Source of the DNA: an uncultured Bacilli bacterium
GTDB lineage: Bacteria > Bacillota_I > Bacilli_A > RF39 > UBA660
Direction of reading: 5' to 3'
NCBI GenBank assembly: GCA_944372545.1
Contig: CALVZO010000041.1
Coordinates: 3,325-67,324, forward strand
DNA: 64,000 bases
The notes under the pieces: model-generated
Database searches by the model: none
What the model was told of the DNA's origin: nothing
The model's input: only the letters and a program-made list of their open reading frames with translations
In this document: piece by piece, positions 1 through 64,000 of the stretch
How positions within the stretch are numbered: the stretch's first letter is position 1
How the letters are laid out: each line of letters begins with the position of its first letter
Position numbers and translations under genes: made by a program

Positions 1-71
1 ATTGCATTAATTATAATTTTTTATCATAATAATAAAAGTTTAGTTTATTAAACTAAGGAGAGAGAAAAAAG

Positions 72-629
72 ATGTTTGAAATAGTTGATGAAACGGAATT
101 ATTCAAAAGACATCCGAATTTAAATAAATTACAGTTAGCGCACTTCTTAAATGATTGCTTCAAGATGGTAAAAAAAGACTTATTGAGCAAAAAATTAGCA
201 GATGTTTATTCAAGTGATGATTATCCGAATGTTGAAATCCACTTAAATGACATTAATAATGGTATGTTATTTGCTTTATATCGCGATGGTTTAATTGGGG
301 CAATTAGTTATTCAAAAGGAAATATTAAAGATGATTTTGGTTTAAGAAATGATCAAGAATATGATGATTTTATGACTAAAATAAATGTCGATAAAACTAA
401 TTATTGTACTTTGCATCGATTATTTGTTATACCAGAATATCAAGGGCAGGGGGTTGGTAAAGCTTTAATTAAAGAAGCTGAATCCAGGTTTAAAAATACA
501 ACAATTTTATTTTTAGTTTCGCCATTTAATATTCCTGCAATTAACATGTATGAAAAATTGGATTATCAAAATTTAGGCTCTTATCCATTTGCTTTTGGTA
601 ATTTTGTTGTCTTTAAAAAAGAAAATTGA
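72..629 (+). CDS. GNAT family N-acetyltransferase
   Basis: 185-aa ORF behind RBS aaggagag. The acetyl-CoA pocket motif QGQGVGKALI is typical of the GNAT fold. Ends in TGA. Confidence 0.7.
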   Translation: MFEIVDETELFKRHPNLNKLQLAHFLNDCFKMVKKDLLSKKLADVYSSDDYPNVEIHLNDINNGMLFALYRDGLIGAISYSKGNIKDDFGLRNDQEYDDFMTKINVDKTNYCTLHRLFVIPEYQGQGVGKALIKEAESRFKNTTILFLVSPFNIPAINMYEKLDYQNLGSYPFAFGNFVVFKKEN

Positions 630-647
630 TTTGTTAAAATACTAATT

Positions 648-2252
648 ATGAAAAAGAATATACTTATTTTTACTGCATTAGCAGCTTTGCTTTGTTCGTC
701 TTGTGCGACTGTTACTACTTCATCTAGTTCTAGTTTTTCATCTTCAAGTGATGATTTAACTACAACTACATCTAGTACCACTTCATCAACTAGTACGACA
801 ACAAGCTATCCTACTTCAATAAGTGTTGATTCTAATCCAAATACATTAGATTTTTACGCTATAAATGATTTTCATGGTCATCTTCAAGAAAATATTAATA
901 ATTATGAGCCCGGTTTAGCGAGAATTAAAACTTATTTAAATTATGAAAAACAAAAAAATCCAGATGGTTTTGTTTTCTTAAGCAGCGGGGATACATTTCA
1001 AGAAACTTATGATTCTTCAATTAATAAAGGTGAAGTTATGGCTAAAGCTTTGCCTTTAATGGAATGTGAAACGATGACTTTAGGTAATCATGAATTCGAT
1101 TGGGGAATTGATATTATAAAAAGAAATGCCGAATTTGCAGGGTCTTGTACATTTTTAGCAGCGAATTTGTATTATTATGATGAAGAAAATAAACAAGTAT
1201 TAGACTTTGCTAGCGATATTGTTAAAGAATATAAAATAATTGAACGTGGCGATTTTAAAATCGGTATTATTGGTATTATCGGACAAGGACAAATTACTTC
1301 TATTACTTCCTCTATTTGGGAAGGATTAACCTTTTTAGAACCTACAGAAATTGTTAAATCATTATCTGACGAATTAAAAGGTGAATTAGGATGTGATGTA
1401 GTCGTTGTTAGTGCGCATGCTGGTTTTGGTGATTTAGGATATACTTTTGCTAATCAAGTTACATCTATATCTCCTGTTACTAATAAAAGATATATTGATG
1501 CATGTTTTACAGCGCATTCCCATGGCTTTGATGATAAATATGTTAATAACGTCCCATTTTTACAAAGTGGAAGTAAGGGTCAATATATTTCCCATATTAA
1601 ATTAGAAGTTAAAGATGATGGCAGTGTAACAAGACTATACGCTCAAAGTGAACCTATCATGATGGATTTACCTCAAGATTATGAAATTCAATCTTATTTA
1701 GATTCTTATTTTGATGAAGCTTTCTATCAAGAAAAAGATGAAATAGTTGGCACTATTGAAGGCGCAAGTTATCTATCTAGATCTTTAGCGGGTAACTTAC
1801 TCGCGTATACAACGTATGATTTATTAGAAGATGAAAATATTGAAGTTGATGTCGTTATGAATAATGGCGGAAGAAATTCTATTAATCTTTTTGATAATGG
1901 TGGAATTTCTTTAGGGTTAATTTATGATGCTTTACCATTTTTAAATACAACGTATGTTTCAAGTGTTAAGGGCAGTGAAATTATGTATGAAATAAATTAT
2001 GGTAACACTTATTATGCACCAAATTTAACTCAAATTGATCCAAATAAATATTACACACTTGCGTGTATTGATTATTTATTACTACATAAAGATGTTGATA
2101 GAGAATATGATTATTTTCCAACATATGATGGAAATTATTCACATATAATTACCGATTATTCTTATGAAATTGTTTATGACTATTTTAAAGAAAATAAGAC
2201 AATTTCAATATCTACTTTAAATAATGATGCTGGATTTAGTAATCTAGACTAA
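648..2252 (+). CDS. Secreted/lipoprotein 5'-nucleotidase-type metallophosphoesterase
   Basis: Signal peptide with a Cys-containing lipobox-like LLCSSCA and a Ser/Thr-rich linker. Calcineurin-type motifs NDFHG, GDTFQ and GNHEFD follow, as in the UshA/5'-nucleotidase family. Confidence 0.75.
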   Translation: MKKNILIFTALAALLCSSCATVTTSSSSSFSSSSDDLTTTTSSTTSSTSTTTSYPTSISVDSNPNTLDFYAINDFHGHLQENINNYEPGLARIKTYLNYEKQKNPDGFVFLSSGDTFQETYDSSINKGEVMAKALPLMECETMTLGNHEFDWGIDIIKRNAEFAGSCTFLAANLYYYDEENKQVLDFASDIVKEYKIIERGDFKIGIIGIIGQGQITSITSSIWEGLTFLEPTEIVKSLSDELKGELGCDVVVVSAHAGFGDLGYTFANQVTSISPVTNKRYIDACFTAHSHGFDDKYVNNVPFLQSGSKGQYISHIKLEVKDDGSVTRLYAQSEPIMMDLPQDYEIQSYLDSYFDEAFYQEKDEIVGTIEGASYLSRSLAGNLLAYTTYDLLEDENIEVDVVMNNGGRNSINLFDNGGISLGLIYDALPFLNTTYVSSVKGSEIMYEINYGNTYYAPNLTQIDPNKYYTLACIDYLLLHKDVDREYDYFPTYDGNYSHIITDYSYEIVYDYFKENKTISISTLNNDAGFSNLD

Positions 2253-2872
2253 GATTTATTTAATAAATTGTTTATATTATTTATGATGGTGTTGACTTTA
2301 TCTAAATCAAGACCATCATTTTTATTATTAACAAAAATATAATCAGCGTTTAACTTACTCTTTTCAATATATAAATCGTGCATCGGCTTAACGGTATCAT
2401 AAAATTGTTTTAAAACACTTTCTTTTGTTCTTCCTCTTAAGACGATATCGCGATTAATACGTCGATTTAATCTAACATCCTCATCAGCGTCGACATATAT
2501 TTTATAATCTGCAATTTCTAATAATTGTGGAAAATATAAAGCGAAAATACCATCGATTAATAATATTTGATTATATTTAATTTTAATTGTTTCATTGCTT
2601 CTTAAATGTAGTTTAAAATCGTATGTAGGAATAATAATATCATTTCCATTTTTATATTCATTTATTTTTTCTAATAGCAAAGATACTTCATAAGCATTAG
2701 GATCATCATAGTTGAGTTTACATCTTTGTTCAAAACTTAAATGTGAGTTGTTTTTGTAAAAGTTATCAATATTAATTAACGAAGCATTATTTATCATTTT
2801 TAAAATTGTATCGCAAAGTAAAGTTTTGCCACTGGCAGAACCTCCACCAATAAGAACAATTAAAGGCTTCAT
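2249..2872 (-). CDS. udk: Uridine kinase
   Basis: P-loop GGGSASGKT plus the YVDADEDVRLNRRINRD and VKPMH blocks of uridine/cytidine kinase. Four-nt overlap with the pepT stop. Confidence 0.85.
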   Translation of the reverse strand: MKPLIVLIGGGSASGKTLLCDTILKMINNASLINIDNFYKNNSHLSFEQRCKLNYDDPNAYEVSLLLEKINEYKNGNDIIIPTYDFKLHLRSNETIKIKYNQILLIDGIFALYFPQLLEIADYKIYVDADEDVRLNRRINRDIVLRGRTKESVLKQFYDTVKPMHDLYIEKSKLNADYIFVNNKNDGLDLDKVNTIINNINNLLNKS

Positions 2873-4089
2873 ACTTTAACAACCTCCTTTAATATTTCAA
2901 TAAGCATATTATGTTCGCGAACATTTAAAAATTCTAAAACACCATGATGGTTGTATGATCCTGTACCAAGATTGGGAGTAGGGCAACCTTTAAAAGAAAA
3001 AGTCGCTCCATCAGTGCCACCTCGAATGGGAATGAATTTATATGGAATATTTAAATTATTGTAAGCTTTTATAATTTTATCTAACACGCTTTTATTTTGA
3101 TTAATAATTTCGGCCATATTTTTATATTGATATTTAATATTTAAATCCACATGAGATTTATTATATTTTTCTTCAACTATTTCTTTTGCTTTAACAAATT
3201 GATTTATTTTTTCTTCCAATTTTTCTTTATCAAAGTCTCTAACAATATAATTCATTGTTGTTAAAGATTCTTCACCATTAATGCTGTTTAAATGGTGAAA
3301 TCCTTGATAATCTTGGGTTTTTGCAGGGATTTCATCAGGATTTAAAAGGTTATCAAATTCATTAGCTAATAAAATTGAATTAATCATTTTGCCTTTTGCT
3401 TCACCTGGATGAATATTAAAACCACTTATTTTTACAATAACACTAGCGGCATTAAAGTTTTCATAACTAATTCCATAAGGAGTATCGCCATCAATCGTAT
3501 AAGCATAATTTGCTTTAAAAATTTTATTATCAAAATGATCTGCGCCTCTTCCTATTTCTTCATCACAAGTAAATAAAATTGATATAGGAACATGTTTAAA
3601 ATCTTTGTTAGTAGCGATATATCTTATTAAATTCATAATAATAGAAATACCAGCTTTATCATCCGCGCCTAACAATGTTGTTCCATCGGTAGTTATTAAA
3701 GTATCACCAATAAAATCATTTAAAATATGGAAATCGTTTTTAGATAAAATAACATTATTTTTTAAAATGATATCTTGTCCAGAATAATTATTAATGATGT
3801 TAGGTTTAACATCTTTTCCTGATACTTCTAAAGCGGTATCCATATGGGCATTAAAACCGATAGTGTCATAACCTTTTTCACCTTCAATAAATAAGTGGAC
3901 TTGACCAAATTCATCAATATAAGCATTATTAAAACCTAACTTTTTTATATCATTAAGTATTTCTTTAGCAAGATTAAGTTGTTTAGCGCTGCTAGGAGAA
4001 GTTAAACTTGTATCATCACTTTGTGTATCTATTTGGACATATTTTAAAAAATAATCTAATTTATTTAAATCATTATCCATTTTTGTCAT
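2869..4089 (-). CDS. pepT: Peptidase T (M20B tripeptide aminopeptidase)
   Basis: Colinear M20 motifs HMDT, GADDKAGI, CDEEIGRGA and HPGEAKGKM. Length 406 aa. Confidence 0.85.
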   Translation of the reverse strand: MTKMDNDLNKLDYFLKYVQIDTQSDDTSLTSPSSAKQLNLAKEILNDIKKLGFNNAYIDEFGQVHLFIEGEKGYDTIGFNAHMDTALEVSGKDVKPNIINNYSGQDIILKNNVILSKNDFHILNDFIGDTLITTDGTTLLGADDKAGISIIMNLIRYIATNKDFKHVPISILFTCDEEIGRGADHFDNKIFKANYAYTIDGDTPYGISYENFNAASVIVKISGFNIHPGEAKGKMINSILLANEFDNLLNPDEIPAKTQDYQGFHHLNSINGEESLTTMNYIVRDFDKEKLEEKINQFVKAKEIVEEKYNKSHVDLNIKYQYKNMAEIINQNKSVLDKIIKAYNNLNIPYKFIPIRGGTDGATFSFKGCPTPNLGTGSYNHHGVLEFLNVREHNMLIEILKEVVKV

Positions 4090-4696
4090 CCTTATTTAAA
4101 TTTAATATTTTATCTACGCCAGTAAGTTCAAAAAAGTAGGGCAATTGTTCGCACCATTTACAAAAAACATGCCATTCTTTTAATTTATGGAATCTTCTTT
4201 GTAAATACATAGTTTTAAGTTGTTGATAATTAGTAGTCATTGTCGCACCTAAACAAAATCCACATGGTAGTGACGCGACAATCTTTCTCCAAAGTACAAC
4301 TTTATTTGGATCATCATTATTTAATTTTAAATATTCATCAATAAGACTTTTAACAATTTCAATAACCCTTTCATCAGTGTCTTCAACACATTGATTTTTG
4401 ACATCAAATTTTAATAAACAATGCATAGTGGATTGGCTTGAAACATAATCAAACCAATGATATCTTTGTGCTTGTTTCCAAAAATATAATGGAGCGGTCA
4501 AATCCATTTGAACAATTATTCCTTTTAAAAAATTATCATGTCCTTGTCCATTTAAGGTTTGTCCTAATTTAAATGCACGATTAAAATCTTTTTCATTGAC
4601 ATCATTACGATCAAATATTGTTCGCATTGGATTCCCAGATGCTTTAATTGATTTTTCTATTCCATAGACTTCAGTATTTTCAATTTTAAATTCCAT
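4073..4696 (-). CDS. ThyX-fold protein with degenerate ThyX signature (function uncertain)
   Basis: Colinear with the ThyX core (GHDNF, TAPLYFW, SSQS, LQRRFHK). The RHR motif reads R78-Y79-H80 (nt 4457-4465). Tightly packed between folD and pepT. Confidence 0.5.
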   Translation of the reverse strand: MEFKIENTEVYGIEKSIKASGNPMRTIFDRNDVNEKDFNRAFKLGQTLNGQGHDNFLKGIIVQMDLTAPLYFWKQAQRYHWFDYVSSQSTMHCLLKFDVKNQCVEDTDERVIEIVKSLIDEYLKLNNDDPNKVVLWRKIVASLPCGFCLGATMTTNYQQLKTMYLQRRFHKLKEWHVFCKWCEQLPYFFELTGVDKILNLNKDDKNG

Positions 4697-4700
4697 TTTT

Positions 4701-5495
4701 TTAATTTTCTCCTTTACAAATTTGAATTAAATTTTCATATAAAGCAAGACGAGTCAATAATCCAACACCACCAGGGACAGGAGTTTGTAAGGCGACTGGT
4801 AAATCTTTTAATGCATCACCTTTTAATCCGTTTTCGCTTCGATTAATACCAACATCTACAACAACTGCATCTTTTTTATAAGAAAAACGATTATCTAAAA
4901 AGCTTTCTTTTCCAATTGCTATAACAATAATATCAGCATGACTAATATAAAACTTCATATCTTCAAATGTTGTTTTTGAATGTAAAATTGTCGTATTACA
5001 ATTTTCTTTTAATAACAATTTAGCCATTGGTTTACCAACAATATTACTTCTACCAATTACAACTGCATTTTTAGATGATAGTGTTATATTTTCGTGTTTA
5101 AGGTAATTTATAATTCCCTGTGGAGTGCATGGATTTAATTTACTTAATGGGTGAAAACCATCTACATCTTTTAAAGGTGAAATGGCTAATTTTATTTTTT
5201 CTTCATCAATATGTTTACCTAATGGAAGTTGAACAATAATCCCATCAATTGATTCATCATCATTATATTGTTTTATAATATCTAATAAATCGTTTTGACT
5301 AATATTTTTATCTAATTGTAGCAATTTAGCATCTATATCTAATTCTTTTGCATCTTTTAATTTACCTTTGATATATGCTTTGCTTGCTTCATCCTCATTA
5401 GCGTTAATAATAATTAAAGAAGGTTTTCTTTTTAATGATAAAACTATATTTTTTAATTCTTGTTTTCTTTTTAAAACATATTCTTTGATAGTCAT
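4701..5495 (-). CDS. folD: Bifunctional 5,10-methylene-THF dehydrogenase / methenyl-THF cyclohydrolase
   Basis: Full-length match to the FolD pattern: YIKGKLK, GIIVQLPL, GRSNIVGKPMA and PVPGGVGLLT. Confidence 0.9.
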   Translation of the reverse strand: MTIKEYVLKRKQELKNIVLSLKRKPSLIIINANEDEASKAYIKGKLKDAKELDIDAKLLQLDKNISQNDLLDIIKQYNDDESIDGIIVQLPLGKHIDEEKIKLAISPLKDVDGFHPLSKLNPCTPQGIINYLKHENITLSSKNAVVIGRSNIVGKPMAKLLLKENCNTTILHSKTTFEDMKFYISHADIIVIAIGKESFLDNRFSYKKDAVVVDVGINRSENGLKGDALKDLPVALQTPVPGGVGLLTRLALYENLIQICKGEN

Positions 5496-5496
5496 T

Positions 5497-5970
5497 TTAT
5501 TTAATCTCTATTTTTATATCTTTTCCTTGATATTTTCTTAATTTGATACCTGCAAGTTCTAACATCTTTTTAGAAGCTTGTGTCGTAATTTGATTTTCAT
5601 ATTTATTGTCTAAATAAACAACTTCTTTAATTCCAACTTGAATTATTGCTTTAGCGCATTCGTTACAAGGAAATAAAGTCACATATAAAATACAATTTTT
5701 CAAAGCAGAACCATTTCTAGTATTTAATATTGCGTTAAATTCAGCGTGGCAAACATACAAATATTTACTATCTAATCCTTCTCCTTTGTTCCACGATAAA
5801 TTTTCTTCATCAATATGTCTTGGCATGCCATTATAACCAATTGAGACAACTTTATTATCTTCATCGACAATGCACGCACCGACTTTAGTGTTTGGATCTT
5901 TACTTCTTAAAGAACTTAAAAGGGCTATGCCCATAAAATATTCATCCCAGTTTATATTATTCGTTTTCAT
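5497..5970 (-). CDS. dCMP deaminase (ComEB-type)
   Basis: Cytidine/deoxycytidylate deaminase zinc motifs CHAE and PCNECAK. N-terminal WDEYFMGIA block. 157 aa. Confidence 0.88.
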   Translation of the reverse strand: MKTNNINWDEYFMGIALLSSLRSKDPNTKVGACIVDEDNKVVSIGYNGMPRHIDEENLSWNKGEGLDSKYLYVCHAEFNAILNTRNGSALKNCILYVTLFPCNECAKAIIQVGIKEVVYLDNKYENQITTQASKKMLELAGIKLRKYQGKDIKIEIK

Positions 5971-6079
5971 ATTTTTTATTTTAGCAAAAATAATATTATA
6001 AATATATATTTAATTAATAAATTAATTAATTTTTATTTATTAGATAGATATTTAACATAGAAAGTGTCATAATTATTTT

Positions 6080-6769
6080 ATGGATTTTGTTGGTATTGAA
6101 AAACTTTCATTAGTTGATTATGATGGCAAAATATCTTGCATTTTATTTGCTAAAGGTTGCAATTTTTTATGTCCGTTTTGTCATAACAGCGAATTAGTCT
6201 TAGGAAAGATTAATTCCTTCATACCATTTGAAGATATATTAAATTATTTAAAATCAAGAAAAAATGTTTTAGACGCTGTTGTAATAAGTGGTGGAGAACC
6301 AACTTTAATGGATGACTTAAAAGATAAAATTATTCAAATTAAAAAGCTTGGTTTTTTAATTAAACTTGATACAAATGGAACAAGATTTGAAGTTTTACAA
6401 GACCTAATTAATTCTAATTTAGTTGATTATGTCGCTATGGATGTAAAAAATGATTTAAATTCTTATCAATTGACAATTAATAAAAATGATTTTGATTTAA
6501 CTGATGTTATTAAAAGTATCAATCTATTATTAGAAAATAGAGTCGATTATGAATTTCGCACTACTTTAGTTAAAGAATTCCATAATGAAGAATCTATTAT
6601 TAATATGGCAAAAATGCTAAAAGGCGCTAAAAGGTTATATTTACAAAAATTTATATCAAGTGAAAATTGTTTTAATAAAAATCTTCATCCTATAGAAAAA
6701 GAAGTATCTTTACATTATGTAAAAATACTTTCAGATTATATTGATCAAGTTGAATTAAGAGGTTATTGA
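6080..6769 (+). CDS. nrdG: Anaerobic ribonucleotide reductase activating protein (radical SAM), copy 2
   Basis: CNFLCPFCHN radical-SAM cluster, GGEPTL, KLDTNGT and YEFRTTLV blocks. Full-length paralogue of 10068-10757. Convergent with the trxB-like gene, overlapping its 3' end by 7 nt. Confidence 0.75.
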   Translation: MDFVGIEKLSLVDYDGKISCILFAKGCNFLCPFCHNSELVLGKINSFIPFEDILNYLKSRKNVLDAVVISGGEPTLMDDLKDKIIQIKKLGFLIKLDTNGTRFEVLQDLINSNLVDYVAMDVKNDLNSYQLTINKNDFDLTDVIKSINLLLENRVDYEFRTTLVKEFHNEESIINMAKMLKGAKRLYLQKFISSENCFNKNLHPIEKEVSLHYVKILSDYIDQVELRGY

Positions 6770-7671
6770 TTTAAATATTTAACTGCATTTATCGCACTAA
6801 TAGAGCCTTCACTACAGGCATTTATTACTTGGCGAATATCTTTTTTAATTGTATCACCACAAGCAAAGACACCTTTTAAAGAAGTCTCCATATTATTATT
6901 TGTTAAAATATAACCTTGATCTAATTTAATTATATTTTCAAACCTTTTGTTATCTGAAATTTGACCAATTGCAATAAAGACATTATTTGTATTTATTTTA
7001 ATAATTTCACCAGTTTTAGTATTTTTAAAAACTAAACCTTGTAAATTATTTTCACCTATATATTCAATTAAAGACATATTATAATTTATAAATATTTTTT
7101 CACTATTGAGTACTTTATTTTGCAATATTTCATCACCAAATAAATGATCAAATAGGCAATACATATTAACTTTTGGACAATAGCTTTCTAACATTAAGGC
7201 ATATTGTAAAGCACTATTAGCGTCACCAATAATATTTACTTCTTCGCCTTTATAAAATGGACCATCACATGTCGCACAATATGAAATGCCATGACCAATT
7301 AATTTTTCCTCATTTGGCAAATTTAAAGTTCTATGCTTAACTCCATTAGCAATAATAACTGCACCAGCTTCATATTGTTTAAAATTAGTTTTAATAAGAA
7401 ATTTCTTTTCTTCTAATTTAACAATTTCTAAAACTTCATCAAGTTCAAAATCTACACCTAAATTATTAATTTGACTAAACAAATTATCAGCAAATTCTAA
7501 TCCAGATATTTTTTCAATACTAGGATAATTTTCTAAGCGTGGTGAAGTAGCGATTTGCCCACCAAAAGATTCTTTTTCGATTATTAATACTTTTTTATTT
7601 TCTCTTAAAGCGTATAAAGCAGCACTCATCCCTGACGGGCCGCCACCAACGATTACAATATCATATCTCAT
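6763..7671 (-). CDS. Thioredoxin-reductase-like flavoprotein with degenerate NAD(P)H site
   Basis: FAD motif GGGPSG and redox CATC (res. 132-135). The NADPH GGGNSA motif reads GDANSA (nt 7210-7227) and HRRxxxR is absent (CLFDHLF). The ATG shares one base with the nrdD stop (TAATG). Confidence 0.7.
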   Translation of the reverse strand: MRYDIVIVGGGPSGMSAALYALRENKKVLIIEKESFGGQIATSPRLENYPSIEKISGLEFADNLFSQINNLGVDFELDEVLEIVKLEEKKFLIKTNFKQYEAGAVIIANGVKHRTLNLPNEEKLIGHGISYCATCDGPFYKGEEVNIIGDANSALQYALMLESYCPKVNMYCLFDHLFGDEILQNKVLNSEKIFINYNMSLIEYIGENNLQGLVFKNTKTGEIIKINTNNVFIAIGQISDNKRFENIIKLDQGYILTNNNMETSLKGVFACGDTIKKDIRQVINACSEGSISAINAVKYLNQ

Positions 7672-10049
7672 TAGGCTTGAGCCTCGATAAATCCTTTGAT
7701 CTTGCTTGCATTATCATAAAGTTGATAATGTTGTCCATCTGGAATTAATAATGTTGGTGCTTTTCTAATATCATATTTTAAGGCTAAAAGTTTTCCTTGT
7801 TCATCTTCAACATTAATTAATTGATATTTGATATTAGCTTTATCTAATAACATTTTAGCTAATTTACAATTTGGACAAGTAGAAGTTGTAAATAACATTG
7901 GTATTTGGATATCGTTAGTTTCTTTTGTTAAAACGACATCATCAATTCCATTTTCTTTTAAACTATGTGTAAGATGTGAATGTTCTAAATCGTAAGTTTT
8001 TCTATTTTTAAATTCTTCAGCCTTACCATCATTCCAGTTTTGAACAGGACGATAATATCCGGTAATTCTTGAATAAACCTCAGTTTTTTGATGGCATATT
8101 GGACATTCATATTCCTCACCATTTATATAACCATGATCTCGACAAACAGAGTAGGTAGGTGAAATTGTATAATATGGAAGATGATAATTTTCTGCGATTT
8201 TTCTAACTAAATTCATACAAGATTTCCATGATGGAAGTTTTTGTCCTAAGAAAGCATGGAAAACAGTGCCAGATGTATATAATGTTTGAAGTTCATCTTG
8301 AATATCTAAAGCTTTAAAAATATCATCAGTGTATCCGACTGGCAAATGGCTAGAATTTGTATAATAAGGTGTCTTATTATCTTCACTTGCAGTAATAATA
8401 TCTGGATATCTTTCTTTATCGTGCTTTGCTAGACGATACGCAGTTGATTCAGCTGGAGTAGCCTCTAAATTATATAAATCACCATATAATTCTTGATAAT
8501 CAGATAGTCTAGTACGCATATGATTTAAGACTTCTTTTGTAAATTTTATCGCTTCTGGATTAGTTAAATCTTTTTTAATCCAACGAGCATTAAGACAAGC
8601 TTCGTTCATACCTACTAAACCAATAGTAGAGAAGTGGTTATTAAATGTGCCTAAATATCGTTTTGTATATGGATATAATCCAGCTTCTAGTAATGCAGTA
8701 ACTGTATTTCTTTTAACTTTTAAACTTCGTGCAGAAATATCCATAATCTTATCTAATCGATGATAAAAATCTTGTTCATCAGTGCTTAGATAAGCAATAC
8801 GAGGCATATTAATTGTAACTACACCAATAGATCCAGTTGATTCTCCACTTCCAAAGAATCCGCCAGATTTCTTTCTTAATTCTCTTAAATCTAATCTTAA
8901 ACGACAGCACATACTTCTAACATCACTTGGTTCCATATCGCTGTTAACATAGTTACTAAAATATGGGGTACCATATTTAGCAGCCATTTCAAATAATAAT
9001 TTATTATTTTCTGTTTCAGACCAGTCAAATGTACGTGTAATAGAATAGGTTGGAATTGGATATTGGAAACCACGACCATTTGCGTCTCCTTCAATCATAA
9101 TTTCAATAAAGGCTTTATTGATCATTGCCATTTCTTTTACACAATCTTTATATTTAAAGTCTAATTCTTTGCCACCAACAATAGCGTTTAATTCTGCCAT
9201 ATCATTTGGAACAACCCAGTCAAGAGTAATGTTAGTAAATGGTGCTTGAGTACCCCAACGTGAAGGAGTGTTGACACCAAAAATAAATGATTGTATGCAT
9301 TGTTTAACTTCTTTATAAGTTAAATTGTCTACTTTAACAAATGGCGCGAGATAAGTATCAAAACTTGAAAAAGCTTGAGCACCAGCCCATTCATTTTGCA
9401 TAATACCTAAAAAATTTACCATTTGATTACATAAAGTAGATAAATGCTTTGCAGGTGCAGAAGTAATTTTGCCCGGAACACCACCTAAGCCTTCTTGAAT
9501 TAATTGTTTTAAACTCCATCCAGCACAATATCCTGTTAACATAGATAAATCATGTAAATGAATAGCAGCACTTCTATGAGCATTAGCAATTTCTTCATCA
9601 TAAACTTCACTTAACCAATAATTTGCAGTAATTGCTCCGCTGTTACTTAAAATTAATCCCCCAACTGAATATGTAACAGTTGAATTTTCTTTAACACGCC
9701 AATCAGTTACATTAATATAACTATTTACAACATCTTTATAATCCAAAACCGTTGATTTCATATTACGCATTTTTTCATGTAACTTACGATATAAGATATA
9801 TGATTTTGCAACATCAGAATACCCAGCTTTAGATAAAACTTCTTCTACACAATCTTGAATATCTTCAACAGATATTATATTATCCTTTAATTTTGGTTCA
9901 AATTCAGAAGTTACCTTTAATGCTAAAAAATCAATAACATTATCATCATAAGTTCTTTCTACTGAATCAAAAGCTTTTTTTATTGCTTCTTTAATTTTTA
10001 AAATATCAAATCCTACTATTTTTCCTTCTCTTTTTCTTACTTTATACAT
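7671..10049 (-). CDS. nrdD: Anaerobic ribonucleoside-triphosphate reductase fused to a C-terminal glutaredoxin-like domain
   Basis: ATP-cone N-terminus, MCCRLRL loop, zinc ribbon CRDHG..CPIC and glycyl-radical RITGYY (nt 8052-8069). An approximately 80-aa thioredoxin-fold tail follows, with CPNC at nt 7866-7877. Strong RBS ggaggagg. Confidence 0.9.
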   Translation of the reverse strand: MYKVRKREGKIVGFDILKIKEAIKKAFDSVERTYDDNVIDFLALKVTSEFEPKLKDNIISVEDIQDCVEEVLSKAGYSDVAKSYILYRKLHEKMRNMKSTVLDYKDVVNSYINVTDWRVKENSTVTYSVGGLILSNSGAITANYWLSEVYDEEIANAHRSAAIHLHDLSMLTGYCAGWSLKQLIQEGLGGVPGKITSAPAKHLSTLCNQMVNFLGIMQNEWAGAQAFSSFDTYLAPFVKVDNLTYKEVKQCIQSFIFGVNTPSRWGTQAPFTNITLDWVVPNDMAELNAIVGGKELDFKYKDCVKEMAMINKAFIEIMIEGDANGRGFQYPIPTYSITRTFDWSETENNKLLFEMAAKYGTPYFSNYVNSDMEPSDVRSMCCRLRLDLRELRKKSGGFFGSGESTGSIGVVTINMPRIAYLSTDEQDFYHRLDKIMDISARSLKVKRNTVTALLEAGLYPYTKRYLGTFNNHFSTIGLVGMNEACLNARWIKKDLTNPEAIKFTKEVLNHMRTRLSDYQELYGDLYNLEATPAESTAYRLAKHDKERYPDIITASEDNKTPYYTNSSHLPVGYTDDIFKALDIQDELQTLYTSGTVFHAFLGQKLPSWKSCMNLVRKIAENYHLPYYTISPTYSVCRDHGYINGEEYECPICHQKTEVYSRITGYYRPVQNWNDGKAEEFKNRKTYDLEHSHLTHSLKENGIDDVVLTKETNDIQIPMLFTTSTCPNCKLAKMLLDKANIKYQLINVEDEQGKLLALKYDIRKAPTLLIPDGQHYQLYDNASKIKGFIEAQA

Positions 10050-10067
10050 TTTAATCCTCCTCCAATA

Positions 10068-10757
10068 CTAAGATAAAGCCCGAATTTCCATATTAGGAAA
10101 ACTACCTTTCAAATTATCATTTATCATCAAAAGCTCATCATGAGAAAACCCATGTAAACTATGATTAATAACATCTTCACTATCTTCAAAATTTTGCAAA
10201 TAATATTTACATTTATTTCCAATATATTCACATATTTTTCTTAAATCATCAATTGTATGTAATTCTTTTACTATTGTAGTTCTAAACTCATAATCAATAT
10301 TACTATTTTTTAAAATATTTATACTTTCTTCAATATTTTTTAATAAAATATTTTTACCCACCGTTAATTTATATTTTAAAAATATATTCTTAATATCCAT
10401 AGCAACATAATCAATTAAATTTTCATCAATTAGTTCTTTTAGAACTTTTGGATTACTACCATTAGTATCAAGTTTAACAAGCAAACCTAAATCTTTTATT
10501 TTTTTTATAAAGCACTTAATATCTTTTTGAACTAATGGTTCACCCCCGGTAATAACAACACCATCTAAAATATTTTTTCTTTTATTTAAGTATTCAAATA
10601 TTTCATCTTCACTAATTTTACCCTTATCACATGGTATTAAACTAGAATTTTGACAAAACGAACAATTAAAATTACAACCCTTAGTAAAAATGGTGCAAGC
10701 TACCTTTTTAGGAAAATCTAATAATGTAACTTTTTGTAATCCTTCAATATAAATCAC
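10068..10757 (-). CDS. nrdG: Anaerobic ribonucleotide reductase activating protein (radical SAM), copy 1
   Basis: CNFNCSFCQN cluster, GGEPLV, KLDTNGS and YEFRTTIV. GTG start behind aggtggtgg, overlapping the upstream stop (GTGA). Confidence 0.8.
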   Translation of the reverse strand: MIYIEGLQKVTLLDFPKKVACTIFTKGCNFNCSFCQNSSLIPCDKGKISEDEIFEYLNKRKNILDGVVITGGEPLVQKDIKCFIKKIKDLGLLVKLDTNGSNPKVLKELIDENLIDYVAMDIKNIFLKYKLTVGKNILLKNIEESINILKNSNIDYEFRTTIVKELHTIDDLRKICEYIGNKCKYYLQNFEDSEDVINHSLHGFSHDELLMINDNLKGSFPNMEIRALS

Positions 10758-12715
10758 TTTACCACCACCTTTACTACTTTTACCTTTTCTTTTTCTAATT
10801 CCTTTATATAATCTTTTATTTTAGTTTTATTTCTATCAACATTTAATACTAAATTCAAACTACAAATTCTTTGATATTTTACTATATATTGATATAAAGC
10901 TTTATTACTTAAATCATTAAACAAACTACTTAAACTAGAATAAAAATCTTTTTTCAAAATCTCTATATTTCCAACCATAGCTTTATCTAATGCTAATAAA
11001 TTTTTATTTACTATTTTTGAACTTTCCTCTGCTAAAATAAAATTTAATTTTAAATCAGATTTATATTTATTTGTTTTTTCTTTCATAAATTCAACAATTT
11101 TTAAACCAAAATCCAATTTAACAACAGCTTTTTCAGAAACATCAAATAAAGCATCTAAACATTCTACCAAACCAGAAAAATTAATACATAAAACTCCATT
11201 TTTTAGAACTTTCCTTACTTTTTGATTACAATCAAGTTTTTTAGAGTCAAACAATATATTATTTTCAAAAATACCATTAAAATTCTCTTTATATAAACTA
11301 GATTGAAAATCATATCTTTGTATTAATTCATTTTTAGACAATTCTAATAAATCATCAAGTTCAGCAAAAAAGTCATTTATACTTTCCTTATTATATTTTA
11401 ATCCTAGCCTAGCCAAGTTAATTGTAATTGATGAATTAAGTATTCTACCTCGAGATGTTTGTAAATCATTATTAACATTTTCATTAATTATAATTTGATT
11501 ACTAAACGTTTCTAAATAATCATCGTATTCATTATTATCTAAATATAAAATAATAACATTATTTTTATTGTAAACCTCATCTACTATATAATCTAATGAA
11601 GTATTTTTTTTCACCTTACAAATAGTAGCAATCTTTTTAAAACTAATTTTATTTAAAATTTCAAAATATTTTTCTTTAAAATACATTGATTCAAAATCAT
11701 CAATTTCACTTAAACTAATTGATAAAGAAGTATCACTATATTTTAAATAATTACTATTAAAGTTTTTTAACAAAAGCTCAATATTTTTTAACAATTTAGC
11801 TTCTATATAATCATTAGTTATTCTATATATATCCCAAAAATAATTTTTTATTTTTTCATTTGGTAAAATTGCATCAAAAGCATCAATATTTATTTTAATA
11901 GTATTATTCTCAACTAATACATTTTTTAAATCATTAAAATCAAAAAATTCATATATTCCTAATACTTTAAAAAAACACTTTAAATTATCCAAAAATTTAT
12001 TATTAAAATCAGAAATCATTACATTTTTATATATTTGATCTAAATTTGAAATAGTTTGTTCGCCATATTGTTCACTTTTAAATCTATTTACTATATTTAA
12101 TATTTTTAAAGTAATTTCATCAATATCATTTGATTCGATACTACTAAAATCTAAATGAGATGAAGAAGTGGTTTTTAATGCATAAGATTTTAAATCATCA
12201 ATATAAATTCTCCCCTCTTCATGGGCACGAACATATTTTGATTCTAAAAGATAAGCTTTGGCAAATTCCTGAGAAATGGTCTTTCCAAAATTTAACAACA
12301 AATCGTCAGGATTAGCATTCTTAGAATTTTTAGCAGTCAATCCTATTTTTTCAATAGCTTTAACAAACTTATGTTGTTCTTTTACCGAAAAAGCTTCTCT
12401 TGAAGCGGCTCTACGCAACCGATATTCATTAAATTTTTTATATACATCATGATATCCGGCTTTTTTAAGCACATTTTCAATAATGTCTTGTATATCTTCA
12501 ACATTAATGGTTTTTCTATTTTCATAAGATTCAACTATAAATTTTAAAACTTGATTATAAACTCTATTTATTTTTTTTTCATTATTTATTTCGTTTTCAT
12601 CACTACTATCAAAAGCTTGTTTAATAGCAACAGCTATTTTAACACTATTAAATGATACTCGTTGACCACTACGTTTAACTACTACTAAATTTTCTAAAAC
12701 TGTGCTATTTTCCAT
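10754..12715 (-). CDS. ATP-cone protein, degenerate NrdD paralogue lacking catalytic Cys loop, zinc ribbon and glycyl-radical motif
   Basis: ATP-cone VVKRSGQRVSFNSVKIAVAIKQAF, with NrdD-colinear blocks RAHEEGRIYIDDL, SSITINLARLG and ILAEESS. No CCRL or RxxGY. Start placed at ATG 12715 behind GAGG; the ORF track starts at TTG 12730. Confidence 0.6.
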   Translation of the reverse strand: MENSTVLENLVVVKRSGQRVSFNSVKIAVAIKQAFDSSDENEINNEKKINRVYNQVLKFIVESYENRKTINVEDIQDIIENVLKKAGYHDVYKKFNEYRLRRAASREAFSVKEQHKFVKAIEKIGLTAKNSKNANPDDLLLNFGKTISQEFAKAYLLESKYVRAHEEGRIYIDDLKSYALKTTSSSHLDFSSIESNDIDEITLKILNIVNRFKSEQYGEQTISNLDQIYKNVMISDFNNKFLDNLKCFFKVLGIYEFFDFNDLKNVLVENNTIKINIDAFDAILPNEKIKNYFWDIYRITNDYIEAKLLKNIELLLKNFNSNYLKYSDTSLSISLSEIDDFESMYFKEKYFEILNKISFKKIATICKVKKNTSLDYIVDEVYNKNNVIILYLDNNEYDDYLETFSNQIIINENVNNDLQTSRGRILNSSITINLARLGLKYNKESINDFFAELDDLLELSKNELIQRYDFQSSLYKENFNGIFENNILFDSKKLDCNQKVRKVLKNGVLCINFSGLVECLDALFDVSEKAVVKLDFGLKIVEFMKEKTNKYKSDLKLNFILAEESSKIVNKNLLALDKAMVGNIEILKKDFYSSLSSLFNDLSNKALYQYIVKYQRICSLNLVLNVDRNKTKIKDYIKELEKEKVKVVKVVVK

Positions 12716-12930
12716 TTCTCTTAACCTCAAATTAATTATAACAAATCGTCATATAATTGCAATGTTTTTTTTTACCATTTTTTTAACATTTTTTTATTAT
12801 TTTAAATTTTATCTTTAATTTTTAGAAAAAAAAACATTTTAAATATATTGTAAATCTATGTAAATATTATACAAATAAATTACATATTTTAACAAATAAT
12901 AAAATTCAAATAACTTAAATAAATTTTTAC

Positions 12931-12959
12931 TTGTCAAAATAAACAATTTATGTTAATAT
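12931..12959 (+). promoter_or_regulatory. Sigma-A type promoter for tRNA-Met
   Basis: TTGTCA-N17-TAATAT with a TGn extension, about 20 nt upstream of the tRNA 5' end. Confidence 0.5.
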
Positions 12960-12977
12960 ATTAATACAAATTGACAT

Positions 12978-13054
12978 GGCGATGTAGCTCAGTTGGCTAG
13001 AGCATCCGGTTCATACCCGGCAGGTCGTGTGTTCGAATCACACCGTCGCTACCA
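12978..13054 (+). tRNA. tRNA with CAT anticodon (Met, or Ile2 if lysidine-modified)
   Basis: Hand-folded cloverleaf: acceptor ggcgatg/cgtcgct, D arm gctc..gagc, anticodon loop ttCATac, T arm gtgtg-ttcgaat-cacac, encoded CCA. Confidence 0.85.
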
Positions 13055-13065
13055 AATTAAAATTT

Positions 13066-13088
13066 AACTCCATGTTTTTGGAGTTTTT
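13066..13088 (+). terminator. Rho-independent terminator after tRNA-Met
   Basis: Hairpin aactcca/tggagtt followed by a T-run. Confidence 0.65.
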
Positions 13089-13181
13089 AATTTGGAAAAT
13101 TATCTATAACTTATTTTTAAAATGTGTTATACTTTTGAAAGTAAAGGAATAAATAATATGTAAGAAAAAGTTAATAAAATA

Positions 13182-13681
13182 ATGAATATTATGGAAGGTA
13201 TTCAATACGGATTTAAAGATAAGATGGGTAATAATTTAATAGATGATGAAAATGAGTGGAATAATGAATTTAATAATTTTTATTACTTACAAAGTGCTTC
13301 AGAACTTTTAAAAAGTAAATGTGGTATATGTTGGGATCAAGTAGAATTAGAAAGATATTTATTTAATCAAAATAATATTAAATGTAAAACTTATTTTATT
13401 TTTTTAGATGGCAAAGATTATTTGCCTTCGCATACATTTTTAGTTTACATTTGCAATAATAAATATTATTGGTTTGAACACTCTTGGACTGAGTACAAAG
13501 GAATACATAAATATAATAGTGAAATAGATTTATTAAATGATGTTAAATAAAATTTCAAAAAGAACATTATATATTAAAAAATGCTAATATTTACTTATAT
13601 GAAAATGAAAAACCTAAGTCACATCTTCGAAGTAATGAGTTTTATCAATATATAGAAAATCAAAAGAGAATATATTTATAA
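13182..13681 (+). pseudogene. Frameshifted hypothetical protein (putative Cys/His hydrolase-like)
   Basis: The 122-aa ORF stops at 13548-13550 inside the A/T run gttaaataaaattt. A second frame continues for 43 more codons (IKFQKEHYILKNANIYLYENEKPK...) to TAA 13679-13681. Confidence 0.5.
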
Positions 13682-13767
13682 TTTTTTGTCAACAACATGT
13701 AAATTATGTCAAAATTGCCCAAATAATGTTATAATTATGTTATTCTAATACAGAAAGCGAGTTAGAT

Positions 13768-14397
13768 ATGGAAAATTTAATTATTGGTATAATGAATAAA
13801 TATGGTTATATTGGTATTAGTTTATTAATATTAATCGAAAATATATTTCCTCCAATACCTAGTGAACTAATATTAACTTTCGGGGGATTTATGACTATTG
13901 AAAGTAATATGACTATTCTAGGAGTTATTATTGCTTCTACTATTGGTAGTGTAGTCGGGGCGATTATTTTATATTATTTAGGAATGATTTTAAATAAAGA
14001 AAGATTAATAAAAATTGTTAAAAGTAAATATGGAAAATTACTTAGAATTAAACCTAAAGATATTGAATCTGCAGACCATTGGTTTGATACAAAAGGAAAT
14101 AAAACGGTTTTTTTCTGTCGCTTTGTTCCTGTAGTTCGTAGTTTAATAAGTATACCTGCCGGTATGAGTGAGATGCCATTATTAAAATTCATTATTTATA
14201 CTATAGTAGGTAGTGCCATATGGAATACGGCATTAGTTTTAGTCGGGGCTTTTGCGGGAGATAAAAGAGATTTAATTTTAGAAATAATTGATAAAGTTTC
14301 AATATTTATTGTGATATTTATAGCAGTAGCGTTCTTTGTAGTAGTGTACCTTTTCTACAAAAAAAGACTTAAAAAAAGAAGGAAAGCAAATGACTAA
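13768..14397 (+). CDS. DedA family membrane protein
   Basis: Multi-pass membrane ORF with DedA-type blocks ENIFPPIPSE and FCRFVPVVRSLISIPAG. Confidence 0.75.
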   Translation: MENLIIGIMNKYGYIGISLLILIENIFPPIPSELILTFGGFMTIESNMTILGVIIASTIGSVVGAIILYYLGMILNKERLIKIVKSKYGKLLRIKPKDIESADHWFDTKGNKTVFFCRFVPVVRSLISIPAGMSEMPLLKFIIYTIVGSAIWNTALVLVGAFAGDKRDLILEIIDKVSIFIVIFIAVAFFVVVYLFYKKRLKKRRKAND

Positions 14398-14851
14398 AGA
14401 GAAAATCATTATTGATATTACAAATGAATCAGATTTATATTGTCCTTATAACAAATCGGAAGTATCTTCTAATTTAATTAACTATATAATTGATACGGCT
14501 AAATATATTCCAGTAAATAAAGAAATTGTTTTAGTAATCAATAAAAAAGGTAATTATGATGTTGCTTCTTTAATCAAAAAGGGTTTTGAAAAAGAATTAA
14601 GTAAAAGAATTAAAGAATATCGTATAGATAATATAAAACAATTAACTTATCTATTTTTAGGAATAATTCTTTTAATCATATATACATTTATCAATGAAAC
14701 AGTATTTAAAGAAATTGTTTTAATTGGTGGCTGGGTTATGATTTGGGCAACAGTGGAATTTGAAGTTTTTGCAGAAAGAAGAAATGTACTTGCAAGAAGA
14801 TTAATTACAAAATTAATGAATAGTCAAATAATTGAAAATAGCGAGAAATAA
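14390..14851 (+). CDS. Hypothetical membrane protein
   Basis: 153-aa ORF overlapping the dedA stop by 8 nt. Two predicted TM helices in the C-terminal half. No recognisable motif. Confidence 0.4.
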   Translation: MTKEKIIIDITNESDLYCPYNKSEVSSNLINYIIDTAKYIPVNKEIVLVINKKGNYDVASLIKKGFEKELSKRIKEYRIDNIKQLTYLFLGIILLIIYTFINETVFKEIVLIGGWVMIWATVEFEVFAERRNVLARRLITKLMNSQIIENSEK

Positions 14852-14900
14852 CTTTATTTTATTTGCAATAGAGTATTCTTTATGATAACATTTTGTTTAG

Positions 14901-15626
14901 GTGGTAAAATTGGAAAAAAGTAATAAATGGATTTTAATAATTTTAATTATATTAACATGTGTAGTAGTAGGTTTTTGCTTTTATTCTGTTATAAAAAATA
15001 ATGATTTAAAAGATAGTGATGCAAGTAAATTTTATCATGAATATACAGAATATAATGGAAAAATTAATGATAGTAATGGTCTTAGTTATGTTAATGTCAA
15101 TATAAATGATACTAATAATATTAAGTATTTAACAAGTAAAGAAGCAATTGAGTTACTTGAAAGTGGAACGGGAGTTATTTATTTTGGGTTTCCAACTTGT
15201 CCTTGGTGTCGTTCTTTAGTAAGCCCGCTTTTAGAAGTAGCACAAACTAAAAATGAAACAATTTATTATTTAAATATTTTAGATATGCGTTCATCTTTCT
15301 CGTTAAGTGAAGGGAAAATTAGTAAAACTAGTGAAGGCAGTGAAAAATATTATCAAATACTAGAGTTATTAGATGAATATTTAGAAGAATTTGTTTTAGA
15401 AGATGAAGCCGGTAACACTTATGATACAGGTGAAAAAAGATTATACGCCCCATCTTTAGTCGCAGTAAAAGATGGAGAAGTAACTTCTTTTCATGAAGGA
15501 ACTATAGATAGTCAAAATTCTGGTTATGATGAATTAAGTGAAGAAGAGTTAAATGAATTAAAACAAATTATTACCAAACTAATTGATAGTAAGAATACTA
15601 GTGTATGTACTAACGATAAATGTTAG
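14901..15626 (+). CDS. Membrane-anchored thioredoxin-fold protein
   Basis: N-terminal TM helix and CxxC motif FGFPTCPWCRS. The start may be TTG 14910 behind aggtgg. Confidence 0.6.
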   Translation: MVKLEKSNKWILIILIILTCVVVGFCFYSVIKNNDLKDSDASKFYHEYTEYNGKINDSNGLSYVNVNINDTNNIKYLTSKEAIELLESGTGVIYFGFPTCPWCRSLVSPLLEVAQTKNETIYYLNILDMRSSFSLSEGKISKTSEGSEKYYQILELLDEYLEEFVLEDEAGNTYDTGEKRLYAPSLVAVKDGEVTSFHEGTIDSQNSGYDELSEEELNELKQIITKLIDSKNTSVCTNDKC

Positions 15627-15687
15627 TACTTTTTATTTGGCTAATTAAATGTTATAATTGAGATATAGATAATAAGGGTGATTTCAT

Positions 15688-16620
15688 ATGGCCAAAAAAA
15701 ATAAAGAAAGAATAATTTTAGAAGATGTTGAATTAAAGCCGCAAGTTATTGGGTATACATATCAAAAGAAAAGTAATTTAGGAAGAGTTATTTTTATATT
15801 TATTGTCTTTGGACTTGCTATTTTTTTTATAAATGATATAAGTGTATATATTAATAATCTTTTAGGAAAAAATTCAGCCTCAACAATAGTTGATGGTACA
15901 ATACCTAATAAAGATAATAATGAAAATGATAATATTCCTGCTAATGAGGTGGTCTATAATTTATTTTCCAATACACTTACTATAACTGAAGGAAATATTA
16001 TTTTAAATAATTTTAATTTTCTAAATAATACCCTTACTTTTGATGTTAATAATAATACAAACACTAATATAGATTTAAGTAGTAAAAAATATTTTTTAGA
16101 AACTTATACAGAAAATAGAACATTATTAGAAAGACATAAATTAGATATTGGTAGTATTACTTCAAGCGGAAAAATAAGTTATGAATTTGCCTTAAATTAT
16201 AGTTTTTATTATCTAGTTTTAGAAGAAAAAACAATTGATGATTATCCAAATATTACTTTAATTGAAGATGATACAAAAGCAAGTAATCTTACTTGTAAAA
16301 AAGATAATGAAGAAATAGTATATACATTTAGAAGTAGTGAATTATATGAGATAAGACATACAATATCAGAAAATGATCCAACAAAAGAAGGATATTATCT
16401 AAACTATACTACTTATCAAAATAAAGTATCAACATATAATAATATTAATGGGATAACTGCTACATTTAATGGTAACTTAAATGGTTATACTGCAGTATTT
16501 TCCCTTAATTTACAAAACACTGATTTAAGTAATGTTTCAGAAAAATATTATTATGCTTTTAGAGAAGTGCCAAAAGTAGTTAATTTTGAAATGGAAACTT
16601 ATGGTTTTACATGTGAATAA
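15688..16620 (+). CDS. Hypothetical membrane-anchored, Asn-rich extracytoplasmic protein
   Basis: 310-aa ORF with RBS aagggtga and a single N-terminal TM segment. No family recognised. Confidence 0.4.
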   Translation: MAKKNKERIILEDVELKPQVIGYTYQKKSNLGRVIFIFIVFGLAIFFINDISVYINNLLGKNSASTIVDGTIPNKDNNENDNIPANEVVYNLFSNTLTITEGNIILNNFNFLNNTLTFDVNNNTNTNIDLSSKKYFLETYTENRTLLERHKLDIGSITSSGKISYEFALNYSFYYLVLEEKTIDDYPNITLIEDDTKASNLTCKKDNEEIVYTFRSSELYEIRHTISENDPTKEGYYLNYTTYQNKVSTYNNINGITATFNGNLNGYTAVFSLNLQNTDLSNVSEKYYYAFREVPKVVNFEMETYGFTCE

Positions 16621-16628
16621 GGAGTCTT

Positions 16629-17342
16629 ATGAAGTTACAATTAGAAGATTTTGAAGGACCATTTGATTTATTACTGCATTTAGTAAGAGTATCAGAATTA
16701 GATATATATAAAGTAAATATTAAAGACATTATTAATCAATATATTGATTTTATAAATTCACAGGAAGATTATGATATTGACTCTAGTAGTGAATATTTAG
16801 TAATGGCTTCCGAATTAATTCATTTAAAAAGTAAAATGTTAATTAATATTCAAGATGAAGATAATGAAGAAAGCGAATATAATATCAATAGTGAAGAAGA
16901 TTTAAGAATTAAGTTAATTGAATATGAAAAATATAAAAATATGTCTGATACTTTCAAGTTACTTGAAGAAAATAGAAAAAATTATTACACTAAAATACCA
17001 GAAAGTTTGAAAGATTATAGTGATAATGATAAAATTATCAATAGTGATGTTTCTTTAAATGATTTAATAAATGCTTTTTTAGAAATGCAAAAGAGAGTTA
17101 GTTATGAAAAACCAATTACCACTAAAGTTACAAAAAAAGAGTATAGTGTAAAAGAAAGAATAAAAGAAATAAGAGGTTTATTAAAAGTAAAAGGGAAAAT
17201 ATTATTTACTGAGTTATTTGATATATTAACTAAAGAAAATATAGTAGTTACTTTTTTATCTTTATTAGATATGAGTAAAAATAATGAAATTATATTAAAA
17301 CAAGATAAAATGTTTAGTATGATTATAATAGAAAGTAAGTGA
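16629..17342 (+). CDS. scpA: Segregation and condensation protein A
   Basis: N-terminal FEGPFDLLLHLV motif. Immediately upstream of scpB. Confidence 0.88.
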   Translation: MKLQLEDFEGPFDLLLHLVRVSELDIYKVNIKDIINQYIDFINSQEDYDIDSSSEYLVMASELIHLKSKMLINIQDEDNEESEYNINSEEDLRIKLIEYEKYKNMSDTFKLLEENRKNYYTKIPESLKDYSDNDKIINSDVSLNDLINAFLEMQKRVSYEKPITTKVTKKEYSVKERIKEIRGLLKVKGKILFTELFDILTKENIVVTFLSLLDMSKNNEIILKQDKMFSMIIIESK

Positions 17343-17345
17343 GTT

Positions 17346-17891
17346 ATGAATTTAATTGGAGTTTTGGAAGGTTTACTATTTGTTGTTGGTGATGATGGAG
17401 TTACATTAAAGACTATTTGCGAAGTTTTAGGGGTAGATGAAAGTACTGCTAAAGATTTACTTATTGAATTAAAAAGAGAATATGAAAATGCTAATCGGGG
17501 TATAAGGGTAAGTTTTTTAGGAGAAACTTTTAAATTGACAACAAAAAAAGAACATAAAGAATATTATCAAAAATTAGTGAAAGAGAAAAATGAGGAATTA
17601 TCTCAGTCCCAATTAGAAGTTTTAGCAATTATTGCTTATAATGAACCAATTACAAGAATAGAAATAGATGAAATAAGGGGAATAAATAGTACTTATATTG
17701 TAAGGAAATTATTAAGTAGAGATTTAATTAAAGTAGTAGGTAAGAGTGATTTACCCGGAAAACCTAATATGTATAGAACAACTAGATTATTTTTAGATTT
17801 ATTTGGTTTATCTACTTTAAATGATTTACCAGATATGCCCAATATTGAAGAAAATGAAGAAAAAGATTTATTTAGTAAAATTAGTAACTAG
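17346..17891 (+). CDS. scpB: Segregation and condensation protein B
   Basis: LEGLLFVVGDDGV start, LEVLAIIAYNEPITRIEIDEIRG winged-helix block and GRPNLY-like PGKPNMYRTT. Confidence 0.88.
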   Translation: MNLIGVLEGLLFVVGDDGVTLKTICEVLGVDESTAKDLLIELKREYENANRGIRVSFLGETFKLTTKKEHKEYYQKLVKEKNEELSQSQLEVLAIIAYNEPITRIEIDEIRGINSTYIVRKLLSRDLIKVVGKSDLPGKPNMYRTTRLFLDLFGLSTLNDLPDMPNIEENEEKDLFSKISN

Positions 17892-17932
17892 TATAGATAA
17901 TAATTATTTGTTATGCTATAATTAGTTTACTT

Positions 17933-18019
17933 GCTTGTGTGGCGGAATAGGTAGACGCACAGCACTCAAAATGCTGCGGTTATATAACCATGAGAGTTCG
18001 ATTCTCTCCACAAGCACCA
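17933..18019 (+). tRNA. tRNA-Leu (CAA)
   Basis: Acceptor gcttgtg/cacaagc, anticodon loop ctCAAaa, long variable arm, T arm gagag-ttcgatt-ctctc, CCA. Confidence 0.9.
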
Positions 18020-18032
18020 TAAGAAAATTAGT

Positions 18033-18057
18033 CGAACTAAATAATAGTTCGTTTTTT
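18033..18057 (+). terminator. Rho-independent terminator after tRNA-Leu
   Basis: Hairpin cgaacta/tagttcg followed by tttttt. Confidence 0.75.
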
Positions 18058-18175
18058 GATGTCTTAAAAATAAAAACACCGATTATCAACAAAAAATAAC
18101 TTCTAAAAATAAAGACATTTTATCAGAATTTTGATACAATAATAATATAATTTAATAAGTTGTAGGAGTGATAAA

Positions 18176-18694
18176 ATGGACATATTTATTCCCGATATGT
18201 ATGTACAAAGTATTTATACAATTAATTATAAAAAATTAAAAAAAATAGGTATTAAATGTTTATTATTTGATTTAAATAATACTTTAGTTAGTTACGAGTG
18301 TGACTATCCTGATAAAAAATTACAAGAGTTTATTTATAATTTAGAAAGAGATTTTAAAGTTATAATTGTATCTAATAGTAATAAAAATAGAGTAAGACCA
18401 TTTAAAGAAAAATTAAATGTTGATTCATCTTTTTCTTCCAAAAAGCCAATGAAAACTAAGTTCAAAAAAATTATGAATTTATATAATTTTAAAGATACGG
18501 AAATAGCCATGATAGGAGATGAAATACTTACTGATATTTGGGGTGGAAACAAAATGGGATTTACGACTATTTTAGTAAATGGTATTAGTGAAATAGAGCC
18601 AATTCATATGCAAATAATAAGAAAAGTAGAAAAGAGAATAATTAAAAATTTAAATAAAAAGGGAATTTTATTTAAAGGAGAATATTATGAGTAA
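18176..18694 (+). CDS. yqeG: YqeG-family HAD phosphatase
   Basis: HAD motifs LLFDLNNTL, VSNS and GDEILTDIWGG. Followed by yqeH, as in Bacillus. Confidence 0.75.
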   Translation: MDIFIPDMYVQSIYTINYKKLKKIGIKCLLFDLNNTLVSYECDYPDKKLQEFIYNLERDFKVIIVSNSNKNRVRPFKEKLNVDSSFSSKKPMKTKFKKIMNLYNFKDTEIAMIGDEILTDIWGGNKMGFTTILVNGISEIEPIHMQIIRKVEKRIIKNLNKKGILFKGEYYE

Positions 18695-19571
18695 GTGTAT
18701 TGGTTGTGGAATAAAACTTCAAAATGAAAATATAAATGCTCTAGGGTATACAAAAAAATTAGATAATTTATATTGTGAAAGATGTTTTAAAACAATTCAT
18801 TATAATAAGGAAATAAAAGTTTCTAATCAAGATAATTATCAAATAGTAGATAAAATAAATAAATTAGGTTTATTTACAATATTTATAACTGACATATTAC
18901 ATTTAAATGAAGAGTTAATTAAATTATTTAAAAGCTTTAATAATAAGAAAGTATTAGTTATTAATAAAAGTGATATAATACCTAAAAATTTAAAATTAGA
19001 ACATTTAACTTTAAATATAAAAGAAAGTTATAATATTAATAATGATATATTTTTTATTAGTGCAAAGAGTAAAAATAATATAAATAAAATTATTAAGTTA
19101 ATTGAAGAAAATAAAAAAGTTATTTTATGTGGTGAAACTAGCAGTGGAAAATCTACTTTAATAAATAGTTTAACAGATAGTCTTTTAACTACAAGTAAGT
19201 ATAATAATACAACATTAGATTTTATTAAAATTAAATACTTAGATTATATTATTTATGATAGTCCAGGTTTTATTGTAAGTAATTTTAAAAATGTTGAAAA
19301 ATATAGACTACTTACAAAAACATTAAATTCTAAATATATTTATGATATAGGAGGTATAAAAATAACAGGTGATGGTAATATAACTTTATTTTTACCTCAT
19401 GATTATTTATTAAGTAGTAAAAAAGATAATTCAAGTTTAATATATGAATTAGATATAAAGAGTGTTAGTGATATAATACTTCCAAATGGAGGATTTATAT
19501 TTATAAAAAATAATATGAAATTAAAAGTTAGTCAAGAATTGGAGATAAGAAAATCAATAATAGGTAGGTAG
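18687..19571 (+). CDS. yqeH: Ribosome-biogenesis GTPase YqeH (circularly permuted, short form)
   Basis: N-terminal zinc finger CIGCG..CERC. Permuted order G4 NKSD, then G1 GETSSGKST, then G3 DSPG. Confidence 0.7.
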   Translation: MSKCIGCGIKLQNENINALGYTKKLDNLYCERCFKTIHYNKEIKVSNQDNYQIVDKINKLGLFTIFITDILHLNEELIKLFKSFNNKKVLVINKSDIIPKNLKLEHLTLNIKESYNINNDIFFISAKSKNNINKIIKLIEENKKVILCGETSSGKSTLINSLTDSLLTTSKYNNTTLDFIKIKYLDYIIYDSPGFIVSNFKNVEKYRLLTKTLNSKYIYDIGGIKITGDGNITLFLPHDYLLSSKKDNSSLIYELDIKSVSDIILPNGGFIFIKNNMKLKVSQELEIRKSIIGR

Positions 19572-19575
19572 TAGT

Positions 19576-21351
19576 ATGAGTGTTATCAAAGTAATGAGTG
19601 AGAATTTAGCCAATAAAATAGCAGCGGGAGAAGTTGTTGAAAAATGTGCATCAGTTGTTAAAGAATTAGTAGAAAATAGTATTGATGCAAAGGCTAAAAA
19701 TATCAAAATAGAATTAAAAAAGGGCGGATTAGAAGAAATAACTGTAATTGATGATGGTATTGGAATGGACGAAGAAGATGCCGCTTTAGCATTTCAAAGA
19801 CACGCAACTAGTAAAATTTATAAAGATGATGATTTATTTTTTATTGATACCCTAGGTTTTAGAGGTGAAGCCTTACCATCTATTGCAAGTGTGTCTGAAG
19901 TTTTATTAGAAACTTGTCAAAAAGATGTTGGGACACTTATTCATATTAAAGGAGGCATTTTCCAAAATAAAACAGCCTCACCAGCAAGAATTGGGACAAA
20001 AATTACCATAACGAATTTATTTTATAATACACCAGCAAGATTAAAATATTTAAAAAGTGAACAAACAGAACTTGCTAACACAGTAGCGTTTATTGAAAAA
20101 TTATCTTTAGCAAAACCAAGTATTTCCTTTACTCTTTTAAATAATGAAAAAGTAGTAGTTAAAACAAGTGGTAGTAATAATTTACTTAAAGCAATTCATG
20201 AAATATATGGATTAAATATATCAAGTAATATGTTAGATATATATGCTTTAAATGATGATTTTGAAATAAAGGGCTTTATTTGTAAACCGGAATTATTAAA
20301 ATCAACAAGAAGTCATATGACAACTTTTATTAATGGGAGAGTTATCAGAAATAATGAAATAAATAAAGCCATAAATGATGCTTATTATACTTATAAACCA
20401 GACGGAAAATATCCTGTAGTGGTTATCAATATTGAAACAGATCCAACTTTAGTAGATGTTAATATTCACCCAACTAAACAAGATGTTAAATTAAGTAAAA
20501 TAGGGGATTTATCAAAATTATTATATGATACAATTAAAAATAGATTATATCAAAGTTTATTAATACCTAAGGGTATAAAAGAAGAGAGTGTTAAAAATAC
20601 AGATTTTTTAAATATAAGTAATGAATTATCTAATAATAATTTCTTAAAAATAGATAGTGATTTAATAAATAAAAATGATTTAGAAGAAACAGAATCATTT
20701 AAGCAAACAACTTTTGATTTTGGAGAAGATACTTATGAAAATTCTGTAAAAAATGAAGAATTTAAAAAGTTAGTATTGTATCCAGTTGGTATTGCCCATG
20801 GAACTTATATAATTTGTGAAAATGATGAAGGTATGTATTTAATTGATCAACATGCTGCGCAAGAGAGAGTTAATTATGAAAATTATTTAGATAATATAAA
20901 AAAAGAAGAAATTACAATAACAGATTTATTAATACCGATAAGTATTGAATTTAGTAATGCTGATTATATAAAATTTATGTCAAATAAAGATAAATTTACT
21001 AATTTAGGTTTTTCTTTTGAAGAATTTGGGATTAATACTATAATAATTAAAAAACACCCAACTTGGTTAAAAACTGGTTATGAAGAAGTAAGTATTAGAA
21101 AAATAATTGATTTAATAATAAATTTAGATAATAATTTTGATATTTATAAATTTAGAGAAAATGTCGCAATAACTTTAGCATGTAAAATGGCTATTAAGGC
21201 TAATGAACATATTTCAATGTTGGAAATAGAAGGATTACTGAAAAATTTAGTTAAATGTGATAATCCTTATAATTGTCCTCATGGAAGACCAACAATAATT
21301 AAGTTTAGTATATATGATTTAGAAAAAATGTTTAAAAGAGCAATGAATTAA
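19576..21351 (+). CDS. mutL: DNA mismatch repair protein MutL
   Basis: GHKL ATPase N-terminus (IAAGEVVE, VKELVENSIDA, DDGIGM, GFRGEAL) and C-terminal QHAAQERV / CPHGRPT endonuclease-domain motifs. Confidence 0.92.
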   Translation: MSVIKVMSENLANKIAAGEVVEKCASVVKELVENSIDAKAKNIKIELKKGGLEEITVIDDGIGMDEEDAALAFQRHATSKIYKDDDLFFIDTLGFRGEALPSIASVSEVLLETCQKDVGTLIHIKGGIFQNKTASPARIGTKITITNLFYNTPARLKYLKSEQTELANTVAFIEKLSLAKPSISFTLLNNEKVVVKTSGSNNLLKAIHEIYGLNISSNMLDIYALNDDFEIKGFICKPELLKSTRSHMTTFINGRVIRNNEINKAINDAYYTYKPDGKYPVVVINIETDPTLVDVNIHPTKQDVKLSKIGDLSKLLYDTIKNRLYQSLLIPKGIKEESVKNTDFLNISNELSNNNFLKIDSDLINKNDLEETESFKQTTFDFGEDTYENSVKNEEFKKLVLYPVGIAHGTYIICENDEGMYLIDQHAAQERVNYENYLDNIKKEEITITDLLIPISIEFSNADYIKFMSNKDKFTNLGFSFEEFGINTIIIKKHPTWLKTGYEEVSIRKIIDLIINLDNNFDIYKFRENVAITLACKMAIKANEHISMLEIEGLLKNLVKCDNPYNCPHGRPTIIKFSIYDLEKMFKRAMN

Positions 21352-21447
21352 GATAATTATTATTTTTATTAGTTTGATTAAGTTTATGAATTTCTTGCAA
21401 AATAAATTAATGTATTATAGAATATAATTAATGAAAGGAAATTAATT

Positions 21448-21657
21448 ATGTTAGAAAATATATTATATTTAATTGGTGGTTTAGTTGTTGGTATTATTTT
21501 AGGTTTTTTAATATCGCGTTTTATAATGAAAAAGTATTTAGAAAAAAATCCACCGATTAATGAAAAAATGATTGAAGTTATGATGAGTAGTATGGGAAGA
21601 AAACCTAGTCAAAAGCAAGTAAAACAAGTAATGAATCAAATGAATAGATTTAAATAA
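21448..21657 (+). CDS. UPF0154 (YneF-like) small membrane protein
   Basis: 69 aa with an N-terminal TM helix, then [25 protein letters not shown], typical of the family. Confidence 0.65.
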
Positions 21658-21694
21658 TCTTGTAATTTTAAAATAATTTTGTTATAGTTAATTA

Positions 21695-21888
21695 AATCGA
21701 TGAAGAAAGATTAGTAATTATATTTGTGTTTTTGTAGAGAGTTAGTGGTAGGTGCAAACTAATAAACAGATATAATGAATCTCCTTTTTGAGAGTATTAA
21801 AAAATGCCGAGTAGTTTCGTTATTAACTAAATAAGTGATATATTGGATGGTACCGCAGAATTGCTCCTTGTAGTTCTGTGGTTTTTTT
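21695..21888 (+). promoter_or_regulatory. T-box leader (Ser specifier) controlling serS
   Basis: Promoter TTGTAA-N17-TATAGT lies at 21660-21688. Stem I elements are agaga and ggtgcaa. The specifier region gaaTCTCC gives TCT/TCC Ser codons at 21780-21784. The T-box is ggatggtaccgcag, followed by a terminator hairpin and T7 ending at 21888. Confidence 0.8.
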
Positions 21889-21906
21889 AAAGAAAGAGAG
21901 GATATT

Positions 21907-23190
21907 ATGTTAGATATTAAATTAATAAGAGAAAATAGTGATTTAGTAAAGGAAAATATTAAAAAGAAAATTCAAGATGAAAAATTACCTTTAGTAGATG
22001 AGGTAATAGAACTTGATAAACAAATAAGAGAATTAAAAGTTACTGGTGATAATTTAAGACAAGAGAGAAATAAAGCAAGTGATAATATAGGGATTTTGTT
22101 TAAAGAAAAAAAGGTTGAAGAAGCAAATAACTTAAAAGAAAAAGTATTAGAAATTAATAAAGAATTAGTAGAAATTGAAAATAAGGAAAAAGAATTAGAA
22201 GAAGTATTTAAAACTAAAATGATGATTATTCCTAATATAATTGATGAAAGTGTTCCAATTGGTAAAGATGATACTGAAAATGTTGAGTTAGAAAAATTTG
22301 GCGATCCATTTGTACCTAATTATGAAATACCTTATCATGCAGATATTATCAATAATTTTTCTGGACTTGATAAAGAGGCAGCCGGTAGAACTAGTGGAGA
22401 AGGCTTTTACTTTTTAAAAGGTGATATTGCAAGACTTCACAGTGCACTTTTAACTTATGCAAGAGACTTTATGATTAATAAAGGATTTACTTACTTTTTA
22501 CCACCATTTATGATAAGAAGTGAAGTTGTAACTGGGGTTATGAGTTTTAAAGAAATGGAAGCCATGATGTATAAAATTGAAGGAGAAGATTTATACTTAA
22601 TTGGTACAAGTGAACACTCAATGATGGGAAGATTTATTGGCCAAATAATAAAAGAAGAGGAACTTCCTTTAACTCTTACAAGTTATTCTCCATGTTTTCG
22701 TAAAGAAGGTGGCTCTCATGGTTTAGAAGAAAGAGGATTATACCGAGTACATCAATTTGAAAAACAAGAAATGGTTGTTTTATGTAAAATGGAAGAGGGA
22801 ATGCATTGGTATAATAAAATGTGGGAATATACAGTAGAATTTTTCCGTTCTTTAGATATACCAGTAAGAACATTGGAGTGTTGTTCTGGAGATTTAGCCG
22901 ATTTAAAAGTTAAATCTTGTGATGTTGAAGCCTGGAGTCCAAGACAAAAGAAATATTTTGAAGTTGGCTCATGTTCAATTTTAGGAGATGCTCAAACAAG
23001 AAGATTAAAAATTCGTTATAAAGATGATGAAGGAACAAAATATTTATGTTCTCTTAATAACACGGTACTTGCTACTCCAAGGGGATTAATTGCGTTTTTA
23101 GAAAACAATTATAATGAAGATGGCTCAGTAAATATACCTGAAGTTCTTCGGCCTTACATGGGTGGTTTAGAAGTTATCAAACCAAAATAA
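21907..23190 (+). CDS. serS: Seryl-tRNA synthetase
   Basis: Coiled-coil N-terminus and class II motifs (YLIGTSEH, FRKEGG, RVHQFEKQE, GSCS...TRR). 427 aa. Confidence 0.95.
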   Translation: MLDIKLIRENSDLVKENIKKKIQDEKLPLVDEVIELDKQIRELKVTGDNLRQERNKASDNIGILFKEKKVEEANNLKEKVLEINKELVEIENKEKELEEVFKTKMMIIPNIIDESVPIGKDDTENVELEKFGDPFVPNYEIPYHADIINNFSGLDKEAAGRTSGEGFYFLKGDIARLHSALLTYARDFMINKGFTYFLPPFMIRSEVVTGVMSFKEMEAMMYKIEGEDLYLIGTSEHSMMGRFIGQIIKEEELPLTLTSYSPCFRKEGGSHGLEERGLYRVHQFEKQEMVVLCKMEEGMHWYNKMWEYTVEFFRSLDIPVRTLECCSGDLADLKVKSCDVEAWSPRQKKYFEVGSCSILGDAQTRRLKIRYKDDEGTKYLCSLNNTVLATPRGLIAFLENNYNEDGSVNIPEVLRPYMGGLEVIKPK

Positions 23191-23206
23191 AAATAATTGA
23201 ATTTAC

Positions 23207-23232
23207 GAGTATGATTAGCATACTCTTTTTTT
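23207..23232 (+). terminator. serS terminator
   Basis: Hairpin gagtatg/catactc followed by ttttttt. Confidence 0.85.
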
Positions 23233-23249
23233 CTCTACTCGATTGTAAT

Positions 23250-23970
23250 GAACCCCCCCAGTAAAACTTGGGGTTCTAAAGAGCTTTAGCGTTACAAAGA
23301 AAAACCTCCTTTGATAAAATAAGTGCTGTCTATCAAATGCACTAAATAATCAAAGGAGGAGTCCTAAGTGGACGTAAATAGTTTAGCACACACGAAGTGG
23401 AATTGCAAATACCACGTAGTGTTTGCCCCAAAATTCAGAAGAAAAATAATATATCATCAATTAAGGATATAGGAAAAATAATTAGAATGCTATGTGAAAG
23501 AAAAGATATAACAATAATTGAAGCGGAGTTATGTCCAGACCATATACATATGTTAATAAGTATTCCACCAAAAATGAGTGTTGCAGGAGCAATAGGCTAT
23601 ATAAAAGGTAAGAGTACATTGTTGATATTTGATAGGCACGCAGATATGAAATATAAATACGGTCAAAGGCAGTTTTGGTGTAGAGGATATTATGTAGATA
23701 CAGTAGGTAAAAATACAAAAGCAATACAAGAGAGCGCAATATAGCGTTGCCAGTAAGTGACCCTTATAGGGCAAAGTAAAACTACTAGCTAAGCAGGTAG
23801 ATTTTTATTGTATCATTATTGTATCATTTTATGGTTTTTGTATTCTTTTTTTAAAATTAAATAAACTATTAAGTAGTATAAAATATAGTAATATAATATG
23901 TTACTAGTTGGAATCTCAAACAAAAACATCGTTAGTCCCTTGAATCAATTGGGGAAAACGATGTTTTTAT
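23250..23970 (+). mobile_element. Decayed IS200/IS605-family element (approximate ends)
   Basis: Carries the tnpA remnant. Subterminal hairpins lie at about 23255-23276 (cccccagtaaaacttgggg) and about 23921-23968 (aaaaacatcgtt...aacgatgttttt). Overall size is about 0.7 kb. Confidence 0.55.
23368..23778 (+). pseudogene. tnpA: IS200-type Y1 transposase TnpA, frameshifted and internally deleted
   Basis: It opens VDVNSLAHTKWNCKYHVVFAPKFRRKIIY in one frame. It continues DIGKIIRMLCERKDITIIEAELCPDHIHMLISIPPK...FWCRGYYVDTVG in another, with a 1-nt loss near 23461. The C-terminal end DPYRAK* sits in a third frame. Confidence 0.8.
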
Positions 23971-24173
23971 ATATATTGAACTACAAAACTCGGAAAAATC
24001 TAGTTATAATACCTCATATTATCGTAGAAAAAATATGATTTAATAAAAGTCATTCCAAAAAAACTCCACAGTGAAGTTTTTTTGGAATGAAATGTTGATA
24101 AAATTCATAAAATAGGGTAGAATATAACTGAAGTGTATTTATACTATAGTTTTTGCTATAGTATTTTTTTAAT

Positions 24174-24293
24174 CTCACTGAAAATTACTGACAAAAGTGA
24201 CACTAATTTTCAGTGAGAAGTTGTTTTTAACTTAATTTTGTTATATAATTGTACTGAAAATTAGTGGTAAAAGTGACACTGGTTTTCAGTGAG
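24174..24293. repeat. Two copies of a 41-44 bp dyad element bracketing the promoter of the AAA ATPase gene
   Basis: Copy A (24174-24217) is ctcactgaaaatt-actgacaaaagtgacact-aattttcagtgag. Copy B (24253-24293) is actgaaaatt-agtggtaaaagtgacact-ggttttcagtgag. TTGTTT-N17-TATAAT (24221-24249) lies between them. Copy B abuts the RBS gaggag. Confidence 0.6.
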
Positions 24294-24303
24294 GAGAATA
24301 TTT

Positions 24304-25545
24304 ATGCAAGAAATAAGTAGAGAAGAGTATTTAAAAGAACTTATTAGTAGTAAAGGAAATCGTCTTATAAAAGTAATTACAGGTATTAGAAGATGTGGAA
24401 AAAGTTATTTGCTTGATCCTATATTTAAAAATTATTTATTAAATGATGGAGTAAAACAAGATCATATTATTAAATTAGATTTAGATTTAATTGAAAATAA
24501 AAAATATCGAAATCCAATGGAATTATATAATTTTGTTATGGAAAAAATAAAGGATGATGATATTTATTATGTTCTTTTAGATGAAATACAATTAGCAGAA
24601 AATTTTGAAGAAGTACTAAATAGTTTTTTAAAAAAATCTAATTTAGATGTATATGTTACAGGAAGTAATTCTAAATTTTTATCTAGTGATATAATTACTG
24701 AATTTAGAGGGAGAAGTACGGAAATAAAAATATATCCATTGTCGTTTAAAGAATTTGTTGAATTAAAAAAATTATCTTTAGATAAAGCATGGAAAGAGTA
24801 TGTTATGTATGGTGGGCTACCTCCAGTTGTTTTGCAAGAAAATGAAAAACAAAAAAGAGATTATCTATTAAATTTATTTGAAACAACTTATTTAAAAGAT
24901 ATCATTGAAAGAAATGATATTAAAAGAAAAGATGTTTTAGATGCAATTGTAAATATTTTAGCCTCAAGTATTGGTTCCCTTACTAATCCTTCAAATATTT
25001 ATAAAACTTATATTGCAAAAAGTGATAATGATATTTCTATAAATACTGTAAATTTATATATAGAATATTTAGAAAATGCCTTCTTGATTAGTAAAAGTAA
25101 TCGCTATAATGTAAAGGGAAGAAAGTATGTTTCAACGCCATTTAAATATTATTTTACAGATTTAGGATTAAGAAATATGAGATTAAATTTTCGTCAACAA
25201 GAAGAAAATCATATTATGGAAAATATTATTTATAATGAACTTTTAATAAGAGGTTATAATGTTGATGTTGGAGTTGTGGAAGTTAGAAATAAAGAAGGTA
25301 GAGTATATTATGAAGTTGATTTTGTTTGTAATATGGCAAGTAATAGATATTATATACAGTCGGCATTAAATATTGATACTCCTGAAAAAAATAATCAAGA
25401 ATCTCGTTCATTAAATGCAATTGGAGATAATTTTAAAAAAATAATTATTGTAAGAGATGATATAAATTTATGGCATAATGAAGATGGCATTTTAATAATT
25501 GGAATTAAAGAATTTTTATTAAATAAAGATAGTTTAAATTTATAG
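24304..25545 (+). CDS. AAA+ ATPase of the AAA_14/DUF4143 type
   Basis: Walker A GIRRCGKSYLL and Walker B YVLLDEIQ, with a C-terminal DUF4143-like region. Start moved to ATG 24304 behind gaggag. Confidence 0.7.
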   Translation: MQEISREEYLKELISSKGNRLIKVITGIRRCGKSYLLDPIFKNYLLNDGVKQDHIIKLDLDLIENKKYRNPMELYNFVMEKIKDDDIYYVLLDEIQLAENFEEVLNSFLKKSNLDVYVTGSNSKFLSSDIITEFRGRSTEIKIYPLSFKEFVELKKLSLDKAWKEYVMYGGLPPVVLQENEKQKRDYLLNLFETTYLKDIIERNDIKRKDVLDAIVNILASSIGSLTNPSNIYKTYIAKSDNDISINTVNLYIEYLENAFLISKSNRYNVKGRKYVSTPFKYYFTDLGLRNMRLNFRQQEENHIMENIIYNELLIRGYNVDVGVVEVRNKEGRVYYEVDFVCNMASNRYYIQSALNIDTPEKNNQESRSLNAIGDNFKKIIIVRDDINLWHNEDGILIIGIKEFLLNKDSLNL

Positions 25546-25558
25546 AAAGAAGGTTTTT

Positions 25559-26362
25559 ATGTTAACAATAAATATTTATTATACTGGGGTTAATGGTAGT
25601 GCTAAAAAGTTTGTGGAAGAAATGATTACAAGTGGCTTAGTGGACAAAATAAGAAGTGAAAAAGGAAATATTAGTTATGAATATTTTTATAGTGTAATTG
25701 ATGAAGAAACGGTTTTATTAAAAGATGTATGGGAAAACGTTGAAGATTTAGATAGTCATCATAAGGGAGAATTAATGGAAAGTATTGCTAAATTAAGAGA
25801 AAAATATCAGTTAAAAATGAAAGTTATGCAATATAAAAATAGAGAAGAATATAATGAAGATTTTGAAACTGTTATAAGAAAGAGAACGGCTACAAGAAAA
25901 TTTAAAAATAAAGAAGTACCAAAACATTTAATAGATAAAATATTAGAAGCAGGAAGACTTGCACCGACTGCTAAAAATTTACAACCACAAAAGATATTAG
26001 TAGTAACTAGTAAAGAAGGATTAAAATTAATTGATGAAGTAAGTCCCTGCCGTTATAATGCGCCTTGCGTAATGGTTGTATGCAGCGATAAAAGTAAGGC
26101 ATTTATTAAAGAAGATAGTAGTACTTATATAGTTGATGCTTCAATTGTAGCAACACATATGATGTTAGAAGCAACTAATGTAGGGATAGATAATATATGG
26201 ATAGAGATGTTTGATAAGAAAAAATTAAAAGAAGTATTTCAATTAGATAAAGACATCTTTCCTATTTGTTTATTACCAATGGGGTATAAAAGTGATGATT
26301 ATTTAGGTAATCCAAATCATTTAATTAGAAAAAATATTAAAGAAATGGTTGAATATAAATAA
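25559..26362 (+). CDS. Fusion protein: ABM (monooxygenase-like) domain + nitroreductase domain
   Basis: The N-terminal approximately 95 aa are a ferredoxin-like ABM pattern. The C-terminal part has nitroreductase motifs RKRTATRKF and EAGRLAPTAKNLQP. Confidence 0.6.
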   Translation: MLTINIYYTGVNGSAKKFVEEMITSGLVDKIRSEKGNISYEYFYSVIDEETVLLKDVWENVEDLDSHHKGELMESIAKLREKYQLKMKVMQYKNREEYNEDFETVIRKRTATRKFKNKEVPKHLIDKILEAGRLAPTAKNLQPQKILVVTSKEGLKLIDEVSPCRYNAPCVMVVCSDKSKAFIKEDSSTYIVDASIVATHMMLEATNVGIDNIWIEMFDKKKLKEVFQLDKDIFPICLLPMGYKSDDYLGNPNHLIRKNIKEMVEYK

Positions 26363-26404
26363 AATAACCATTTTTTCTTATCTTAATATGCAGAATTTGT
26401 CAAA

Positions 26405-26426
26405 TTATGATAACGTTTGTCGAAAG
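26405..26426 (+). promoter_or_regulatory. Spo0A-box-containing motif (TTATGATAACGTTTGTCGAAAG)
   Basis: Perfect 0A box TGTCGAA at 26418-26424. 19 of 22 positions match the copy upstream of spoIIAA. Confidence 0.4.
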
Positions 26427-26616
26427 TATTGCAATTTAATTTTTAATAAGATAATATCGTTACTGAAAGCGGGTTTTGGTTGTATATATTTAAAATTATT
26501 TTCTTTATTTATTATTTTTTATTTTGTTTTATCTACCCTAACTTATCCCTAAAACTTTAATCCCGCTTTCAAAAAAAATTTAAGTATGATAAAATACTTA
26601 CTTAGGAAGTGGTATT

Positions 26617-28014
26617 ATGCATTTGCCAGATTTAAGTATTGCAAAAGAAAGAGGCAAAAAAGAAAATAAATATATAACTTTAAATGAAAATTATCAAAAA
26701 GTTTTTACGGGTCAAAAATATTTTTTAAGAACTTATGGCTGTCAAATGAATGTTCATGATAGTGAAGCAATTCGTAGTTACTTAGAAGTTCTGGGGTATA
26801 GCCCAGCTGAAGATATAAATGATGCTAATATAGTTGTTTTAAATACATGTGCAATAAGAGAAAATGCTAAAGATAAAGTAGTGGGCTTTTTAGGTAAATG
26901 TAAATACTTAAAAAAGATGAAAGATAACTTTAAAATAGTTTTAGCTGGTTGTATGTGTGAACAACCTGATTTTATAAAAGAAGTTCAAACTAAATATAAT
27001 TATGTTGATATAGTTATTGGTACTCATAATATCCATGATTTACCTAAACTTTTATTACAAGATTTAGATACACAAAAAATTGAAGTTTACTCAAATAGCG
27101 ATGAAGTAATTGAAGGAATTAAATATAAAAGAGATAGTGAAATTACGGCTTGGGTAAATATTCAACTTGGTTGTGATAAATTTTGTACTTATTGTATAGT
27201 GCCTTATACAAGAGGAAGAGAAAGAAGTAGAAAAAAAGAAAGTATTATTGAAGAAGTAAAACATTTAGTAAATCATGGTTATAAAGAAGTTGCTTTGCTT
27301 GGTCAAAATGTTAATGCTTATGGAAAGGATATTAATGAAAAATTTAGTGATTTACTAGAAGGGGTTGCGAAAACAGGAATTGAAAGAGTTCGTTTTGTTA
27401 CAAGTCACCCTTGGAATTTTACAGATGAAATGATTGATGTTATTAGCAAATACCCAAATATTATGCCTTATATTCATTTACCAATTCAGTCTGGTAGTGA
27501 TAAAATTCTTAAGAAAATGAACAGAAGATATACGAAAGAAGAATATTTAGAATTATTTTCTAAAATGAAAGAAAGAATTCCTAATGTAGCGATTACAACC
27601 GATATAATTGTGGGGTTCCCTGGCGAAACGGAAGAAGATTTTGAAGAAACCCTTGATATTGTCAACAAATGTCAATTTGACGGCGCTTATACATTTGTAT
27701 TTTCGCCTCGTATTGGTACTCCGGCATCTCTTATGAAAGATGATACTCCAATTAATATAAAGGAAGAAAGATTACATCGTTTAAATGAGTTAGTTAATAA
27801 ATATTCCAAATTAAATAATCAAAAATTACTAAATAAAGTAGTAGAGGTTTTAGTACTTGGAGTTAGTGAAAAAGATAATAATAAAGTCTATGGTTATACA
27901 GATACAATGAAATTAGTAAATATTAAAGGTAGTAAAGAGATAATTGGCAGTATTATAAAAGTTAAAATAACTGATGCAAAAAGTTTTAGTTTAGATGGAG
28001 AGTATATCAAATAG
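26617..28014 (+). CDS. miaB: tRNA-i6A37 methylthiotransferase MiaB
   Basis: UPF0004 N-domain (TYGCQMN), radical-SAM CDKFCTYCIVP and a C-terminal TRAM domain. Confidence 0.9.
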   Translation: MHLPDLSIAKERGKKENKYITLNENYQKVFTGQKYFLRTYGCQMNVHDSEAIRSYLEVLGYSPAEDINDANIVVLNTCAIRENAKDKVVGFLGKCKYLKKMKDNFKIVLAGCMCEQPDFIKEVQTKYNYVDIVIGTHNIHDLPKLLLQDLDTQKIEVYSNSDEVIEGIKYKRDSEITAWVNIQLGCDKFCTYCIVPYTRGRERSRKKESIIEEVKHLVNHGYKEVALLGQNVNAYGKDINEKFSDLLEGVAKTGIERVRFVTSHPWNFTDEMIDVISKYPNIMPYIHLPIQSGSDKILKKMNRRYTKEEYLELFSKMKERIPNVAITTDIIVGFPGETEEDFEETLDIVNKCQFDGAYTFVFSPRIGTPASLMKDDTPINIKEERLHRLNELVNKYSKLNNQKLLNKVVEVLVLGVSEKDNNKVYGYTDTMKLVNIKGSKEIIGSIIKVKITDAKSFSLDGEYIK

Positions 28015-28027
28015 TTATACTCTTTTT
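28000..28027 (+). terminator. miaB terminator
   Basis: Hairpin gagtata/tatactc overlapping the stop codon, followed by ttttt. Confidence 0.7.
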
Positions 28028-28115
28028 ATGTAAATTGACAATATTTTACAGGTTTGGTTACAGTTTGCGTCTTATTTTAGAATATAGTATAATATAAATG
28101 CCAAAGAGGTGAATC

Positions 28116-28616
28116 ATGAAAAAGATTAAAAAAGTTTGGGAAGAAAATAAAGTGCTACTAGTATTAGCAGTTATTTTAATAATTTGTTTAGTAGTAGTAG
28201 CTATTGTGTCACTTACATATTTTTATGGCTCAAGTGATAATGTTTATGGAGATAGACTAAATGAAATAGAGAATACTCCTATTAGTTCTAAGTTACTTAC
28301 TGATATTGAAAGTGAATTAAAAACTAATGAAAGTGTTTTAGAAGTTGAAAGTAATGTTAAAGGAAAAATTGTCTACATTAGTATAAAGTTTGTGGAAGCA
28401 ACTAAAATGGAAGATGCCAAAGTTATTGCAGAAAGTGTCATTGAATTATTTAATGAAGATGAATTATCATTATATGATATTAATTTTACAATTAATTCTT
28501 TATCAACAACTGATTTTGTTGGCTATACTTTAATGGGCTCAAGAAATGCTGCCGGAAATGGTACTATTGTATGGAACAACTATAATATTCAAGAAGATAC
28601 TGAGGAAGAAGATTAA
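28116..28616 (+). CDS. Hypothetical membrane-anchored protein
   Basis: 166-aa ORF with good RBS (agaggtga) and one N-terminal TM helix. Precedes the GGDEF-like gene by 2 nt. Confidence 0.4.
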   Translation: MKKIKKVWEENKVLLVLAVILIICLVVVAIVSLTYFYGSSDNVYGDRLNEIENTPISSKLLTDIESELKTNESVLEVESNVKGKIVYISIKFVEATKMEDAKVIAESVIELFNEDELSLYDINFTINSLSTTDFVGYTLMGSRNAAGNGTIVWNNYNIQEDTEEED

Positions 28617-28618
28617 TT

Positions 28619-30622
28619 ATGAAAAAGAAAAAATATATATTTACTAGTATAGGAATACTTATTACTCTTATTGTAATAGGTATTATTACTTTTGCTTTTT
28701 TAAATGATGAATATAAACTTAGTAGTGAAGAAAGAACATGGATTAATCAAAATATTAATAATATTCAAAATATTAATGTCGCAAGAGATGCAAATATATT
28801 TAGTAAAAATGGTGAAGGTGTTTATTATTCTTTTTTAAATGATTTTAGTGAAGAATATGGAATTAAATTTAATATGGTAACTAGCACTGATAGTACTAGT
28901 AATAATGCCTTTACTTATACAAAAGTAGTTGGAGATAATGATTACATCTTATATACTGACCATTATGTACTAGTATCTAATAATAATGAAATAATTAAAA
29001 GTAATAGTGATTTAGAAAATAAAGTAATTGGAGTTTTAAATAATGATTTAGATTATATCAAAAGTTATTTAAAAGATAGTAGTATTAACTTTAATGGTTA
29101 TGAAGATAGTGATACATTAATTAGTGCTTTAGGTAGTAATGTAAACTACATCTTAATCCCTAGAATTCTTTATTTAGATGAAATATTAAGTAATAATTTA
29201 GAAATAATATATCATTTAAGTGATATAAATATTTATTATACATTTCATAGTAATAATGATACTTTAAGTAATATATTAATAAAATATTTACATAGATGGA
29301 CAAGTGAATTTAATAAATCTTTAAAAGAAGAAGAATTTAAATTATTTACTAGTAGTCTAAATATTACAGATCAAGAAGTAGATAAATTATTAAGTGTTGA
29401 TTATAAATATGGTTTTATTAATAATTCTCCTTATGAAGTTATTATGAGTGGTAATTATGGAGGAATAGTAGCAGAATATTTACAAGAATTTAGTGAATTT
29501 TCTGGAGTATACTTTGATATTACTAAATATAAAAATACAAATAAATTAGTAAATGCAATTAATAAAGGTAATGTTGATTTATATTTTTCTTTTAATGATA
29601 ACTTTGAAACAACTTATAATGAAACTAGTAAAGGAATTAATAGTAGTATTTCTATTATAACTAGTAAAACAAGTGAAAAAATTATTAATTCTGTTTATAG
29701 TATTCAAGGAGAAACTGTTTATGTAGAAGATGGTAGTAATATTTATAATTATTTAGAAAGTATAGGTAATATCGATTTAAAAACTTATAGTACTAGTAAA
29801 GAGTTATTCAAACTTAATAAAGAAGATGTAATTATTGCAATGGATTCTTATATATTTAATTATTATCAAGATAGTAAATTAGATAATTATATTAGTAAAT
29901 ATAATACTTTCTTTGAAGATAAATATACTTTTAAAATTAATAGTGAATATACAACTCTTTATACATTACTTGATGAATATATAAGCTATTTAGATAATTT
30001 AACTGTAATAAATAATGGAATAAATAGTCATAATGAAACTATTCAAAATGGAATGTTTTTTAATAAACTTGCTATTTATTTAATTATATTTATTGTATCT
30101 ATTTTATTAGTTATCTTTATTTATTATAAAAAGAGTAAGAAGATAAGATTAACTAAGAGAATTAAAAAAGATGATAAAATAAGATTTATTGATGAACTTA
30201 CATGTTTAAAAAATAGAGTTTACCTAAGTGATTTCTTAAAAACATGGAGTAATAATACAATATATCCCCAAACAATTATAGTAATAGATTTAAATAAAAT
30301 AAAAGATATTAATGATTTATATGGTTTAGAAGAAGGAGATAAACAAATTCAAGCATTTGCTAATGCCTTAATTAAAACGCAACTTGATAATAGTGATTTA
30401 ATGCGTAGTGATGGTAATGAATTTGTTATCTATACAGTAGGGTATACCCAAAAACAAATAATAAATTATATTCATAAACTTAGTAAAGAAATAAAGAAAT
30501 TGCCTTATAATTATGGGGCAGAATTTGGTTATAGTATCATTGAAAATAATTTAAAAACTATTGAAGATGCTTTAAATGAAGCAATTGAAGATATGAAAAA
30601 GAAAAAGAGTGAAAAGAAGTGA
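28619..30622 (+). CDS. Membrane sensor with extracytoplasmic domain and degenerate GGDEF domain
   Basis: TM helix, an approximately 450-aa extracytoplasmic region, a second TM helix, then a GGDEF-fold (DELTCLKNR, IDLNKIKDINDLYG). The signature reads DGNEF (nt 30410-30424). Confidence 0.6.
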   Translation: MKKKKYIFTSIGILITLIVIGIITFAFLNDEYKLSSEERTWINQNINNIQNINVARDANIFSKNGEGVYYSFLNDFSEEYGIKFNMVTSTDSTSNNAFTYTKVVGDNDYILYTDHYVLVSNNNEIIKSNSDLENKVIGVLNNDLDYIKSYLKDSSINFNGYEDSDTLISALGSNVNYILIPRILYLDEILSNNLEIIYHLSDINIYYTFHSNNDTLSNILIKYLHRWTSEFNKSLKEEEFKLFTSSLNITDQEVDKLLSVDYKYGFINNSPYEVIMSGNYGGIVAEYLQEFSEFSGVYFDITKYKNTNKLVNAINKGNVDLYFSFNDNFETTYNETSKGINSSISIITSKTSEKIINSVYSIQGETVYVEDGSNIYNYLESIGNIDLKTYSTSKELFKLNKEDVIIAMDSYIFNYYQDSKLDNYISKYNTFFEDKYTFKINSEYTTLYTLLDEYISYLDNLTVINNGINSHNETIQNGMFFNKLAIYLIIFIVSILLVIFIYYKKSKKIRLTKRIKKDDKIRFIDELTCLKNRVYLSDFLKTWSNNTIYPQTIIVIDLNKIKDINDLYGLEEGDKQIQAFANALIKTQLDNSDLMRSDGNEFVIYTVGYTQKQIINYIHKLSKEIKKLPYNYGAEFGYSIIENNLKTIEDALNEAIEDMKKKKSEKK

Positions 30623-31479
30623 AAAGATTAGATAAAGCAAAAAGGACAATTAAAGAATTTTGGCGAGATTTCTTAAAAGTTTTAAGAAGACCAGATATGA
30701 TTTTACTTCCTGGTAACTTATCTTTCTTTTTTGTTCTTGCTATAATCCCAACATTTAGTTTAATAAGTTATGGAGCATCTCTTCTTAATTTATCAGTCGA
30801 TTTTCTTTATAACTTCTTAGCCACTTCATTTTCCAAAGATATTGCTGATATTATTCTAGGAGTTAATATTGGTTTATCTGTTGGAGTTGACTTTTTCTTA
30901 ACTCTTTTAGTTGGGTTATATATTGCCTCTAATAGTGCAGATTCTATTATTACAACAAGTAATACAATATATGGTATAGAAAATAATAGTTGGTTAAAAA
31001 GAAGAGTAAAAGCCTTTTTCTTATCATTTTTAATTGTAGTACTTCTAATATTTATGTTAATTGTTCCTGTATTTGGTAATACTATAATTAATTTATTTGA
31101 GGAAGTTAATTTAAATTCAACAATTACTAATCAAATAATTGCTATTTTAAATTTATTAAAAGGTCCAATTTCTTGGCTTATTATCTTTATAATTATCAAA
31201 GTTATTTATGCTTATGCTCCCGATAAAAAAAGAAAAAATAGAGTATTAAATTATGGGGCTTTATTTACTACTATTGGTTTTATAATAGGTACAAAAATAT
31301 ATTCTATGTATGTTACTCATTATGCAAGTTACACGGCTTTATATGGAAGTCTTGCTAGTATTGTAGTTTTAATGATTTGGATTTATTTCTTATCATATAT
31401 TTTTACTATTGGTATTGCTCTTAATTATGAAAAAGATGAGAGTAATATGTCAAAAAATGGTATAGTAAAAGACAAATAA
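30619..31479 (+). CDS. YihY/BrkB family membrane protein
   Basis: Six-TM ORF with the typical N-terminal basic region and LSFFFVLAIIPTF motif. GTGA overlap with the upstream gene. Confidence 0.7.
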   Translation: MKRLDKAKRTIKEFWRDFLKVLRRPDMILLPGNLSFFFVLAIIPTFSLISYGASLLNLSVDFLYNFLATSFSKDIADIILGVNIGLSVGVDFFLTLLVGLYIASNSADSIITTSNTIYGIENNSWLKRRVKAFFLSFLIVVLLIFMLIVPVFGNTIINLFEEVNLNSTITNQIIAILNLLKGPISWLIIFIIIKVIYAYAPDKKRKNRVLNYGALFTTIGFIIGTKIYSMYVTHYASYTALYGSLASIVVLMIWIYFLSYIFTIGIALNYEKDESNMSKNGIVKDK

Positions 31480-31492
31480 ATGTCAATAATAT

Positions 31493-31530
31493 AACTATGT
31501 ACACAAGTATTACTTGTACATAGTTTTTTC
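31493..31530 (+). terminator. Rho-independent terminator
   Basis: Long hairpin aactatgtaca..tgtacatagtt followed by a T-run. Confidence 0.75.
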
Positions 31531-31655
31531 TTTAATCTCAAGGAAGTATTTATTACTAACGATTTTAAAGGGTAATACTTAAAAGGAAATTTTATTCCTT
31601 TTTTTAATGCTTTTAAAATATTTTCATGATATGCTTATTACAAGGTGGTAGTTAT

Positions 31656-32855
31656 ATGGAAACAAATTTACAAATAGGTATTTTACCTAATGAATTTTTA
31701 AATGAAGATGGTACTTTTGCTAAAGAAAGAGCCCTTAATTTATCGGGCAAAATTGCTGGTGTTTGTTATGACAAAGAAGGTTTTAATCATTTATTAAATG
31801 AAAGTGAACAAAAGACTTTAAGAAGAATTGATATGACTTTAAATAATGGACATCATAGTGTTTATGATCATATAATGATTAGTTTTAATATAAGAAATAT
31901 TCCAAAAATATTAGCAATGATTTTAAATAATGAACATGAGTATACGACAAGTGAAAAATCTGCTCGTTATACGAAAGTAGAAAGAAAAGATAATTCTTTT
32001 ATAACTAGTGTGGAAGAAGAACTATATAATAAATGGTTAGATATTTTTTTCATTAAAATTAAAGATAAATATGGTAATGTTTATAGTGATAGTAAAATAA
32101 AGAAATTAGCCCAAGAAAATGCACGTTATTTAGTAACGGTATTTATGCCAACGGAAATGATTTACACAACTAGTTTAAGACAAATAAATTATATTGCATC
32201 TTGGTTAATAGAATATTCACAAAATACAAGCAAAGATAATGAATTTGGTAGAAGAATATCTTTATCTATTAATGATTTTATAAAAGAATTAGAAAGATTA
32301 AATATTTTAGAACCAGGGCTAATGCAAAATGAAAAGGCAAGAAGTATTTCCTTATTTAATGAAAATGTTGATTTAACAAAAGAATATTTTGGTAATGTAT
32401 ACGCAACAAAATATCAAGCATCATTTGCGTATCTTGCTCAAGCCCAAAGACATAGAACGCTAGATTATCAAATGAAGAGAAATGAAAATAAAGAATATTT
32501 TGTTCCGCCAATAATTATGGACGATACTAATCTTACAAATGAGTGGTTAAAAGATATAGAAAGTGTAAGTGAAGTAATTCCTCAAGGAGAATTAGTAACT
32601 ATTAGTGAAATGGGAAAATATGAAGATTTTATCTTAAAATGTAAAGAAAGATTATGTAGTGAGGCTCAATTAGAAATAATGAAAAAAACTAGAGAATTAC
32701 TATTACAATATAGAGATGCAATAGTTAGTTCTAATCATTATTTAAAAGAAGATATTATAAAATATACTAAGGGTGCAAGATGCACTTTCCCTGATTTTAC
32801 TTGTCATAGCGATTGTCATTTTAATGAAGGTAAAACTTTAGTTAGAAAAATATAG
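31656..32855 (+). CDS. Long ThyX-family (flavin-dependent thymidylate synthase-like) protein
   Basis: NNGHHSVYDHIMISF and TTSEKSARYTK resemble the ThyX core, and RHRT appears later (AQAQRHRTLDYQ). About 400 aa, against about 220 for classical ThyX. Start moved to ATG 31656 behind aaggtgg. Confidence 0.5.
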   Translation: METNLQIGILPNEFLNEDGTFAKERALNLSGKIAGVCYDKEGFNHLLNESEQKTLRRIDMTLNNGHHSVYDHIMISFNIRNIPKILAMILNNEHEYTTSEKSARYTKVERKDNSFITSVEEELYNKWLDIFFIKIKDKYGNVYSDSKIKKLAQENARYLVTVFMPTEMIYTTSLRQINYIASWLIEYSQNTSKDNEFGRRISLSINDFIKELERLNILEPGLMQNEKARSISLFNENVDLTKEYFGNVYATKYQASFAYLAQAQRHRTLDYQMKRNENKEYFVPPIIMDDTNLTNEWLKDIESVSEVIPQGELVTISEMGKYEDFILKCKERLCSEAQLEIMKKTRELLLQYRDAIVSSNHYLKEDIIKYTKGARCTFPDFTCHSDCHFNEGKTLVRKI

Positions 32856-32861
32856 GTACTT

Positions 32862-33737
32862 ATGGAAAATGTAATACATGATTTAGAAACATTTTATAAT
32901 TATAATATGCGAGTTAAAAAGATGATGACTTATTCTCCAAGATTAGATATGGGTGAAGAAGAAACAATTGAATATGTTGATAAATTATTTAAAAACATAG
33001 TTTATATGAAAGATATATTTATTGGTATGATTCAATTATGTGGAGAAAGTAATCAAGCATTTGATTATGTAATAAAATTATTTGCTAAATATCAAAATTT
33101 ATTATTAAAATGTCATTATAATCTTAAAAAATTACAAGTATTTTATAATGAGTGTATTTCTTCAATGAATACATCTTTAATTGAAAGTATAAATAGAGAA
33201 ATTATGGGTTATTATTTATTTAATGACTATATTCATTTATTATTTAAATGTAAAACAATTAATGAAATGCTTCATTTATTTCATGCTTATGTTGTTAACA
33301 CAGAAAGTTTTTATGATAATACTCCTGTAGTGGAAGCAAAGAAAATAAATAATCAAGAAGTATATTTAAGGGGAGATGATAGTGAATTAGCAAGTAATTT
33401 ATTTAAGGCAATAGATTTTGATTTAGGTAGTGATAAAATAGATATTATATCTTTTAGTAATAATAAAATATTATTAATGGCAAGAGATTTAGGACATGCT
33501 TTAACTATGGAAATTAATATAGGTAAAGATATTGCTGAAGTAAATTATTATATACCTAAAGTATGTAATTATTTAATGGTTAATAAATTAAGAGGAATAA
33601 ATAAGGTTAAAGTAGATGATGATGGTAATTTATTAACTCCTTATGCTAAAGGGGCTTATGATGTAGAGAAAAATGAATTAATTACAAGTTTAATTGAATT
33701 ATTAAAAGGAGTCCAAGAGATGATGATATGCATTTAG
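32862..33737 (+). CDS. Hypothetical protein
   Basis: 291-aa ORF starting 6 nt after the ThyX-like stop. No motif recognised. Confidence 0.4.
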   Translation: MENVIHDLETFYNYNMRVKKMMTYSPRLDMGEEETIEYVDKLFKNIVYMKDIFIGMIQLCGESNQAFDYVIKLFAKYQNLLLKCHYNLKKLQVFYNECISSMNTSLIESINREIMGYYLFNDYIHLLFKCKTINEMLHLFHAYVVNTESFYDNTPVVEAKKINNQEVYLRGDDSELASNLFKAIDFDLGSDKIDIISFSNNKILLMARDLGHALTMEINIGKDIAEVNYYIPKVCNYLMVNKLRGINKVKVDDDGNLLTPYAKGAYDVEKNELITSLIELLKGVQEMMICI

Positions 33738-33783
33738 AAGGTGGACTTTATTATAATAAAGGAAGATAAGAAAGAAGGTTAAT

Positions 33784-34158
33784 ATGAAAATTTATTTATG
33801 TAAAAAATGTGGAAATATTGTTTTAAAATTAGAAGATGAAAGTGAAAGTTTAGTTTGTTGTGGTGAAAAGATGGAATTGTTAATTCCGGGTGCAGTTGAT
33901 GGAGCAGTAGAAAAACATTTACCTATATATGAAATAAATGATGGTAAAATTAAAATAAGTGTGGGAAGTGTAATACACCCAATGAGTGAAGAACATTATA
34001 TATCATTTATTATTTTAGCAAGTAATGATAACTATTTAATTAAGAGGTTAGATTTTACTAGTAGTCCTAAAGTTGTATTTGATTATAATGAAAGTTATAA
34101 TAAAATTTATGCTTATTGTAATTTACATGGCTTATGGCTTACAGAAATTAAGAGGTAA
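33784..34158 (+). CDS. Desulfoferrodoxin (superoxide reductase, 2Fe type)
   Basis: Desulforedoxin-like CKKCG...CCG N-domain and a neelaredoxin-like C-domain (HPMSEEHYISFI, CNLHGLW). Confidence 0.8.
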   Translation: MKIYLCKKCGNIVLKLEDESESLVCCGEKMELLIPGAVDGAVEKHLPIYEINDGKIKISVGSVIHPMSEEHYISFIILASNDNYLIKRLDFTSSPKVVFDYNESYNKIYAYCNLHGLWLTEIKR

Positions 34159-34226
34159 TTAAAGAAAATATTATCTTGATGGTAATATTTTTTTCTTGTG
34201 CTATAATATTTATAAAGGTGATTAAA

Positions 34227-34577
34227 TTGAAAAAAATATTTACTATTATCTTAATTTTATTAAATGTATCAATTGTAAATGCTATCTCTAATCCATATAA
34301 AGAAACAGGTACTTATGGTACTAATTGTACTTGGTATGTCTGGAATTATGTTTATAAAAATAAAGGTATTGCTCTTCCTTCTTGGGGAAATGCTAAAAAT
34401 TGGTATAAAGATGCTAGTGCTGATGGTTTTGAAGTAGGTAGTACTCCAAGGGCTAATTCAATTGTAGTTTGGGGTAGTTGGACAAGTTATGGTCATATTG
34501 GTTATGTTGAAAGTACAGATGGTAATACTATTAAAGTTTGGAATTCTGCAAGAAGTTGTATTGATGGAAAGAAATAG
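34227..34577 (+). CDS. Secreted CHAP-domain protein (short)
   Basis: Signal peptide LKKIFTIILILLNVSIVNA, catalytic Cys context NCTWYVW and His context YGHIGYVES. TTG start behind aaaggtg. A TATAAT at 34202 excludes the longer ORF-track start. Confidence 0.6.
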   Translation: MKKIFTIILILLNVSIVNAISNPYKETGTYGTNCTWYVWNYVYKNKGIALPSWGNAKNWYKDASADGFEVGSTPRANSIVVWGSWTSYGHIGYVESTDGNTIKVWNSARSCIDGKK

Positions 34578-35079
34578 ATGTAGTTGGGTTAATTTAAATA
34601 ATCCCCAATATGTAAATTATCATGATAATGAATTTGGTATATTAACAGATAATAATTATAAATTATGGGAATATTTAGTACTTGAAATAATGCAAGCGGG
34701 TTTATCTTTTGAATGTATTTTAAATAAAAGAGAAGATATAAGAAAATCTTTTAGTAATTTTGATTACTATAAAATAAAAAATTATAATAAAGATAAACTA
34801 AATGAATTATTAAGTAATAAAAATATAATTAGAAATAAATTAAAAATAGAGGCAATTATTAATAATAGTCAAATATTTATAAATATAATTAATGAATATA
34901 GTAATTTTTTAAATTATTTAAAACAATTTAATAATGCTAATTTAGTAAGTGATATAACTAAAGATTTGAAAAGAAGAGGTATGAAATTTATTGGCCCAGT
35001 TATTATTAAATCTTATTTAGAAGCCATTGGGTTAATAGATGGTCATGAAAAAATATGCTTTTTACATAAAAAACTTTAA
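34564..35079 (+). CDS. tag: DNA-3-methyladenine glycosylase I
   Basis: RCSWVNLNNPQYVNYHDNEFG start and the later Tag blocks. Start ATG 34564 overlaps the CHAP gene by 14 nt. Confidence 0.85.
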   Translation: MERNRCSWVNLNNPQYVNYHDNEFGILTDNNYKLWEYLVLEIMQAGLSFECILNKREDIRKSFSNFDYYKIKNYNKDKLNELLSNKNIIRNKLKIEAIINNSQIFINIINEYSNFLNYLKQFNNANLVSDITKDLKRRGMKFIGPVIIKSYLEAIGLIDGHEKICFLHKKL

Positions 35080-35163
35080 TTGTGTGTTTTTTTCGTGAAT
35101 TATCTTCTTTTTTTGTTTTCAAAATTTATATTTTTGCTATAATTCTTAGTGGAAGGAATGTCC

Positions 35164-37704
35164 ATGTTAAATTTAAAAAAGATAAATAAAAAATATGAAA
35201 CAGAAGATTTTAAACAAAATGCTTTAAAAGATGTAAGTATTACTTTTAGAGAAAGTGAGTTTGCTTCTATTTTAGGACCAAGTGGAAGTGGGAAAACAAC
35301 CCTTCTTAATATAATTGGAGGACTTGATAGTTATACATCGGGTGATTTAATTATAAATGGCGTTAGTACTAAAAAATATGGTGATAGAGAGTGGGATAGT
35401 TATCGTAATCATCGAATTGGTTTTGTATTTCAAAGTTATAATTTAATTAATCACCAAACCATTTTAAAAAATGTCGAACTTGCCTTAACTATAAGTGGAG
35501 TATCAAGTAGTGAAAGAAGAAAAAGAGCGAAAGATGCTTTAAAACAAGTGGGGTTAGAGCATCATATAAATAAGTTACCTAACCAATTAAGTGGTGGGCA
35601 AATGCAAAGAGTAGCAATAGCAAGAGCCTTAGTAAATAATCCAGAAATACTTCTTTTAGATGAACCAACCGGAGCCTTAGATACAAAAACAAGTATTCAA
35701 ATTATGGAATTAATTAAAAATATTGCCAAAGATAAATTAGTTATTATGGTTACTCATAATCCGGAACTTGCCAAAGAATACTCAACTAGAATTATTGAAC
35801 TTAAAGATGGGATTATTGTAAGTGATACAAATCCATATAAAGAGAAAAAAGAGAATTTAAAAGAAGAAAAATTAAAGAAAACAGCGATGGGTTTTAAAAC
35901 TGCTTTAATGCTTTCTTTAAATAACTTAATGACTAAGAAAGGAAGAACTATTTTAGTATCTTTTGCAGGCTCTTTTGGCATTATTGGTATTGCTTTAATA
36001 TTATCTTTATCTAATGGTGTAAGTGAATATATTGAAAAAGTACAAGAAGAAACACTGACATCATACCCTCTAACTATTGAAAGTAGTTCCGTTGATTTAA
36101 CTAGTTTTATTACAGAAAGTAGTAGTTTAGTTAGTGAAAAAAATGAAAATAGAGAAGACAAAATTTATGTTAATAATATGATGGTAGATACTCTTTCTTT
36201 ATTAAGTAGTAAAGCCACCACTAATAATTTAGAGTTATTTAAAAGTTTTTTAGAAAATGATAGTGATATAAAAACTTATGCTAATGCAATTAGTTATGAA
36301 TATAATTTAAATCTACAACTTTATAAAAATGATGAAGATGAAGTAGTTCAAGTAAATCCTAATACTGTTTTAGAAAGTTTAGGTATGAGTGCTACAGGTA
36401 GTGGTAATTTAATATTTAGTGATGTTTTTCAAGAATTATTTACAAGTGATGAGATTAATAATAAGATGTATCAAGTTATAAGTGGTAAGATGCCAGAAAA
36501 ATATAATGAAGTTGTCTTATTAGTAGATGAAAATAACATGATAAGTGATTATGTTTTATATGCATTAGGTATAAAAGACCAAAGTGAATTAGAAGAATAT
36601 TATGAAAAAATTCAAAATGGCGATGTTATAGAAAGTGTTGATTTAAGTTTTTCTTATGATGACTTAGTGAGACTAACTTATAAATTATTACTTAATACTG
36701 ATTATTATGAAAAAGTTAAAGGTATTTGGGTAGATAGAAGTGATGATTTAGATTATTTAAAAGAAAAATTAAATGATAGTGAAGAAATTAAAATAGTAGG
36801 TATAGTTAAATTAAGTGATGAGTGGAGTGGAACAAGTTCCACAATGGGAGGAATTTTATATTTAGATTCTTTAGAAAAATATGTTATTGATAAAATTAAT
36901 AATAGTGAAATTGTAAAAGAACAAAAAGAAAATCCTAATATTAATGTTATTACAGGATTAGAATTTTCTAATGAAGAATTTAGTGTTAATAATTTAAGTA
37001 ATGAACAAAAATTATATTTACAATCTCTTAGTACCGAAGAATTAGCAGAAGTAATAAGTAAATATCAAGAATTATCTAGTGCTACTTATGAAAGTGTTTT
37101 AGAAAAATTAGGGTCTGTTGATTTAGATAAGCCATCGGCAATTAATATTTATGCTAAAGATTTTGAATCTAAAGAAGAAATAAAAAATATTATTGATGAA
37201 TATAATAAAGATCAAGAAGATAATGGGAAAGAAGAAAATATAATTAATTATAATGATTTAGTTGGAATACTTATGAGTTCTGTAACTAGTATTATTGATA
37301 TGATTAGTTATGTTTTAATTGGTTTTGTTTCTATATCTTTAGTAGTATCTAGTATTATGATAGGTATTATTACATATATTTCAGTATTAGAAAGAACAAA
37401 AGAAATAGGTATTTTAAGAAGTATTGGTGCTAGTAAAAAAGATGTAGCAAGAGTATTTAATGCTGAAACTTTAATTATTGGTTTATCTGCTGGTTTAATA
37501 GGTATAATAGTTGCAATTGTTTTAAATATTCCAATAAATTTAATAATAAGTTCACTTGCTGGAGTTAGTAATATTAGTAGGTTACCATTAAATGGAGCAA
37601 TTATCTTAATATTAATAAGTGTTATTTTAACAATGATTTCTGGTTTAATTCCATCACGTATGGCTAGTAAAAGAAATCCAGTTGAATCTCTTCGGAGTGA
37701 ATAA
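35164..37704 (+). CDS. Fused ABC transporter ATPase/FtsX-type permease (MacB-like)
   Basis: Walker A GPSGSGKTT, signature LSGGQMQR and Walker B LLLDEPT. A large extracytoplasmic region follows, then a C-terminal FtsX 3-TM bundle (ERTKEIGILRSIGAS). Confidence 0.8.
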   Translation: MLNLKKINKKYETEDFKQNALKDVSITFRESEFASILGPSGSGKTTLLNIIGGLDSYTSGDLIINGVSTKKYGDREWDSYRNHRIGFVFQSYNLINHQTILKNVELALTISGVSSSERRKRAKDALKQVGLEHHINKLPNQLSGGQMQRVAIARALVNNPEILLLDEPTGALDTKTSIQIMELIKNIAKDKLVIMVTHNPELAKEYSTRIIELKDGIIVSDTNPYKEKKENLKEEKLKKTAMGFKTALMLSLNNLMTKKGRTILVSFAGSFGIIGIALILSLSNGVSEYIEKVQEETLTSYPLTIESSSVDLTSFITESSSLVSEKNENREDKIYVNNMMVDTLSLLSSKATTNNLELFKSFLENDSDIKTYANAISYEYNLNLQLYKNDEDEVVQVNPNTVLESLGMSATGSGNLIFSDVFQELFTSDEINNKMYQVISGKMPEKYNEVVLLVDENNMISDYVLYALGIKDQSELEEYYEKIQNGDVIESVDLSFSYDDLVRLTYKLLLNTDYYEKVKGIWVDRSDDLDYLKEKLNDSEEIKIVGIVKLSDEWSGTSSTMGGILYLDSLEKYVIDKINNSEIVKEQKENPNINVITGLEFSNEEFSVNNLSNEQKLYLQSLSTEELAEVISKYQELSSATYESVLEKLGSVDLDKPSAINIYAKDFESKEEIKNIIDEYNKDQEDNGKEENIINYNDLVGILMSSVTSIIDMISYVLIGFVSISLVVSSIMIGIITYISVLERTKEIGILRSIGASKKDVARVFNAETLIIGLSAGLIGIIVAIVLNIPINLIISSLAGVSNISRLPLNGAIILILISVILTMISGLIPSRMASKRNPVESLRSE

Positions 37705-37769
37705 TATTGGGTATTTATAATTAGTTTATTAAGACATATATCATAATATATAGAGAAAGGAAGAATATT

Positions 37770-38006
37770 ATGATAAATTACCCAAATAATAATTATAAAG
37801 TCCAACCGATAAAAAATAATGACCGTTTTATATTTCCATTTTTAACTGGAGCCTTAGTAGGGGGAGCAGCAGTAGGACTTACTAGACCTAGACCAATTTA
37901 TAATGTTGCTCCAAACCCATACCCAGGATTTGGACCTGGACCTAGACCTATGCCAATGCCTTATGGTAATTTCAGTTATAATTATTATTATCCAAGACCA
38001 TATTAA
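37770..38006 (+). CDS. Small Pro/Tyr-rich protein (possible spore-coat-like)
   Basis: 78 aa with good RBS gaaaggaag. A central hydrophobic stretch is followed by PNPYPGFGPGPRPMPMPYGNFSYNYYYPRPY. Confidence 0.4.
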   Translation: MINYPNNNYKVQPIKNNDRFIFPFLTGALVGGAAVGLTRPRPIYNVAPNPYPGFGPGPRPMPMPYGNFSYNYYYPRPY

Positions 38007-38032
38007 AATAGATGTCAATTGACATCTATTTT
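38005..38032. terminator. Bidirectional terminator
   Basis: Perfect palindrome aaaatagatgtcaattgacatctatttt between convergent genes. Confidence 0.8.
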
Positions 38033-38036
38033 AATA

Positions 38037-38273
38037 TTATTCATTTTCATTATCCATAATTGATTTGGGATAAGGTTTCTTTTCGTCTGTAAGATATAAT
38101 AAATAATCTATTGAAGTATCATACATAGTTGCTAATTTTTTTAAAATATCTATTGGTATTTGTATTTTTTTAATTTCATAATAACTATAAGCAACTTGCG
38201 ATACATTAAGTAATTTACTAACATCAGCCTGTTTCATATTCTTATCTTCCCGTATTTCTTTTAATCTATTCAT
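38037..38273 (-). CDS. XRE-family helix-turn-helix regulator
   Basis: HTH_3 pattern LKEIREDKNMKQADVSKLLNVSQVAYSYYE. 78 aa. Confidence 0.75.
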   Translation of the reverse strand: MNRLKEIREDKNMKQADVSKLLNVSQVAYSYYEIKKIQIPIDILKKLATMYDTSIDYLLYLTDEKKPYPKSIMDNENE

Positions 38274-38491
38274 ATATTTTTCCTCTTCAATGAAATTTTA
38301 TATTAAAACAAAATGTTATATTGATTTTTAAAACATATTGTTATATTCTCAATTTAAACACTTTTTTTAAAAAAAGTGTTTAAGTTGAGATTTTATCAAA
38401 AAGTAGTTGTTTTATCAATAAAGATACTCAATAGATGTAGCAAGAAAGTTACATCTATTTTTTTGTTAATAAAAAACTGTCCGTAGATAAG

Positions 38492-38580
38492 TTATTATAA
38501 ATTAACAGACTATAAGTGAAATAAAATCGTCAACGAAGAAGTTAAAATAGATTAGTATGTTTCATACATACTTCTTCCCG
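38492..38580 (+). repeat. Copy of the last codons and 3' flank of the disrupted surface-protein gene at 53999-54090
   Basis: 38494-38550 matches 54001-54057 at 56 of 57 positions (attataaattaacagactataagtgaaataaaatcgtcaacgaaga.gttaaaatag). ttcatacatacttc is then shared after a 3-nt indel. Confidence 0.8.
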
Positions 38581-38609
38581 TAAATAAAAATATCTAAATT
38601 ATTAAATAT

Positions 38610-39710
38610 TTAGGTATTTTTTTCATTTAAGAAATTAAGAGATATTGCTAAAAATAAATAATTTATTAAAGTATTAGTACCACCATAAGATAATAAAGGA
38701 AGAGGAATACCCATAATAGGTAATAAACCTATATTCATGAAGATGTTATATATTTGATGGAATATAAATAAAGATAGATAAGAATAGATAAATAATTTAG
38801 AATATTTATTAGATAGTTTATTAGTTTTAATAATTAAATAGATATCAATAGATAAATAACATAAGATTATTAAGATAGCATTAAATATACCAAAGTTACC
38901 AATAGAAAAAGCAAATATAAAATCAGTTGGAGCTTCGGGAATATAAATTAATATTTTATTTAATCCTACGCCAAAAAAAGATGAGGCTCCAATTGATATA
39001 AGGGCATTTTCTAATTGATAACTAGAGCCACTTGCAAAATTAATAATTCTATCCATTCGATAAAATAGGGAAGTACCAATTAATTTAATTAATAAATCTT
39101 GATAATTAAAATACATTATAAAAAAAGATAATATAAATATAAAGAAAATAGTAAAAAAAGTTATATAAAAACATTTATGTAATTTAATAAATAATAAAAA
39201 GATAAATAAAATAATTAAATAATTTATTATAGCCCCAGTATCTGGTTCTAAAAATACTAATATAGAGGGTATAATAGTTAATATAAAATATTTTATAATT
39301 AATTTAAATTCATCTATTAAAGTATTTAATTTAGTATTTTTTAAAATAGAAATAAAATAAATAATTAAAGATAATTTCATAAATTCACTAGGTTGAAAAG
39401 ATAATCCATTGATACTTAACCAACATTTAGCACCATTAATATCACTTCCTATAAATAAAACTAAAATTAATAAAATAAGAGAAAATAAATATAAATATTT
39501 AGATAATTTATATAAGTGATTAGTAATTTTTATTTTTTTAGAAATAAAAATTACTATAGTACCAATTATAATAAAAATAAATTGTTTTAAAAAAGCATGA
39601 TTATAAGAACTACTTATTAATTTAGCATTATACATATTAAAAAGACTTATTATATTTAATATAAGTATGGGTATATATAAAAATAAATAATTAATATATC
39701 TTTTTTTCAT
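38610..39710 (-). CDS. SEDS-family protein (FtsW/RodA/SpoVE)
   Basis: Ten-TM ORF with family blocks SFQPSEFMKL, PDTGAI, PEAPTDFIF and GIPLPLLSYGGT. Confidence 0.8.
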   Translation of the reverse strand: MKKRYINYLFLYIPILILNIISLFNMYNAKLISSSYNHAFLKQFIFIIIGTIVIFISKKIKITNHLYKLSKYLYLFSLILLILVLFIGSDINGAKCWLSINGLSFQPSEFMKLSLIIYFISILKNTKLNTLIDEFKLIIKYFILTIIPSILVFLEPDTGAIINYLIILFIFLLFIKLHKCFYITFFTIFFIFILSFFIMYFNYQDLLIKLIGTSLFYRMDRIINFASGSSYQLENALISIGASSFFGVGLNKILIYIPEAPTDFIFAFSIGNFGIFNAILIILCYLSIDIYLIIKTNKLSNKYSKLFIYSYLSLFIFHQIYNIFMNIGLLPIMGIPLPLLSYGGTNTLINYLFLAISLNFLNEKNT

Positions 39711-39767
39711 AATATTATTATGTTCAAAATATAGTTATTTATCATAGAATATATTGATGGAGGGTAT

Positions 39768-40070
39768 ATGAAAGAGTTACCGAAAGTATTTGCTAATAAA
39801 ATAGATAAAGATATTAATAATACACAAGATATATTTTATGGAAGTATTAGTAGATTTAATAATATTAGAAATAGTAATAAACAAGATATTATAAGAAAGA
39901 TAAATAATATATTTAAATCAAGTAATCATGTATATAAAAGTTTAGTAAAAATAAGTTATGAAAATAGAGTAGAAGAAAAAGTAATAGTAGGAAGAACTAA
40001 TAATTATTTAATTACTATAAATAAAGAGTACATTAAAATAAGTGATATATTAGATATTGAAAAAATATAA
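39768..40070 (+). CDS. Hypothetical protein
   Basis: 100-aa ORF with RBS gatggaggg. No family recognised. Confidence 0.35.
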   Translation: MKELPKVFANKIDKDINNTQDIFYGSISRFNNIRNSNKQDIIRKINNIFKSSNHVYKSLVKISYENRVEEKVIVGRTNNYLITINKEYIKISDILDIEKI

Positions 40071-40073
40071 TAA

Positions 40074-40721
40074 ATGCTATATTATTATAGTATGGAAAAG
40101 AAAGATATAAAAACATTAGTAATATTTATACTTCTAGTAGTAGGTATAATTACTGTAACAGGTATAAATGCTTATAAAAATAGAAAATTAGAAAATGTTG
40201 ATAGAAAAATAAAATATGTAATGGGTTATACTTATGATTCTGTCTTAAATAAAGGAGAGAATTTGTTTTCTTTAACTATGTCTTTAATGCTTGATAAAGA
40301 TGTTTTTGAATATGAAAAAGAATTAGATGAAAGTATAAGTCATTATGTTATTGATAAAAAAAGTAATTATGTTAAAATTAAGAATTTTAGTTTAGTTTTA
40401 AATAATTTTACTGATAATGGTATAAATGAATATATGAATTATAAAGAAATAGTTTATAAAGATAATGCTTATTATATGCAAGATTTAAAAGTAGATAGAA
40501 ATAATTATATAGGAAGTATATTAGAAATAGATAGTTATAATGAAGAAATAGTTACATTTAAAAGTACTAATTATTATTGTACTGATAGAGAATATATTGG
40601 GGTATTAGATGAAGTACCTACTTGTGATTATCAAGAAAAAGTCACTTATTTTGATTTATACCATATAGATAATACATTTAAAATAGATTTTAATGAAAAT
40701 TTAATAAATATTTTATCATAA
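40074..40721 (+). CDS. Hypothetical membrane-anchored protein
   Basis: 215-aa ORF with one N-terminal TM helix. An alternative start is ATG 40092. Confidence 0.35.
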   Translation: MLYYYSMEKKDIKTLVIFILLVVGIITVTGINAYKNRKLENVDRKIKYVMGYTYDSVLNKGENLFSLTMSLMLDKDVFEYEKELDESISHYVIDKKSNYVKIKNFSLVLNNFTDNGINEYMNYKEIVYKDNAYYMQDLKVDRNNYIGSILEIDSYNEEIVTFKSTNYYCTDREYIGVLDEVPTCDYQEKVTYFDLYHIDNTFKIDFNENLINILS

Positions 40722-40730
40722 AAAAATATA

Positions 40731-41048
40731 TTAAACGATTTCGTCAATATATTTTTTTAATTGTCTAGCATTTTTATCAAAGATAATTTTGAGTTGATTA
40801 TCAATTTCCGCAATTCCTTTAGCACCTAGTCTTTGAATTGCATCTTTATTGACAATAGATACATCTCTTAAAATTACTTTAAATCTACTTAAATTACACT
40901 CAGCATTAATTATATTATCTTTACCACCTAAATAATTAATTAATTTATTTTCTGCAATAGCAAAATCTTTACGATTTAATTTCATGGCTACTGCTAAAAT
41001 AATTAAAATAACTATAGCAATGATAATATATTGAATTAGAGTATTCAA
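40731..41048 (-). CDS. Membrane-anchored PTS-EIIB(Glc)-like domain protein
   Basis: N-terminal TM helix, then LINYLGGKDNIINAECNLSRFKVILRD. This resembles the EIIB GG..NI....C.TRLR motif. Confidence 0.45.
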   Translation of the reverse strand: MNTLIQYIIIAIVILIILAVAMKLNRKDFAIAENKLINYLGGKDNIINAECNLSRFKVILRDVSIVNKDAIQRLGAKGIAEIDNQLKIIFDKNARQLKKYIDEIV

Positions 41049-41104
41049 AATTAATCACCCAAAATAATTATACTATAAATTATTGATAAGTTAAAGAGTT
41101 ACTC

Positions 41105-41131
41105 ACGGTTTTTAAAAATAATCATAAATTA
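41105..41131 (+). promoter_or_regulatory. Candidate sigma-K type promoter
   Basis: AC-N16-CATAaatTA, about 30 nt upstream of the cotY/Z-like start. A weak, low-information motif in AT-rich DNA. Confidence 0.3.
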
Positions 41132-41160
41132 ATAATGAGAATACATGAAAGGGTGAAAAT

Positions 41161-41622
41161 ATGAATAATAATAATTCTTCAAAAAGTTCTAGGGACTGCA
41201 ATAATAATTGTATTAGTGAAATTCTAAGTATTATTTTAGTTTTACAAGAGAGTGTTTGTCCTGATAATTGCCTAGATACTTGTGATAGACCAATGCTTGG
41301 TGGAGGTAGTAATTGCTTAGTATGTAATACAAGACCAGTAATGCTTTATACATGCTGTGGTAATGGTGTAGCATGGAGTATGCCAATAACTAAAGATGTT
41401 ACTATTAGTTGTAGTGGTGATAGTGGAAGTCAGTCTTGTTCAAATGTTTTTAGAGTTGAAAAGATAGAAGGTTGTTGTGCAACTTTTAGAGTTTTAGCAC
41501 CAAATACTGATACAACCAGTCTATGTCCATATGTTGCTACTAATTCTTATTTTACAATGGATTTAAATTGTGTATGTGCTATTAGATGTTTATCAGATAC
41601 TTATGTAGACTGTGTTTGCTAA
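41161..41622 (+). CDS. Spore coat protein CotY/CotZ family
   Basis: Cys-rich 153-aa protein. Blocks NTRPVMLYT, FRVEKIEGCCATFRVLAP and CVCAIRCLS are colinear with B. subtilis CotY/CotZ. Confidence 0.8.
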   Translation: MNNNNSSKSSRDCNNNCISEILSIILVLQESVCPDNCLDTCDRPMLGGGSNCLVCNTRPVMLYTCCGNGVAWSMPITKDVTISCSGDSGSQSCSNVFRVEKIEGCCATFRVLAPNTDTTSLCPYVATNSYFTMDLNCVCAIRCLSDTYVDCVC

Positions 41623-41730
41623 TCTATATAAAAACTTAATAATAAATATATTAAAATAACAAAAGCCATATTTTATGGTTTTTTGTTTTGGCTAAATATT
41701 TTTTATGCTATAATATTTCTAGGTGGTTTT

Positions 41731-42531
41731 ATGAAGTACAATAAAAAATTAAGAGCGGCTTATAAAGAGACCGACAAAAAGTCTTTTGCAGTATATGCCT
41801 TTTTACGTTTTTTAGTATTACTAACATTTGTAAGACAAATAACATTAGGAGAGTGGGGGAATGCTCTACTATGTCTATTTTCTTTAATATTATTTTTATT
41901 ACCATTTTTTATAGAGAAAAAATTTAAAATATCGATACCTAGTGCTTTAGAAATTATTATTTTATGTTTTATATTTTCAGCAGAAATACTTGGAGAAATT
42001 AATAATTTCTATGTAAGAATTCCCCATTTTGATACCCTTTTACATACACTAAATGGTTTCTTATGTGCAGGCATTGGTTTTTCTTTAATTGACTTATTAA
42101 ATGAAAATACTGATAAAATTAAATTATCGCCTTTATTTGTTGCAATTGTTGCCTTTTGTTTTTCGATGACTATTGGAGTAGTTTGGGAGTTTTTTGAATT
42201 TGGTTGTGATATGTTAATAAATACTGATATGCAAAAAGACCGATTTGTAGAAAAAATAGTAACGGTAGAACTAGACTTAGAAAAAGAAAATAAGCCAGTT
42301 ATCGTAAATGGCATTGATAAGACTATTTTATATAATAGTGAGGGAGAAGTATTAGCAACTTTTGATGGCTATTTAGATATTGGAATTATTGATACAATGA
42401 AAGATTTATTAGTTAATTTTATCGGGGCAATTTGTTTTAGTTTCTTTGGATTTTTATATATTTATAATCGTGATAAATATAAATTTGTTAATAATTTTAT
42501 ACCCACAAAGGAAATGAATTTAAAAAATTAG
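41731..42531 (+). CDS. Multi-pass integral membrane protein
   Basis: About 7 hydrophobic segments. Start moved to ATG 41731 behind aggtgg. Family not recognised with confidence. Confidence 0.5.
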   Translation: MKYNKKLRAAYKETDKKSFAVYAFLRFLVLLTFVRQITLGEWGNALLCLFSLILFLLPFFIEKKFKISIPSALEIIILCFIFSAEILGEINNFYVRIPHFDTLLHTLNGFLCAGIGFSLIDLLNENTDKIKLSPLFVAIVAFCFSMTIGVVWEFFEFGCDMLINTDMQKDRFVEKIVTVELDLEKENKPVIVNGIDKTILYNSEGEVLATFDGYLDIGIIDTMKDLLVNFIGAICFSFFGFLYIYNRDKYKFVNNFIPTKEMNLKN

Positions 42532-42607
42532 AAGTATAGCAATATATTTCTTTTTTTCTTAATTGTATAATTTAGAAATTTACTTTATAATTATAGTGGG
42601 TGATAAC

Positions 42608-44941
42608 ATGGAAAGAATAAGTCAAGAAGAGATAAATACTTTAGATAAATATTTTCGTTTATGTAATTATATGTCTTTAGGTATGCTTTATTTAAAAGAT
42701 AATCCTTTATTAAAAAGAGATTTAAAATTAAGTGATATTAAAAATAAATTAGTTGGACATTGGGGAAGTGCCCCGGGACAAAATTTTATTTATACGCATT
42801 TAAATCGTTTAATTAGAAAATATGATTTTGATATGTTATATATATCTGGTCCAGGTCATAGTGGTCAAGTTATGCTTGCTAATGCTTATATTGAAGGAAC
42901 TTATTCTAAATTATACAAAGAATTTACTGAAGATGAGGAAGGCTTAAAACTTCTTTTTAAGAAATTCTCTTTTCCGGGGGGAACATCTAGTCATGCGGCC
43001 CCTGAAATACCGGGGTCTATAAATGAAGGGGGAGAGTTAGGTTATAGTTTATCTCATGCATATGGAGCAGTTTTAGATAATCCCTCTTTAGTTGTGGCTT
43101 GTGTTATCGGAGATGGGGAGGCTGAAACCGGACCTTTAGCAACTTCATGGCATGGTAATAAATTTATAAATCCGAAAAAAGATGGTATAGTATTACCTAT
43201 CTTACATTTAAATGGTTATAAAATTGCTAATCCTACTATAATGGCTCGGATTAGTGAAGAAGAAAGAATTGCCTATTTTAAAGGTTTAGGTTATGAACCA
43301 TTTGTGGTAAATGTTGTTGATAATGAAAATTATCATGCTGATATGGCTTATGCTTTAGACCAAATTGCTGAAAAAATTATTGAAATTAAGAAAAATAGTA
43401 AAAGTAAAAATTTTACTAGACCAATGTATCCGATGCTTATATTAATTTCTAAAAAAGGTTGGACTTGTCCTAAAAATATTTACAATTTAGAAGTTGAAGG
43501 AACATTTAGGGCTCATCAAGTACCAATTACTTTTAAAGAAGATAAAGATTTAGATTTATTAAATAGTTGGTTAAAAAGTTACCACCCAGAAGAATTATTT
43601 TTGGAAAATGGTAAAATAAAAGAAGATGTTTTAGCAAATTTACCGAAACCTAATAAAAGAATGAGTGGAAGTGTTTATGCTAACGGAGGTTTAATTTTAA
43701 AAAATATAAAAGTTCCTGATTTTAGAAATTATAAAGTTGATATTATAAGGGGAGTTACTAAATTAGAAGATATGAAAGTCTTAGGAACTTATATTAAAGA
43801 TATTATTAAATTAAATAAAAAAAATTTTAAAATATTTGGACCTGATGAGGCTTTATCAAATCGTTTAAATTATGTATTTAATGTTACTAAAAGAAAATGG
43901 AACGCAAAAATTTATGATAATGATGAATTTTTAAGTAATGATGGGGCAGTATTTGATAGTATGTTATCTGAGCATATGTGTGAAGGAATGCTTGAAGGTT
44001 ATCTTTTAACAGGAAGACATGGCTTTATGCATAGTTATGAAGCATTTATTAGAATTATAGATTCAATGGCAAGTCAACATGCTAAATGGTTGAAAGTTTC
44101 AAAAGAATTACCTTGGCGTAGTCCTATTTCTAGTTTAAATTATATTTTGACAAGTCATATTTGGCAACAAGACCATAATGGTTATACCCATCAAGACCCA
44201 GGATTTTTAAATCATTTAAATACAAAGAAAGCAGATATTGTTCGAATGTATTTCCCAATTGATGCCAATACTTTAATTTCTACTTTTGAACATATTATTC
44301 AAACAAAAGATTATATTAATGTTGTAATTGCTAGTAAACACCCTAGTTTACAATGGTTAAGTATGGAAGAAGCCATTAAGCATTGCAAAGAAGGATTAGG
44401 TATTTTCGAGTGGGCTTCAAATAAGCCAAAAAATCCTGATGTTATTTTTGCTTGTGCTGGTGATACACCGACTTTAGAAGTTATTGCCGCAACTAAAATA
44501 ATGTATGAATATTGTCCAAGTATTAAAACAAGAGTAGTAAATATTATCGATTTAATGCGGTTACAAAGTCATGATAAACACCCGCATGGCTTAACTGATA
44601 AGGAATTTGATTATTATTTTACTACCGATACTCCAGTTATCTTTGCCTTTCATGGCTATCCTAATTTAATTCATGAACTAACTTATAATAGACGAAATAG
44701 AAATTTCCATGTTCATGGTTATAATGAAGAAGGTACAATTACAACACCATTTGATATGCGAGTTCAAAATAAAATAGACCGTTTTAATTTAGTAATTGAT
44801 GCTCTTAAATATGTAGAAGATAAAGAAGAGGTAAGGTTAACAAGAAATTTAATGCAAAAGAAATTAAAAGAACATAGTAAATATATTGTGGAAGAGGGAA
44901 TTGACTTAGAAGAGGTACGGGAATTTAATTTAGGAGAGTAG
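42608..44941 (+). CDS. xfp: Phosphoketolase (xylulose-5-P/fructose-6-P)
   Basis: Signature blocks GHWGSAPGQNF, EGGELGYSLSHAYGA, GDGEAETGP, HGFMHSYEAF and QDHNGYTHQDPGF. Start ATG 42608 behind gtgggtga. Confidence 0.92.
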   Translation: MERISQEEINTLDKYFRLCNYMSLGMLYLKDNPLLKRDLKLSDIKNKLVGHWGSAPGQNFIYTHLNRLIRKYDFDMLYISGPGHSGQVMLANAYIEGTYSKLYKEFTEDEEGLKLLFKKFSFPGGTSSHAAPEIPGSINEGGELGYSLSHAYGAVLDNPSLVVACVIGDGEAETGPLATSWHGNKFINPKKDGIVLPILHLNGYKIANPTIMARISEEERIAYFKGLGYEPFVVNVVDNENYHADMAYALDQIAEKIIEIKKNSKSKNFTRPMYPMLILISKKGWTCPKNIYNLEVEGTFRAHQVPITFKEDKDLDLLNSWLKSYHPEELFLENGKIKEDVLANLPKPNKRMSGSVYANGGLILKNIKVPDFRNYKVDIIRGVTKLEDMKVLGTYIKDIIKLNKKNFKIFGPDEALSNRLNYVFNVTKRKWNAKIYDNDEFLSNDGAVFDSMLSEHMCEGMLEGYLLTGRHGFMHSYEAFIRIIDSMASQHAKWLKVSKELPWRSPISSLNYILTSHIWQQDHNGYTHQDPGFLNHLNTKKADIVRMYFPIDANTLISTFEHIIQTKDYINVVIASKHPSLQWLSMEEAIKHCKEGLGIFEWASNKPKNPDVIFACAGDTPTLEVIAATKIMYEYCPSIKTRVVNIIDLMRLQSHDKHPHGLTDKEFDYYFTTDTPVIFAFHGYPNLIHELTYNRRNRNFHVHGYNEEGTITTPFDMRVQNKIDRFNLVIDALKYVEDKEEVRLTRNLMQKKLKEHSKYIVEEGIDLEEVREFNLGE

Positions 44942-44944
44942 TTT

Positions 44945-45514
44945 ATGAATATATATGATTTTGATAATACAATTTTAAAAGGAGATTCATCTATTAAATT
45001 TTTTAAATATTCCTTAATAAAACACCCTTTATTAGTTATGAAAAGTATTATTAAAACTATTAGAGAAGGAATAAAATATTTATTTCAAAAAAGTAGTTTA
45101 GGTAATGTAAAAAGTAAATTATTTAGTTTTGTAAAAGAAATAGATAATTTAGATGAATATATAAATGAATTTGTTTTAAAAAATATTAAATATATTAAGA
45201 ATTTTTATTTAGAACAAAAAAAAGATAATGATGTAATAATTTCTGCCTCTTTTGCCTTTTTAATTGAGCCATTTTGTGAACATTTAGGAATAAAAAATGT
45301 AATTGCGACCACATATGATGTTAAAAAAGGCTCAATAATTGGTAAAAATTGTAAAGGCGAAGAAAAAATTAGAAGATTTAGAGAATTATATAAAGATGCT
45401 AAAGTAGATAATGCTTATTCAGATTCTCTAAGTGATATTCCTATGTTTGAAATTGCTAAAAATGCTTATCTAGTAAAGAATAATGAAATAATAAGATATT
45501 CTAAAAATAAATAA
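44945..45514 (+). CDS. HAD-IB family hydrolase
   Basis: DxDxT motif IYDFDNTIL, with SAS and C-terminal YSDSLSDIPM motifs. Confidence 0.6.
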   Translation: MNIYDFDNTILKGDSSIKFFKYSLIKHPLLVMKSIIKTIREGIKYLFQKSSLGNVKSKLFSFVKEIDNLDEYINEFVLKNIKYIKNFYLEQKKDNDVIISASFAFLIEPFCEHLGIKNVIATTYDVKKGSIIGKNCKGEEKIRRFRELYKDAKVDNAYSDSLSDIPMFEIAKNAYLVKNNEIIRYSKNK

Positions 45515-45573
45515 TTAAAATAACTAAATAAATATTATTTTAAAATATGCATACAAATTAAGTAGAGGTGTAT

Positions 45574-46728
45574 ATGAAAAAGTTAATAATATTATTTAGT
45601 TTTTTCTTTTTATTTACAAGTGTTGTTTTAGGAGAAGAAATAACATCTTTTAGTGAAAGTGCCATTTTAGTGGAAACTTCAACAGGAAAAGTAATTTATG
45701 AAAAAGATGCTGATATAAAAAGGGCTCCAGCAAGTATGACAAAAATAATGAGTATGATTTTAATTATGGAAAGTATTAGTAATGGTAATTTGAAATTAGA
45801 TGATAATGTCGTTATAAGTGAAAACGCTGCAAGTATGGGTGGTAGTCAAGTTTATTTAAATACAGGAGAAGTTTATAAAGTTAAAGAGTTAATAAAATCT
45901 ATTGCCATTGCGAGTGCGAATGATGCCGTAGTAGCAATGAGTGAGAAGGTTGCTGGTACAGAAGAAAAATTTGTTTCTTTAATGAATGAAAAATGCGCAA
46001 GTATAGGTTGTACTAATACTAACTTTGTTAATCCGCATGGACTAGATAGTGAAAATCATTATAGTAGTGCTAGAGATATGGCTTTAATGGGAACTTATTT
46101 AGTTAATAATTACCCAGAGATTTTAGAATATACTAGTATTTATGAAGATTATTTAGAGAGACCTGATGGGTCTAATACTTGGTTAGTAAATACAAATAAA
46201 TTGGTTAGATTTTATGAAGATGTTGATGGTTTAAAAACAGGATTTACATCTACGGCAGGCTATTGTTTAACTGCCACTGCTAAGAAAAATAATATGCGTT
46301 TAGTAAGTGTTGTTATGGGAGTAGATTCTCCCGATAATAGAACTAGTGATACAGTCAAGTTATTTAATTATGGTTTTAATTCTTATAAACTATCAGTAAT
46401 TTATGAAAAGAATAAGATAATTGATGAGGTTAGAGTCGAAAAAGGGAAAAAAGAAAGTGTAAAAATTATGCTACTTCAAGATGCAACAGAATTTTTAAAT
46501 ATTAATGATAAAAATAAAACTTATACGATTAATGTATCAATGGGTAAAGTAGTTGCCCCCGTAAAAGTTGGTGATATTGTGGGTGAAGCAGAAATTATTG
46601 ATAATGAAAGTAATATTGTAACAACTGTCCCAATTACTGTTAGTGAAAATGTTTTAAAAGCAAGTTTATGGGATTATTTTAAAAGAAATTTAAATATATC
46701 TTTATCAGGAAAAAATATTATAGTTTGA
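45574..46728 (+). CDS. D-alanyl-D-alanine carboxypeptidase (DacF/DacB-like PBP5 family)
   Basis: Signal peptide, SMTKIM (SxxK), SANDA (SxN) and KTGFT (KTG), plus a C-terminal beta-domain. Lies upstream of spoIIAA, as dacF does in Bacillus. Confidence 0.85.
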   Translation: MKKLIILFSFFFLFTSVVLGEEITSFSESAILVETSTGKVIYEKDADIKRAPASMTKIMSMILIMESISNGNLKLDDNVVISENAASMGGSQVYLNTGEVYKVKELIKSIAIASANDAVVAMSEKVAGTEEKFVSLMNEKCASIGCTNTNFVNPHGLDSENHYSSARDMALMGTYLVNNYPEILEYTSIYEDYLERPDGSNTWLVNTNKLVRFYEDVDGLKTGFTSTAGYCLTATAKKNNMRLVSVVMGVDSPDNRTSDTVKLFNYGFNSYKLSVIYEKNKIIDEVRVEKGKKESVKIMLLQDATEFLNINDKNKTYTINVSMGKVVAPVKVGDIVGEAEIIDNESNIVTTVPITVSENVLKASLWDYFKRNLNISLSGKNIIV

Positions 46729-46829
46729 TAAAATTGATGTTTCGTTTGCAAAAAACTTAAAAATAGAAAGTTTTGCAAATACACTGCAAAACTTTTGAAA
46801 TTGTGATATTATTTTAATGAGTGAAATAT

Positions 46830-47988
46830 ATGATAAAAAGAGATAATTATTTAAATAAAATGATATCACTTAAAGATACAGAATTTATAAAAGTAATAAC
46901 TGGTGTTAGGCGTAGTGGAAAATCAACTTTAATGTTGATGTTTAAAGAATATATACTTAACAATGGCGTTAAAAAAGAAAATGTAATTCATGTTAATTTT
47001 GAATCAGCAATGTATGATGATATAAAAAATTATAAAGATTTATATCTATTTGTTAAAGAAAGAATTAAGAAAGAAAAAGTATATTTACTTTTAGATGAAG
47101 TGCAAAATGTTTTATCTTGGGAAAAAGCAATAAATTCACTTAAAGTTGATTTTGATATAGATATATATATAACTGGTTCAAATGCCTATCTGTTATCTAG
47201 TGAATTATCAACACTATTATCTGGTAGATATATTGAAATAAAAATGTATCCTTTATCTTTTAAAGAATATTTAGTTTTTAATAATTATGATACTAATAAT
47301 ATTGAAGAAAAATTCAATGATTATTTAAAATATGGTGGTTTACCTGCAATAACTTTGATAAAGCATAATGATGATTTAGTTCTTTCTTATTTAAATGATA
47401 TTTATAATAGTATAGTAAAAAAAATATAGTTGATAGAAATAATATTAAAGATACAGCATTATTAGAAAATATAATAAAGTATTTAGCAAGTAATATTGGA
47501 AGTCCTAAGTAGAAAAGTCAAATCATCAAACTATAGATAATTATTTAAATATGTTAGAAAAGTCTTTTATAGTTTATAAAGCAGATAGAACTGATATAAA
47601 AAGCAAATCACTTTTAAAAACATTGGGTAAATATTATATATCTGATTTAGGTTTAAGAAATATAATATTAGGTTTTAGAAATATAGATGAAGGACATTTA
47701 TTGGAAAACATTGTTTATTTAGAACTTTTAAGACGGGATTTTAAAGTTAATATAGGTAAATCTAATGATTATGAAGTTGATTTTGTTGCTGAAAATCCTC
47801 AGGAAGTAAAGTATTATCAAGTTACTAGATCGTTAATTAATGAAGAAGAAAAAGTTCGTGAATTAAGAAGTTTAGAAAATATAGAGGACAATTATGAAAA
47901 AATAATCTTAACGATGGACAAAACAATAAATAATGATATTAATGGTATAAAAATAATCAATATAATAAATTTTTTACTTGAAGAATAA
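46830..47988 (+). pseudogene. Disrupted AAA_14/DUF4143 ATPase paralogue
   Basis: The N-terminal part (GVRRSGKSTL, LLLDEVQ) stops at 47429 in an A-run. A second frame continues to TAG about 47510, then a gap, and the C-terminal part resumes at 47551 (NYLNMLEKSFIVYK...). Colinear with the gene at 24304-25545. Confidence 0.7.
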
Positions 47989-48140
47989 AAATAAAAATAT
48001 AGAAGCCTTAATTAAAACACAAAAATTCATGGGCTTTTTTTGAAGTAAAGTAATTTAATACTGTCAAATAATTGTCTAATTAAGTTTTAAAGCCTATTAT
48101 CTTTTGTTTGTTTGCTATAATAATATTTAAGGAAGTAATT

Positions 48141-49556
48141 ATGAAACAAAAGAAGAAAAGAAAAATAAATATAATTTTTACAATTATTTTGTTAGTAACG
48201 ATACTAATATTTTTTAGTTTATTATTTTATATAAATATAATTCCTATACTTTATACAATTATTGGTTTAATTATAAGTCTAATATTTGCATTTGGCATAA
48301 TTTTATTAAATTTTAGAAGGATTAGAATACTAAGAATTATTGGTTATACATTAAGTACAATAATTACGGGACTTTTAATATTTATTATAGTTTATTTATT
48401 TAATACAATTGGATTTTTATTTAATGTAACTGATGGTGACTATGTTATGCATACTTATAATATATTAGTATTAAAAGATAGTGATTATGAAAAAATAGAT
48501 GATTTAGAAAATTTAGTTATGGGTATTAATGAAACCACTAGTGAAGAAGAACTTAATAAATTAAAGAAAAATATTGAGAAAAAAATAGACACTAGATATA
48601 GTGAATTTGAAGATATAACATCTTTAGTAGATGGTTTAATAAATAGAGATGTTGCAAGTATCGTATTAGAAAATAGTGAACTTGATTTATTAAAAGAAGA
48701 AACTTTAGAAAGTTATAATTTATTAAAAAATATTTATCAAATTGAAATAAAAAATGATATAAGTGATTTAAAAGATATTATTAATATTAATAGTGAGCCA
48801 TTTAATATCTATATTAGTGGTATAGATACATTTGGAAGTGTTAATAGAACAGGCCGAAGTGATGTTAATATGGTTGTAACTATTAATCCCAAGACTGAAA
48901 AAGCCTTTATAACATGGGTACCTAGAGATTATTATGTATTTATAAATAATAGTAGTTATAAAGATAAACTAACTCATGCTGGTATTTATGGAATTGATTC
49001 AAGTATTTATGCAATGGAAAAATTACTAGATGTCAATATAAATTATTATGTTAAAGTTAATTTTACATCTGTTATTGAAGTTGTTGATTTACTTGGAGGA
49101 ATAACTGTTAATAATGAAGAGGCTTTCTACTTCGATGATGGTACATACTTTGCTAAAGGTAATATTAAATTAAATGGAGAAGATGCTCTAAAATTTGTAA
49201 GAGAGAGAAAAAGTTTAAGTGAAGGTGACATAAGTAGAGGTAAAAATCAAATAAAAGTGTTGGAAGCAATAATTAATAAAGCCTTATCACCTAGTATTAT
49301 AAAAAATTATAATAGTTTATTAAAATCATTAGATAATGCTTTTGTAACTAATATGAGTCAAAATACAATGATCGGATTTATAAGAAGAGAGTTAACTAAC
49401 AAGAGAAACTGGCAATTTAGTAGTTATACTTTATCTGGTACTGATAGTAACGAATACACATATTCTTATAAAAATAAATTATTATATGTCATGTTACCTA
49501 ATGAAGAATCAGTAAGTACTGCCAAAAAGAATATTAAAGAAATGATGGAAGGATAA
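48141..49556 (+). CDS. LytR-CpsA-Psr (LCP) family protein
   Basis: N-terminal TM helices, then LCP blocks RSDVNMVVTINP, VPRDYYV and FVRERKSLSEGDISRGKNQ. Confidence 0.8.
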   Translation: MKQKKKRKINIIFTIILLVTILIFFSLLFYINIIPILYTIIGLIISLIFAFGIILLNFRRIRILRIIGYTLSTIITGLLIFIIVYLFNTIGFLFNVTDGDYVMHTYNILVLKDSDYEKIDDLENLVMGINETTSEEELNKLKKNIEKKIDTRYSEFEDITSLVDGLINRDVASIVLENSELDLLKEETLESYNLLKNIYQIEIKNDISDLKDIININSEPFNIYISGIDTFGSVNRTGRSDVNMVVTINPKTEKAFITWVPRDYYVFINNSSYKDKLTHAGIYGIDSSIYAMEKLLDVNINYYVKVNFTSVIEVVDLLGGITVNNEEAFYFDDGTYFAKGNIKLNGEDALKFVRERKSLSEGDISRGKNQIKVLEAIINKALSPSIIKNYNSLLKSLDNAFVTNMSQNTMIGFIRRELTNKRNWQFSSYTLSGTDSNEYTYSYKNKLLYVMLPNEESVSTAKKNIKEMMEG

Positions 49557-49583
49557 ATTATTCTTCCTTTTTTATTTGGCGGT

Positions 49584-49605
49584 TTATGATAACATTTGTC
49601 GAAGT
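49584..49605 (+). promoter_or_regulatory. Spo0A box upstream of spoIIAA (TTATGATAACATTTGTCGAAGT)
   Basis: TGTCGAA at 49597-49603, about 50 nt upstream of the spoIIAA start. The spoIIA operon is Spo0A-activated in Bacillus. Confidence 0.55.
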
Positions 49606-49654
49606 TGTTTAAAAGAAAATAAATTTGTACTATATTAAAATAGTAGGTGATGGA

Positions 49655-49987
49655 ATGTTAAAAATGGATTTAGAATATAAGACATCAATACTTTTTATAA
49701 GATTATTTGGTTCATTAGAAAGAAAGACAACATACAAAATTAATAATTATATAGTACCGGCATTAGTAAAGCATAAAATAAAAAATATAATTTATAATTT
49801 AGAGAATTTAAAAAATATTGATGAAGCCGGAGTAGATGCAATTCTAAATACAAAATGCATTATGAGAAAGAATAAAGGAAACATCATTTTATGTGGAGTA
49901 AGTGATTTTATAGGAAGGAAGGTAAAACGTTTAAAATTAAAAACAACAAAAACAGAAAAAACGGCCTTAAAAATAATTGAGGTGTAA
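49655..49987 (+). CDS. spoIIAA: Anti-sigma-F antagonist SpoIIAA-like STAS protein (phospho-Ser replaced by Glu)
   Basis: Aligns without gaps to B. subtilis SpoIIAA over about 70 residues (LFIRLFGSL..NLENLKNIDEAGVDAIL vs LCIRLTGEL..NLEDLSFMDSSGLGVIL). Start ATG 49655 behind taggtga. Confidence 0.7.
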   Translation: MLKMDLEYKTSILFIRLFGSLERKTTYKINNYIVPALVKHKIKNIIYNLENLKNIDEAGVDAILNTKCIMRKNKGNIILCGVSDFIGRKVKRLKLKTTKTEKTALKIIEV

Positions 49988-49990
49988 AGG

Positions 49991-50632
49991 GTGAACTATG
50001 AGAAAATAATAAAAGATAATGAAAAAATGATTTGGAAAATTACAAATTATTTTTATGGTGTAGACAAATATGATTTATTTCAAGCAGGAGTAGTTGGTTT
50101 ATTAAAAGCATTAAAAAAATATAAAAGTAATGGTTTAACTAAATTTTCAACTTATGCTCACGATTACATATTTGGAGAAATGTATCTTCTAGCAAGTAAT
50201 AAAAGTATTAAAATAAGTAAAGATATTTTAAAATTATCTAAAAAATTAGAACAGACTCGTTATCTTCTTGCCCAAAAATTAGAAAGAATTCCGAGTAATT
50301 TGGAATTAGCAAAATTTTTAGGGTTAAAACTAGAAGAAGTTGAATTAGCATTAAGTAGTGCTAGTTGCATCTTATCACTAGATGAAAAGGTAGATGATGA
50401 GCGTAGTCCTTATGAATTAATTAGTGCTAAAGAAGAAGATTTAGATACCAAAATTTTACTAAATGATAGTATGGCCGTTTTAAATGAAGATGAAAAAAAT
50501 ATTATAAAATCACGATATTATGAAGATTTAACTCAACAAGAAGTAGCAAGAAAACTTAATATGACTCAAGTAATGGTTTCTAGGTATGAGAAGAAAAGTA
50601 TTAATAAAATGAGAGAGTATTTAACTATGTAA
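49991..50632 (+). CDS. sigF: Sporulation sigma factor, SigF-like
   Basis: Sigma-70 regions 2-4 (FSTYAHDYIFGE; RYYEDLTQQEVARKLNMTQVMVSRYEKK). Position between spoIIAA and spoVA matches Bacillus synteny. GTG start lies 3 nt after the spoIIAA stop. Confidence 0.75.
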   Translation: MNYEKIIKDNEKMIWKITNYFYGVDKYDLFQAGVVGLLKALKKYKSNGLTKFSTYAHDYIFGEMYLLASNKSIKISKDILKLSKKLEQTRYLLAQKLERIPSNLELAKFLGLKLEEVELALSSASCILSLDEKVDDERSPYELISAKEEDLDTKILLNDSMAVLNEDEKNIIKSRYYEDLTQQEVARKLNMTQVMVSRYEKKSINKMREYLTM

Positions 50633-50662
50633 GTATAAAATAGAAATTTTTTATTCATAATA
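50633..50662 (+). promoter_or_regulatory. Candidate sigma-G type promoter of the spoVA genes
   Basis: GTATA-N18-CATAATA matches GHATR-N17/18-CATXHTA, 15 nt upstream of the spoVAC start. Confidence 0.55.
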
Positions 50663-50676
50663 AAAGTGGTGATATT

Positions 50677-51114
50677 ATGAATAAAGAGGAGTATAGCAAG
50701 TTAGTTAAAAAATACTCACCCAAAGAGCCAAAGTTAAGAAATGCCATCATTGCTTTTTTAGCAGGTGGTACGGTTGGTTTAATTGGTGAAGTTATAGTTA
50801 ATATTTTAATGAAATCATTTGGATTAGCAAGAGTTGACTCTTATGCTTGGCTAGCATTTATTTTAATTCTATTTGCAACGTTCATGACCGCAATTGGTAA
50901 ATTTGATAACTTAGTAGTGAAATTAAAATGTGGCTTAATAATTCCAACAACGGGATTTGCCCATAGTGTTCAAAGTGCTGCTTTGGACTATAAAAAAGAT
51001 GGTTTAATTAATGGTATTGGGGCTAATATTTTCAAACTTGCGGGCTCAGTTATTTTATACGGTATAGTAAGCGCTTTCTTCTTAGTATTAATAAAGGTGA
51101 TTATCTATGGCTAG
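50677..51114 (+). CDS. spoVAC: Stage V sporulation protein AC
   Basis: 145-aa 4-TM protein with an N-terminal YSKLVKKYSPKEP block. Followed by spoVAD and spoVAE. Confidence 0.85.
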   Translation: MNKEEYSKLVKKYSPKEPKLRNAIIAFLAGGTVGLIGEVIVNILMKSFGLARVDSYAWLAFILILFATFMTAIGKFDNLVVKLKCGLIIPTTGFAHSVQSAALDYKKDGLINGIGANIFKLAGSVILYGIVSAFFLVLIKVIIYG

Positions 51115-52084
51115 TATGAAATTTAATAATGTATACATAAATGATTATGTAACAATTATGGGACCATTAGAACAAGATAGTAAATTAAAGAAAGTTGATT
51201 TAAAAATTGATGATTACTATTTTGGGGAAAAAACTTTTGAACAAACCGAAGCAAAAATGCAAAAAGTTGTTTTAAATAGTCTAATTGAGAAAAATGGTTT
51301 AAATTATCAAGATATTAATTTATTAATTGGTGGCGATTTACTTGATCAAATATCTGCGACTAGTTATGCTTGTGTTGATATTCCAATTTCTTTATTAGGT
51401 ATTTATAGTGCTTGTGCAACTTTTCCCGAAAGTTTAATTATTGGTAGCATGTTTTTACAAGATAAAGGTTTTAAAAAAGTAATAGGACTTACTAGTTCCC
51501 ATAATTTATCTGCAGAAAGACAATTTCGTTATCCAATTGAATATGGGGCATTAAAACCACATACTTCAACATTTACTACAACGGCCGGTATTAGCACACT
51601 TTTATCTAAAGAAAAAGGAAAAATAAAAGTTGAATCTGCAACAATTGGAGAAGTAGTGGAAATGGGAATAAAAGATGCCAATAATATGGGAGCAGTTATG
51701 GCTCCGGCGACTGCGAAAACTCTCTATAATCATTTACAAGATTTAAAAAGAAGTATCGATTATTATGACTTAATTTTAACTGGTGATTTAGGTTGTATTG
51801 GTGGCAAAATTTTTAAAGAATTTTGTGAAGTTAATTATAAATTAAAGGTTAAAAAACATTTAGATGCTGGGTGTGAGTTATATTTAAAAAGTCAAGAAAC
51901 TTATGCAGGAGGAAGTGGTCCTGCTTGTCTTCCTTTAGTTTTATATAACAAAATACTCCAAAGTTCTAAATACAAAAAAATCTTAATAATTGGTACAGGA
52001 GCCCTATTTAATAAAACTTTTGTTAATCAAAAATGTGTTATACCATCTATTGCCCATGCTGTTAGTTTGGAGGTTACTCAATAA
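51107..52084 (+). CDS. spoVAD: Stage V sporulation protein AD
   Basis: Thiolase-fold 325-aa protein (GGDLLDQ, YSACAT, GTGALF). 8-nt overlap with spoVAC. Confidence 0.85.
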   Translation: MASMKFNNVYINDYVTIMGPLEQDSKLKKVDLKIDDYYFGEKTFEQTEAKMQKVVLNSLIEKNGLNYQDINLLIGGDLLDQISATSYACVDIPISLLGIYSACATFPESLIIGSMFLQDKGFKKVIGLTSSHNLSAERQFRYPIEYGALKPHTSTFTTTAGISTLLSKEKGKIKVESATIGEVVEMGIKDANNMGAVMAPATAKTLYNHLQDLKRSIDYYDLILTGDLGCIGGKIFKEFCEVNYKLKVKKHLDAGCELYLKSQETYAGGSGPACLPLVLYNKILQSSKYKKILIIGTGALFNKTFVNQKCVIPSIAHAVSLEVTQ

Positions 52085-52431
52085 TGTATATAAGTGCATT
52101 TTTATTCGCTGGCTTTGTTTGTCTTATTTGCCAAATAGTTTTTGATAATAGCAAATTAACCCCAGGACATATTACTAGTAGTGTCACAGTAATCGGAGCA
52201 ATACTCTCTTTTCTAGGAATTTATGATGATATTGTTTCTAAATGTGGAGCAGGAGCAACTGTTTTAATTGCTAACTTTGGTCATATGTTATATTCTGCCG
52301 GTATAAAAGGCTATGAAGAAGCAGGATTCTTAGGAATATTCTCCGAATTATTATGTTCCTCTGGAATTGCTATTGTCAGTGTTATAGTTCTATCTTTTGT
52401 CTTTACTCTCATATTTAAAGCAAGAGATTAA
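52084..52431 (+). CDS. spoVAEB: Stage V sporulation protein AE (AEB-type)
   Basis: 115-aa membrane protein. ATG overlaps the spoVAD stop. Confidence 0.8.
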   Translation: MYISAFLFAGFVCLICQIVFDNSKLTPGHITSSVTVIGAILSFLGIYDDIVSKCGAGATVLIANFGHMLYSAGIKGYEEAGFLGIFSELLCSSGIAIVSVIVLSFVFTLIFKARD

Positions 52432-52468
52432 TAAAAAAATTGTAAACAATTAATTTTGCTTACAATTT

Positions 52469-52681
52469 TTATTTTTTTATAATTTTAATTTCAAACCCAT
52501 GTGTATTAGCAATTTTTATTAAATCTTTAAAGTAATAGTTAGTAATGCCGTATTCATTTTTTCTAACCCAGTCTTTTGATTTACCAACGCTTTCAGCAAA
52601 TTCTTTTTGCGATAAATTTGTGGCTTCTCTCATAAACCTTAATATTTCGTTTGGCTTATACTTATCAGTGTTTAAAATCAT
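52469..52681 (-). CDS. Small HTH DNA-binding protein
   Basis: HTH pattern LRFMREATNLSQKEFAESVGKSKDWVRKNE. Start set at ATG 52681 behind aggaga; the ORF-track extension lacks an RBS. Confidence 0.6.
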   Translation of the reverse strand: MILNTDKYKPNEILRFMREATNLSQKEFAESVGKSKDWVRKNEYGITNYYFKDLIKIANTHGFEIKIIKK

Positions 52682-52830
52682 ATTATTTCTCCTAATAAAA
52701 ATTATAAGATAACAACCCAAATATCTTTTAAAAATGCCATTGGCAGTCACACATCATTTTGCTATACTTTACTTAAAGTATGATTAATAGTCACATATGT
52801 TGGCTTACACATACAAAATGAGGTGTGACA

Positions 52831-54012
52831 ATGAAGATACAAATAAAATCTTTATTAATATTATGTCTATGTTTAATAGAAGTATGTAGTATTTTTTTAA
52901 TGTGGAAGAGTTTATCGGGAAGAGAAACATATTTAGATAATGTAAATTTAAAAGATATAAAAAATAATAGTATGCTTGCTATAATGTTAGAACAAAGTGA
53001 TGGCTCTTATATAGAATCAGATAGTAATACATGGCCAACAGATATGAAATATAATGAAACATTATCTGATTGTATAGATGCATTAGGTAATAAAATAAAT
53101 GGTGCCTTAACATATGATAGTAGTACAAATATAGCAACAGTAGAATCAGGTGTAACTAGTTATTGTTATTTGTATTTTGATATGATAAAAAATGTATCAA
53201 CATTATGTACATCAGGAGATAATTTAGGAAATTGTTTGCTTACAAATAATGCATCACTAGATAGTCTTAATGATGCAGAAAAAGGTGGATTATATAGATA
53301 TCAAGGAACAAATGATTTAGTAAATGATAACTATATATGTTTTGGGACAAATGATAAGAGTGAGTGTACAAGTAATACCGATGCATATATGTATAGAATA
53401 ATGGGAGTTAATTCAAATGGACAATTAAAATTAATTAAGAAAGAAGCACTAAATAGTACAATGCAATGGTATAGCAATTATAATGCAGATATAACATGGC
53501 CAAATTCAACAATATATAAGGAATTAAATGGAAGTAGTTTCCTAAGTAACACAACATACGTACCAAGCGGTTGAAGTAGTAAAATAGCAGACTTTTCTTG
53601 GAAATACGGAGATAATACAACATCAAACACAACCGCAGAAAATCTATACTCAATAGAAAACGCATGGACAAGTACCGTATAAGCAAAAATAGGATTAATG
53701 TACATGCATGATTATTACTACGGAATGAGTGGAGGAAACAATTGTTCAAGTTCAGGAGCATACACAACATGTAAAACAAGTTGGATACACTTATCAAACA
53801 GCGATAGTGGAGCACCAGCAACATATGAGTGGACCATGTCGCGTTGCGGTGGAAGCGGCATTTATAGTGTGTAGTTTGTGAATTCGACCGGCTATGTTAA
53901 CAGTTATACTCTGGTTTACTCGCATTCGGTTCGCCCAGTCTTCTATCTAACAGAAGAAGAACAATATATAAGTGGAAGTGGAACAATAGAAGACCCACTT
54001 ATTATAAATTAA
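52831..54012 (+). pseudogene. Membrane-anchored surface protein gene interrupted by three in-frame stops (TGA, TAA, TAG)
   Basis: One reading frame runs from ATG 52831 to TAA 54010-54012, with internal stops at 53572-53574, 53680-53682 and 53872-53874. Coding-like sequence continues through all of them (..AKIGLMYMHDYYYG.., ..SVRPVFYLTEEE..). Confidence 0.7.
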
Positions 54013-54179
54013 CAGACTATAAGTGAAATAAAATCGTCAACGAAGATGTTAAAATAGGTGGAAGTGTGGCTTCATACATACTTCCTCTTCCAAAAAATAT
54101 TGATATTCTTAGGGAATATCTTTTTTCATATTTCTTAAATAAAAATAATTTGTTATAATGAAGGGGTAGTGGTGATATA

Positions 54180-55268
54180 ATGAATTTTGAAAAAATGACT
54201 TTTACAGAAAAGTTTGGGCAAATGATAATGCTTGGACTTGATGTATATGATATAAATGATGAGATAATTGAATTAATTGAAAACTATAAAATTGGAGGAA
54301 TTGTTTTATATAAGAAAAATTATATTTCTATAGATACTATGATTAAATTTATTAATAAGTTAAAGAAATATAATAGTAAGAATATTCCTTTATTTATTGC
54401 AATAGACCAAGAAAATGGGTTAGTTAACAGATTTCCTAAAGATATTGTTCCAATACTTAGTGCATCTAAACAAGCAAAGTGTGAAAATGACAAAATAATT
54501 AAATATGTTAATGAATTAACTACATATATTTTAAGTTCTGTTGGAGTTAATATGAATATGGCTCCAGTACTAGATATTAGAAGTAAGGCATTAGGAAGTA
54601 GAAGTTATGGCATTAATAAAGAAGATGTTATAAAATATGGACTTCCGCTTATGAAATGTTCACAAGAAAATAATATAATATCGGTTGTGAAGCATTTTCC
54701 AGGGCATGGTGCCACTAATATTGATAGTCATATAAGAATACCTTACATTAAAAATATTGATAAATTGCAAAAAGAAGATTTAGTACCTTTTGAAGCCGCG
54801 ATTAAAAATGGGGCTGATGCTATAATGGTCGGACATATGAAATTGAAAGGGTACGGAAGGTTAAGTGCTATTACAAATAAAAGAATTATCAAAGAGATGC
54901 TTATAGATGGCCTTAATTATCGCGGATTAATTGTAACTGATGATTTAAGAATGGGGTATCAAAAGTTTTTAGGTAATTTTAGATTAAAAAGTAAAATTAT
55001 TAAAGCGATTAATGCCGGCAATGATGTTATCTTAATTAAGTATAAAAAGAAAGATACGAGAAGATTATATAAGAAGTTATATAAGATGGTTGATAATTAT
55101 GAACTTAATATGGAAAGAATAGAGGAAAGTTCGAAAAAAATTGTTGAGTTAAAAAATAAATATCAATTAAGTAATGAAAAAATTAAAAATGAAGTTGATA
55201 TTGACTTAGTTAATGAGAAAATAAAATTTATTAATGATAAAATAGAGAAAAAGGTTGGTGTATTATGA
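54180..55268 (+). CDS. nagZ: Beta-N-acetylhexosaminidase (GH3, NagZ-like)
   Basis: GH3 blocks IAIDQENG, KHFPGHG and VTDDLRM. Confidence 0.8.
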   Translation: MNFEKMTFTEKFGQMIMLGLDVYDINDEIIELIENYKIGGIVLYKKNYISIDTMIKFINKLKKYNSKNIPLFIAIDQENGLVNRFPKDIVPILSASKQAKCENDKIIKYVNELTTYILSSVGVNMNMAPVLDIRSKALGSRSYGINKEDVIKYGLPLMKCSQENNIISVVKHFPGHGATNIDSHIRIPYIKNIDKLQKEDLVPFEAAIKNGADAIMVGHMKLKGYGRLSAITNKRIIKEMLIDGLNYRGLIVTDDLRMGYQKFLGNFRLKSKIIKAINAGNDVILIKYKKKDTRRLYKKLYKMVDNYELNMERIEESSKKIVELKNKYQLSNEKIKNEVDIDLVNEKIKFINDKIEKKVGVL

Positions 55269-55924
55269 AAACAAAAGACATATTTAAAAGTAGTGAAAGT
55301 ATTGCTGATAGTTTTATAAAATCATTTGAGTTTCCTTATCAAGTTTTACCCAATATAAAAAATTATATTATTGAGTTAGGTAATAGTTTAGGAAGCGATT
55401 TTAATAAAATTGGGGAAGATATATGGATTCATAAAGATGCAAAGGTAAATAAAAGTGCGGAAATTCATGGGCCTTGCATAATTGATAAAGATGCGGAAGT
55501 AAGATGCAATGCCTTTATAAGAGGAAGTGTCATAATTGGTAAGGGTGTTGTTTTTGGTAATTCATGTGAGATAAAAAATTCCATACTTTATGATAATGTG
55601 CAAGTGCCACACTTTAGTTACGTTGGCGATTCTATTTTAGGTAGTCACTCGCATTTAGGAGCAAGTTCAATTACTTCCAATTTAAAAAGTGATAAAAAAG
55701 ATATTGTTATAAATTATGAAGGCGAAAAAATTGTGACAAATATTCGAAAAATTGGGGCTTTTTTAGGAGATAATGTTGAAGTTGGGTGTGGTTGTGTATT
55801 AAATCCCGGAACAATTATTTTAAGTAATACAAGTATTTATCCACTTACTAGTGTAAGAGGAGTTATAAAAGAAAATATGATAGTGAAAGATATGCAAAAT
55901 ATTGTAGAAAGAAGGGAAAAATAA
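55265..55924 (+). CDS. Left-handed beta-helix (hexapeptide-repeat) acyl/nucleotidyl-transferase-like protein
   Basis: Repeated hexapeptide pattern. Resembles the GlmU C-terminal LbH domain without the N-terminal pyrophosphorylase domain. Overlaps both neighbours. Confidence 0.55.
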   Translation: MKTKDIFKSSESIADSFIKSFEFPYQVLPNIKNYIIELGNSLGSDFNKIGEDIWIHKDAKVNKSAEIHGPCIIDKDAEVRCNAFIRGSVIIGKGVVFGNSCEIKNSILYDNVQVPHFSYVGDSILGSHSHLGASSITSNLKSDKKDIVINYEGEKIVTNIRKIGAFLGDNVEVGCGCVLNPGTIILSNTSIYPLTSVRGVIKENMIVKDMQNIVERREK

Positions 55925-57264
55925 TGGGCAAATTATTTGGAACAGATGGAGTAAGAGGGATAGTTAATAAAGAACTAGATATTGAATTAGCCATGAAAAT
56001 TGGGGTTAGTACAGCAAGAGTTTTACAAAAAAACAAAGATAATCTCACATTTTTAATTGGTAGTGATACGAGAATTAGCAAAGATGTTTTAAAAAATGCG
56101 TTAGTAGCGGGTATTTTATCGGAAGGTGCTAATGTATGTGATTTAGGGGTAATACCTACTCCTGCTGTGTCTTTTCTTATTAAAAAATATGGTGCTGATG
56201 GTGGTTTTGTAATATCTGCAAGTCATAATCCGAGTATTTACAATGGTATTAAGGTGTTTAATAAGGAAGGTTTTAAATTAGATGATGAAGTAGAAGAAGA
56301 AATAGAAAATATCATATTAAATGATTTCGGTTTATCTAAAGTAGAGAATAAAGTAGGAAAATATGAATATAAGGAAAGTGCAATAGATGATTATGTCGAT
56401 TATTTAGTGGGGACTATAAAAGAAAATTTAGAAGGGTTAAGTATTGGGGTAGACTGTGCTAATGGAGCATCTTTTATAACGGCCAAAAAATTATTTAAAA
56501 AATTAGGAGTAGATGCTAAGTTTATTAATGATAATCCAGATGGGTATAATATTAATCAAAATGCTGGTTCAACTCATATCGATGGGTTAAAAGAGTTTGT
56601 TATTCAAAACGGACTTGATTGTGGTGTTGCGTTTGATGGTGATGCTGATAGAGCATTATTTGTTGATAATTTAGGTGCTGAAGTAGATGGCGATTATATT
56701 TTAGCGATGTATGGTAAACATTTAAAAGATGCTGGTAAGTTAAAAAATAATGCGATAGTTGGAACAGTTATGTCTAATTTAGGGCTAGTAAAATTTTGTG
56801 AAAAAGAAGGAATTAATTTTATTGCAACTAAAGTTGGTGATAGATATGTTTTAGAAAGCATGCTAGCAAATGATTATATAATTGGCGGCGAACAAAGTGG
56901 ACATATCATTTTCAAAGAATTTGCTAATACTGGTGATGGTGAATTAACAGCGATTAAAATTTTAGAAATTATGAGGCAAAGTAAAAAAGGTTTGGCGGAA
57001 TTAAAAGGTATTATGGAAAGTTATCCGCAAGTTTTAAAAAATGTTTCAGTTACTAAAGAAGGTAAAGAAACATATAAAGATAACGAAGAAATAAATAAAT
57101 GTATAAAGATGTGGGAAGAAAAATTAAATGGAGAAGGCAGAATTTTAGTAAGAGCAAGTGGTACCGAAAATTTAATTAGAGTTATGTTAGAAGGAAAAAA
57201 TATTGAAGAAATTACAAATATTTGTGATAATATAGTGGAAGTAATTCAAAAAGAAATTGGGTAG
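55924..57264 (+). CDS. glmM: Phosphoglucosamine mutase
   Basis: GKLFGTDGVRG start, active-site SASHNP, FDGDADR and GGEQSGH. Confidence 0.95.
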   Translation: MGKLFGTDGVRGIVNKELDIELAMKIGVSTARVLQKNKDNLTFLIGSDTRISKDVLKNALVAGILSEGANVCDLGVIPTPAVSFLIKKYGADGGFVISASHNPSIYNGIKVFNKEGFKLDDEVEEEIENIILNDFGLSKVENKVGKYEYKESAIDDYVDYLVGTIKENLEGLSIGVDCANGASFITAKKLFKKLGVDAKFINDNPDGYNINQNAGSTHIDGLKEFVIQNGLDCGVAFDGDADRALFVDNLGAEVDGDYILAMYGKHLKDAGKLKNNAIVGTVMSNLGLVKFCEKEGINFIATKVGDRYVLESMLANDYIIGGEQSGHIIFKEFANTGDGELTAIKILEIMRQSKKGLAELKGIMESYPQVLKNVSVTKEGKETYKDNEEINKCIKMWEEKLNGEGRILVRASGTENLIRVMLEGKNIEEITNICDNIVEVIQKEIG

Positions 57265-57285
57265 ATGTCTTATAGACATCGAATT

Positions 57286-57362
57286 GTCCTCGTAGCATAA
57301 CAGGAAAATGCAGTCGCCTCCTAAGCGACAGACTGGGTGTTCGAGTCACCCCGAGGACGCCA
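57286..57362 (+). tRNA. tRNA-Arg (CCT)
   Basis: Acceptor gtcctcg/cgaggac, anticodon stem gtcgc/gcgac with loop ctCCTaa, T arm gggtg-ttcgagt-caccc, CCA. Confidence 0.88.
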
Positions 57363-57396
57363 TTAAAATTTAAATTAATAAAAAAGAATAATATTT

Positions 57397-58251
57397 TTAA
57401 GCAAAATTAATATTATTCTTTTTAAATTCTTTTATAACTGTTTCATAAATCATATTTTCAACATTTCTTTGCTTTTTCGGGTGAATTAAGAAACGAACTG
57501 TTAGAATTATTTTTTCATCTAAAATTTTAGTATAGGTAATAGGAGTAAGGTTATTATAATAAATTCTATATTCGGTATTGGAATTTTTAATTTCTGCTTG
57601 CATTTTTTTAGGTATTTCCTTAATTATTTCATTATCGCTAACGGTTTTTAAAAGAATCTTTTTCGCCTTATCTAAATCAGAATCTAAACTTATTGATAGA
57701 GATAGTTCAGTCCAAATATATTTAAAAGCGGTGTTATAGTTTTTAATAGTAGCAGAAAATATTTTGGAGTTTGGAATATGAATAATTTTTCCTGTACTTT
57801 GATTTGTATTATTATCAACTTCTAGCAATTCAATACTTAAAGTATTAAGATTTACAACATCGCCGATAGTATCATCAATTTGAATTCGGTCTTCAACTTT
57901 AATTGGTTTTGATATTTTAATATAAATACCACAAAAATAATTATAGATAATTTCTTTTAAAGTTAAAGTGATAGCAGCAGAAATAAAACTTATTATAGTT
58001 AAAAAATCATTTATGTTTGTTTGCCAAATGCAAAGAACAACAATGAAGAAAATGATAGTTAAAATTGTTTTGTTGCGTTTGTTAATTGTGTATAAAGTTT
58101 TTTCTGATAGAGAAACTTTTTTATTAATGAAGTTAAGTATTTTCAGTAGTAATTTGAGTAACAAAAAACAGGCAATAGTATAAATGAAATTTACGATGTA
58201 GATATTGTTGGTATTTAAAATTTTTAATAAAAAGTCTGTTAAATTATTCAT
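57397..58251 (-). CDS. Mechanosensitive channel, MscS family
   Basis: Three N-terminal TM helices, then the MscS beta-domain block IKVEDRIQIDDTIGDVVNLNTLSIEL...IHIPNSKIFS. Confidence 0.75.
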   Translation of the reverse strand: MNNLTDFLLKILNTNNIYIVNFIYTIACFLLLKLLLKILNFINKKVSLSEKTLYTINKRNKTILTIIFFIVVLCIWQTNINDFLTIISFISAAITLTLKEIIYNYFCGIYIKISKPIKVEDRIQIDDTIGDVVNLNTLSIELLEVDNNTNQSTGKIIHIPNSKIFSATIKNYNTAFKYIWTELSLSISLDSDLDKAKKILLKTVSDNEIIKEIPKKMQAEIKNSNTEYRIYYNNLTPITYTKILDEKIILTVRFLIHPKKQRNVENMIYETVIKEFKKNNINFA

Positions 58252-58397
58252 AAATCCTCCTTTCGTGGGTTATTAATATATCATAAAGTTGGGAAAATGC
58301 GCCAAAATAATGTGAATAAATTATGAAAAATGTGTAAAAATGTGTCAAATATAAATTAAAGTATGGTATAATATTATATACTGAAGGTGATTAAAAA

Positions 58398-59282
58398 ATG
58401 TTAGATTTAATAAAATTAGGTGAAAAGACATATTATGTTGCAAGCCCGGTAAATGTGGGAATTTACTTATTAGATAATGATAATGTTTGTCTAATTGACA
58501 CAGGAAATTCTAAGGAGTTTGCTAAAGAAATTGAGAAAATTATAAATGCAAATAATTGGAATTTAAAATTTATAATTAATACGCATAGTCATGCCGATCA
58601 TATTGGGGGTAACAAATATTTACAAAATAAGTACAATATAAAAATATATGCCAATAAAATAGAAAGTTATTTTATAAATGACTGCATACTTGAACCATCT
58701 CTTCTTTATGGTGCTAATCCGCCAAAAGAAATGCACATTAAATTTATTGAAGCAGATAGTAGTTGTTGTGAAGATATTGCTAATTTAAAAGTTGAAGGTT
58801 TAGAAGTAATAAATTTAGAAGGGCATTCTAAAGGTATGATAGGTGTTGTTACAAGTGATGATGTATGTTTTGTGGGAGATGCTTATACTAGCAAAAAAAT
58901 ACTTGATAAATACGCAATTCAATATGTTTTTGATATAGAGAATTATTTTAATACTTTAAATTATTTGAAAAATACTAATTATAGGTTTTATGTTCCGGCT
59001 CACGGAGAAGTAGAGGAAAATCCTACGAATACGATTAATGTAAATATAAAAAATATTGAAGATATTGAAAAAAACATATTAAAAATTATTTATAACGGAA
59101 TTTCGTATAATGATTTGTTAAAAGAGGTATTTAATTTATATCATATCAAAATAAATATTGTTCAATACCATTTGTTTAGTGCAACAATTAAGGCGTTTTT
59201 GAGCAAATTAGAAAACGATGGAAGGCTAGAGTTTTTATTTAAAAAAAATGAAATGTTTATAAAAATTATCGAAAGTATATAA
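58398..59282 (+). CDS. MBL-fold metallo-hydrolase
   Basis: HSHADHIGG (HxHxDH) motif and later His/Asp ligand contexts. Confidence 0.75.
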   Translation: MLDLIKLGEKTYYVASPVNVGIYLLDNDNVCLIDTGNSKEFAKEIEKIINANNWNLKFIINTHSHADHIGGNKYLQNKYNIKIYANKIESYFINDCILEPSLLYGANPPKEMHIKFIEADSSCCEDIANLKVEGLEVINLEGHSKGMIGVVTSDDVCFVGDAYTSKKILDKYAIQYVFDIENYFNTLNYLKNTNYRFYVPAHGEVEENPTNTINVNIKNIEDIEKNILKIIYNGISYNDLLKEVFNLYHIKINIVQYHLFSATIKAFLSKLENDGRLEFLFKKNEMFIKIIESI

Positions 59283-60714
59283 TTTTTAAGTGTTGCTTTT
59301 TGGCAATTTTTTTTATTTCTTTAACAAAAATTGAAGGAGAATATTTATCATATAAAATGTAGAGTTGTTTTTTACAACGAGTGATAGCAACATAGAAAAG
59401 TCTTCTTTCTTCAGCATAAGGAATTTCTTTATTTGGAAATAATTTTTGAATTATTTTGTTATTTTCAATTTTATTAGGGAATCCCAAAATATCGTTGTTG
59501 CAATTTAAAAGTATGACATAATCTGCTTCGAGGCCTTTAGATTTATGGACAGTGTAGTAAGTGAATTTAGTGTTATTATAGTAATAGATATTGGTATTTT
59601 GAGTAAAATTCGAATCAATATAATAGTTAATATCAATTTTATTTCTTGAAAGAACCATAATTTCGGTATCTTGTGGTATGGTATTTAGAATTTTTTTAAA
59701 AGTTTCTATTCTTTCTTTGTAAGGGGCAAATATAATCGGGGTTGGATTATGATTATTGGCATGTAAATCTTTAGTAATTTGTAAAGGATTCTTTTGAATA
59801 AAAGTTGTAGCAATAGATAAAAGTTCTTGGCTATTCCGATATGTGTTTGTTAATTTTAATATTGTAACATTAGGAAAAATTTTATCGAAATTCAAAAATA
59901 ATGATAAATTGCAACCACTGAAACGATAAATTGATTGCCAGTCATCACCAACAACGATTATTTTGGCATTAGTGACATTTTTAATGGTTTTAACTAGATT
60001 AATTCGTATTAAAGATGTGTCTTGAAATTCATCAATTATGATGTATTTGTATTTTAAAGTTATTTTAGGTGTTATTTGGGTAGAAAGCATAATCATATCG
60101 TCAAAATCGAGTGCTTGAATACTTTGCTTTTCTTCGATATATTTTTGATAGATATTAAAAATAATTAAAAGTATTTTTTTCTCTAATCTAGTGAAGTGTT
60201 TAGCGAAGATATCTTTTCTATTTAAATTGTTTGTCTTGTATAGGTTTATGAAGGTTTCTATAAATTTACAAAAACTTTTGAATTGGTTAGATTTTATAAA
60301 AAGTTTGTAAGTATTTGTGATTTTCAAAAATTTTAAAATGTTTTTTTGCTCATCTTTTTTGCATGTTAATAAGTATTCGTTTATGATGTAGTTTAAAGTG
60401 TTGAGTTTACAAATTGAAAAATCAATTTTGGATTGCTTTAAAATGTTCATTGCGAGTTTATGAAATGTTAAAATATCGATATTGGTTGAAATTTTCTTTT
60501 GTAAGTCTTCAGTCGAGGCATTGGTAAAAGATAAAAGTAGTATTTCCTCGTTTGTAGCAAGGTTGTTTTCTAAAAGATATTTGACTTTTCCTAAAATTGT
60601 CAATGTTTTACCGGATCCGGCGCCAGCAATTACAATGGCATTTTCTTGGCAATCAATTAACTTTTTTTGTTTTTCATCGAGTAAGTAGCCATTTACTGTG
60701 TAATTTTTAGTCAT
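59266..60714 (-). CDS. UvrD/Rep-like superfamily 1 helicase (short, helicase IV-like core)
   Basis: Walker A AGAGSGKT, DEFQD, GDDWQSIY, TYRNSQE, VHKSKGLEADYVI and YVAITRCK motifs. Confidence 0.8.
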   Translation of the reverse strand: MTKNYTVNGYLLDEKQKKLIDCQENAIVIAGAGSGKTLTILGKVKYLLENNLATNEEILLLSFTNASTEDLQKKISTNIDILTFHKLAMNILKQSKIDFSICKLNTLNYIINEYLLTCKKDEQKNILKFLKITNTYKLFIKSNQFKSFCKFIETFINLYKTNNLNRKDIFAKHFTRLEKKILLIIFNIYQKYIEEKQSIQALDFDDMIMLSTQITPKITLKYKYIIIDEFQDTSLIRINLVKTIKNVTNAKIIVVGDDWQSIYRFSGCNLSLFLNFDKIFPNVTILKLTNTYRNSQELLSIATTFIQKNPLQITKDLHANNHNPTPIIFAPYKERIETFKKILNTIPQDTEIMVLSRNKIDINYYIDSNFTQNTNIYYYNNTKFTYYTVHKSKGLEADYVILLNCNNDILGFPNKIENNKIIQKLFPNKEIPYAEERRLFYVAITRCKKQLYILYDKYSPSIFVKEIKKIAKKQHLKIIYFR

Positions 60715-60830
60715 ATAAAAACCTTTCTAGGAAAAGTTTTCTAATATTAAATTAACATAATTTTACATATTTGAAAATATAAAAAAACTATAACAGCAAA
60801 AAAAATGTATAATAAAGATGGTGAAGTGTA

Positions 60831-61259
60831 GTGGAAAAATTGAAAAGAGTTGTTGGAATCGCATTTATTGAAAATGGAAAATTATTGATAGTGCGTTCTA
60901 AAAGAAGTAGTAAAACGAATTCATGGACTTTAGTTGGTGGTGGAATTGAAAATGGCGAAACAGAAATAACTGCTGCCTTACGTGAAGTAAATGAAGAAAT
61001 AGGCCAAGGTTTTGAATTTTGTGAAGAAGATTTATTGCCAATTTTATGTTTTAAAGAACTTGCTGCAAGTGATTATGATGTAATAATTGAAATGAATATG
61101 TTTCTTGCAACTAAAAAAATTCACGTTGATTTGATTCCAAATGATGAAATATTAGAATATCACTGGTATAGTATCGGTGAAGTTAATTACAATTTGTCTT
61201 CCTCAATTATAGATCATTTCATGCCTTATGCTATACAAAAAGGATTAATTTCAGTTTAG
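60831..61259 (+). CDS. NUDIX hydrolase
   Basis: Nudix box GGGIENGETEITAALREVNEEIG. Confidence 0.8.
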   Translation: MEKLKRVVGIAFIENGKLLIVRSKRSSKTNSWTLVGGGIENGETEITAALREVNEEIGQGFEFCEEDLLPILCFKELAASDYDVIIEMNMFLATKKIHVDLIPNDEILEYHWYSIGEVNYNLSSSIIDHFMPYAIQKGLISV

Positions 61260-61298
61260 TTAAGCATATAAAAATTCGCACAAATTGAAAAAAACTTA

Positions 61299-61327
61299 TT
61301 GCATAATTGATTTTTGTATAGTATAAT
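61299..61327 (+). promoter_or_regulatory. Sigma-A promoter of the Val-Thr-Tyr-Gln-Lys tRNA operon
   Basis: TTGCAT-N17-TATAAT, about 40 nt upstream of tRNA-Val. Confidence 0.65.
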
Positions 61328-61369
61328 TCTAATTGTCTTGAAAAGACTTCAAGACAGTGTGGGAGATTC

Positions 61370-61446
61370 GGGCGATTAGCTCAGTTGGTTAGAGCATCTG
61401 CCTTACAAGCAGAGGGTCATAGGTTCGAGTCCTATATCGCCCACCA
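61370..61446 (+). tRNA. tRNA-Val (TAC)
   Basis: Acceptor gggcgat/atcgccc, anticodon loop ctTACaa, T loop ttcgagt, CCA. Confidence 0.9.
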
Positions 61447-61453
61447 TTATGAT

Positions 61454-61529
61454 GCCGACATAGCGTAATTGGTAGCGCACCTGACTTGTAATCAGAAGGT
61501 TGGGGGTTCGATTCCCTCTGTCGGCACCA
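61454..61529 (+). tRNA. tRNA-Thr (TGT)
   Basis: Acceptor gccgaca/tgtcggc, anticodon loop ctTGTaa, T loop ttcgatt, CCA. Confidence 0.9.
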
Positions 61530-61538
61530 TCTTTTTAT

Positions 61539-61622
61539 GGAGGGATAGCGAAGTGGTCAAACGCGGCAGACTGTAAATCTGTTCCTTCGGGTTCCATGGT
61601 TCAAATCCATGTCCCTCCACCA
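61539..61622 (+). tRNA. tRNA-Tyr (GTA)
   Basis: Acceptor ggaggga/tccctcc, anticodon loop ctGTAaa, long variable arm, T loop ttcaaat, CCA. Confidence 0.9.
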
Positions 61623-61636
61623 TTTTTATATAATTT

Positions 61637-61712
61637 TGCCCCGTAGCCAAGTGGTAAGGCATCAGACTTTGACTCTGACATTCCGTTGGTTCGAACCCAG
61701 CCGGGGCAGCCA
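61637..61712 (+). tRNA. tRNA-Gln (TTG)
   Basis: Acceptor tgccccg/cggggca (U1-A72, typical of bacterial tRNA-Gln), anticodon loop ctTTGac, T loop ttcgaac, CCA. Confidence 0.88.
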
Positions 61713-61722
61713 TCTTTATTGT

Positions 61723-61798
61723 GTCTCGTTAGCTCAGTAGGTAGAGCATTTGACTTTTAATCAAAGGGTCTGGAGTTCGAATCTCCAACGAGACACCA
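61723..61798 (+). tRNA. tRNA-Lys (TTT)
   Basis: Acceptor gtctcgt/acgagac, anticodon loop ctTTTaa, T loop ttcgaat, CCA. Confidence 0.9.
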
Positions 61799-61812
61799 TT
61801 GGAAATATAAGG

Positions 61813-61840
61813 GTTTGCAAGCGATTTGCAAACTTTTCTT
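61813..61840 (+). terminator. Terminator of the five-tRNA operon
   Basis: Hairpin gtttgcaa/ttgcaaac followed by ttttctt. Confidence 0.75.
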
Positions 61841-62162
61841 ATATATAAATTTATTAAAAAGTGGCACAAAAAGTGGCATAGGCAGGGGCAAAAAGGATTT
61901 ATATTATATAAATTAAAAAAAGTCAAAACTGACTTTTAAATTTTAATATAAAAGAGCTATTTGTGTATATTAACCTTTTATTCTTTATTTTTTGTGATAT
62001 ACAATATTAGGCTCCCCAGTTTATAGCCCTTCTATTATAATTATATGATTTATTACTGGAGTTAAAAGTACTAAAAATATAAATTTACATTTTTTGACAT
62101 AAATATTAAATAATAAATTCTATTAATCTTCATAAAATTGTTTTATAGAGGATAATTTGTTA

Positions 62163-62191
62163 TTGCATTTTTTCTAACCCTGTAATATAAT
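62163..62191 (+). promoter_or_regulatory. Sigma-A promoter of the Arg-Pro tRNA pair
   Basis: TTGCAT-N17-TATAAT, about 20 nt upstream of tRNA-Arg. It has the same -35/-10 hexamers as the promoter at 61299. Confidence 0.65.
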
Positions 62192-62212
62192 GGGATTACT
62201 TGGGGATTATAC

Positions 62213-62289
62213 GCACCCATAGCTCAACTGGATAGAGCGTTAGACTACGGATCTAAAGGCTGGGGGTTCGAATCCCTTTGGGTGTACCA
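62213..62289 (+). tRNA. tRNA-Arg (ACG)
   Basis: Acceptor gcaccca/tgggtgt, anticodon loop ctACGga, T loop ttcgaat, CCA. Confidence 0.88.
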
Positions 62290-62296
62290 TATATTT

Positions 62297-62373
62297 CGAG
62301 AAGTAGCACAGCTTGGTAGTGCGCGTGGTTTGGGACCATGAGGTCGCAGGTTCGAATCCTGTCTTCTCGACCA
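62297..62373 (+). tRNA. tRNA-Pro (TGG)
   Basis: Acceptor cgagaag/cttctcg, anticodon loop ttTGGga, T loop ttcgaat, CCA. Confidence 0.9.
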
Positions 62374-62382
62374 TTTTGAAAT

Positions 62383-62406
62383 AACAGTTGAAATACTGTT
62401 TTTTTA
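62383..62406 (+). terminator. Terminator after tRNA-Pro
   Basis: Hairpin aacagt/actgtt followed by ttttttt. Confidence 0.75.
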
Positions 62407-62448
62407 TTGCAATAACTCATGGCCAAATCCGCGCCATCAAGCATATCA

Positions 62449-63183
62449 TTAATATTTATATTTATAAAATAATTTTTCTAAAGCATCATATTCAATTCTA
62501 AAAGAAAAACCATGATTGTCAATTGGTACATCTATGCTATCTTTATTCCTTTTTAAATAAATTGATATAGAAATTTTCCCACTTTTTATTAATTGCAAAA
62601 ATTCAAAAAATCCTTTTAATTTATAAAAATTTATTTTTACATATTTATAATAAATTTCTCCTTTAATTTTATATGGATATAGTTGTATAATTGCTAAATA
62701 AGTTAATTTTGTTTTCAATTTCCTTTCTAAAGTTTTAAAATCCCAATAGCATACGTCTTCTACAAAATTTCCTTCATAATACGATTTCATGATTATTAAT
62801 TGATGCAGAAAATCAACATCTAATTTAAACTCATAATGACATCGCTTTTTAGCCTTATTAGCAAATAACTCTCTATCAAAAACCAACAAATTCTTATCTT
62901 TATATTTAGGGTAGCAATAAGTATCAAATATGTATTTAATTGCGGGTGATTTTTTTCTTTTCGGCTCACAATGAAACAACTTAAGTGGGTATTTAGAATA
63001 AGTCATTCGTGTTTTAATTTCAACGCAACCAAAATCCGGCTTACAAAGTTGATCTTCAGATTTTCCAAGAAGTGTTTCAAACGTGTAACCTGCTCCTGAA
63101 TTGCCTTTCCTTAAACTTTTTATTAATCCTTTTCTTCTAATATCTTGAAATTTTTCTTTTAATATAACAAAATCTTTTTGCAT
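62449..63183 (-). CDS. MvaI/BcnI-like PD-(D/E)XK restriction endonuclease homologue
   Basis: Colinear with my recollection of BcnI: KGL..R....G.G.TFE.LLG, catalytic-type PDFGCVEIK, LKLFH..P and C-terminal HGFSFRI....LEKLF. 244 aa. Confidence 0.55.
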   Translation of the reverse strand: MQKDFVILKEKFQDIRRKGLIKSLRKGNSGAGYTFETLLGKSEDQLCKPDFGCVEIKTRMTYSKYPLKLFHCEPKRKKSPAIKYIFDTYCYPKYKDKNLLVFDRELFANKAKKRCHYEFKLDVDFLHQLIIMKSYYEGNFVEDVCYWDFKTLERKLKTKLTYLAIIQLYPYKIKGEIYYKYVKINFYKLKGFFEFLQLIKSGKISISIYLKRNKDSIDVPIDNHGFSFRIEYDALEKLFYKYKY

Positions 63184-63383
63184 TCCAAAACCTCCATTAA
63201 ATTTATATCATATTATTTTCAAAATAATTGTCATAACTTGTCGAATAAAAAACTAAAAAATTTTTAATTTTTCTGTTATAATAAAATTGGTGATGAAAAT
63301 GAAAGTTGATTTAGTATTAAATGAATTATTAAAAAAAGTTGAATTTGCAAGTATTTGGGTTGAAACAATAAACCTTAAAGAAC

Positions 63384-63413
63384 TTGACAACAAAACCTTT
63401 AATCGCTTATAAT
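63384..63413 (+). promoter_or_regulatory. Sigma-A promoter upstream of gpsB
   Basis: TTGACA-N18-TATAAT, 22 nt upstream of the gpsB ATG. Confidence 0.6.
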
Positions 63414-63435
63414 TTTATTGTTAGAAGGTGTTGCA

Positions 63436-63768
63436 ATGTATACTGATCGAATTTATTTGACAGTTCAAGATATTCTTGATAAAGAATTTAAAATTGATGC
63501 AAGGGGTTTCCGGCCTCAAGAGGTTGATAAATTTCTTGATATGGTTATTCGTGATTATACAGAGTACAATTCTATTATAAAAAAATTAGAAAAAGACATC
63601 AAAGATTTGACTGAAGACAACAGCAAATTGAAGCAAGAAATTAGGTATTTAAAAGAGCAATTAGAATTACAAAGTGCAACAGATAATACACCACGAACAG
63701 TAACAAACGTCGATTTGTTAAAAAGAATAAGTCAGCTAGAAAAAGTTGTATTTGGTAAAGGAGAATAA
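63436..63768 (+). CDS. gpsB: Cell-cycle protein GpsB (DivIVA-domain)
   Basis: LTVQDILDKEFKIDARGFRPQEVDKFLDMVIRDY DivIVA N-domain, followed by a coiled coil and then rnpB, as in Bacillus. Start ATG 63436 behind gaaggtg. Confidence 0.85.
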   Translation: MYTDRIYLTVQDILDKEFKIDARGFRPQEVDKFLDMVIRDYTEYNSIIKKLEKDIKDLTEDNSKLKQEIRYLKEQLELQSATDNTPRTVTNVDLLKRISQLEKVVFGKGE

Positions 63769-64000
63769 TATTTAGGCAAATGCTGCATAAAAATTTTATG
63801 TAGAGGAAAGTCCATGCTCGCACAACCTGTGATGGTTGTAGTGTTCGTGCTTAAGGAAGAAATAACTTAAGGTAGCCTAGTGCTAACAGCGTTGAAAACA
63901 TCTTTAGAAGATGCCAGTAAACATAAAGTGCCACAGAAACGAGTTGTTTAGTAATAAACAAATGAAACGCGGTAAACCTCACGAGCGAGAAACCCAAATT
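63769..64000 (+). ncRNA. rnpB: RNase P RNA (type B), 5' portion; continues beyond the window
   Basis: Conserved blocks GAGGAAAGTCCATGCTCGCAC (from 63803), GTAGTGTTCGTGC, AAAGTGCCACAG and AACGCGGTAAACC..CGAGCGAGAAACCCAAATT match B. subtilis rnpB. The 5' end is approximate. Confidence 0.88.

Follow-up and report, generated by a model that had tools for sequence, protein, structure and literature searches.

Why does a class III ribonucleotide reductase (RNR) operon in an uncultured Bacilli bacterium carry, ahead of an active NrdD and an activase NrdG, a second NrdD-like protein that has lost its catalytic motifs and kept an ATP-cone? RNR is a textbook example of allosteric regulation. For the class III enzymes this regulation was clarified structurally only in 2023-2025, and it was placed in cis, via the cone, the connector and the flap (PMC12662201; PMC11226230). 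Searches of the literature on dead, split or pseudo-NrdD returned nothing relevant, and no earlier description of the protein, here termed psiNrdD, was found. The window analysed was a stretch of 64,000 nucleotides, and the features of the locus are collected in Table 1.

Table 1. Features of the psiNrdD locus (window coordinates)
Feature	Position	Strand	Remarks
Tract gained recently, with the promoter, psiNrdD, nrdG1 and the 5' ~600 nt of nrdD	9425..13023	.	
Operon promoter, predicted sigma-70 type (TTGCAA-16 nt-extended TG-TATAAT)	12735..12762	-	consensus match only; ~20 nt 5' of the ATG
psiNrdD CDS, catalytically dead NrdD paralogue (ATP-cone and dead alpha/beta barrel)	10754..12715	-	653 aa
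ATP-cone of psiNrdD (VVVKRSGQRV...YRLRR)	12410..12685	-	Pfam match; ligand equivalents invariant in 76 orthologues
Degenerate substrate-phosphate motif (HxHD to YIDD) and first barrel strand, catalytic Cys to Ser (TTSSS)	12158..12205	-	
Finger-loop tip, thiyl-radical MGCR to ETFSNQ (family consensus E-x-F-S-N/D-G)	11495..11512	-	
nrdG1, NrdG2-type activase (TIGR02495)	10068..10757	-	translationally coupled to psiNrdD; psi-coupled activase clade
Active NrdD-Grx, MCCR type, with its own ATP-cone, Zn ribbon, RITGY and C-terminal glutaredoxin-like fusion	7671..10049	-	PRK08270
trxR, thioredoxin-reductase-like flavoprotein	6763..7671	-	last gene of the operon
nrdG2, second, stand-alone activase	6080..6769	+	convergent with trxR

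psiNrdD is predicted to join an ATP-cone to an NrdD barrel

The reading frame in the ORF listing (10754..12730, minus strand) starts with TTG and encodes 658 aa. Translation probably begins at the ATG at 12715, which has a GAGG 10 nt upstream and the predicted promoter at 12762-12735, and which gives the 653 aa proposed in the initial annotation. The junction sequence agreed with that annotation as well, with the TGA stop of psiNrdD and the GTG start of nrdG1 sharing nucleotides as GTGA. The proposed N-terminal ATP-cone was recovered by Pfam (PF03477, residues 16-107, E=2e-14, 54 bits against a threshold of 25.8), and the NRDD family matched residues 138-568 (E=7e-28, 98 bits against a cutoff of 26.2), but spanning just model positions 6-412 of 562. 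The best NCBIfam model was PRK07111 with 182 bits, under its equivalog cutoff of 764, while TIGR02487 scored 89 against 326, and psiNrdD reached none of the curated NCBIfam equivalog cutoffs for NrdD. The MCCR/MGCR loop, the Cys4 ribbon and the RxxGY motif are absent from psiNrdD, as the annotation had stated; the 792-aa NrdD-Grx of the window, which scored 1131 bits with PRK08270, has all three.

An AF2 model of psiNrdD (pLDDT 86, pTM 0.82) had the NrdD proteins of P. copri, S. thermophilus and T4 as its best Foldseek matches, with E=5e-29 to 8P2C and a TM score of 0.79 and an rmsd of 3.9 Å over ~550 residues to 8P2S (P. copri NrdD). The protein is thus predicted to adopt the ten-stranded alpha/beta barrel of RNR and glycyl-radical enzymes, with a central finger loop. 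A Lys/Val-rich tail noted earlier is indeed the C-terminus, but residues 647-652 form a strand in the AF2 model, the last one of the barrel, and all 76 orthologues surveyed below stop at this strand. A C-terminal domain hidden by a frameshift or by read-through was ruled out: the nrdG start lies within the psiNrdD stop codon, in another frame, so no coding remnant of a glycyl-radical domain is left downstream. A radical Cys or Gly concealed by a frameshift was looked for and none was found.

Catalytic residues are lost and nucleotide ligands kept throughout the family

The best sequence and structure match of psiNrdD is the formate-type NrdD with an ATP-cone (PRK07111/NrdD1; P. copri 8P23-8P39; S. 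thermophilus 9D3X). Both proteins have the order ATP-cone, linker helix and 10-stranded barrel with finger loop, their two-nucleotide cone ligands are identical, and the nearest catalytic relatives of psiNrdD also carry the VVKRSGQRV cone signature. A residue survey of 76 non-redundant psiNrdD orthologues showed what separates them from the formate-type enzyme. Deletions have removed the NxN flap, the s-site hairpin (in 76/76), the Zn ribbon and the glycyl-radical domain. Three further elements have degenerated: in the HxHD motif the first His is changed to Tyr or Phe in 70 of the 76, loop 2 is shortened and variable, and the ATPAE loop is unconserved. Both catalytic cysteines are missing (Cys171 to Ser; Cys416 to Asn/Asp), as is Asn435, which is replaced by a hydrophobic residue, and the position of the thiyl-radical Cys holds Asn or Asp in 63/76 and Cys in 0/76. 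Judged from these sequences, all catalytic, substrate-binding and specificity-site elements were lost family-wide, and the earlier description of a dead RNR pseudo-enzyme can be extended to the whole family.

The residues that correspond to Lys7, Arg8, Tyr83, Arg87 and Arg91 of P. copri NrdD are invariant in 76/76 orthologues. The Pfam score and these conserved ligands (K-R in strand 1; Y, R and R in the last helix) mark the N-terminus as an ATP-cone, and the family appears to have retained a fully competent two-nucleotide cone, along with the barrel scaffold and the helix that links cone and core.

The new finger-loop motif E-x-F-S-N/D-G is conserved, and Asn433 and Arg436 are invariant in the family, which would be compatible with an enzyme that performs a new, non-radical chemistry in the old barrel. 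We consider such an enzyme very improbable, as just 4 of 78 strongly conserved positions are specific to psiNrdD (A34, D74, E219 and K578) and the rest are inherited from catalytic relatives, no new conserved Cys was found in the orthologues, and the phosphate-binding motifs are lost. A basic surface of the nucleic-acid-binding kind was likewise absent from the orthologues, whose median pI is 7.4.

An ATP-cone outside the catalytic RNR subunit is shared with NrdR, a nrd-operon repressor with a Zn ribbon and a cone that senses ATP/dATP (PMC9110341; PMC12176259). Unlike NrdR, psiNrdD has no Zn-ribbon DNA-binding domain, its 653 aa include a dead NrdD barrel of 550 aa, and its promoter is free of NrdR boxes. 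A search of the window for the NrdR box (ACACWATATWTWGTGT, at most 3 mismatches) gave 11 matches where 14.5 were expected, none of them by the promoter, and the top match, at 48589, was inside an unrelated membrane-protein gene. An Rfam scan of positions 5000-14000 returned tRNA-Met alone, with no riboswitch or leader.

psiNrdD is maintained by purifying selection and has its own ancestry

The whole-gene dN/dS was 0.11 for psiNrdD (25 pairs), against 0.14 for nrdG, 0.12 for trxR and 0.036 for nrdD. The reading frame, described as kept in the initial annotation, is under purifying selection like that on the neighbouring genes. Intact ORFs of 625-675 aa were present in at least 72 GTDB species, ~90 full-length clusters (50% identity) were found among 1.84 billion representative proteins, and the sequences are 35-58% identical. 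A decaying pseudogene was ruled out by these data: dN/dS is not near 1, the gene is intact in all those species, and stop-riddled orthologues, which the initial annotation had named as the sign of a decaying duplicate, were not seen. Every part of its interpretation that could be checked was borne out.

Selection was uneven along the protein, with a dN/dS of 0.07 in the N-terminal 185 residues compared to 0.145 in the core. Conservation is concentrated in residues 1-180 and 421-520. The core evolves ~6 times faster than NrdD, and the last psiNrdD codons of orthologues often bear a GAGG/GGAG-type Shine-Dalgarno-like sequence just 5' of nrdG, in addition to the overlapping stop and start codons. 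These features would fit a relic whose frame stays open only for the delivery of ribosomes to nrdG, or because folding of NrdG needs any upstream polypeptide. A mere spacer would hardly be expected to show such low dN/dS, lowest in the cone, or to keep its nucleotide-binding residues invariant in every orthologue and a confidently folded 650-aa barrel across such divergent sequences. The death of an NrdD with retention of the protein also arose independently more than once (see below). A relic is thus highly unlikely.

The initial annotation was right to call psiNrdD an NrdD paralogue, but it does not derive from the adjacent NrdD. A recent duplication of that gene was ruled out by subtype (PRK07111 versus PRK08270) and by an identity of 20-25%. 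Its sequence type places the descent of psiNrdD in the formate-type (MGCR, PRK07111) NrdD lineage, whereas the adjacent NrdD-Grx is of the MCCR type. Distances of psiNrdD, NrdG, NrdD and TrxR from 61 genomes were compared in a mirror-tree analysis with partial correlation. All pairs correlated at 0.54-0.77 and there was no partner-specific signal, so the correlations reflect phylogeny, blurred further by recombination within the operon.

psiNrdD and nrdG move as one accessory cassette

The proposed translational coupling to the activase was found across the family: the psiNrdD stop lies at most 10 nt from the nrdG start in 67/67 unique junctions and overlaps it in 43. The gaps from nrdG to nrdD in these operons are mostly 12-34 nt. 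The psi-coupled NrdG proteins form a separate clade, and psiNrdD travels with its own nrdG clade. At one exceptional locus (L051) the gene coupled to psiNrdD is an active MGCR-type nrdD and not nrdG. The NrdG linked to psiNrdD is of the NrdG2 type, whereas the catalytic relatives of psiNrdD go with the short type. With this mismatch, a retained ancestral complex is no simple account of the family.

The window locus illustrates the mobility of the cassette. The tract that contains psiNrdD and nrdG1 is ~99% identical to the locus of another species (L006), and the backbone on either side matches that of L096, which lacks psiNrdD, at 96-99% identity. By these identities the locus is a recent chimera that gained a psi-nrdG1 cassette. 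The second NrdG copy that had been mentioned in the initial annotation was located as nrdG2; it is 46% identical to nrdG1 and is the activase native to the L096-like backbone. L096 and L097, which are close relatives, have the same NrdD-Grx and TrxR with a solo NrdG and no psiNrdD nearby, and psiNrdD is thus accessory and not required for activation. When NrdD-Grx was used to search for further relatives without psiNrdD, the best 120 matches were all at least 78% identical, and two locus look-ups led to operons without psiNrdD.

Dispensability for NrdD-Grx systems is one of two observations that would suit a free-standing ATP/dATP sensor or buffer with a target outside the class III system, for which the place in the operon reflects only ancestry. 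The other is that distant NrdD-like proteins with ATP-cones, lacking the glycyl-radical domain and the Cys (P0191, P0217 and P0226), sit outside nrd operons. However, the operon position and the tight coupling to nrdG are invariant in at least 67 species despite frequent recombination within the operon, and the cassette moves as a unit with nrdG. We regard a free-standing sensor as unlikely.

A second dead NrdD is fused to the activase

Acholeplasmataceae encode a fusion protein that unites a dead NrdD with an intact NrdG. MGC has become SAS and RRITGY has become RRINDL in this group, which comprises 13 clusters with 54-100% identity and always adjoins an NrdD-Grx sharing 67% identity with the one in the window. 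This NrdD died independently of psiNrdD, and death with retention has thus arisen more than once. An AF2 model of the natural fusion reached a pTM of 0.69; the linker and parts of the NrdG domain were modelled with low confidence. Among the roles that had been suggested for psiNrdD at the outset, the fusion favours that of an activase partner.

A reductase body and an activase in one polypeptide are also found in eukaryotic NrdDG, in which an active NrdD is fused to NrdG and which is presumed to be catalytic (PMC3019208). The Acholeplasmataceae fusion differs in having lost all catalytic residues and in having a separate, live NrdD-Grx alongside. Control from the radical-generating side has a precedent as well, in the allosteric on/off control by an ATP-cone on NrdB, the radical-generating subunit of class Id/Ib (PMC5794259). 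In that case the cone is joined to NrdB itself, whereas the cone of psiNrdD would reach a radical-SAM activase via a separate or fused dead body.

A possible role for psiNrdD in radical installation

A protein that is conserved, dead but cone-keeping, and coupled to the activase is probably a regulatory or scaffold subunit, and not an enzyme or a decaying gene. In yeast class I RNR, the small subunit Rnr2 needs a dead paralogue, Rnr4, as its partner in a heterodimer. Like Rnr4, psiNrdD is a dead paralogue of an RNR component that has been retained under selection. The two differ in RNR class, subunit and fold. Rnr4 lacks a nucleotide-sensing domain and its partner is its own live paralogue, whereas psiNrdD is tied to the activase and comes from another NrdD subtype than the live enzyme.

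The partner could be the reductase. psiNrdD might assemble with active NrdD into mixed oligomers, through cone-cone contacts or as barrel heterodimers, and so transmit ATP/dATP status or enforce half-of-sites behaviour, in the manner of the Rnr4-Rnr2 pair. It is always co-transcribed with an ATP-cone-bearing NrdD, at L051 it is translationally coupled straight to an active nrdD, and the cone is its most conserved part. There is also a precedent in P. copri NrdD, whose dimers associate through their cones and whose tetramers are induced by dATP (PMC11226230). On the other hand, the region of the canonical dimer interface and specificity site is the least conserved part of psiNrdD and contains deletions, although the partner NrdD is 85-100% conserved over the same species. 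Furthermore, psiNrdD pairs with two unrelated NrdD types, and both the gene coupling and the fusion indicate NrdG and not NrdD. A regulatory subunit of the reductase therefore seems rather improbable.

Our tentative preference is that psiNrdD acts as a non-catalytic, ATP/dATP-sensing partner of the activase NrdG and modulates radical installation on NrdD-Grx; we hold this to be quite possible, though short of probable. Cones regulate NrdD in cis through the connector and the NxN flap (PMC12662201; PMC11226230). This route is deleted in psiNrdD, so its conserved cone must act elsewhere. psiNrdD and NrdG would be made together via translational coupling, or covalently joined as in the second lineage, and the NrdD-shaped body may hold or position NrdG. 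The cone could then shift the oligomeric state or the docking with the ATP/dATP ratio, and as a result the efficiency of glycyl-radical installation on the real reductase, NrdD-Grx, would be modulated. Several observations given above weigh against this reading: the mirror-tree analysis with its lack of a partner-specific signal, the relatives L096 and L097 that manage with a solo NrdG, the coupling to nrdD at L051, the NrdG2 type of the linked activase and the distant NrdD-like proteins outside nrd operons. Physical binding of psiNrdD to NrdG, its nucleotide-dependent behaviour and an effect on activation are what we infer here. The more general proposal, in which a dead NrdD with a live cone, bound or fused to the activase, gates radical installation on thioredoxin-type NrdD by the ATP/dATP ratio and arose at least twice, is doubtful as a whole.

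Significance

Proteins of this type are currently annotated as "anaerobic ribonucleoside-triphosphate reductase" or "hypothetical protein", and with such names the RNR content of uncultured gut Bacilli genomes, and their use of formate- or thioredoxin-dependent dNTP synthesis, are misjudged. A dead, sensor-keeping NrdD tied to an activase suggests regulation or assembly at the step of radical installation, a level of regulation that is undescribed for any glycyl-radical enzyme. If the proposal is true, anaerobic RNRs would have in psiNrdD their first pseudoenzyme subunit, and its partner NrdG would be the first activase of a glycyl-radical enzyme to be regulated by nucleotides. Such an arrangement would have arisen at least twice from a formate-type NrdD made redundant by an incoming NrdD-Grx, and it would add an extra, undescribed allosteric layer to the class III RNRs of many gut Bacilli and Acholeplasmataceae.

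Loss of catalytic residues across the ψNrdD family

The ORF at the head of the class III RNR operon (ψNrdD) had been described in the initial annotation as an NrdD paralogue with an ATP-cone and several blocks colinear with NrdD, overlapping nrdG at a GTGA and lying near an intact 792-aa NrdD, and this description was accurate. In Pfam searches the ATP-cone scored E=2e-14, and the match to NRDD broke off at model position 412 of 562. The best curated model was PRK07111, the formate or MGCR type (182 bits against a cutoff of 764), whereas the neighbouring NrdD-Grx, an active MCCR-type NrdD with a fused glutaredoxin domain, matched PRK08270 with 1131 bits. The protein is NrdD-derived, as proposed, but of a different subtype from its neighbour. 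With only 20–25% identity between the two, a recent copy of the neighbouring nrdD was ruled out. The nearest catalytic relatives were 33–35% identical and had the VVKRSGQRV cone signature in common with ψNrdD, which puts its origin in the formate-type lineage. These relatives were split NrdDs (seven comparison loci: L073, L074, L078–L081 and L085), in which an ORF of ~756 aa stops just past the Zn ribbon and the glycyl-radical loop (...FDRIRRITGYLVGT...) is supplied by a separate 55–70-aa ORF that has a ribosome-binding site to itself; a short nrdG comes next. A stand-alone glycyl-radical peptide in an RNR would be comparable to GrcA/YfiD of pyruvate formate-lyase; according to a 2026 review, spare-part proteins of this sort are known only from formate lyases (PMC13450708).

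The AF2 model of ψNrdD, built with 56 homologues (pLDDT 86, pTM 0.82), had the class III reductases of Prevotella copri, Streptococcus thermophilus, phage T4 and Thermotoga as top structural matches (TM up to 0.79, rmsd ~4 Å across ~550 residues). The functional residues of P. copri NrdD (PMC11226230), whose sequence and numbering were reconstructed via HMMER alignment, were mapped on 76 non-redundant orthologues, for which 80 GTDB loci and further contigs were the source. The NxN active-site flap and the specificity-site β-hairpin were deleted in 76/76, loop 2 was short and variable, and the ATPAE phosphate loop was lost. The thiyl Cys416 was present in none of the 76, being Asn/Asp in 63 and otherwise Thr, Ser or Leu. 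The first His of the HxHD triphosphate motif was Tyr or Phe in 70, Cys171 in the first strand was mostly Ser, and Asn435 was Ile/Val/Leu/Phe in 56 and Lys in 14. The Zn ribbon and glycyl-radical domain were absent, and the proteins ended at the last barrel strand. The ATP-cone ligands Lys7, Arg8, Tyr83, Arg87 and Arg91 were invariant in all 76. Judged by these residues, ψNrdD is the dead pseudo-enzyme that had been proposed, and its death is family-wide. A conserved new cysteine was looked for in the orthologues and none was found, and all but 4 of the 78 strongly conserved positions were inherited from catalytic relatives; that ψNrdD has become a new non-radical enzyme is highly improbable.

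Selection and distribution

All orthologues were intact ORFs of 625–675 aa. Median dN/dS (Nei-Gojobori, 25 moderately diverged genome pairs) was 0.11 for ψNrdD, 0.14 for nrdG, 0.12 for the thioredoxin-reductase-like gene (trxR) and 0.036 for nrdD. The intact frames and the low ratio ruled out the decaying duplicate that the initial annotation had kept as an alternative, and show that ψNrdD is under selection. A spacer ORF retained for translational coupling is contradicted by this selection at the amino-acid level and is very unlikely. Within ψNrdD, the ratio was 0.07 for the N-terminal 185 residues (cone and linker) and 0.145 for the barrel; conservation peaked at residues 1–180 and 421–520 and was lowest in the former dimer-interface/specificity-site region.

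An initial search gave >120 clusters of the family at 90% identity, and an exhaustive profile search against 1.84 billion representatives gave ~90 full-length ones at 50% identity. Of the 80 GTDB species loci that were retained, at least 72 carry the protein. It occurs in low-GC, uncultured Bacilli of the gut with labels such as Candidatus Avacholeplasma, Candidatus Onthocola and 'Mycoplasma sp. CAG:776', and public databases name it either 'hypothetical protein' or 'anaerobic ribonucleoside-triphosphate reductase'. NrdD-Grx orthologues (L001–L085) were ~85–100% identical in the NrdD portion (residues 1–700), whereas ψNrdD, NrdG and TrxR were only 40–70% identical across the same species. In several genome pairs adjacent operon genes were discordant in divergence, suggesting that recombination often occurs inside the operon.

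Coupling to the activase and a mosaic locus

Four genes are tightly packed on the minus strand of the window (6763–12730). The ψNrdD product is likely the 653-aa protein from the ATG at 12715, because a GAGG lies 10 nt upstream of this ATG and the promoter match ~20 nt upstream of it. The order psiNrdD-nrdG-nrdD(Grx)-trxR was found in ~70 species. Translational coupling to the activase was borne out, as the ψNrdD stop lay ≤10 nt from the nrdG start in 67/67 distinct junctions, with overlap in 43; nrdG-to-nrdD spacers were mostly 12–34 nt. The ψNrdD-coupled NrdGs formed a clade apart from solo NrdGs (42–45% identity between groups, 57% within the coupled group). In the single exception (L051), the gene directly coupled to ψNrdD was an active MGCR-type nrdD of full length, and a short nrdG came after it. 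It is unlikely that ψNrdD partners and regulates NrdD itself by way of cone–cone or barrel contacts.

Table. Features of the window and of comparison loci
Feature	Locus	Position	Strand	Remarks
Peptidase T-like M20 protein and uridine kinase	window	within 2249–5970	−	
207-aa ORF	window	4073–4696	−	no Pfam hit on record
FolD	window	4701–5495	−	
dCMP deaminase	window	5497–5970	−	
nrdG2	window	6080–6769	+	46% identity to nrdG1; converges on trxR
trxR	window	6763–7671	−	thioredoxin-reductase-like
nrdD (NrdD-Grx)	window	7671–10049	−	792 aa; NRDD match end to end, own ATP-cone, C-terminal glutaredoxin domain (Pfam)
nrdG1	window	10068–10757	−	GTG start overlaps ψNrdD TGA stop
ψNrdD ORF	window	10754–12730	−	listed from TTG, 658 aa
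Operon promoter	window	12762–12735	−	TTGCAA-16-TG-TATAAT, consensus match
tRNA-Met (CAT)	window	12978–13054	+	divergent from operon promoter
Dead-NrdD::NrdG fusion	L086–L088	7001–9715		
Dead-NrdD::NrdG fusion	L094–L095	6001–8736		
Distant dead NrdD-like proteins	L089	7001–9043		group includes P0226, P0191, P0217, P0167
	L091/L092	5001–7127		
	L093	5001–7091		
	L090	5001–7142		
Split NrdD	L073	5965–8450		

Two close relatives, L096 and L097, lack ψNrdD; in both, a solo nrdG converges on the nrdD(Grx)-trxR pair (NrdD-Grx 92% and 78% identical to the window's). ψNrdD is accessory and not essential, which, with the subtype, is the second correction to an otherwise supported interpretation. From ~9440 down to 1670 the window was 96–99% identical in DNA to L096 (GCA_949286895.1), and at ~9425–13023 ~99% identical to the ψNrdD-bearing L006/L007 of another GTDB species. 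This 3.6-kb tract holds part of tRNA-Met, the promoter, ψNrdD, nrdG1 and the 5′-most ~600 nt of nrdD. Of its two crossovers, one falls in nrdD, a highly conserved gene, and the other at or within tRNA-Met, which may have served as a recombination anchor since it marks one edge of the tract. By these identities the locus is a recent chimera, in which an L096-like genome with its own activase gained the promoter-psi-nrdG1-5′nrdD tract, hence the two nrdG copies; nrdG2 is the solo activase native to the L096-like backbone, and its clade is not that of the coupled NrdGs. The genome now has one reductase and two activases. The nucleotide-metabolism cluster beyond the RNR genes (2249–5970) is also kept in L096.

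Other dead NrdDs

The profile search also retrieved more distant NrdD-like proteins lacking the glycyl-radical domain and catalytic cysteines. In Acholeplasmataceae MAGs, a protein of 892–931 aa (13 clusters at 54–100% identity) fuses an ATP-cone, a dead NrdD and an intact NrdG domain with the CX3CX2C motif. In its NrdD part MGCR is SASR, HxHD and ATPAE are lost, the Zn ribbon is mostly retained, and the glycyl-radical loop RRITGY is RRINDL, vestigial and Gly-less yet conserved. At both sampled divergence levels the gene lies directly 3′ of NrdD-Grx (67% identical to the window's), and no other radical-SAM gene was called in ~6–7 kb of flanking sequence. The fusion cone resembles catalytic Acholeplasma NrdDs (KIRKRDGR...) and not the ψNrdD family; taken with a rough NJ tree, this indicates that inactivation occurred independently at least twice. 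Eukaryotes are known to have active NrdD-NrdG fusions (PMC3019208); the literature searched contained no dead fusion next to a live reductase. The other distant proteins (P0226, P0191, P0217, P0167 and others) retained ATP-cones; three lay outside any nrd operon and one, divergent, beside an nrdD-nrdG pair of the MCCR type. Loss of NrdD catalysis appears to be more widespread than these families, and may be polyphyletic.

A possible nucleotide-sensing partner of NrdG

In real NrdDs the cone works in cis, freeing or restraining a connector with the NxN flap, and the P. copri cone additionally drives tetramer formation and disorder of the glycyl-radical domain (PMC11226230; PMC12662201). ψNrdD has neither the flap nor any of the barrel's ligand sites, but selection is strongest on its cone, which argues that the cone must act on another molecule. 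A free-standing nucleotide sensor or buffer is an improbable reading. Three features point to NrdG as the partner: the coupled genes, a dedicated nrdG clade inherited together with ψNrdD, and the covalent fusion that arose independently. AF2 modelling of the natural fusion (pTM 0.69) and mirror-tree analysis gave no further indication of the partner. We tentatively favour, with slightly less than even confidence, ψNrdD as an NrdD-shaped partner of the activase, whose cone would sense ATP/dATP and which, with NrdG, would modulate glycyl-radical installation on NrdD-Grx.

No dead, pseudo, split or fused NrdD of this kind was described in the literature searched. Conceptually nearest are yeast Rnr4, a dead paralogue of an RNR subunit, NrdR and ATP-cone-bearing NrdB, which employ the cone outside the catalytic subunit, and eukaryotic NrdDG fusions. 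ψNrdD is an NrdD-derived pseudoenzyme, and the role it probably plays had not been described for class III RNR.

Follow-up and report, generated by a model that had tools for sequence, protein, structure and literature searches.

The spoIIA operon of an uncultured, genome-reduced lineage of gut Bacilli, probably the GTDB order RF39, has most likely lost its middle gene, spoIIAB, in an ancestor, leaving a SpoIIAA-type STAS protein that would regulate sigma-F without a kinase. The locus analyzed here is the spoIIA-spoVA region of one such genome, contained in a 64-kb stretch of DNA (the whole of which is referred to as the window) that is very AT-rich, with a GC content of 25.6%. In the textbook account, sigma-F activity is confined to the forespore by the SpoIIAB/SpoIIE partner switch. 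With spoIIAB missing from the operon and the phosphorylation site of the STAS protein drifted, the switch between the SpoIIAB kinase and the SpoIIE phosphatase appears no longer to operate, and phosphorylation-based partner switching is abandoned in the lineage. The earliest cell-fate decision in sporulation must therefore be controlled in another way in these bacteria.

The STAS and sigma genes lie on the forward strand, downstream of a gene for a DacF-like carboxypeptidase and upstream of three spoVA genes:

45568 to 46728, + strand: DacF-like S11 D-Ala-D-Ala carboxypeptidase, 3 kb upstream of the STAS-sigma pair
48108 to 49556: LCP-family transferase gene, upstream of the STAS gene
49655 to 49987, + strand: 110-aa STAS-domain protein assigned as the SpoIIAA orthologue, without the phospho-acceptor Ser (ATG at 49655, TAA at 49985-49987)
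49991 to 50632, + strand: 213-aa sigma-70-family ORF assigned as the sigma-F orthologue (GTG start at 49991)
50677 to 51114, + strand: spoVAC (TIGR02838, 135 bits)
51107 to 52084, + strand: spoVAD (PF07451, 341 bits)
52084 to 52431, + strand: spoVAEb (TIGR02839, 99 bits)

The original prediction had placed a sigma factor 3 nt behind the STAS gene, and both ORFs and their coordinates were verified. The TAA stop codon of the STAS gene is followed by AGG and then by the GTG start codon of the sigma gene, a gap of 3 nt that leaves no room for a kinase gene. The surroundings had also been likened to the Bacillus order dacF, spoIIA, spoVA, and this too is what was found, with spoVAC, spoVAD, and spoVAEb downstream and the DacF-like gene upstream, the latter being a remnant of Bacillus dacF-spoIIA synteny. 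A split AAA_14/DUF4143 gene also lies upstream of the pair, and CotZ-like and SpoVE-like genes are, like spoVA, intact in the window.

Four candidate control elements were located around the pair:

49547 to 49577, + strand: terminator-like hairpin plus T-run (stem at 49547-49567 with 9 pairs, then TTTTTTATTT)
49595 to 49603, + strand: Spo0A box TTTGTCGAA, 52 nt 5' of the STAS start codon, its core TGTCGAA beginning at -58
49608 to 49636, + strand: sigma-A-type promoter-like site TTTAAA-17-TATATT (9/12 matches), just 3' of the Spo0A box, with a putative promoter function
50633 to 50662, + strand: forespore-type promoter-like site GTATA-N18-CATAATA before spoVAC, likewise with a putative function

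The hairpin closes the upstream LCP gene and parts it from the STAS-sigF unit. TTTGTCGAA fits the consensus of Spo0A binding sites. Of 81 loci, 78 have the exact TGTCGAA core at -58 to -74 relative to the STAS start codon, and the remaining three carry TGTCGAT; the chance expectation for the core is 0.022 per 160 nt. Just downstream, GTTTAAA and CTATATT recur at the matching place in most related loci. Inspection by eye of the region upstream of the STAS gene revealed no sigma-H-type promoter, the site resembling the sigma-A type instead. The element before spoVAC presumably belongs to the sigma-G/sigma-F promoter class, whose consensus it matches, and a strict forespore-type pattern was found at the sigF-spoVAC gap in 40 of 80 loci, as compared to a background of 0.007 per 125 nt. 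The early, Spo0A-dependent expression and the spoVA adjacency that characterize sigma-F are thus both indicated at this locus, by sequence evidence only.

Profile searches and the predicted fold both identify the STAS protein as a divergent SpoIIAA orthologue. It scored 41.5 bits against Pfam STAS, and its best NCBIfam model was TIGR02886 (spoIIAA), at 45.6 bits and below the equivalog cut-off of 114.75. A profile built from 24 members of the STAS family was searched against all solved structures, and the top homologues were SpoIIAA (1TH8_B, 1TID_B, and 1AUZ), with E values from 3e-14 to 7e-13. The AlphaFold2 model of the protein (pLDDT 94.1, pTM 0.84) was most similar in Foldseek to G. stearothermophilus SpoIIAA from SpoIIAB complexes (1THN_B and 1TH8_B; TM 0.92, rmsd 1.7 Å), with RsbV, RsbS, and other STAS proteins ranking below; the UsfX-RsfB complex 8IH8 was also among the matches, at 9% identity. 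Residues R16, G19, K39, N48, G75, C80, and E101 are invariant in 81 genomes; their counterparts in B. subtilis SpoIIAA are R17, G20, K40, N49, G76, C81, and E106. A second cysteine, Cys68, is frequent in the clade.

The product of the downstream gene is, on its model and profile scores, a divergent sigma-F orthologue. SigF (TIGR02885) was its best NCBIfam model at 144.5 bits, followed by SigG (107.8 bits) and SigB (83 bits). Among solved structures, the top match of the sigma profile was sigma-F of G. stearothermophilus (1L0O_C), with 161.5 bits as compared to 107 for the runner-up. Residue 31 of 1L0O_C is the first to be aligned, so ~30 N-terminal residues of Bacillus sigma-F are absent. In a profile search for homologues of the sigma factor, the matches listed all fell within the clade. 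The SigF-like identity given in the original prediction is borne out by the best NCBIfam model, the best structure, and the Spo0A-type control region upstream. It is conceivable, at a stretch, that the protein is not the early forespore sigma-F but a sigma-G- or sigma-B-like factor, and that its STAS partner is an RsbV-like protein of some other circuit. The 144.5-bit score does fall under the equivalog cut-off of 321.45, and a model of the whole SigB/F/G subfamily is matched as well, at 138.6 bits. Against this, SigG trails SigF by 37 bits, sigma-F is the closest solved homologue by 54 bits, and the STAS protein is nearer SpoIIAA than RsbV. The pair also sits between a DacF-like gene and spoVA and has a Spo0A box upstream, as expected of an early sporulation operon, and we consider the assignment to another circuit extremely improbable. 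As both proteins miss their equivalog cut-offs, they are publicly annotated merely as "STAS domain-containing protein" and "sigma-70 family".

To place the locus among its relatives, one genome per species was scanned; 95 loci were found, of which 80 were fetched, making 81 with the window. These relatives are uncultured gut MAGs labeled Bacilli bacterium, Mycoplasma sp. CAG:472, Tenericutes, Ca. Onthocola, and the like. The probable assignment of the window to RF39 is based on these NCBI labels and on the match between its gene pattern and a published survey of that order (PMC10868615). The STAS gene lies directly 5' of a sigma gene encoding 211-221 aa in all 80, the spacing between the two ranging from -11 to +22 nt, and the block continues into spoVAC/AD/AEb in 61. 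The upstream neighbors are less constant, with the LCP gene found in 39 of the 80 loci and a DacF-like gene on the same strand in 32. In an exhaustive profile search, the STAS family grew to 697 representative clusters (50% identity). Five distant representatives (63-102 bits), whose loci have 23-30% GC, all show the order STAS gene, sigma gene (210-217 aa), and spoVA, without a kinase gene. An assembly or annotation artefact is excluded, as all relatives share the gene order and so do four independent assemblies, the NCBI MAG GCA_947854765.1 and three Logan assemblies made independently for this organism being identical in this respect. A STAS-sigma fusion made by stop codon read-through was also considered, since the two genes share a frame in the window (TAA AGG GTG), but it was rejected: with a spacing anywhere from -11 to +22 nt, relatives do not conserve this frame relation.

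Both genes are, by their substitution patterns, under purifying selection, with a median pairwise dN/dS of 0.156 over 216 pairs of the STAS gene and of 0.164 over 101 pairs of the sigma gene. These values bear on the idea that sporulation is decaying in a host-adapted lineage and that the STAS and sigma genes are relics without working sigma-F regulation. The lineage has no cultured representative and no observed spores, both proteins score far under the NCBIfam equivalog cut-offs, and, according to a published inventory, its genomes are small and several core sporulation genes are gone (PMC10868615). Relics, however, would not be expected to show dN/dS of ~0.16 or to keep undisrupted reading frames of constant length throughout the 81 genomes and the distant relatives, nor would one expect conservation of the Spo0A box and forespore promoter, or spoVA, CotZ-like, and SpoVE-like genes that are still intact in the window. 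Decay is therefore highly unlikely, and the selection on both genes, the Spo0A box, and the forespore-type promoter together argue for a living, Spo0A-triggered forespore program.

A central claim of the original prediction was that spoIIAB is absent from the operon, and this holds here, in 80 species loci, and in the five distant representatives. The search for the missing gene was run with phmmer at maximum sensitivity, using B. subtilis SpoIIAB and RsbW as queries against all stop-to-stop ORFs of at least 50 aa from the window and 80 loci (1.16 Mb) and from 11 further loci (0.1 Mb). Nothing better than E = 0.6 was obtained in either set. A B. subtilis SpoIIAA query run by the same procedure recovered the STAS genes at ~1e-10, indicating that divergence alone does not account for the SpoIIAB blank. 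Neither the 64-kb window nor the ~10 kb flanking the operon in relatives thus contained a SpoIIAB/RsbW-like gene. The window contained no SpoIIE-like gene either. Pfam scans of ~50 window ORFs likewise identified no HATPase_c_2 or PP2C/SpoIIE domain, the sole GHKL domain among them being that of MutL, and the precomputed Pfam labels around the five distant representatives included neither domain. According to a 2024 KO presence/absence survey, spoIIAB and spoIIE are absent or rare/reduced in RF39; the survey predicts sporulation for this order "with a markedly different ... regulation" (PMC10868615). The absences are set there by KEGG-orthologue thresholds, and a very divergent protein could be missed. 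That RF39 lacks the two genes is, to this extent, already known as a line in a gene inventory (PMC10868615).

The STAS protein is also altered at the position of the serine that SpoIIAB phosphorylates:

49823 to 49825, + strand: Glu57 codon GAA, at the position of the SpoIIAA phospho-Ser58; first residue of helix alpha2 in the model

The next codon is GCC (Ala58). In a profile-HMM alignment to 1TH8_B, 1TID_B, and 1AUZ, no gaps occur across the motif and Glu falls on the phospho-Ser ("sidesGidail" paired with "FMDSSGLGVIL"), and when B. subtilis SpoIIAA and RsbV were aligned with the family in MAFFT, Glu57 came to stand in the same column. Both alignments thus concur with the original prediction that Glu stands opposite Ser58 and is followed by Ala, and the phosphorylatable Ser typical of SpoIIAA is replaced in the window. 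That prediction had gone on to describe the Glu as a fixed phosphomimetic residue, of which only part stood. Glu is the majority residue, found in 57 of 81 genomes, but it is not fixed, the others having Asp (7), Asn (6), Ser (6), Thr (1), Ala (1), Gly (1), Gln (1), or Pro (1). The following column is similarly mixed (37 Ser, 13 Ala, 7 Asp, 6 Thr, 4 Cys, and others), and the Asp and Gly that flank the site are each kept in 80 of the 81. Close relatives within one subclade have Ser, Asn, and Pro (loci L053, L042, and L044, respectively), and those members that retain D-S-S-G are likewise without a kinase gene. Among the best 150 of the 697 family representatives, the residue at the site is I, L, M, V, Y, F, K, R, E, D, N, S, or T, with the surrounding I-D-x-x-G-I preserved. 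This variety, extending to hydrophobic and basic residues in the wider family, rules out Glu57 as a selected phosphomimic, and a relaxed site is preferred. As the alignments suggest, the position is released from its former constraint, and Glu is merely the commonest occupant of the start of a helix. As evolutionary evidence of an independent kind, such drift indicates that the STAS protein has no SpoIIAB-type Ser kinase acting on it anywhere in this clade.

The original prediction asked how sigma-F would then be held inactive and released, which is a legitimate question. In the probable course of events, the common ancestor of the entire lineage dropped spoIIAB from the operon, Spo0A~P would still turn the operon on, and the retained STAS protein would keep a role in sigma-F regulation that depends on neither kinase nor phosphatase. 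Our leading guess as to this role, offered tentatively, is that the STAS protein may bind sigma-F or its holoenzyme directly and stoichiometrically. Direct binding would explain both the constant position of the gene just upstream of sigF and its retention, although no SpoIIAA-type protein is known to bind a sigma factor directly. The three-protein switch might, on an equally tentative footing, have collapsed to a two-protein system, with the STAS protein as a kinase-independent regulator of sigma-F and with release by something other than SpoIIE-driven dephosphorylation.

A different arrangement, which we regard as rather unlikely, is that an anti-sigma-F is encoded elsewhere in the genome, either a SpoIIAB that has moved, diverged strongly, or lost its kinase activity, or a protein without homology to it, and that the STAS protein is its antagonist. 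Control of the STAS protein would then lie in redox state, a ligand, or proteolysis, resembling M. tuberculosis RsfA/UsfX. The protein does keep the SpoIIAA fold and many SpoIIAA-invariant residues, among them the I-D-x-x-G loop, which in solved complexes is turned toward SpoIIAB. However, in the wider family, bulky hydrophobic or basic residues occur at the site that docks onto the ATP pocket of SpoIIAB, which argues against a conserved SpoIIAB-type interface. The invariant Cys80 and frequent Cys68 could be counted in favor of such control, but B. subtilis SpoIIAA also has Cys81, and the invariant Cys is therefore no new feature. Our SpoIIAB search covered the window and flanks, and the KO-based absence in the published survey uses strict thresholds (PMC10868615), so that a distant gene would be compatible with both. 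On the other side, no anti-sigma candidate was seen in the 64-kb window or in ~90 loci, and the linkage of spoIIAA, spoIIAB, and sigF is otherwise strongly conserved in spore formers (10.1101/2022.02.25.481979). Ancestral loss of spoIIAB, with kinase-independent regulation of sigma-F by the STAS protein, remains the preferred explanation.

SpoIIAA, SpoIIAB, and SpoIIE are regarded as part of the universal endospore core (10.1101/2022.02.25.481979), and a very large gut lineage, with at least 95 species genomes and 697 STAS clusters at 50% identity, departs from it. The lineage amounts to a natural experiment in which the SpoIIAB/SpoIIE switch is dispensable or replaceable, and it bears on the minimal sporulation program and on further roles of SpoIIAA-type STAS domains. 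Marker-based predictors of sporulation and transmission would rate these abundant uncultured gut genomes as defective. If the switch has indeed been reduced to two proteins, this would be the first endospore lineage in which sigma-F is compartmentalized without SpoIIAB and SpoIIE. The two proteins are small and can be expressed in B. subtilis, which offers a testable entry point.

M. tuberculosis RsfA (Rv1365c) is an anti-anti-sigma STAS protein whose regulation proceeds without phosphorylation. The M. tuberculosis RsfA/UsfX/SigF system nevertheless retains the anti-sigma factor UsfX, whereas none was found here in the window and ~90 loci. The RF39 inventory omits the retained SpoIIAA, the degenerate phospho-site, the STAS-sigF adjacency, and the Spo0A box (PMC10868615). 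As far as we could find, a SpoIIAA kept under selection, its strict adjacency to sigF, a conserved Spo0A box, and a former phospho-site that is hypervariable over hundreds of clusters are apparently undescribed. Turicibacter, by comparison, carries the canonical trio (PMC13492147). Relative to the spoIIA operon of Bacillus and Clostridium, the locus lacks the middle gene spoIIAB, which encodes both the anti-sigma factor and the Ser kinase, Ser58 is not conserved, sigma-F is shorter by ~30 N-terminal residues, and the promoter looks like the sigma-A rather than the sigma-H type; SpoIIE, the remaining component of that system, is reported as absent in the probable lineage RF39 (PMC10868615). What is shared with Bacillus and Clostridium is the frame of the operon: its first and last genes are orthologous, a Spo0A box and a dacF-like gene lie upstream, spoVA lies downstream, and the predicted STAS fold superimposes, with a TM of 0.92, on SpoIIAA as seen in its complexes with SpoIIAB.

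At the junction of the STAS gene (a SpoIIAA orthologue) with sigF, the two ORFs share a reading frame, with TAA AGG alone between them (window 49985-49993). Among relatives, however, the gap ranges from -11 to +22 nt and the shared frame is not kept. Because the frame relation is not conserved, programmed read-through from the STAS protein into the sigma factor is unlikely. Downstream of the junction, a sequence pattern suggestive of forespore expression was found between sigF and spoVAC:

50633-50662, forespore promoter-like site (sigma-G/F class), GTATA-N18-CATAATA

The strict pattern occurs at the equivalent position in half of the related loci (40/80). In one distant relative (L087), an unannotated 194-aa gene (2977-3561 of that locus) separates sigF from spoVAC, and could represent lineage-specific cargo or a regulator.

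Further downstream, spoVAEb and the GH3 gene are separated in the window by a spacer of 1749 nt (52432-54179), which contains the following:

52469-52750, minus strand, HTH gene
52825-53574, 249-aa ORF with a hydrophobic segment at its N-terminus

In MAG GCA_947854765.1, from the same organism, this spacer is only ~660 nt long and has no called gene inside. This difference indicates that the extra content in the window is a strain-variable insertion. Pfam gives no match for the 249-aa ORF. Homologues of it are present in nine other species, where they lie upstream of the STAS gene.

Upstream of the STAS-sigF operon, a split ATPase gene lies between the DacF-like and LCP genes, and an intact paralogue is located elsewhere in the window:

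46821-47429 and 47551-47988, AAA_14/DUF4143 ATPase gene in two ORFs
24289-25545, intact AAA_14/DUF4143 paralogue, 418 aa

The split recurs in independent assemblies, and the split gene is probably a pseudogene. A few kb before the operon, two genes add to the sporulation-type genes in its vicinity:

38610-39710, minus strand, FtsW/RodA/SpoVE-family gene
41161-41622, CotZ-like spore-coat gene

The remainder of the window contains a mobile element gene, and its end carries a tRNA cluster and a restriction gene, next to which no adjoining methylase gene was noticed:

23397-23744, IS200-like gene (Y1 transposase)
61370-62370, seven clustered tRNA genes
62449-63183, minus strand, MvaI/BcnI-family restriction endonuclease gene
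63418-63768, DivIVA-like gene, after the endonuclease gene
63768-64000, 5' part of class B RNase P RNA, truncated where the window stops

For several ORFs, 153-310 aa in length, Pfam gave no match:

14390-16620, three ORFs, upstream of scpA/scpB
28116-28616, one ORF, immediately 5' of a GGDEF protein gene

The GGDEF protein is itself 667 aa in length, and its N-terminal 520 residues lack a domain assignment. Anaerobic ribonucleotide reductase and activase-like genes occupy positions 6080-12730:

6080-6769, first radical-SAM activase-like gene
7671-10049, canonical NrdD with a C-terminal glutaredoxin domain (632 bits)
10068-10757, second radical-SAM activase-like gene
10754-12730, divergent NrdD (98 bits)

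The two NrdD genes of this region are arranged in tandem.
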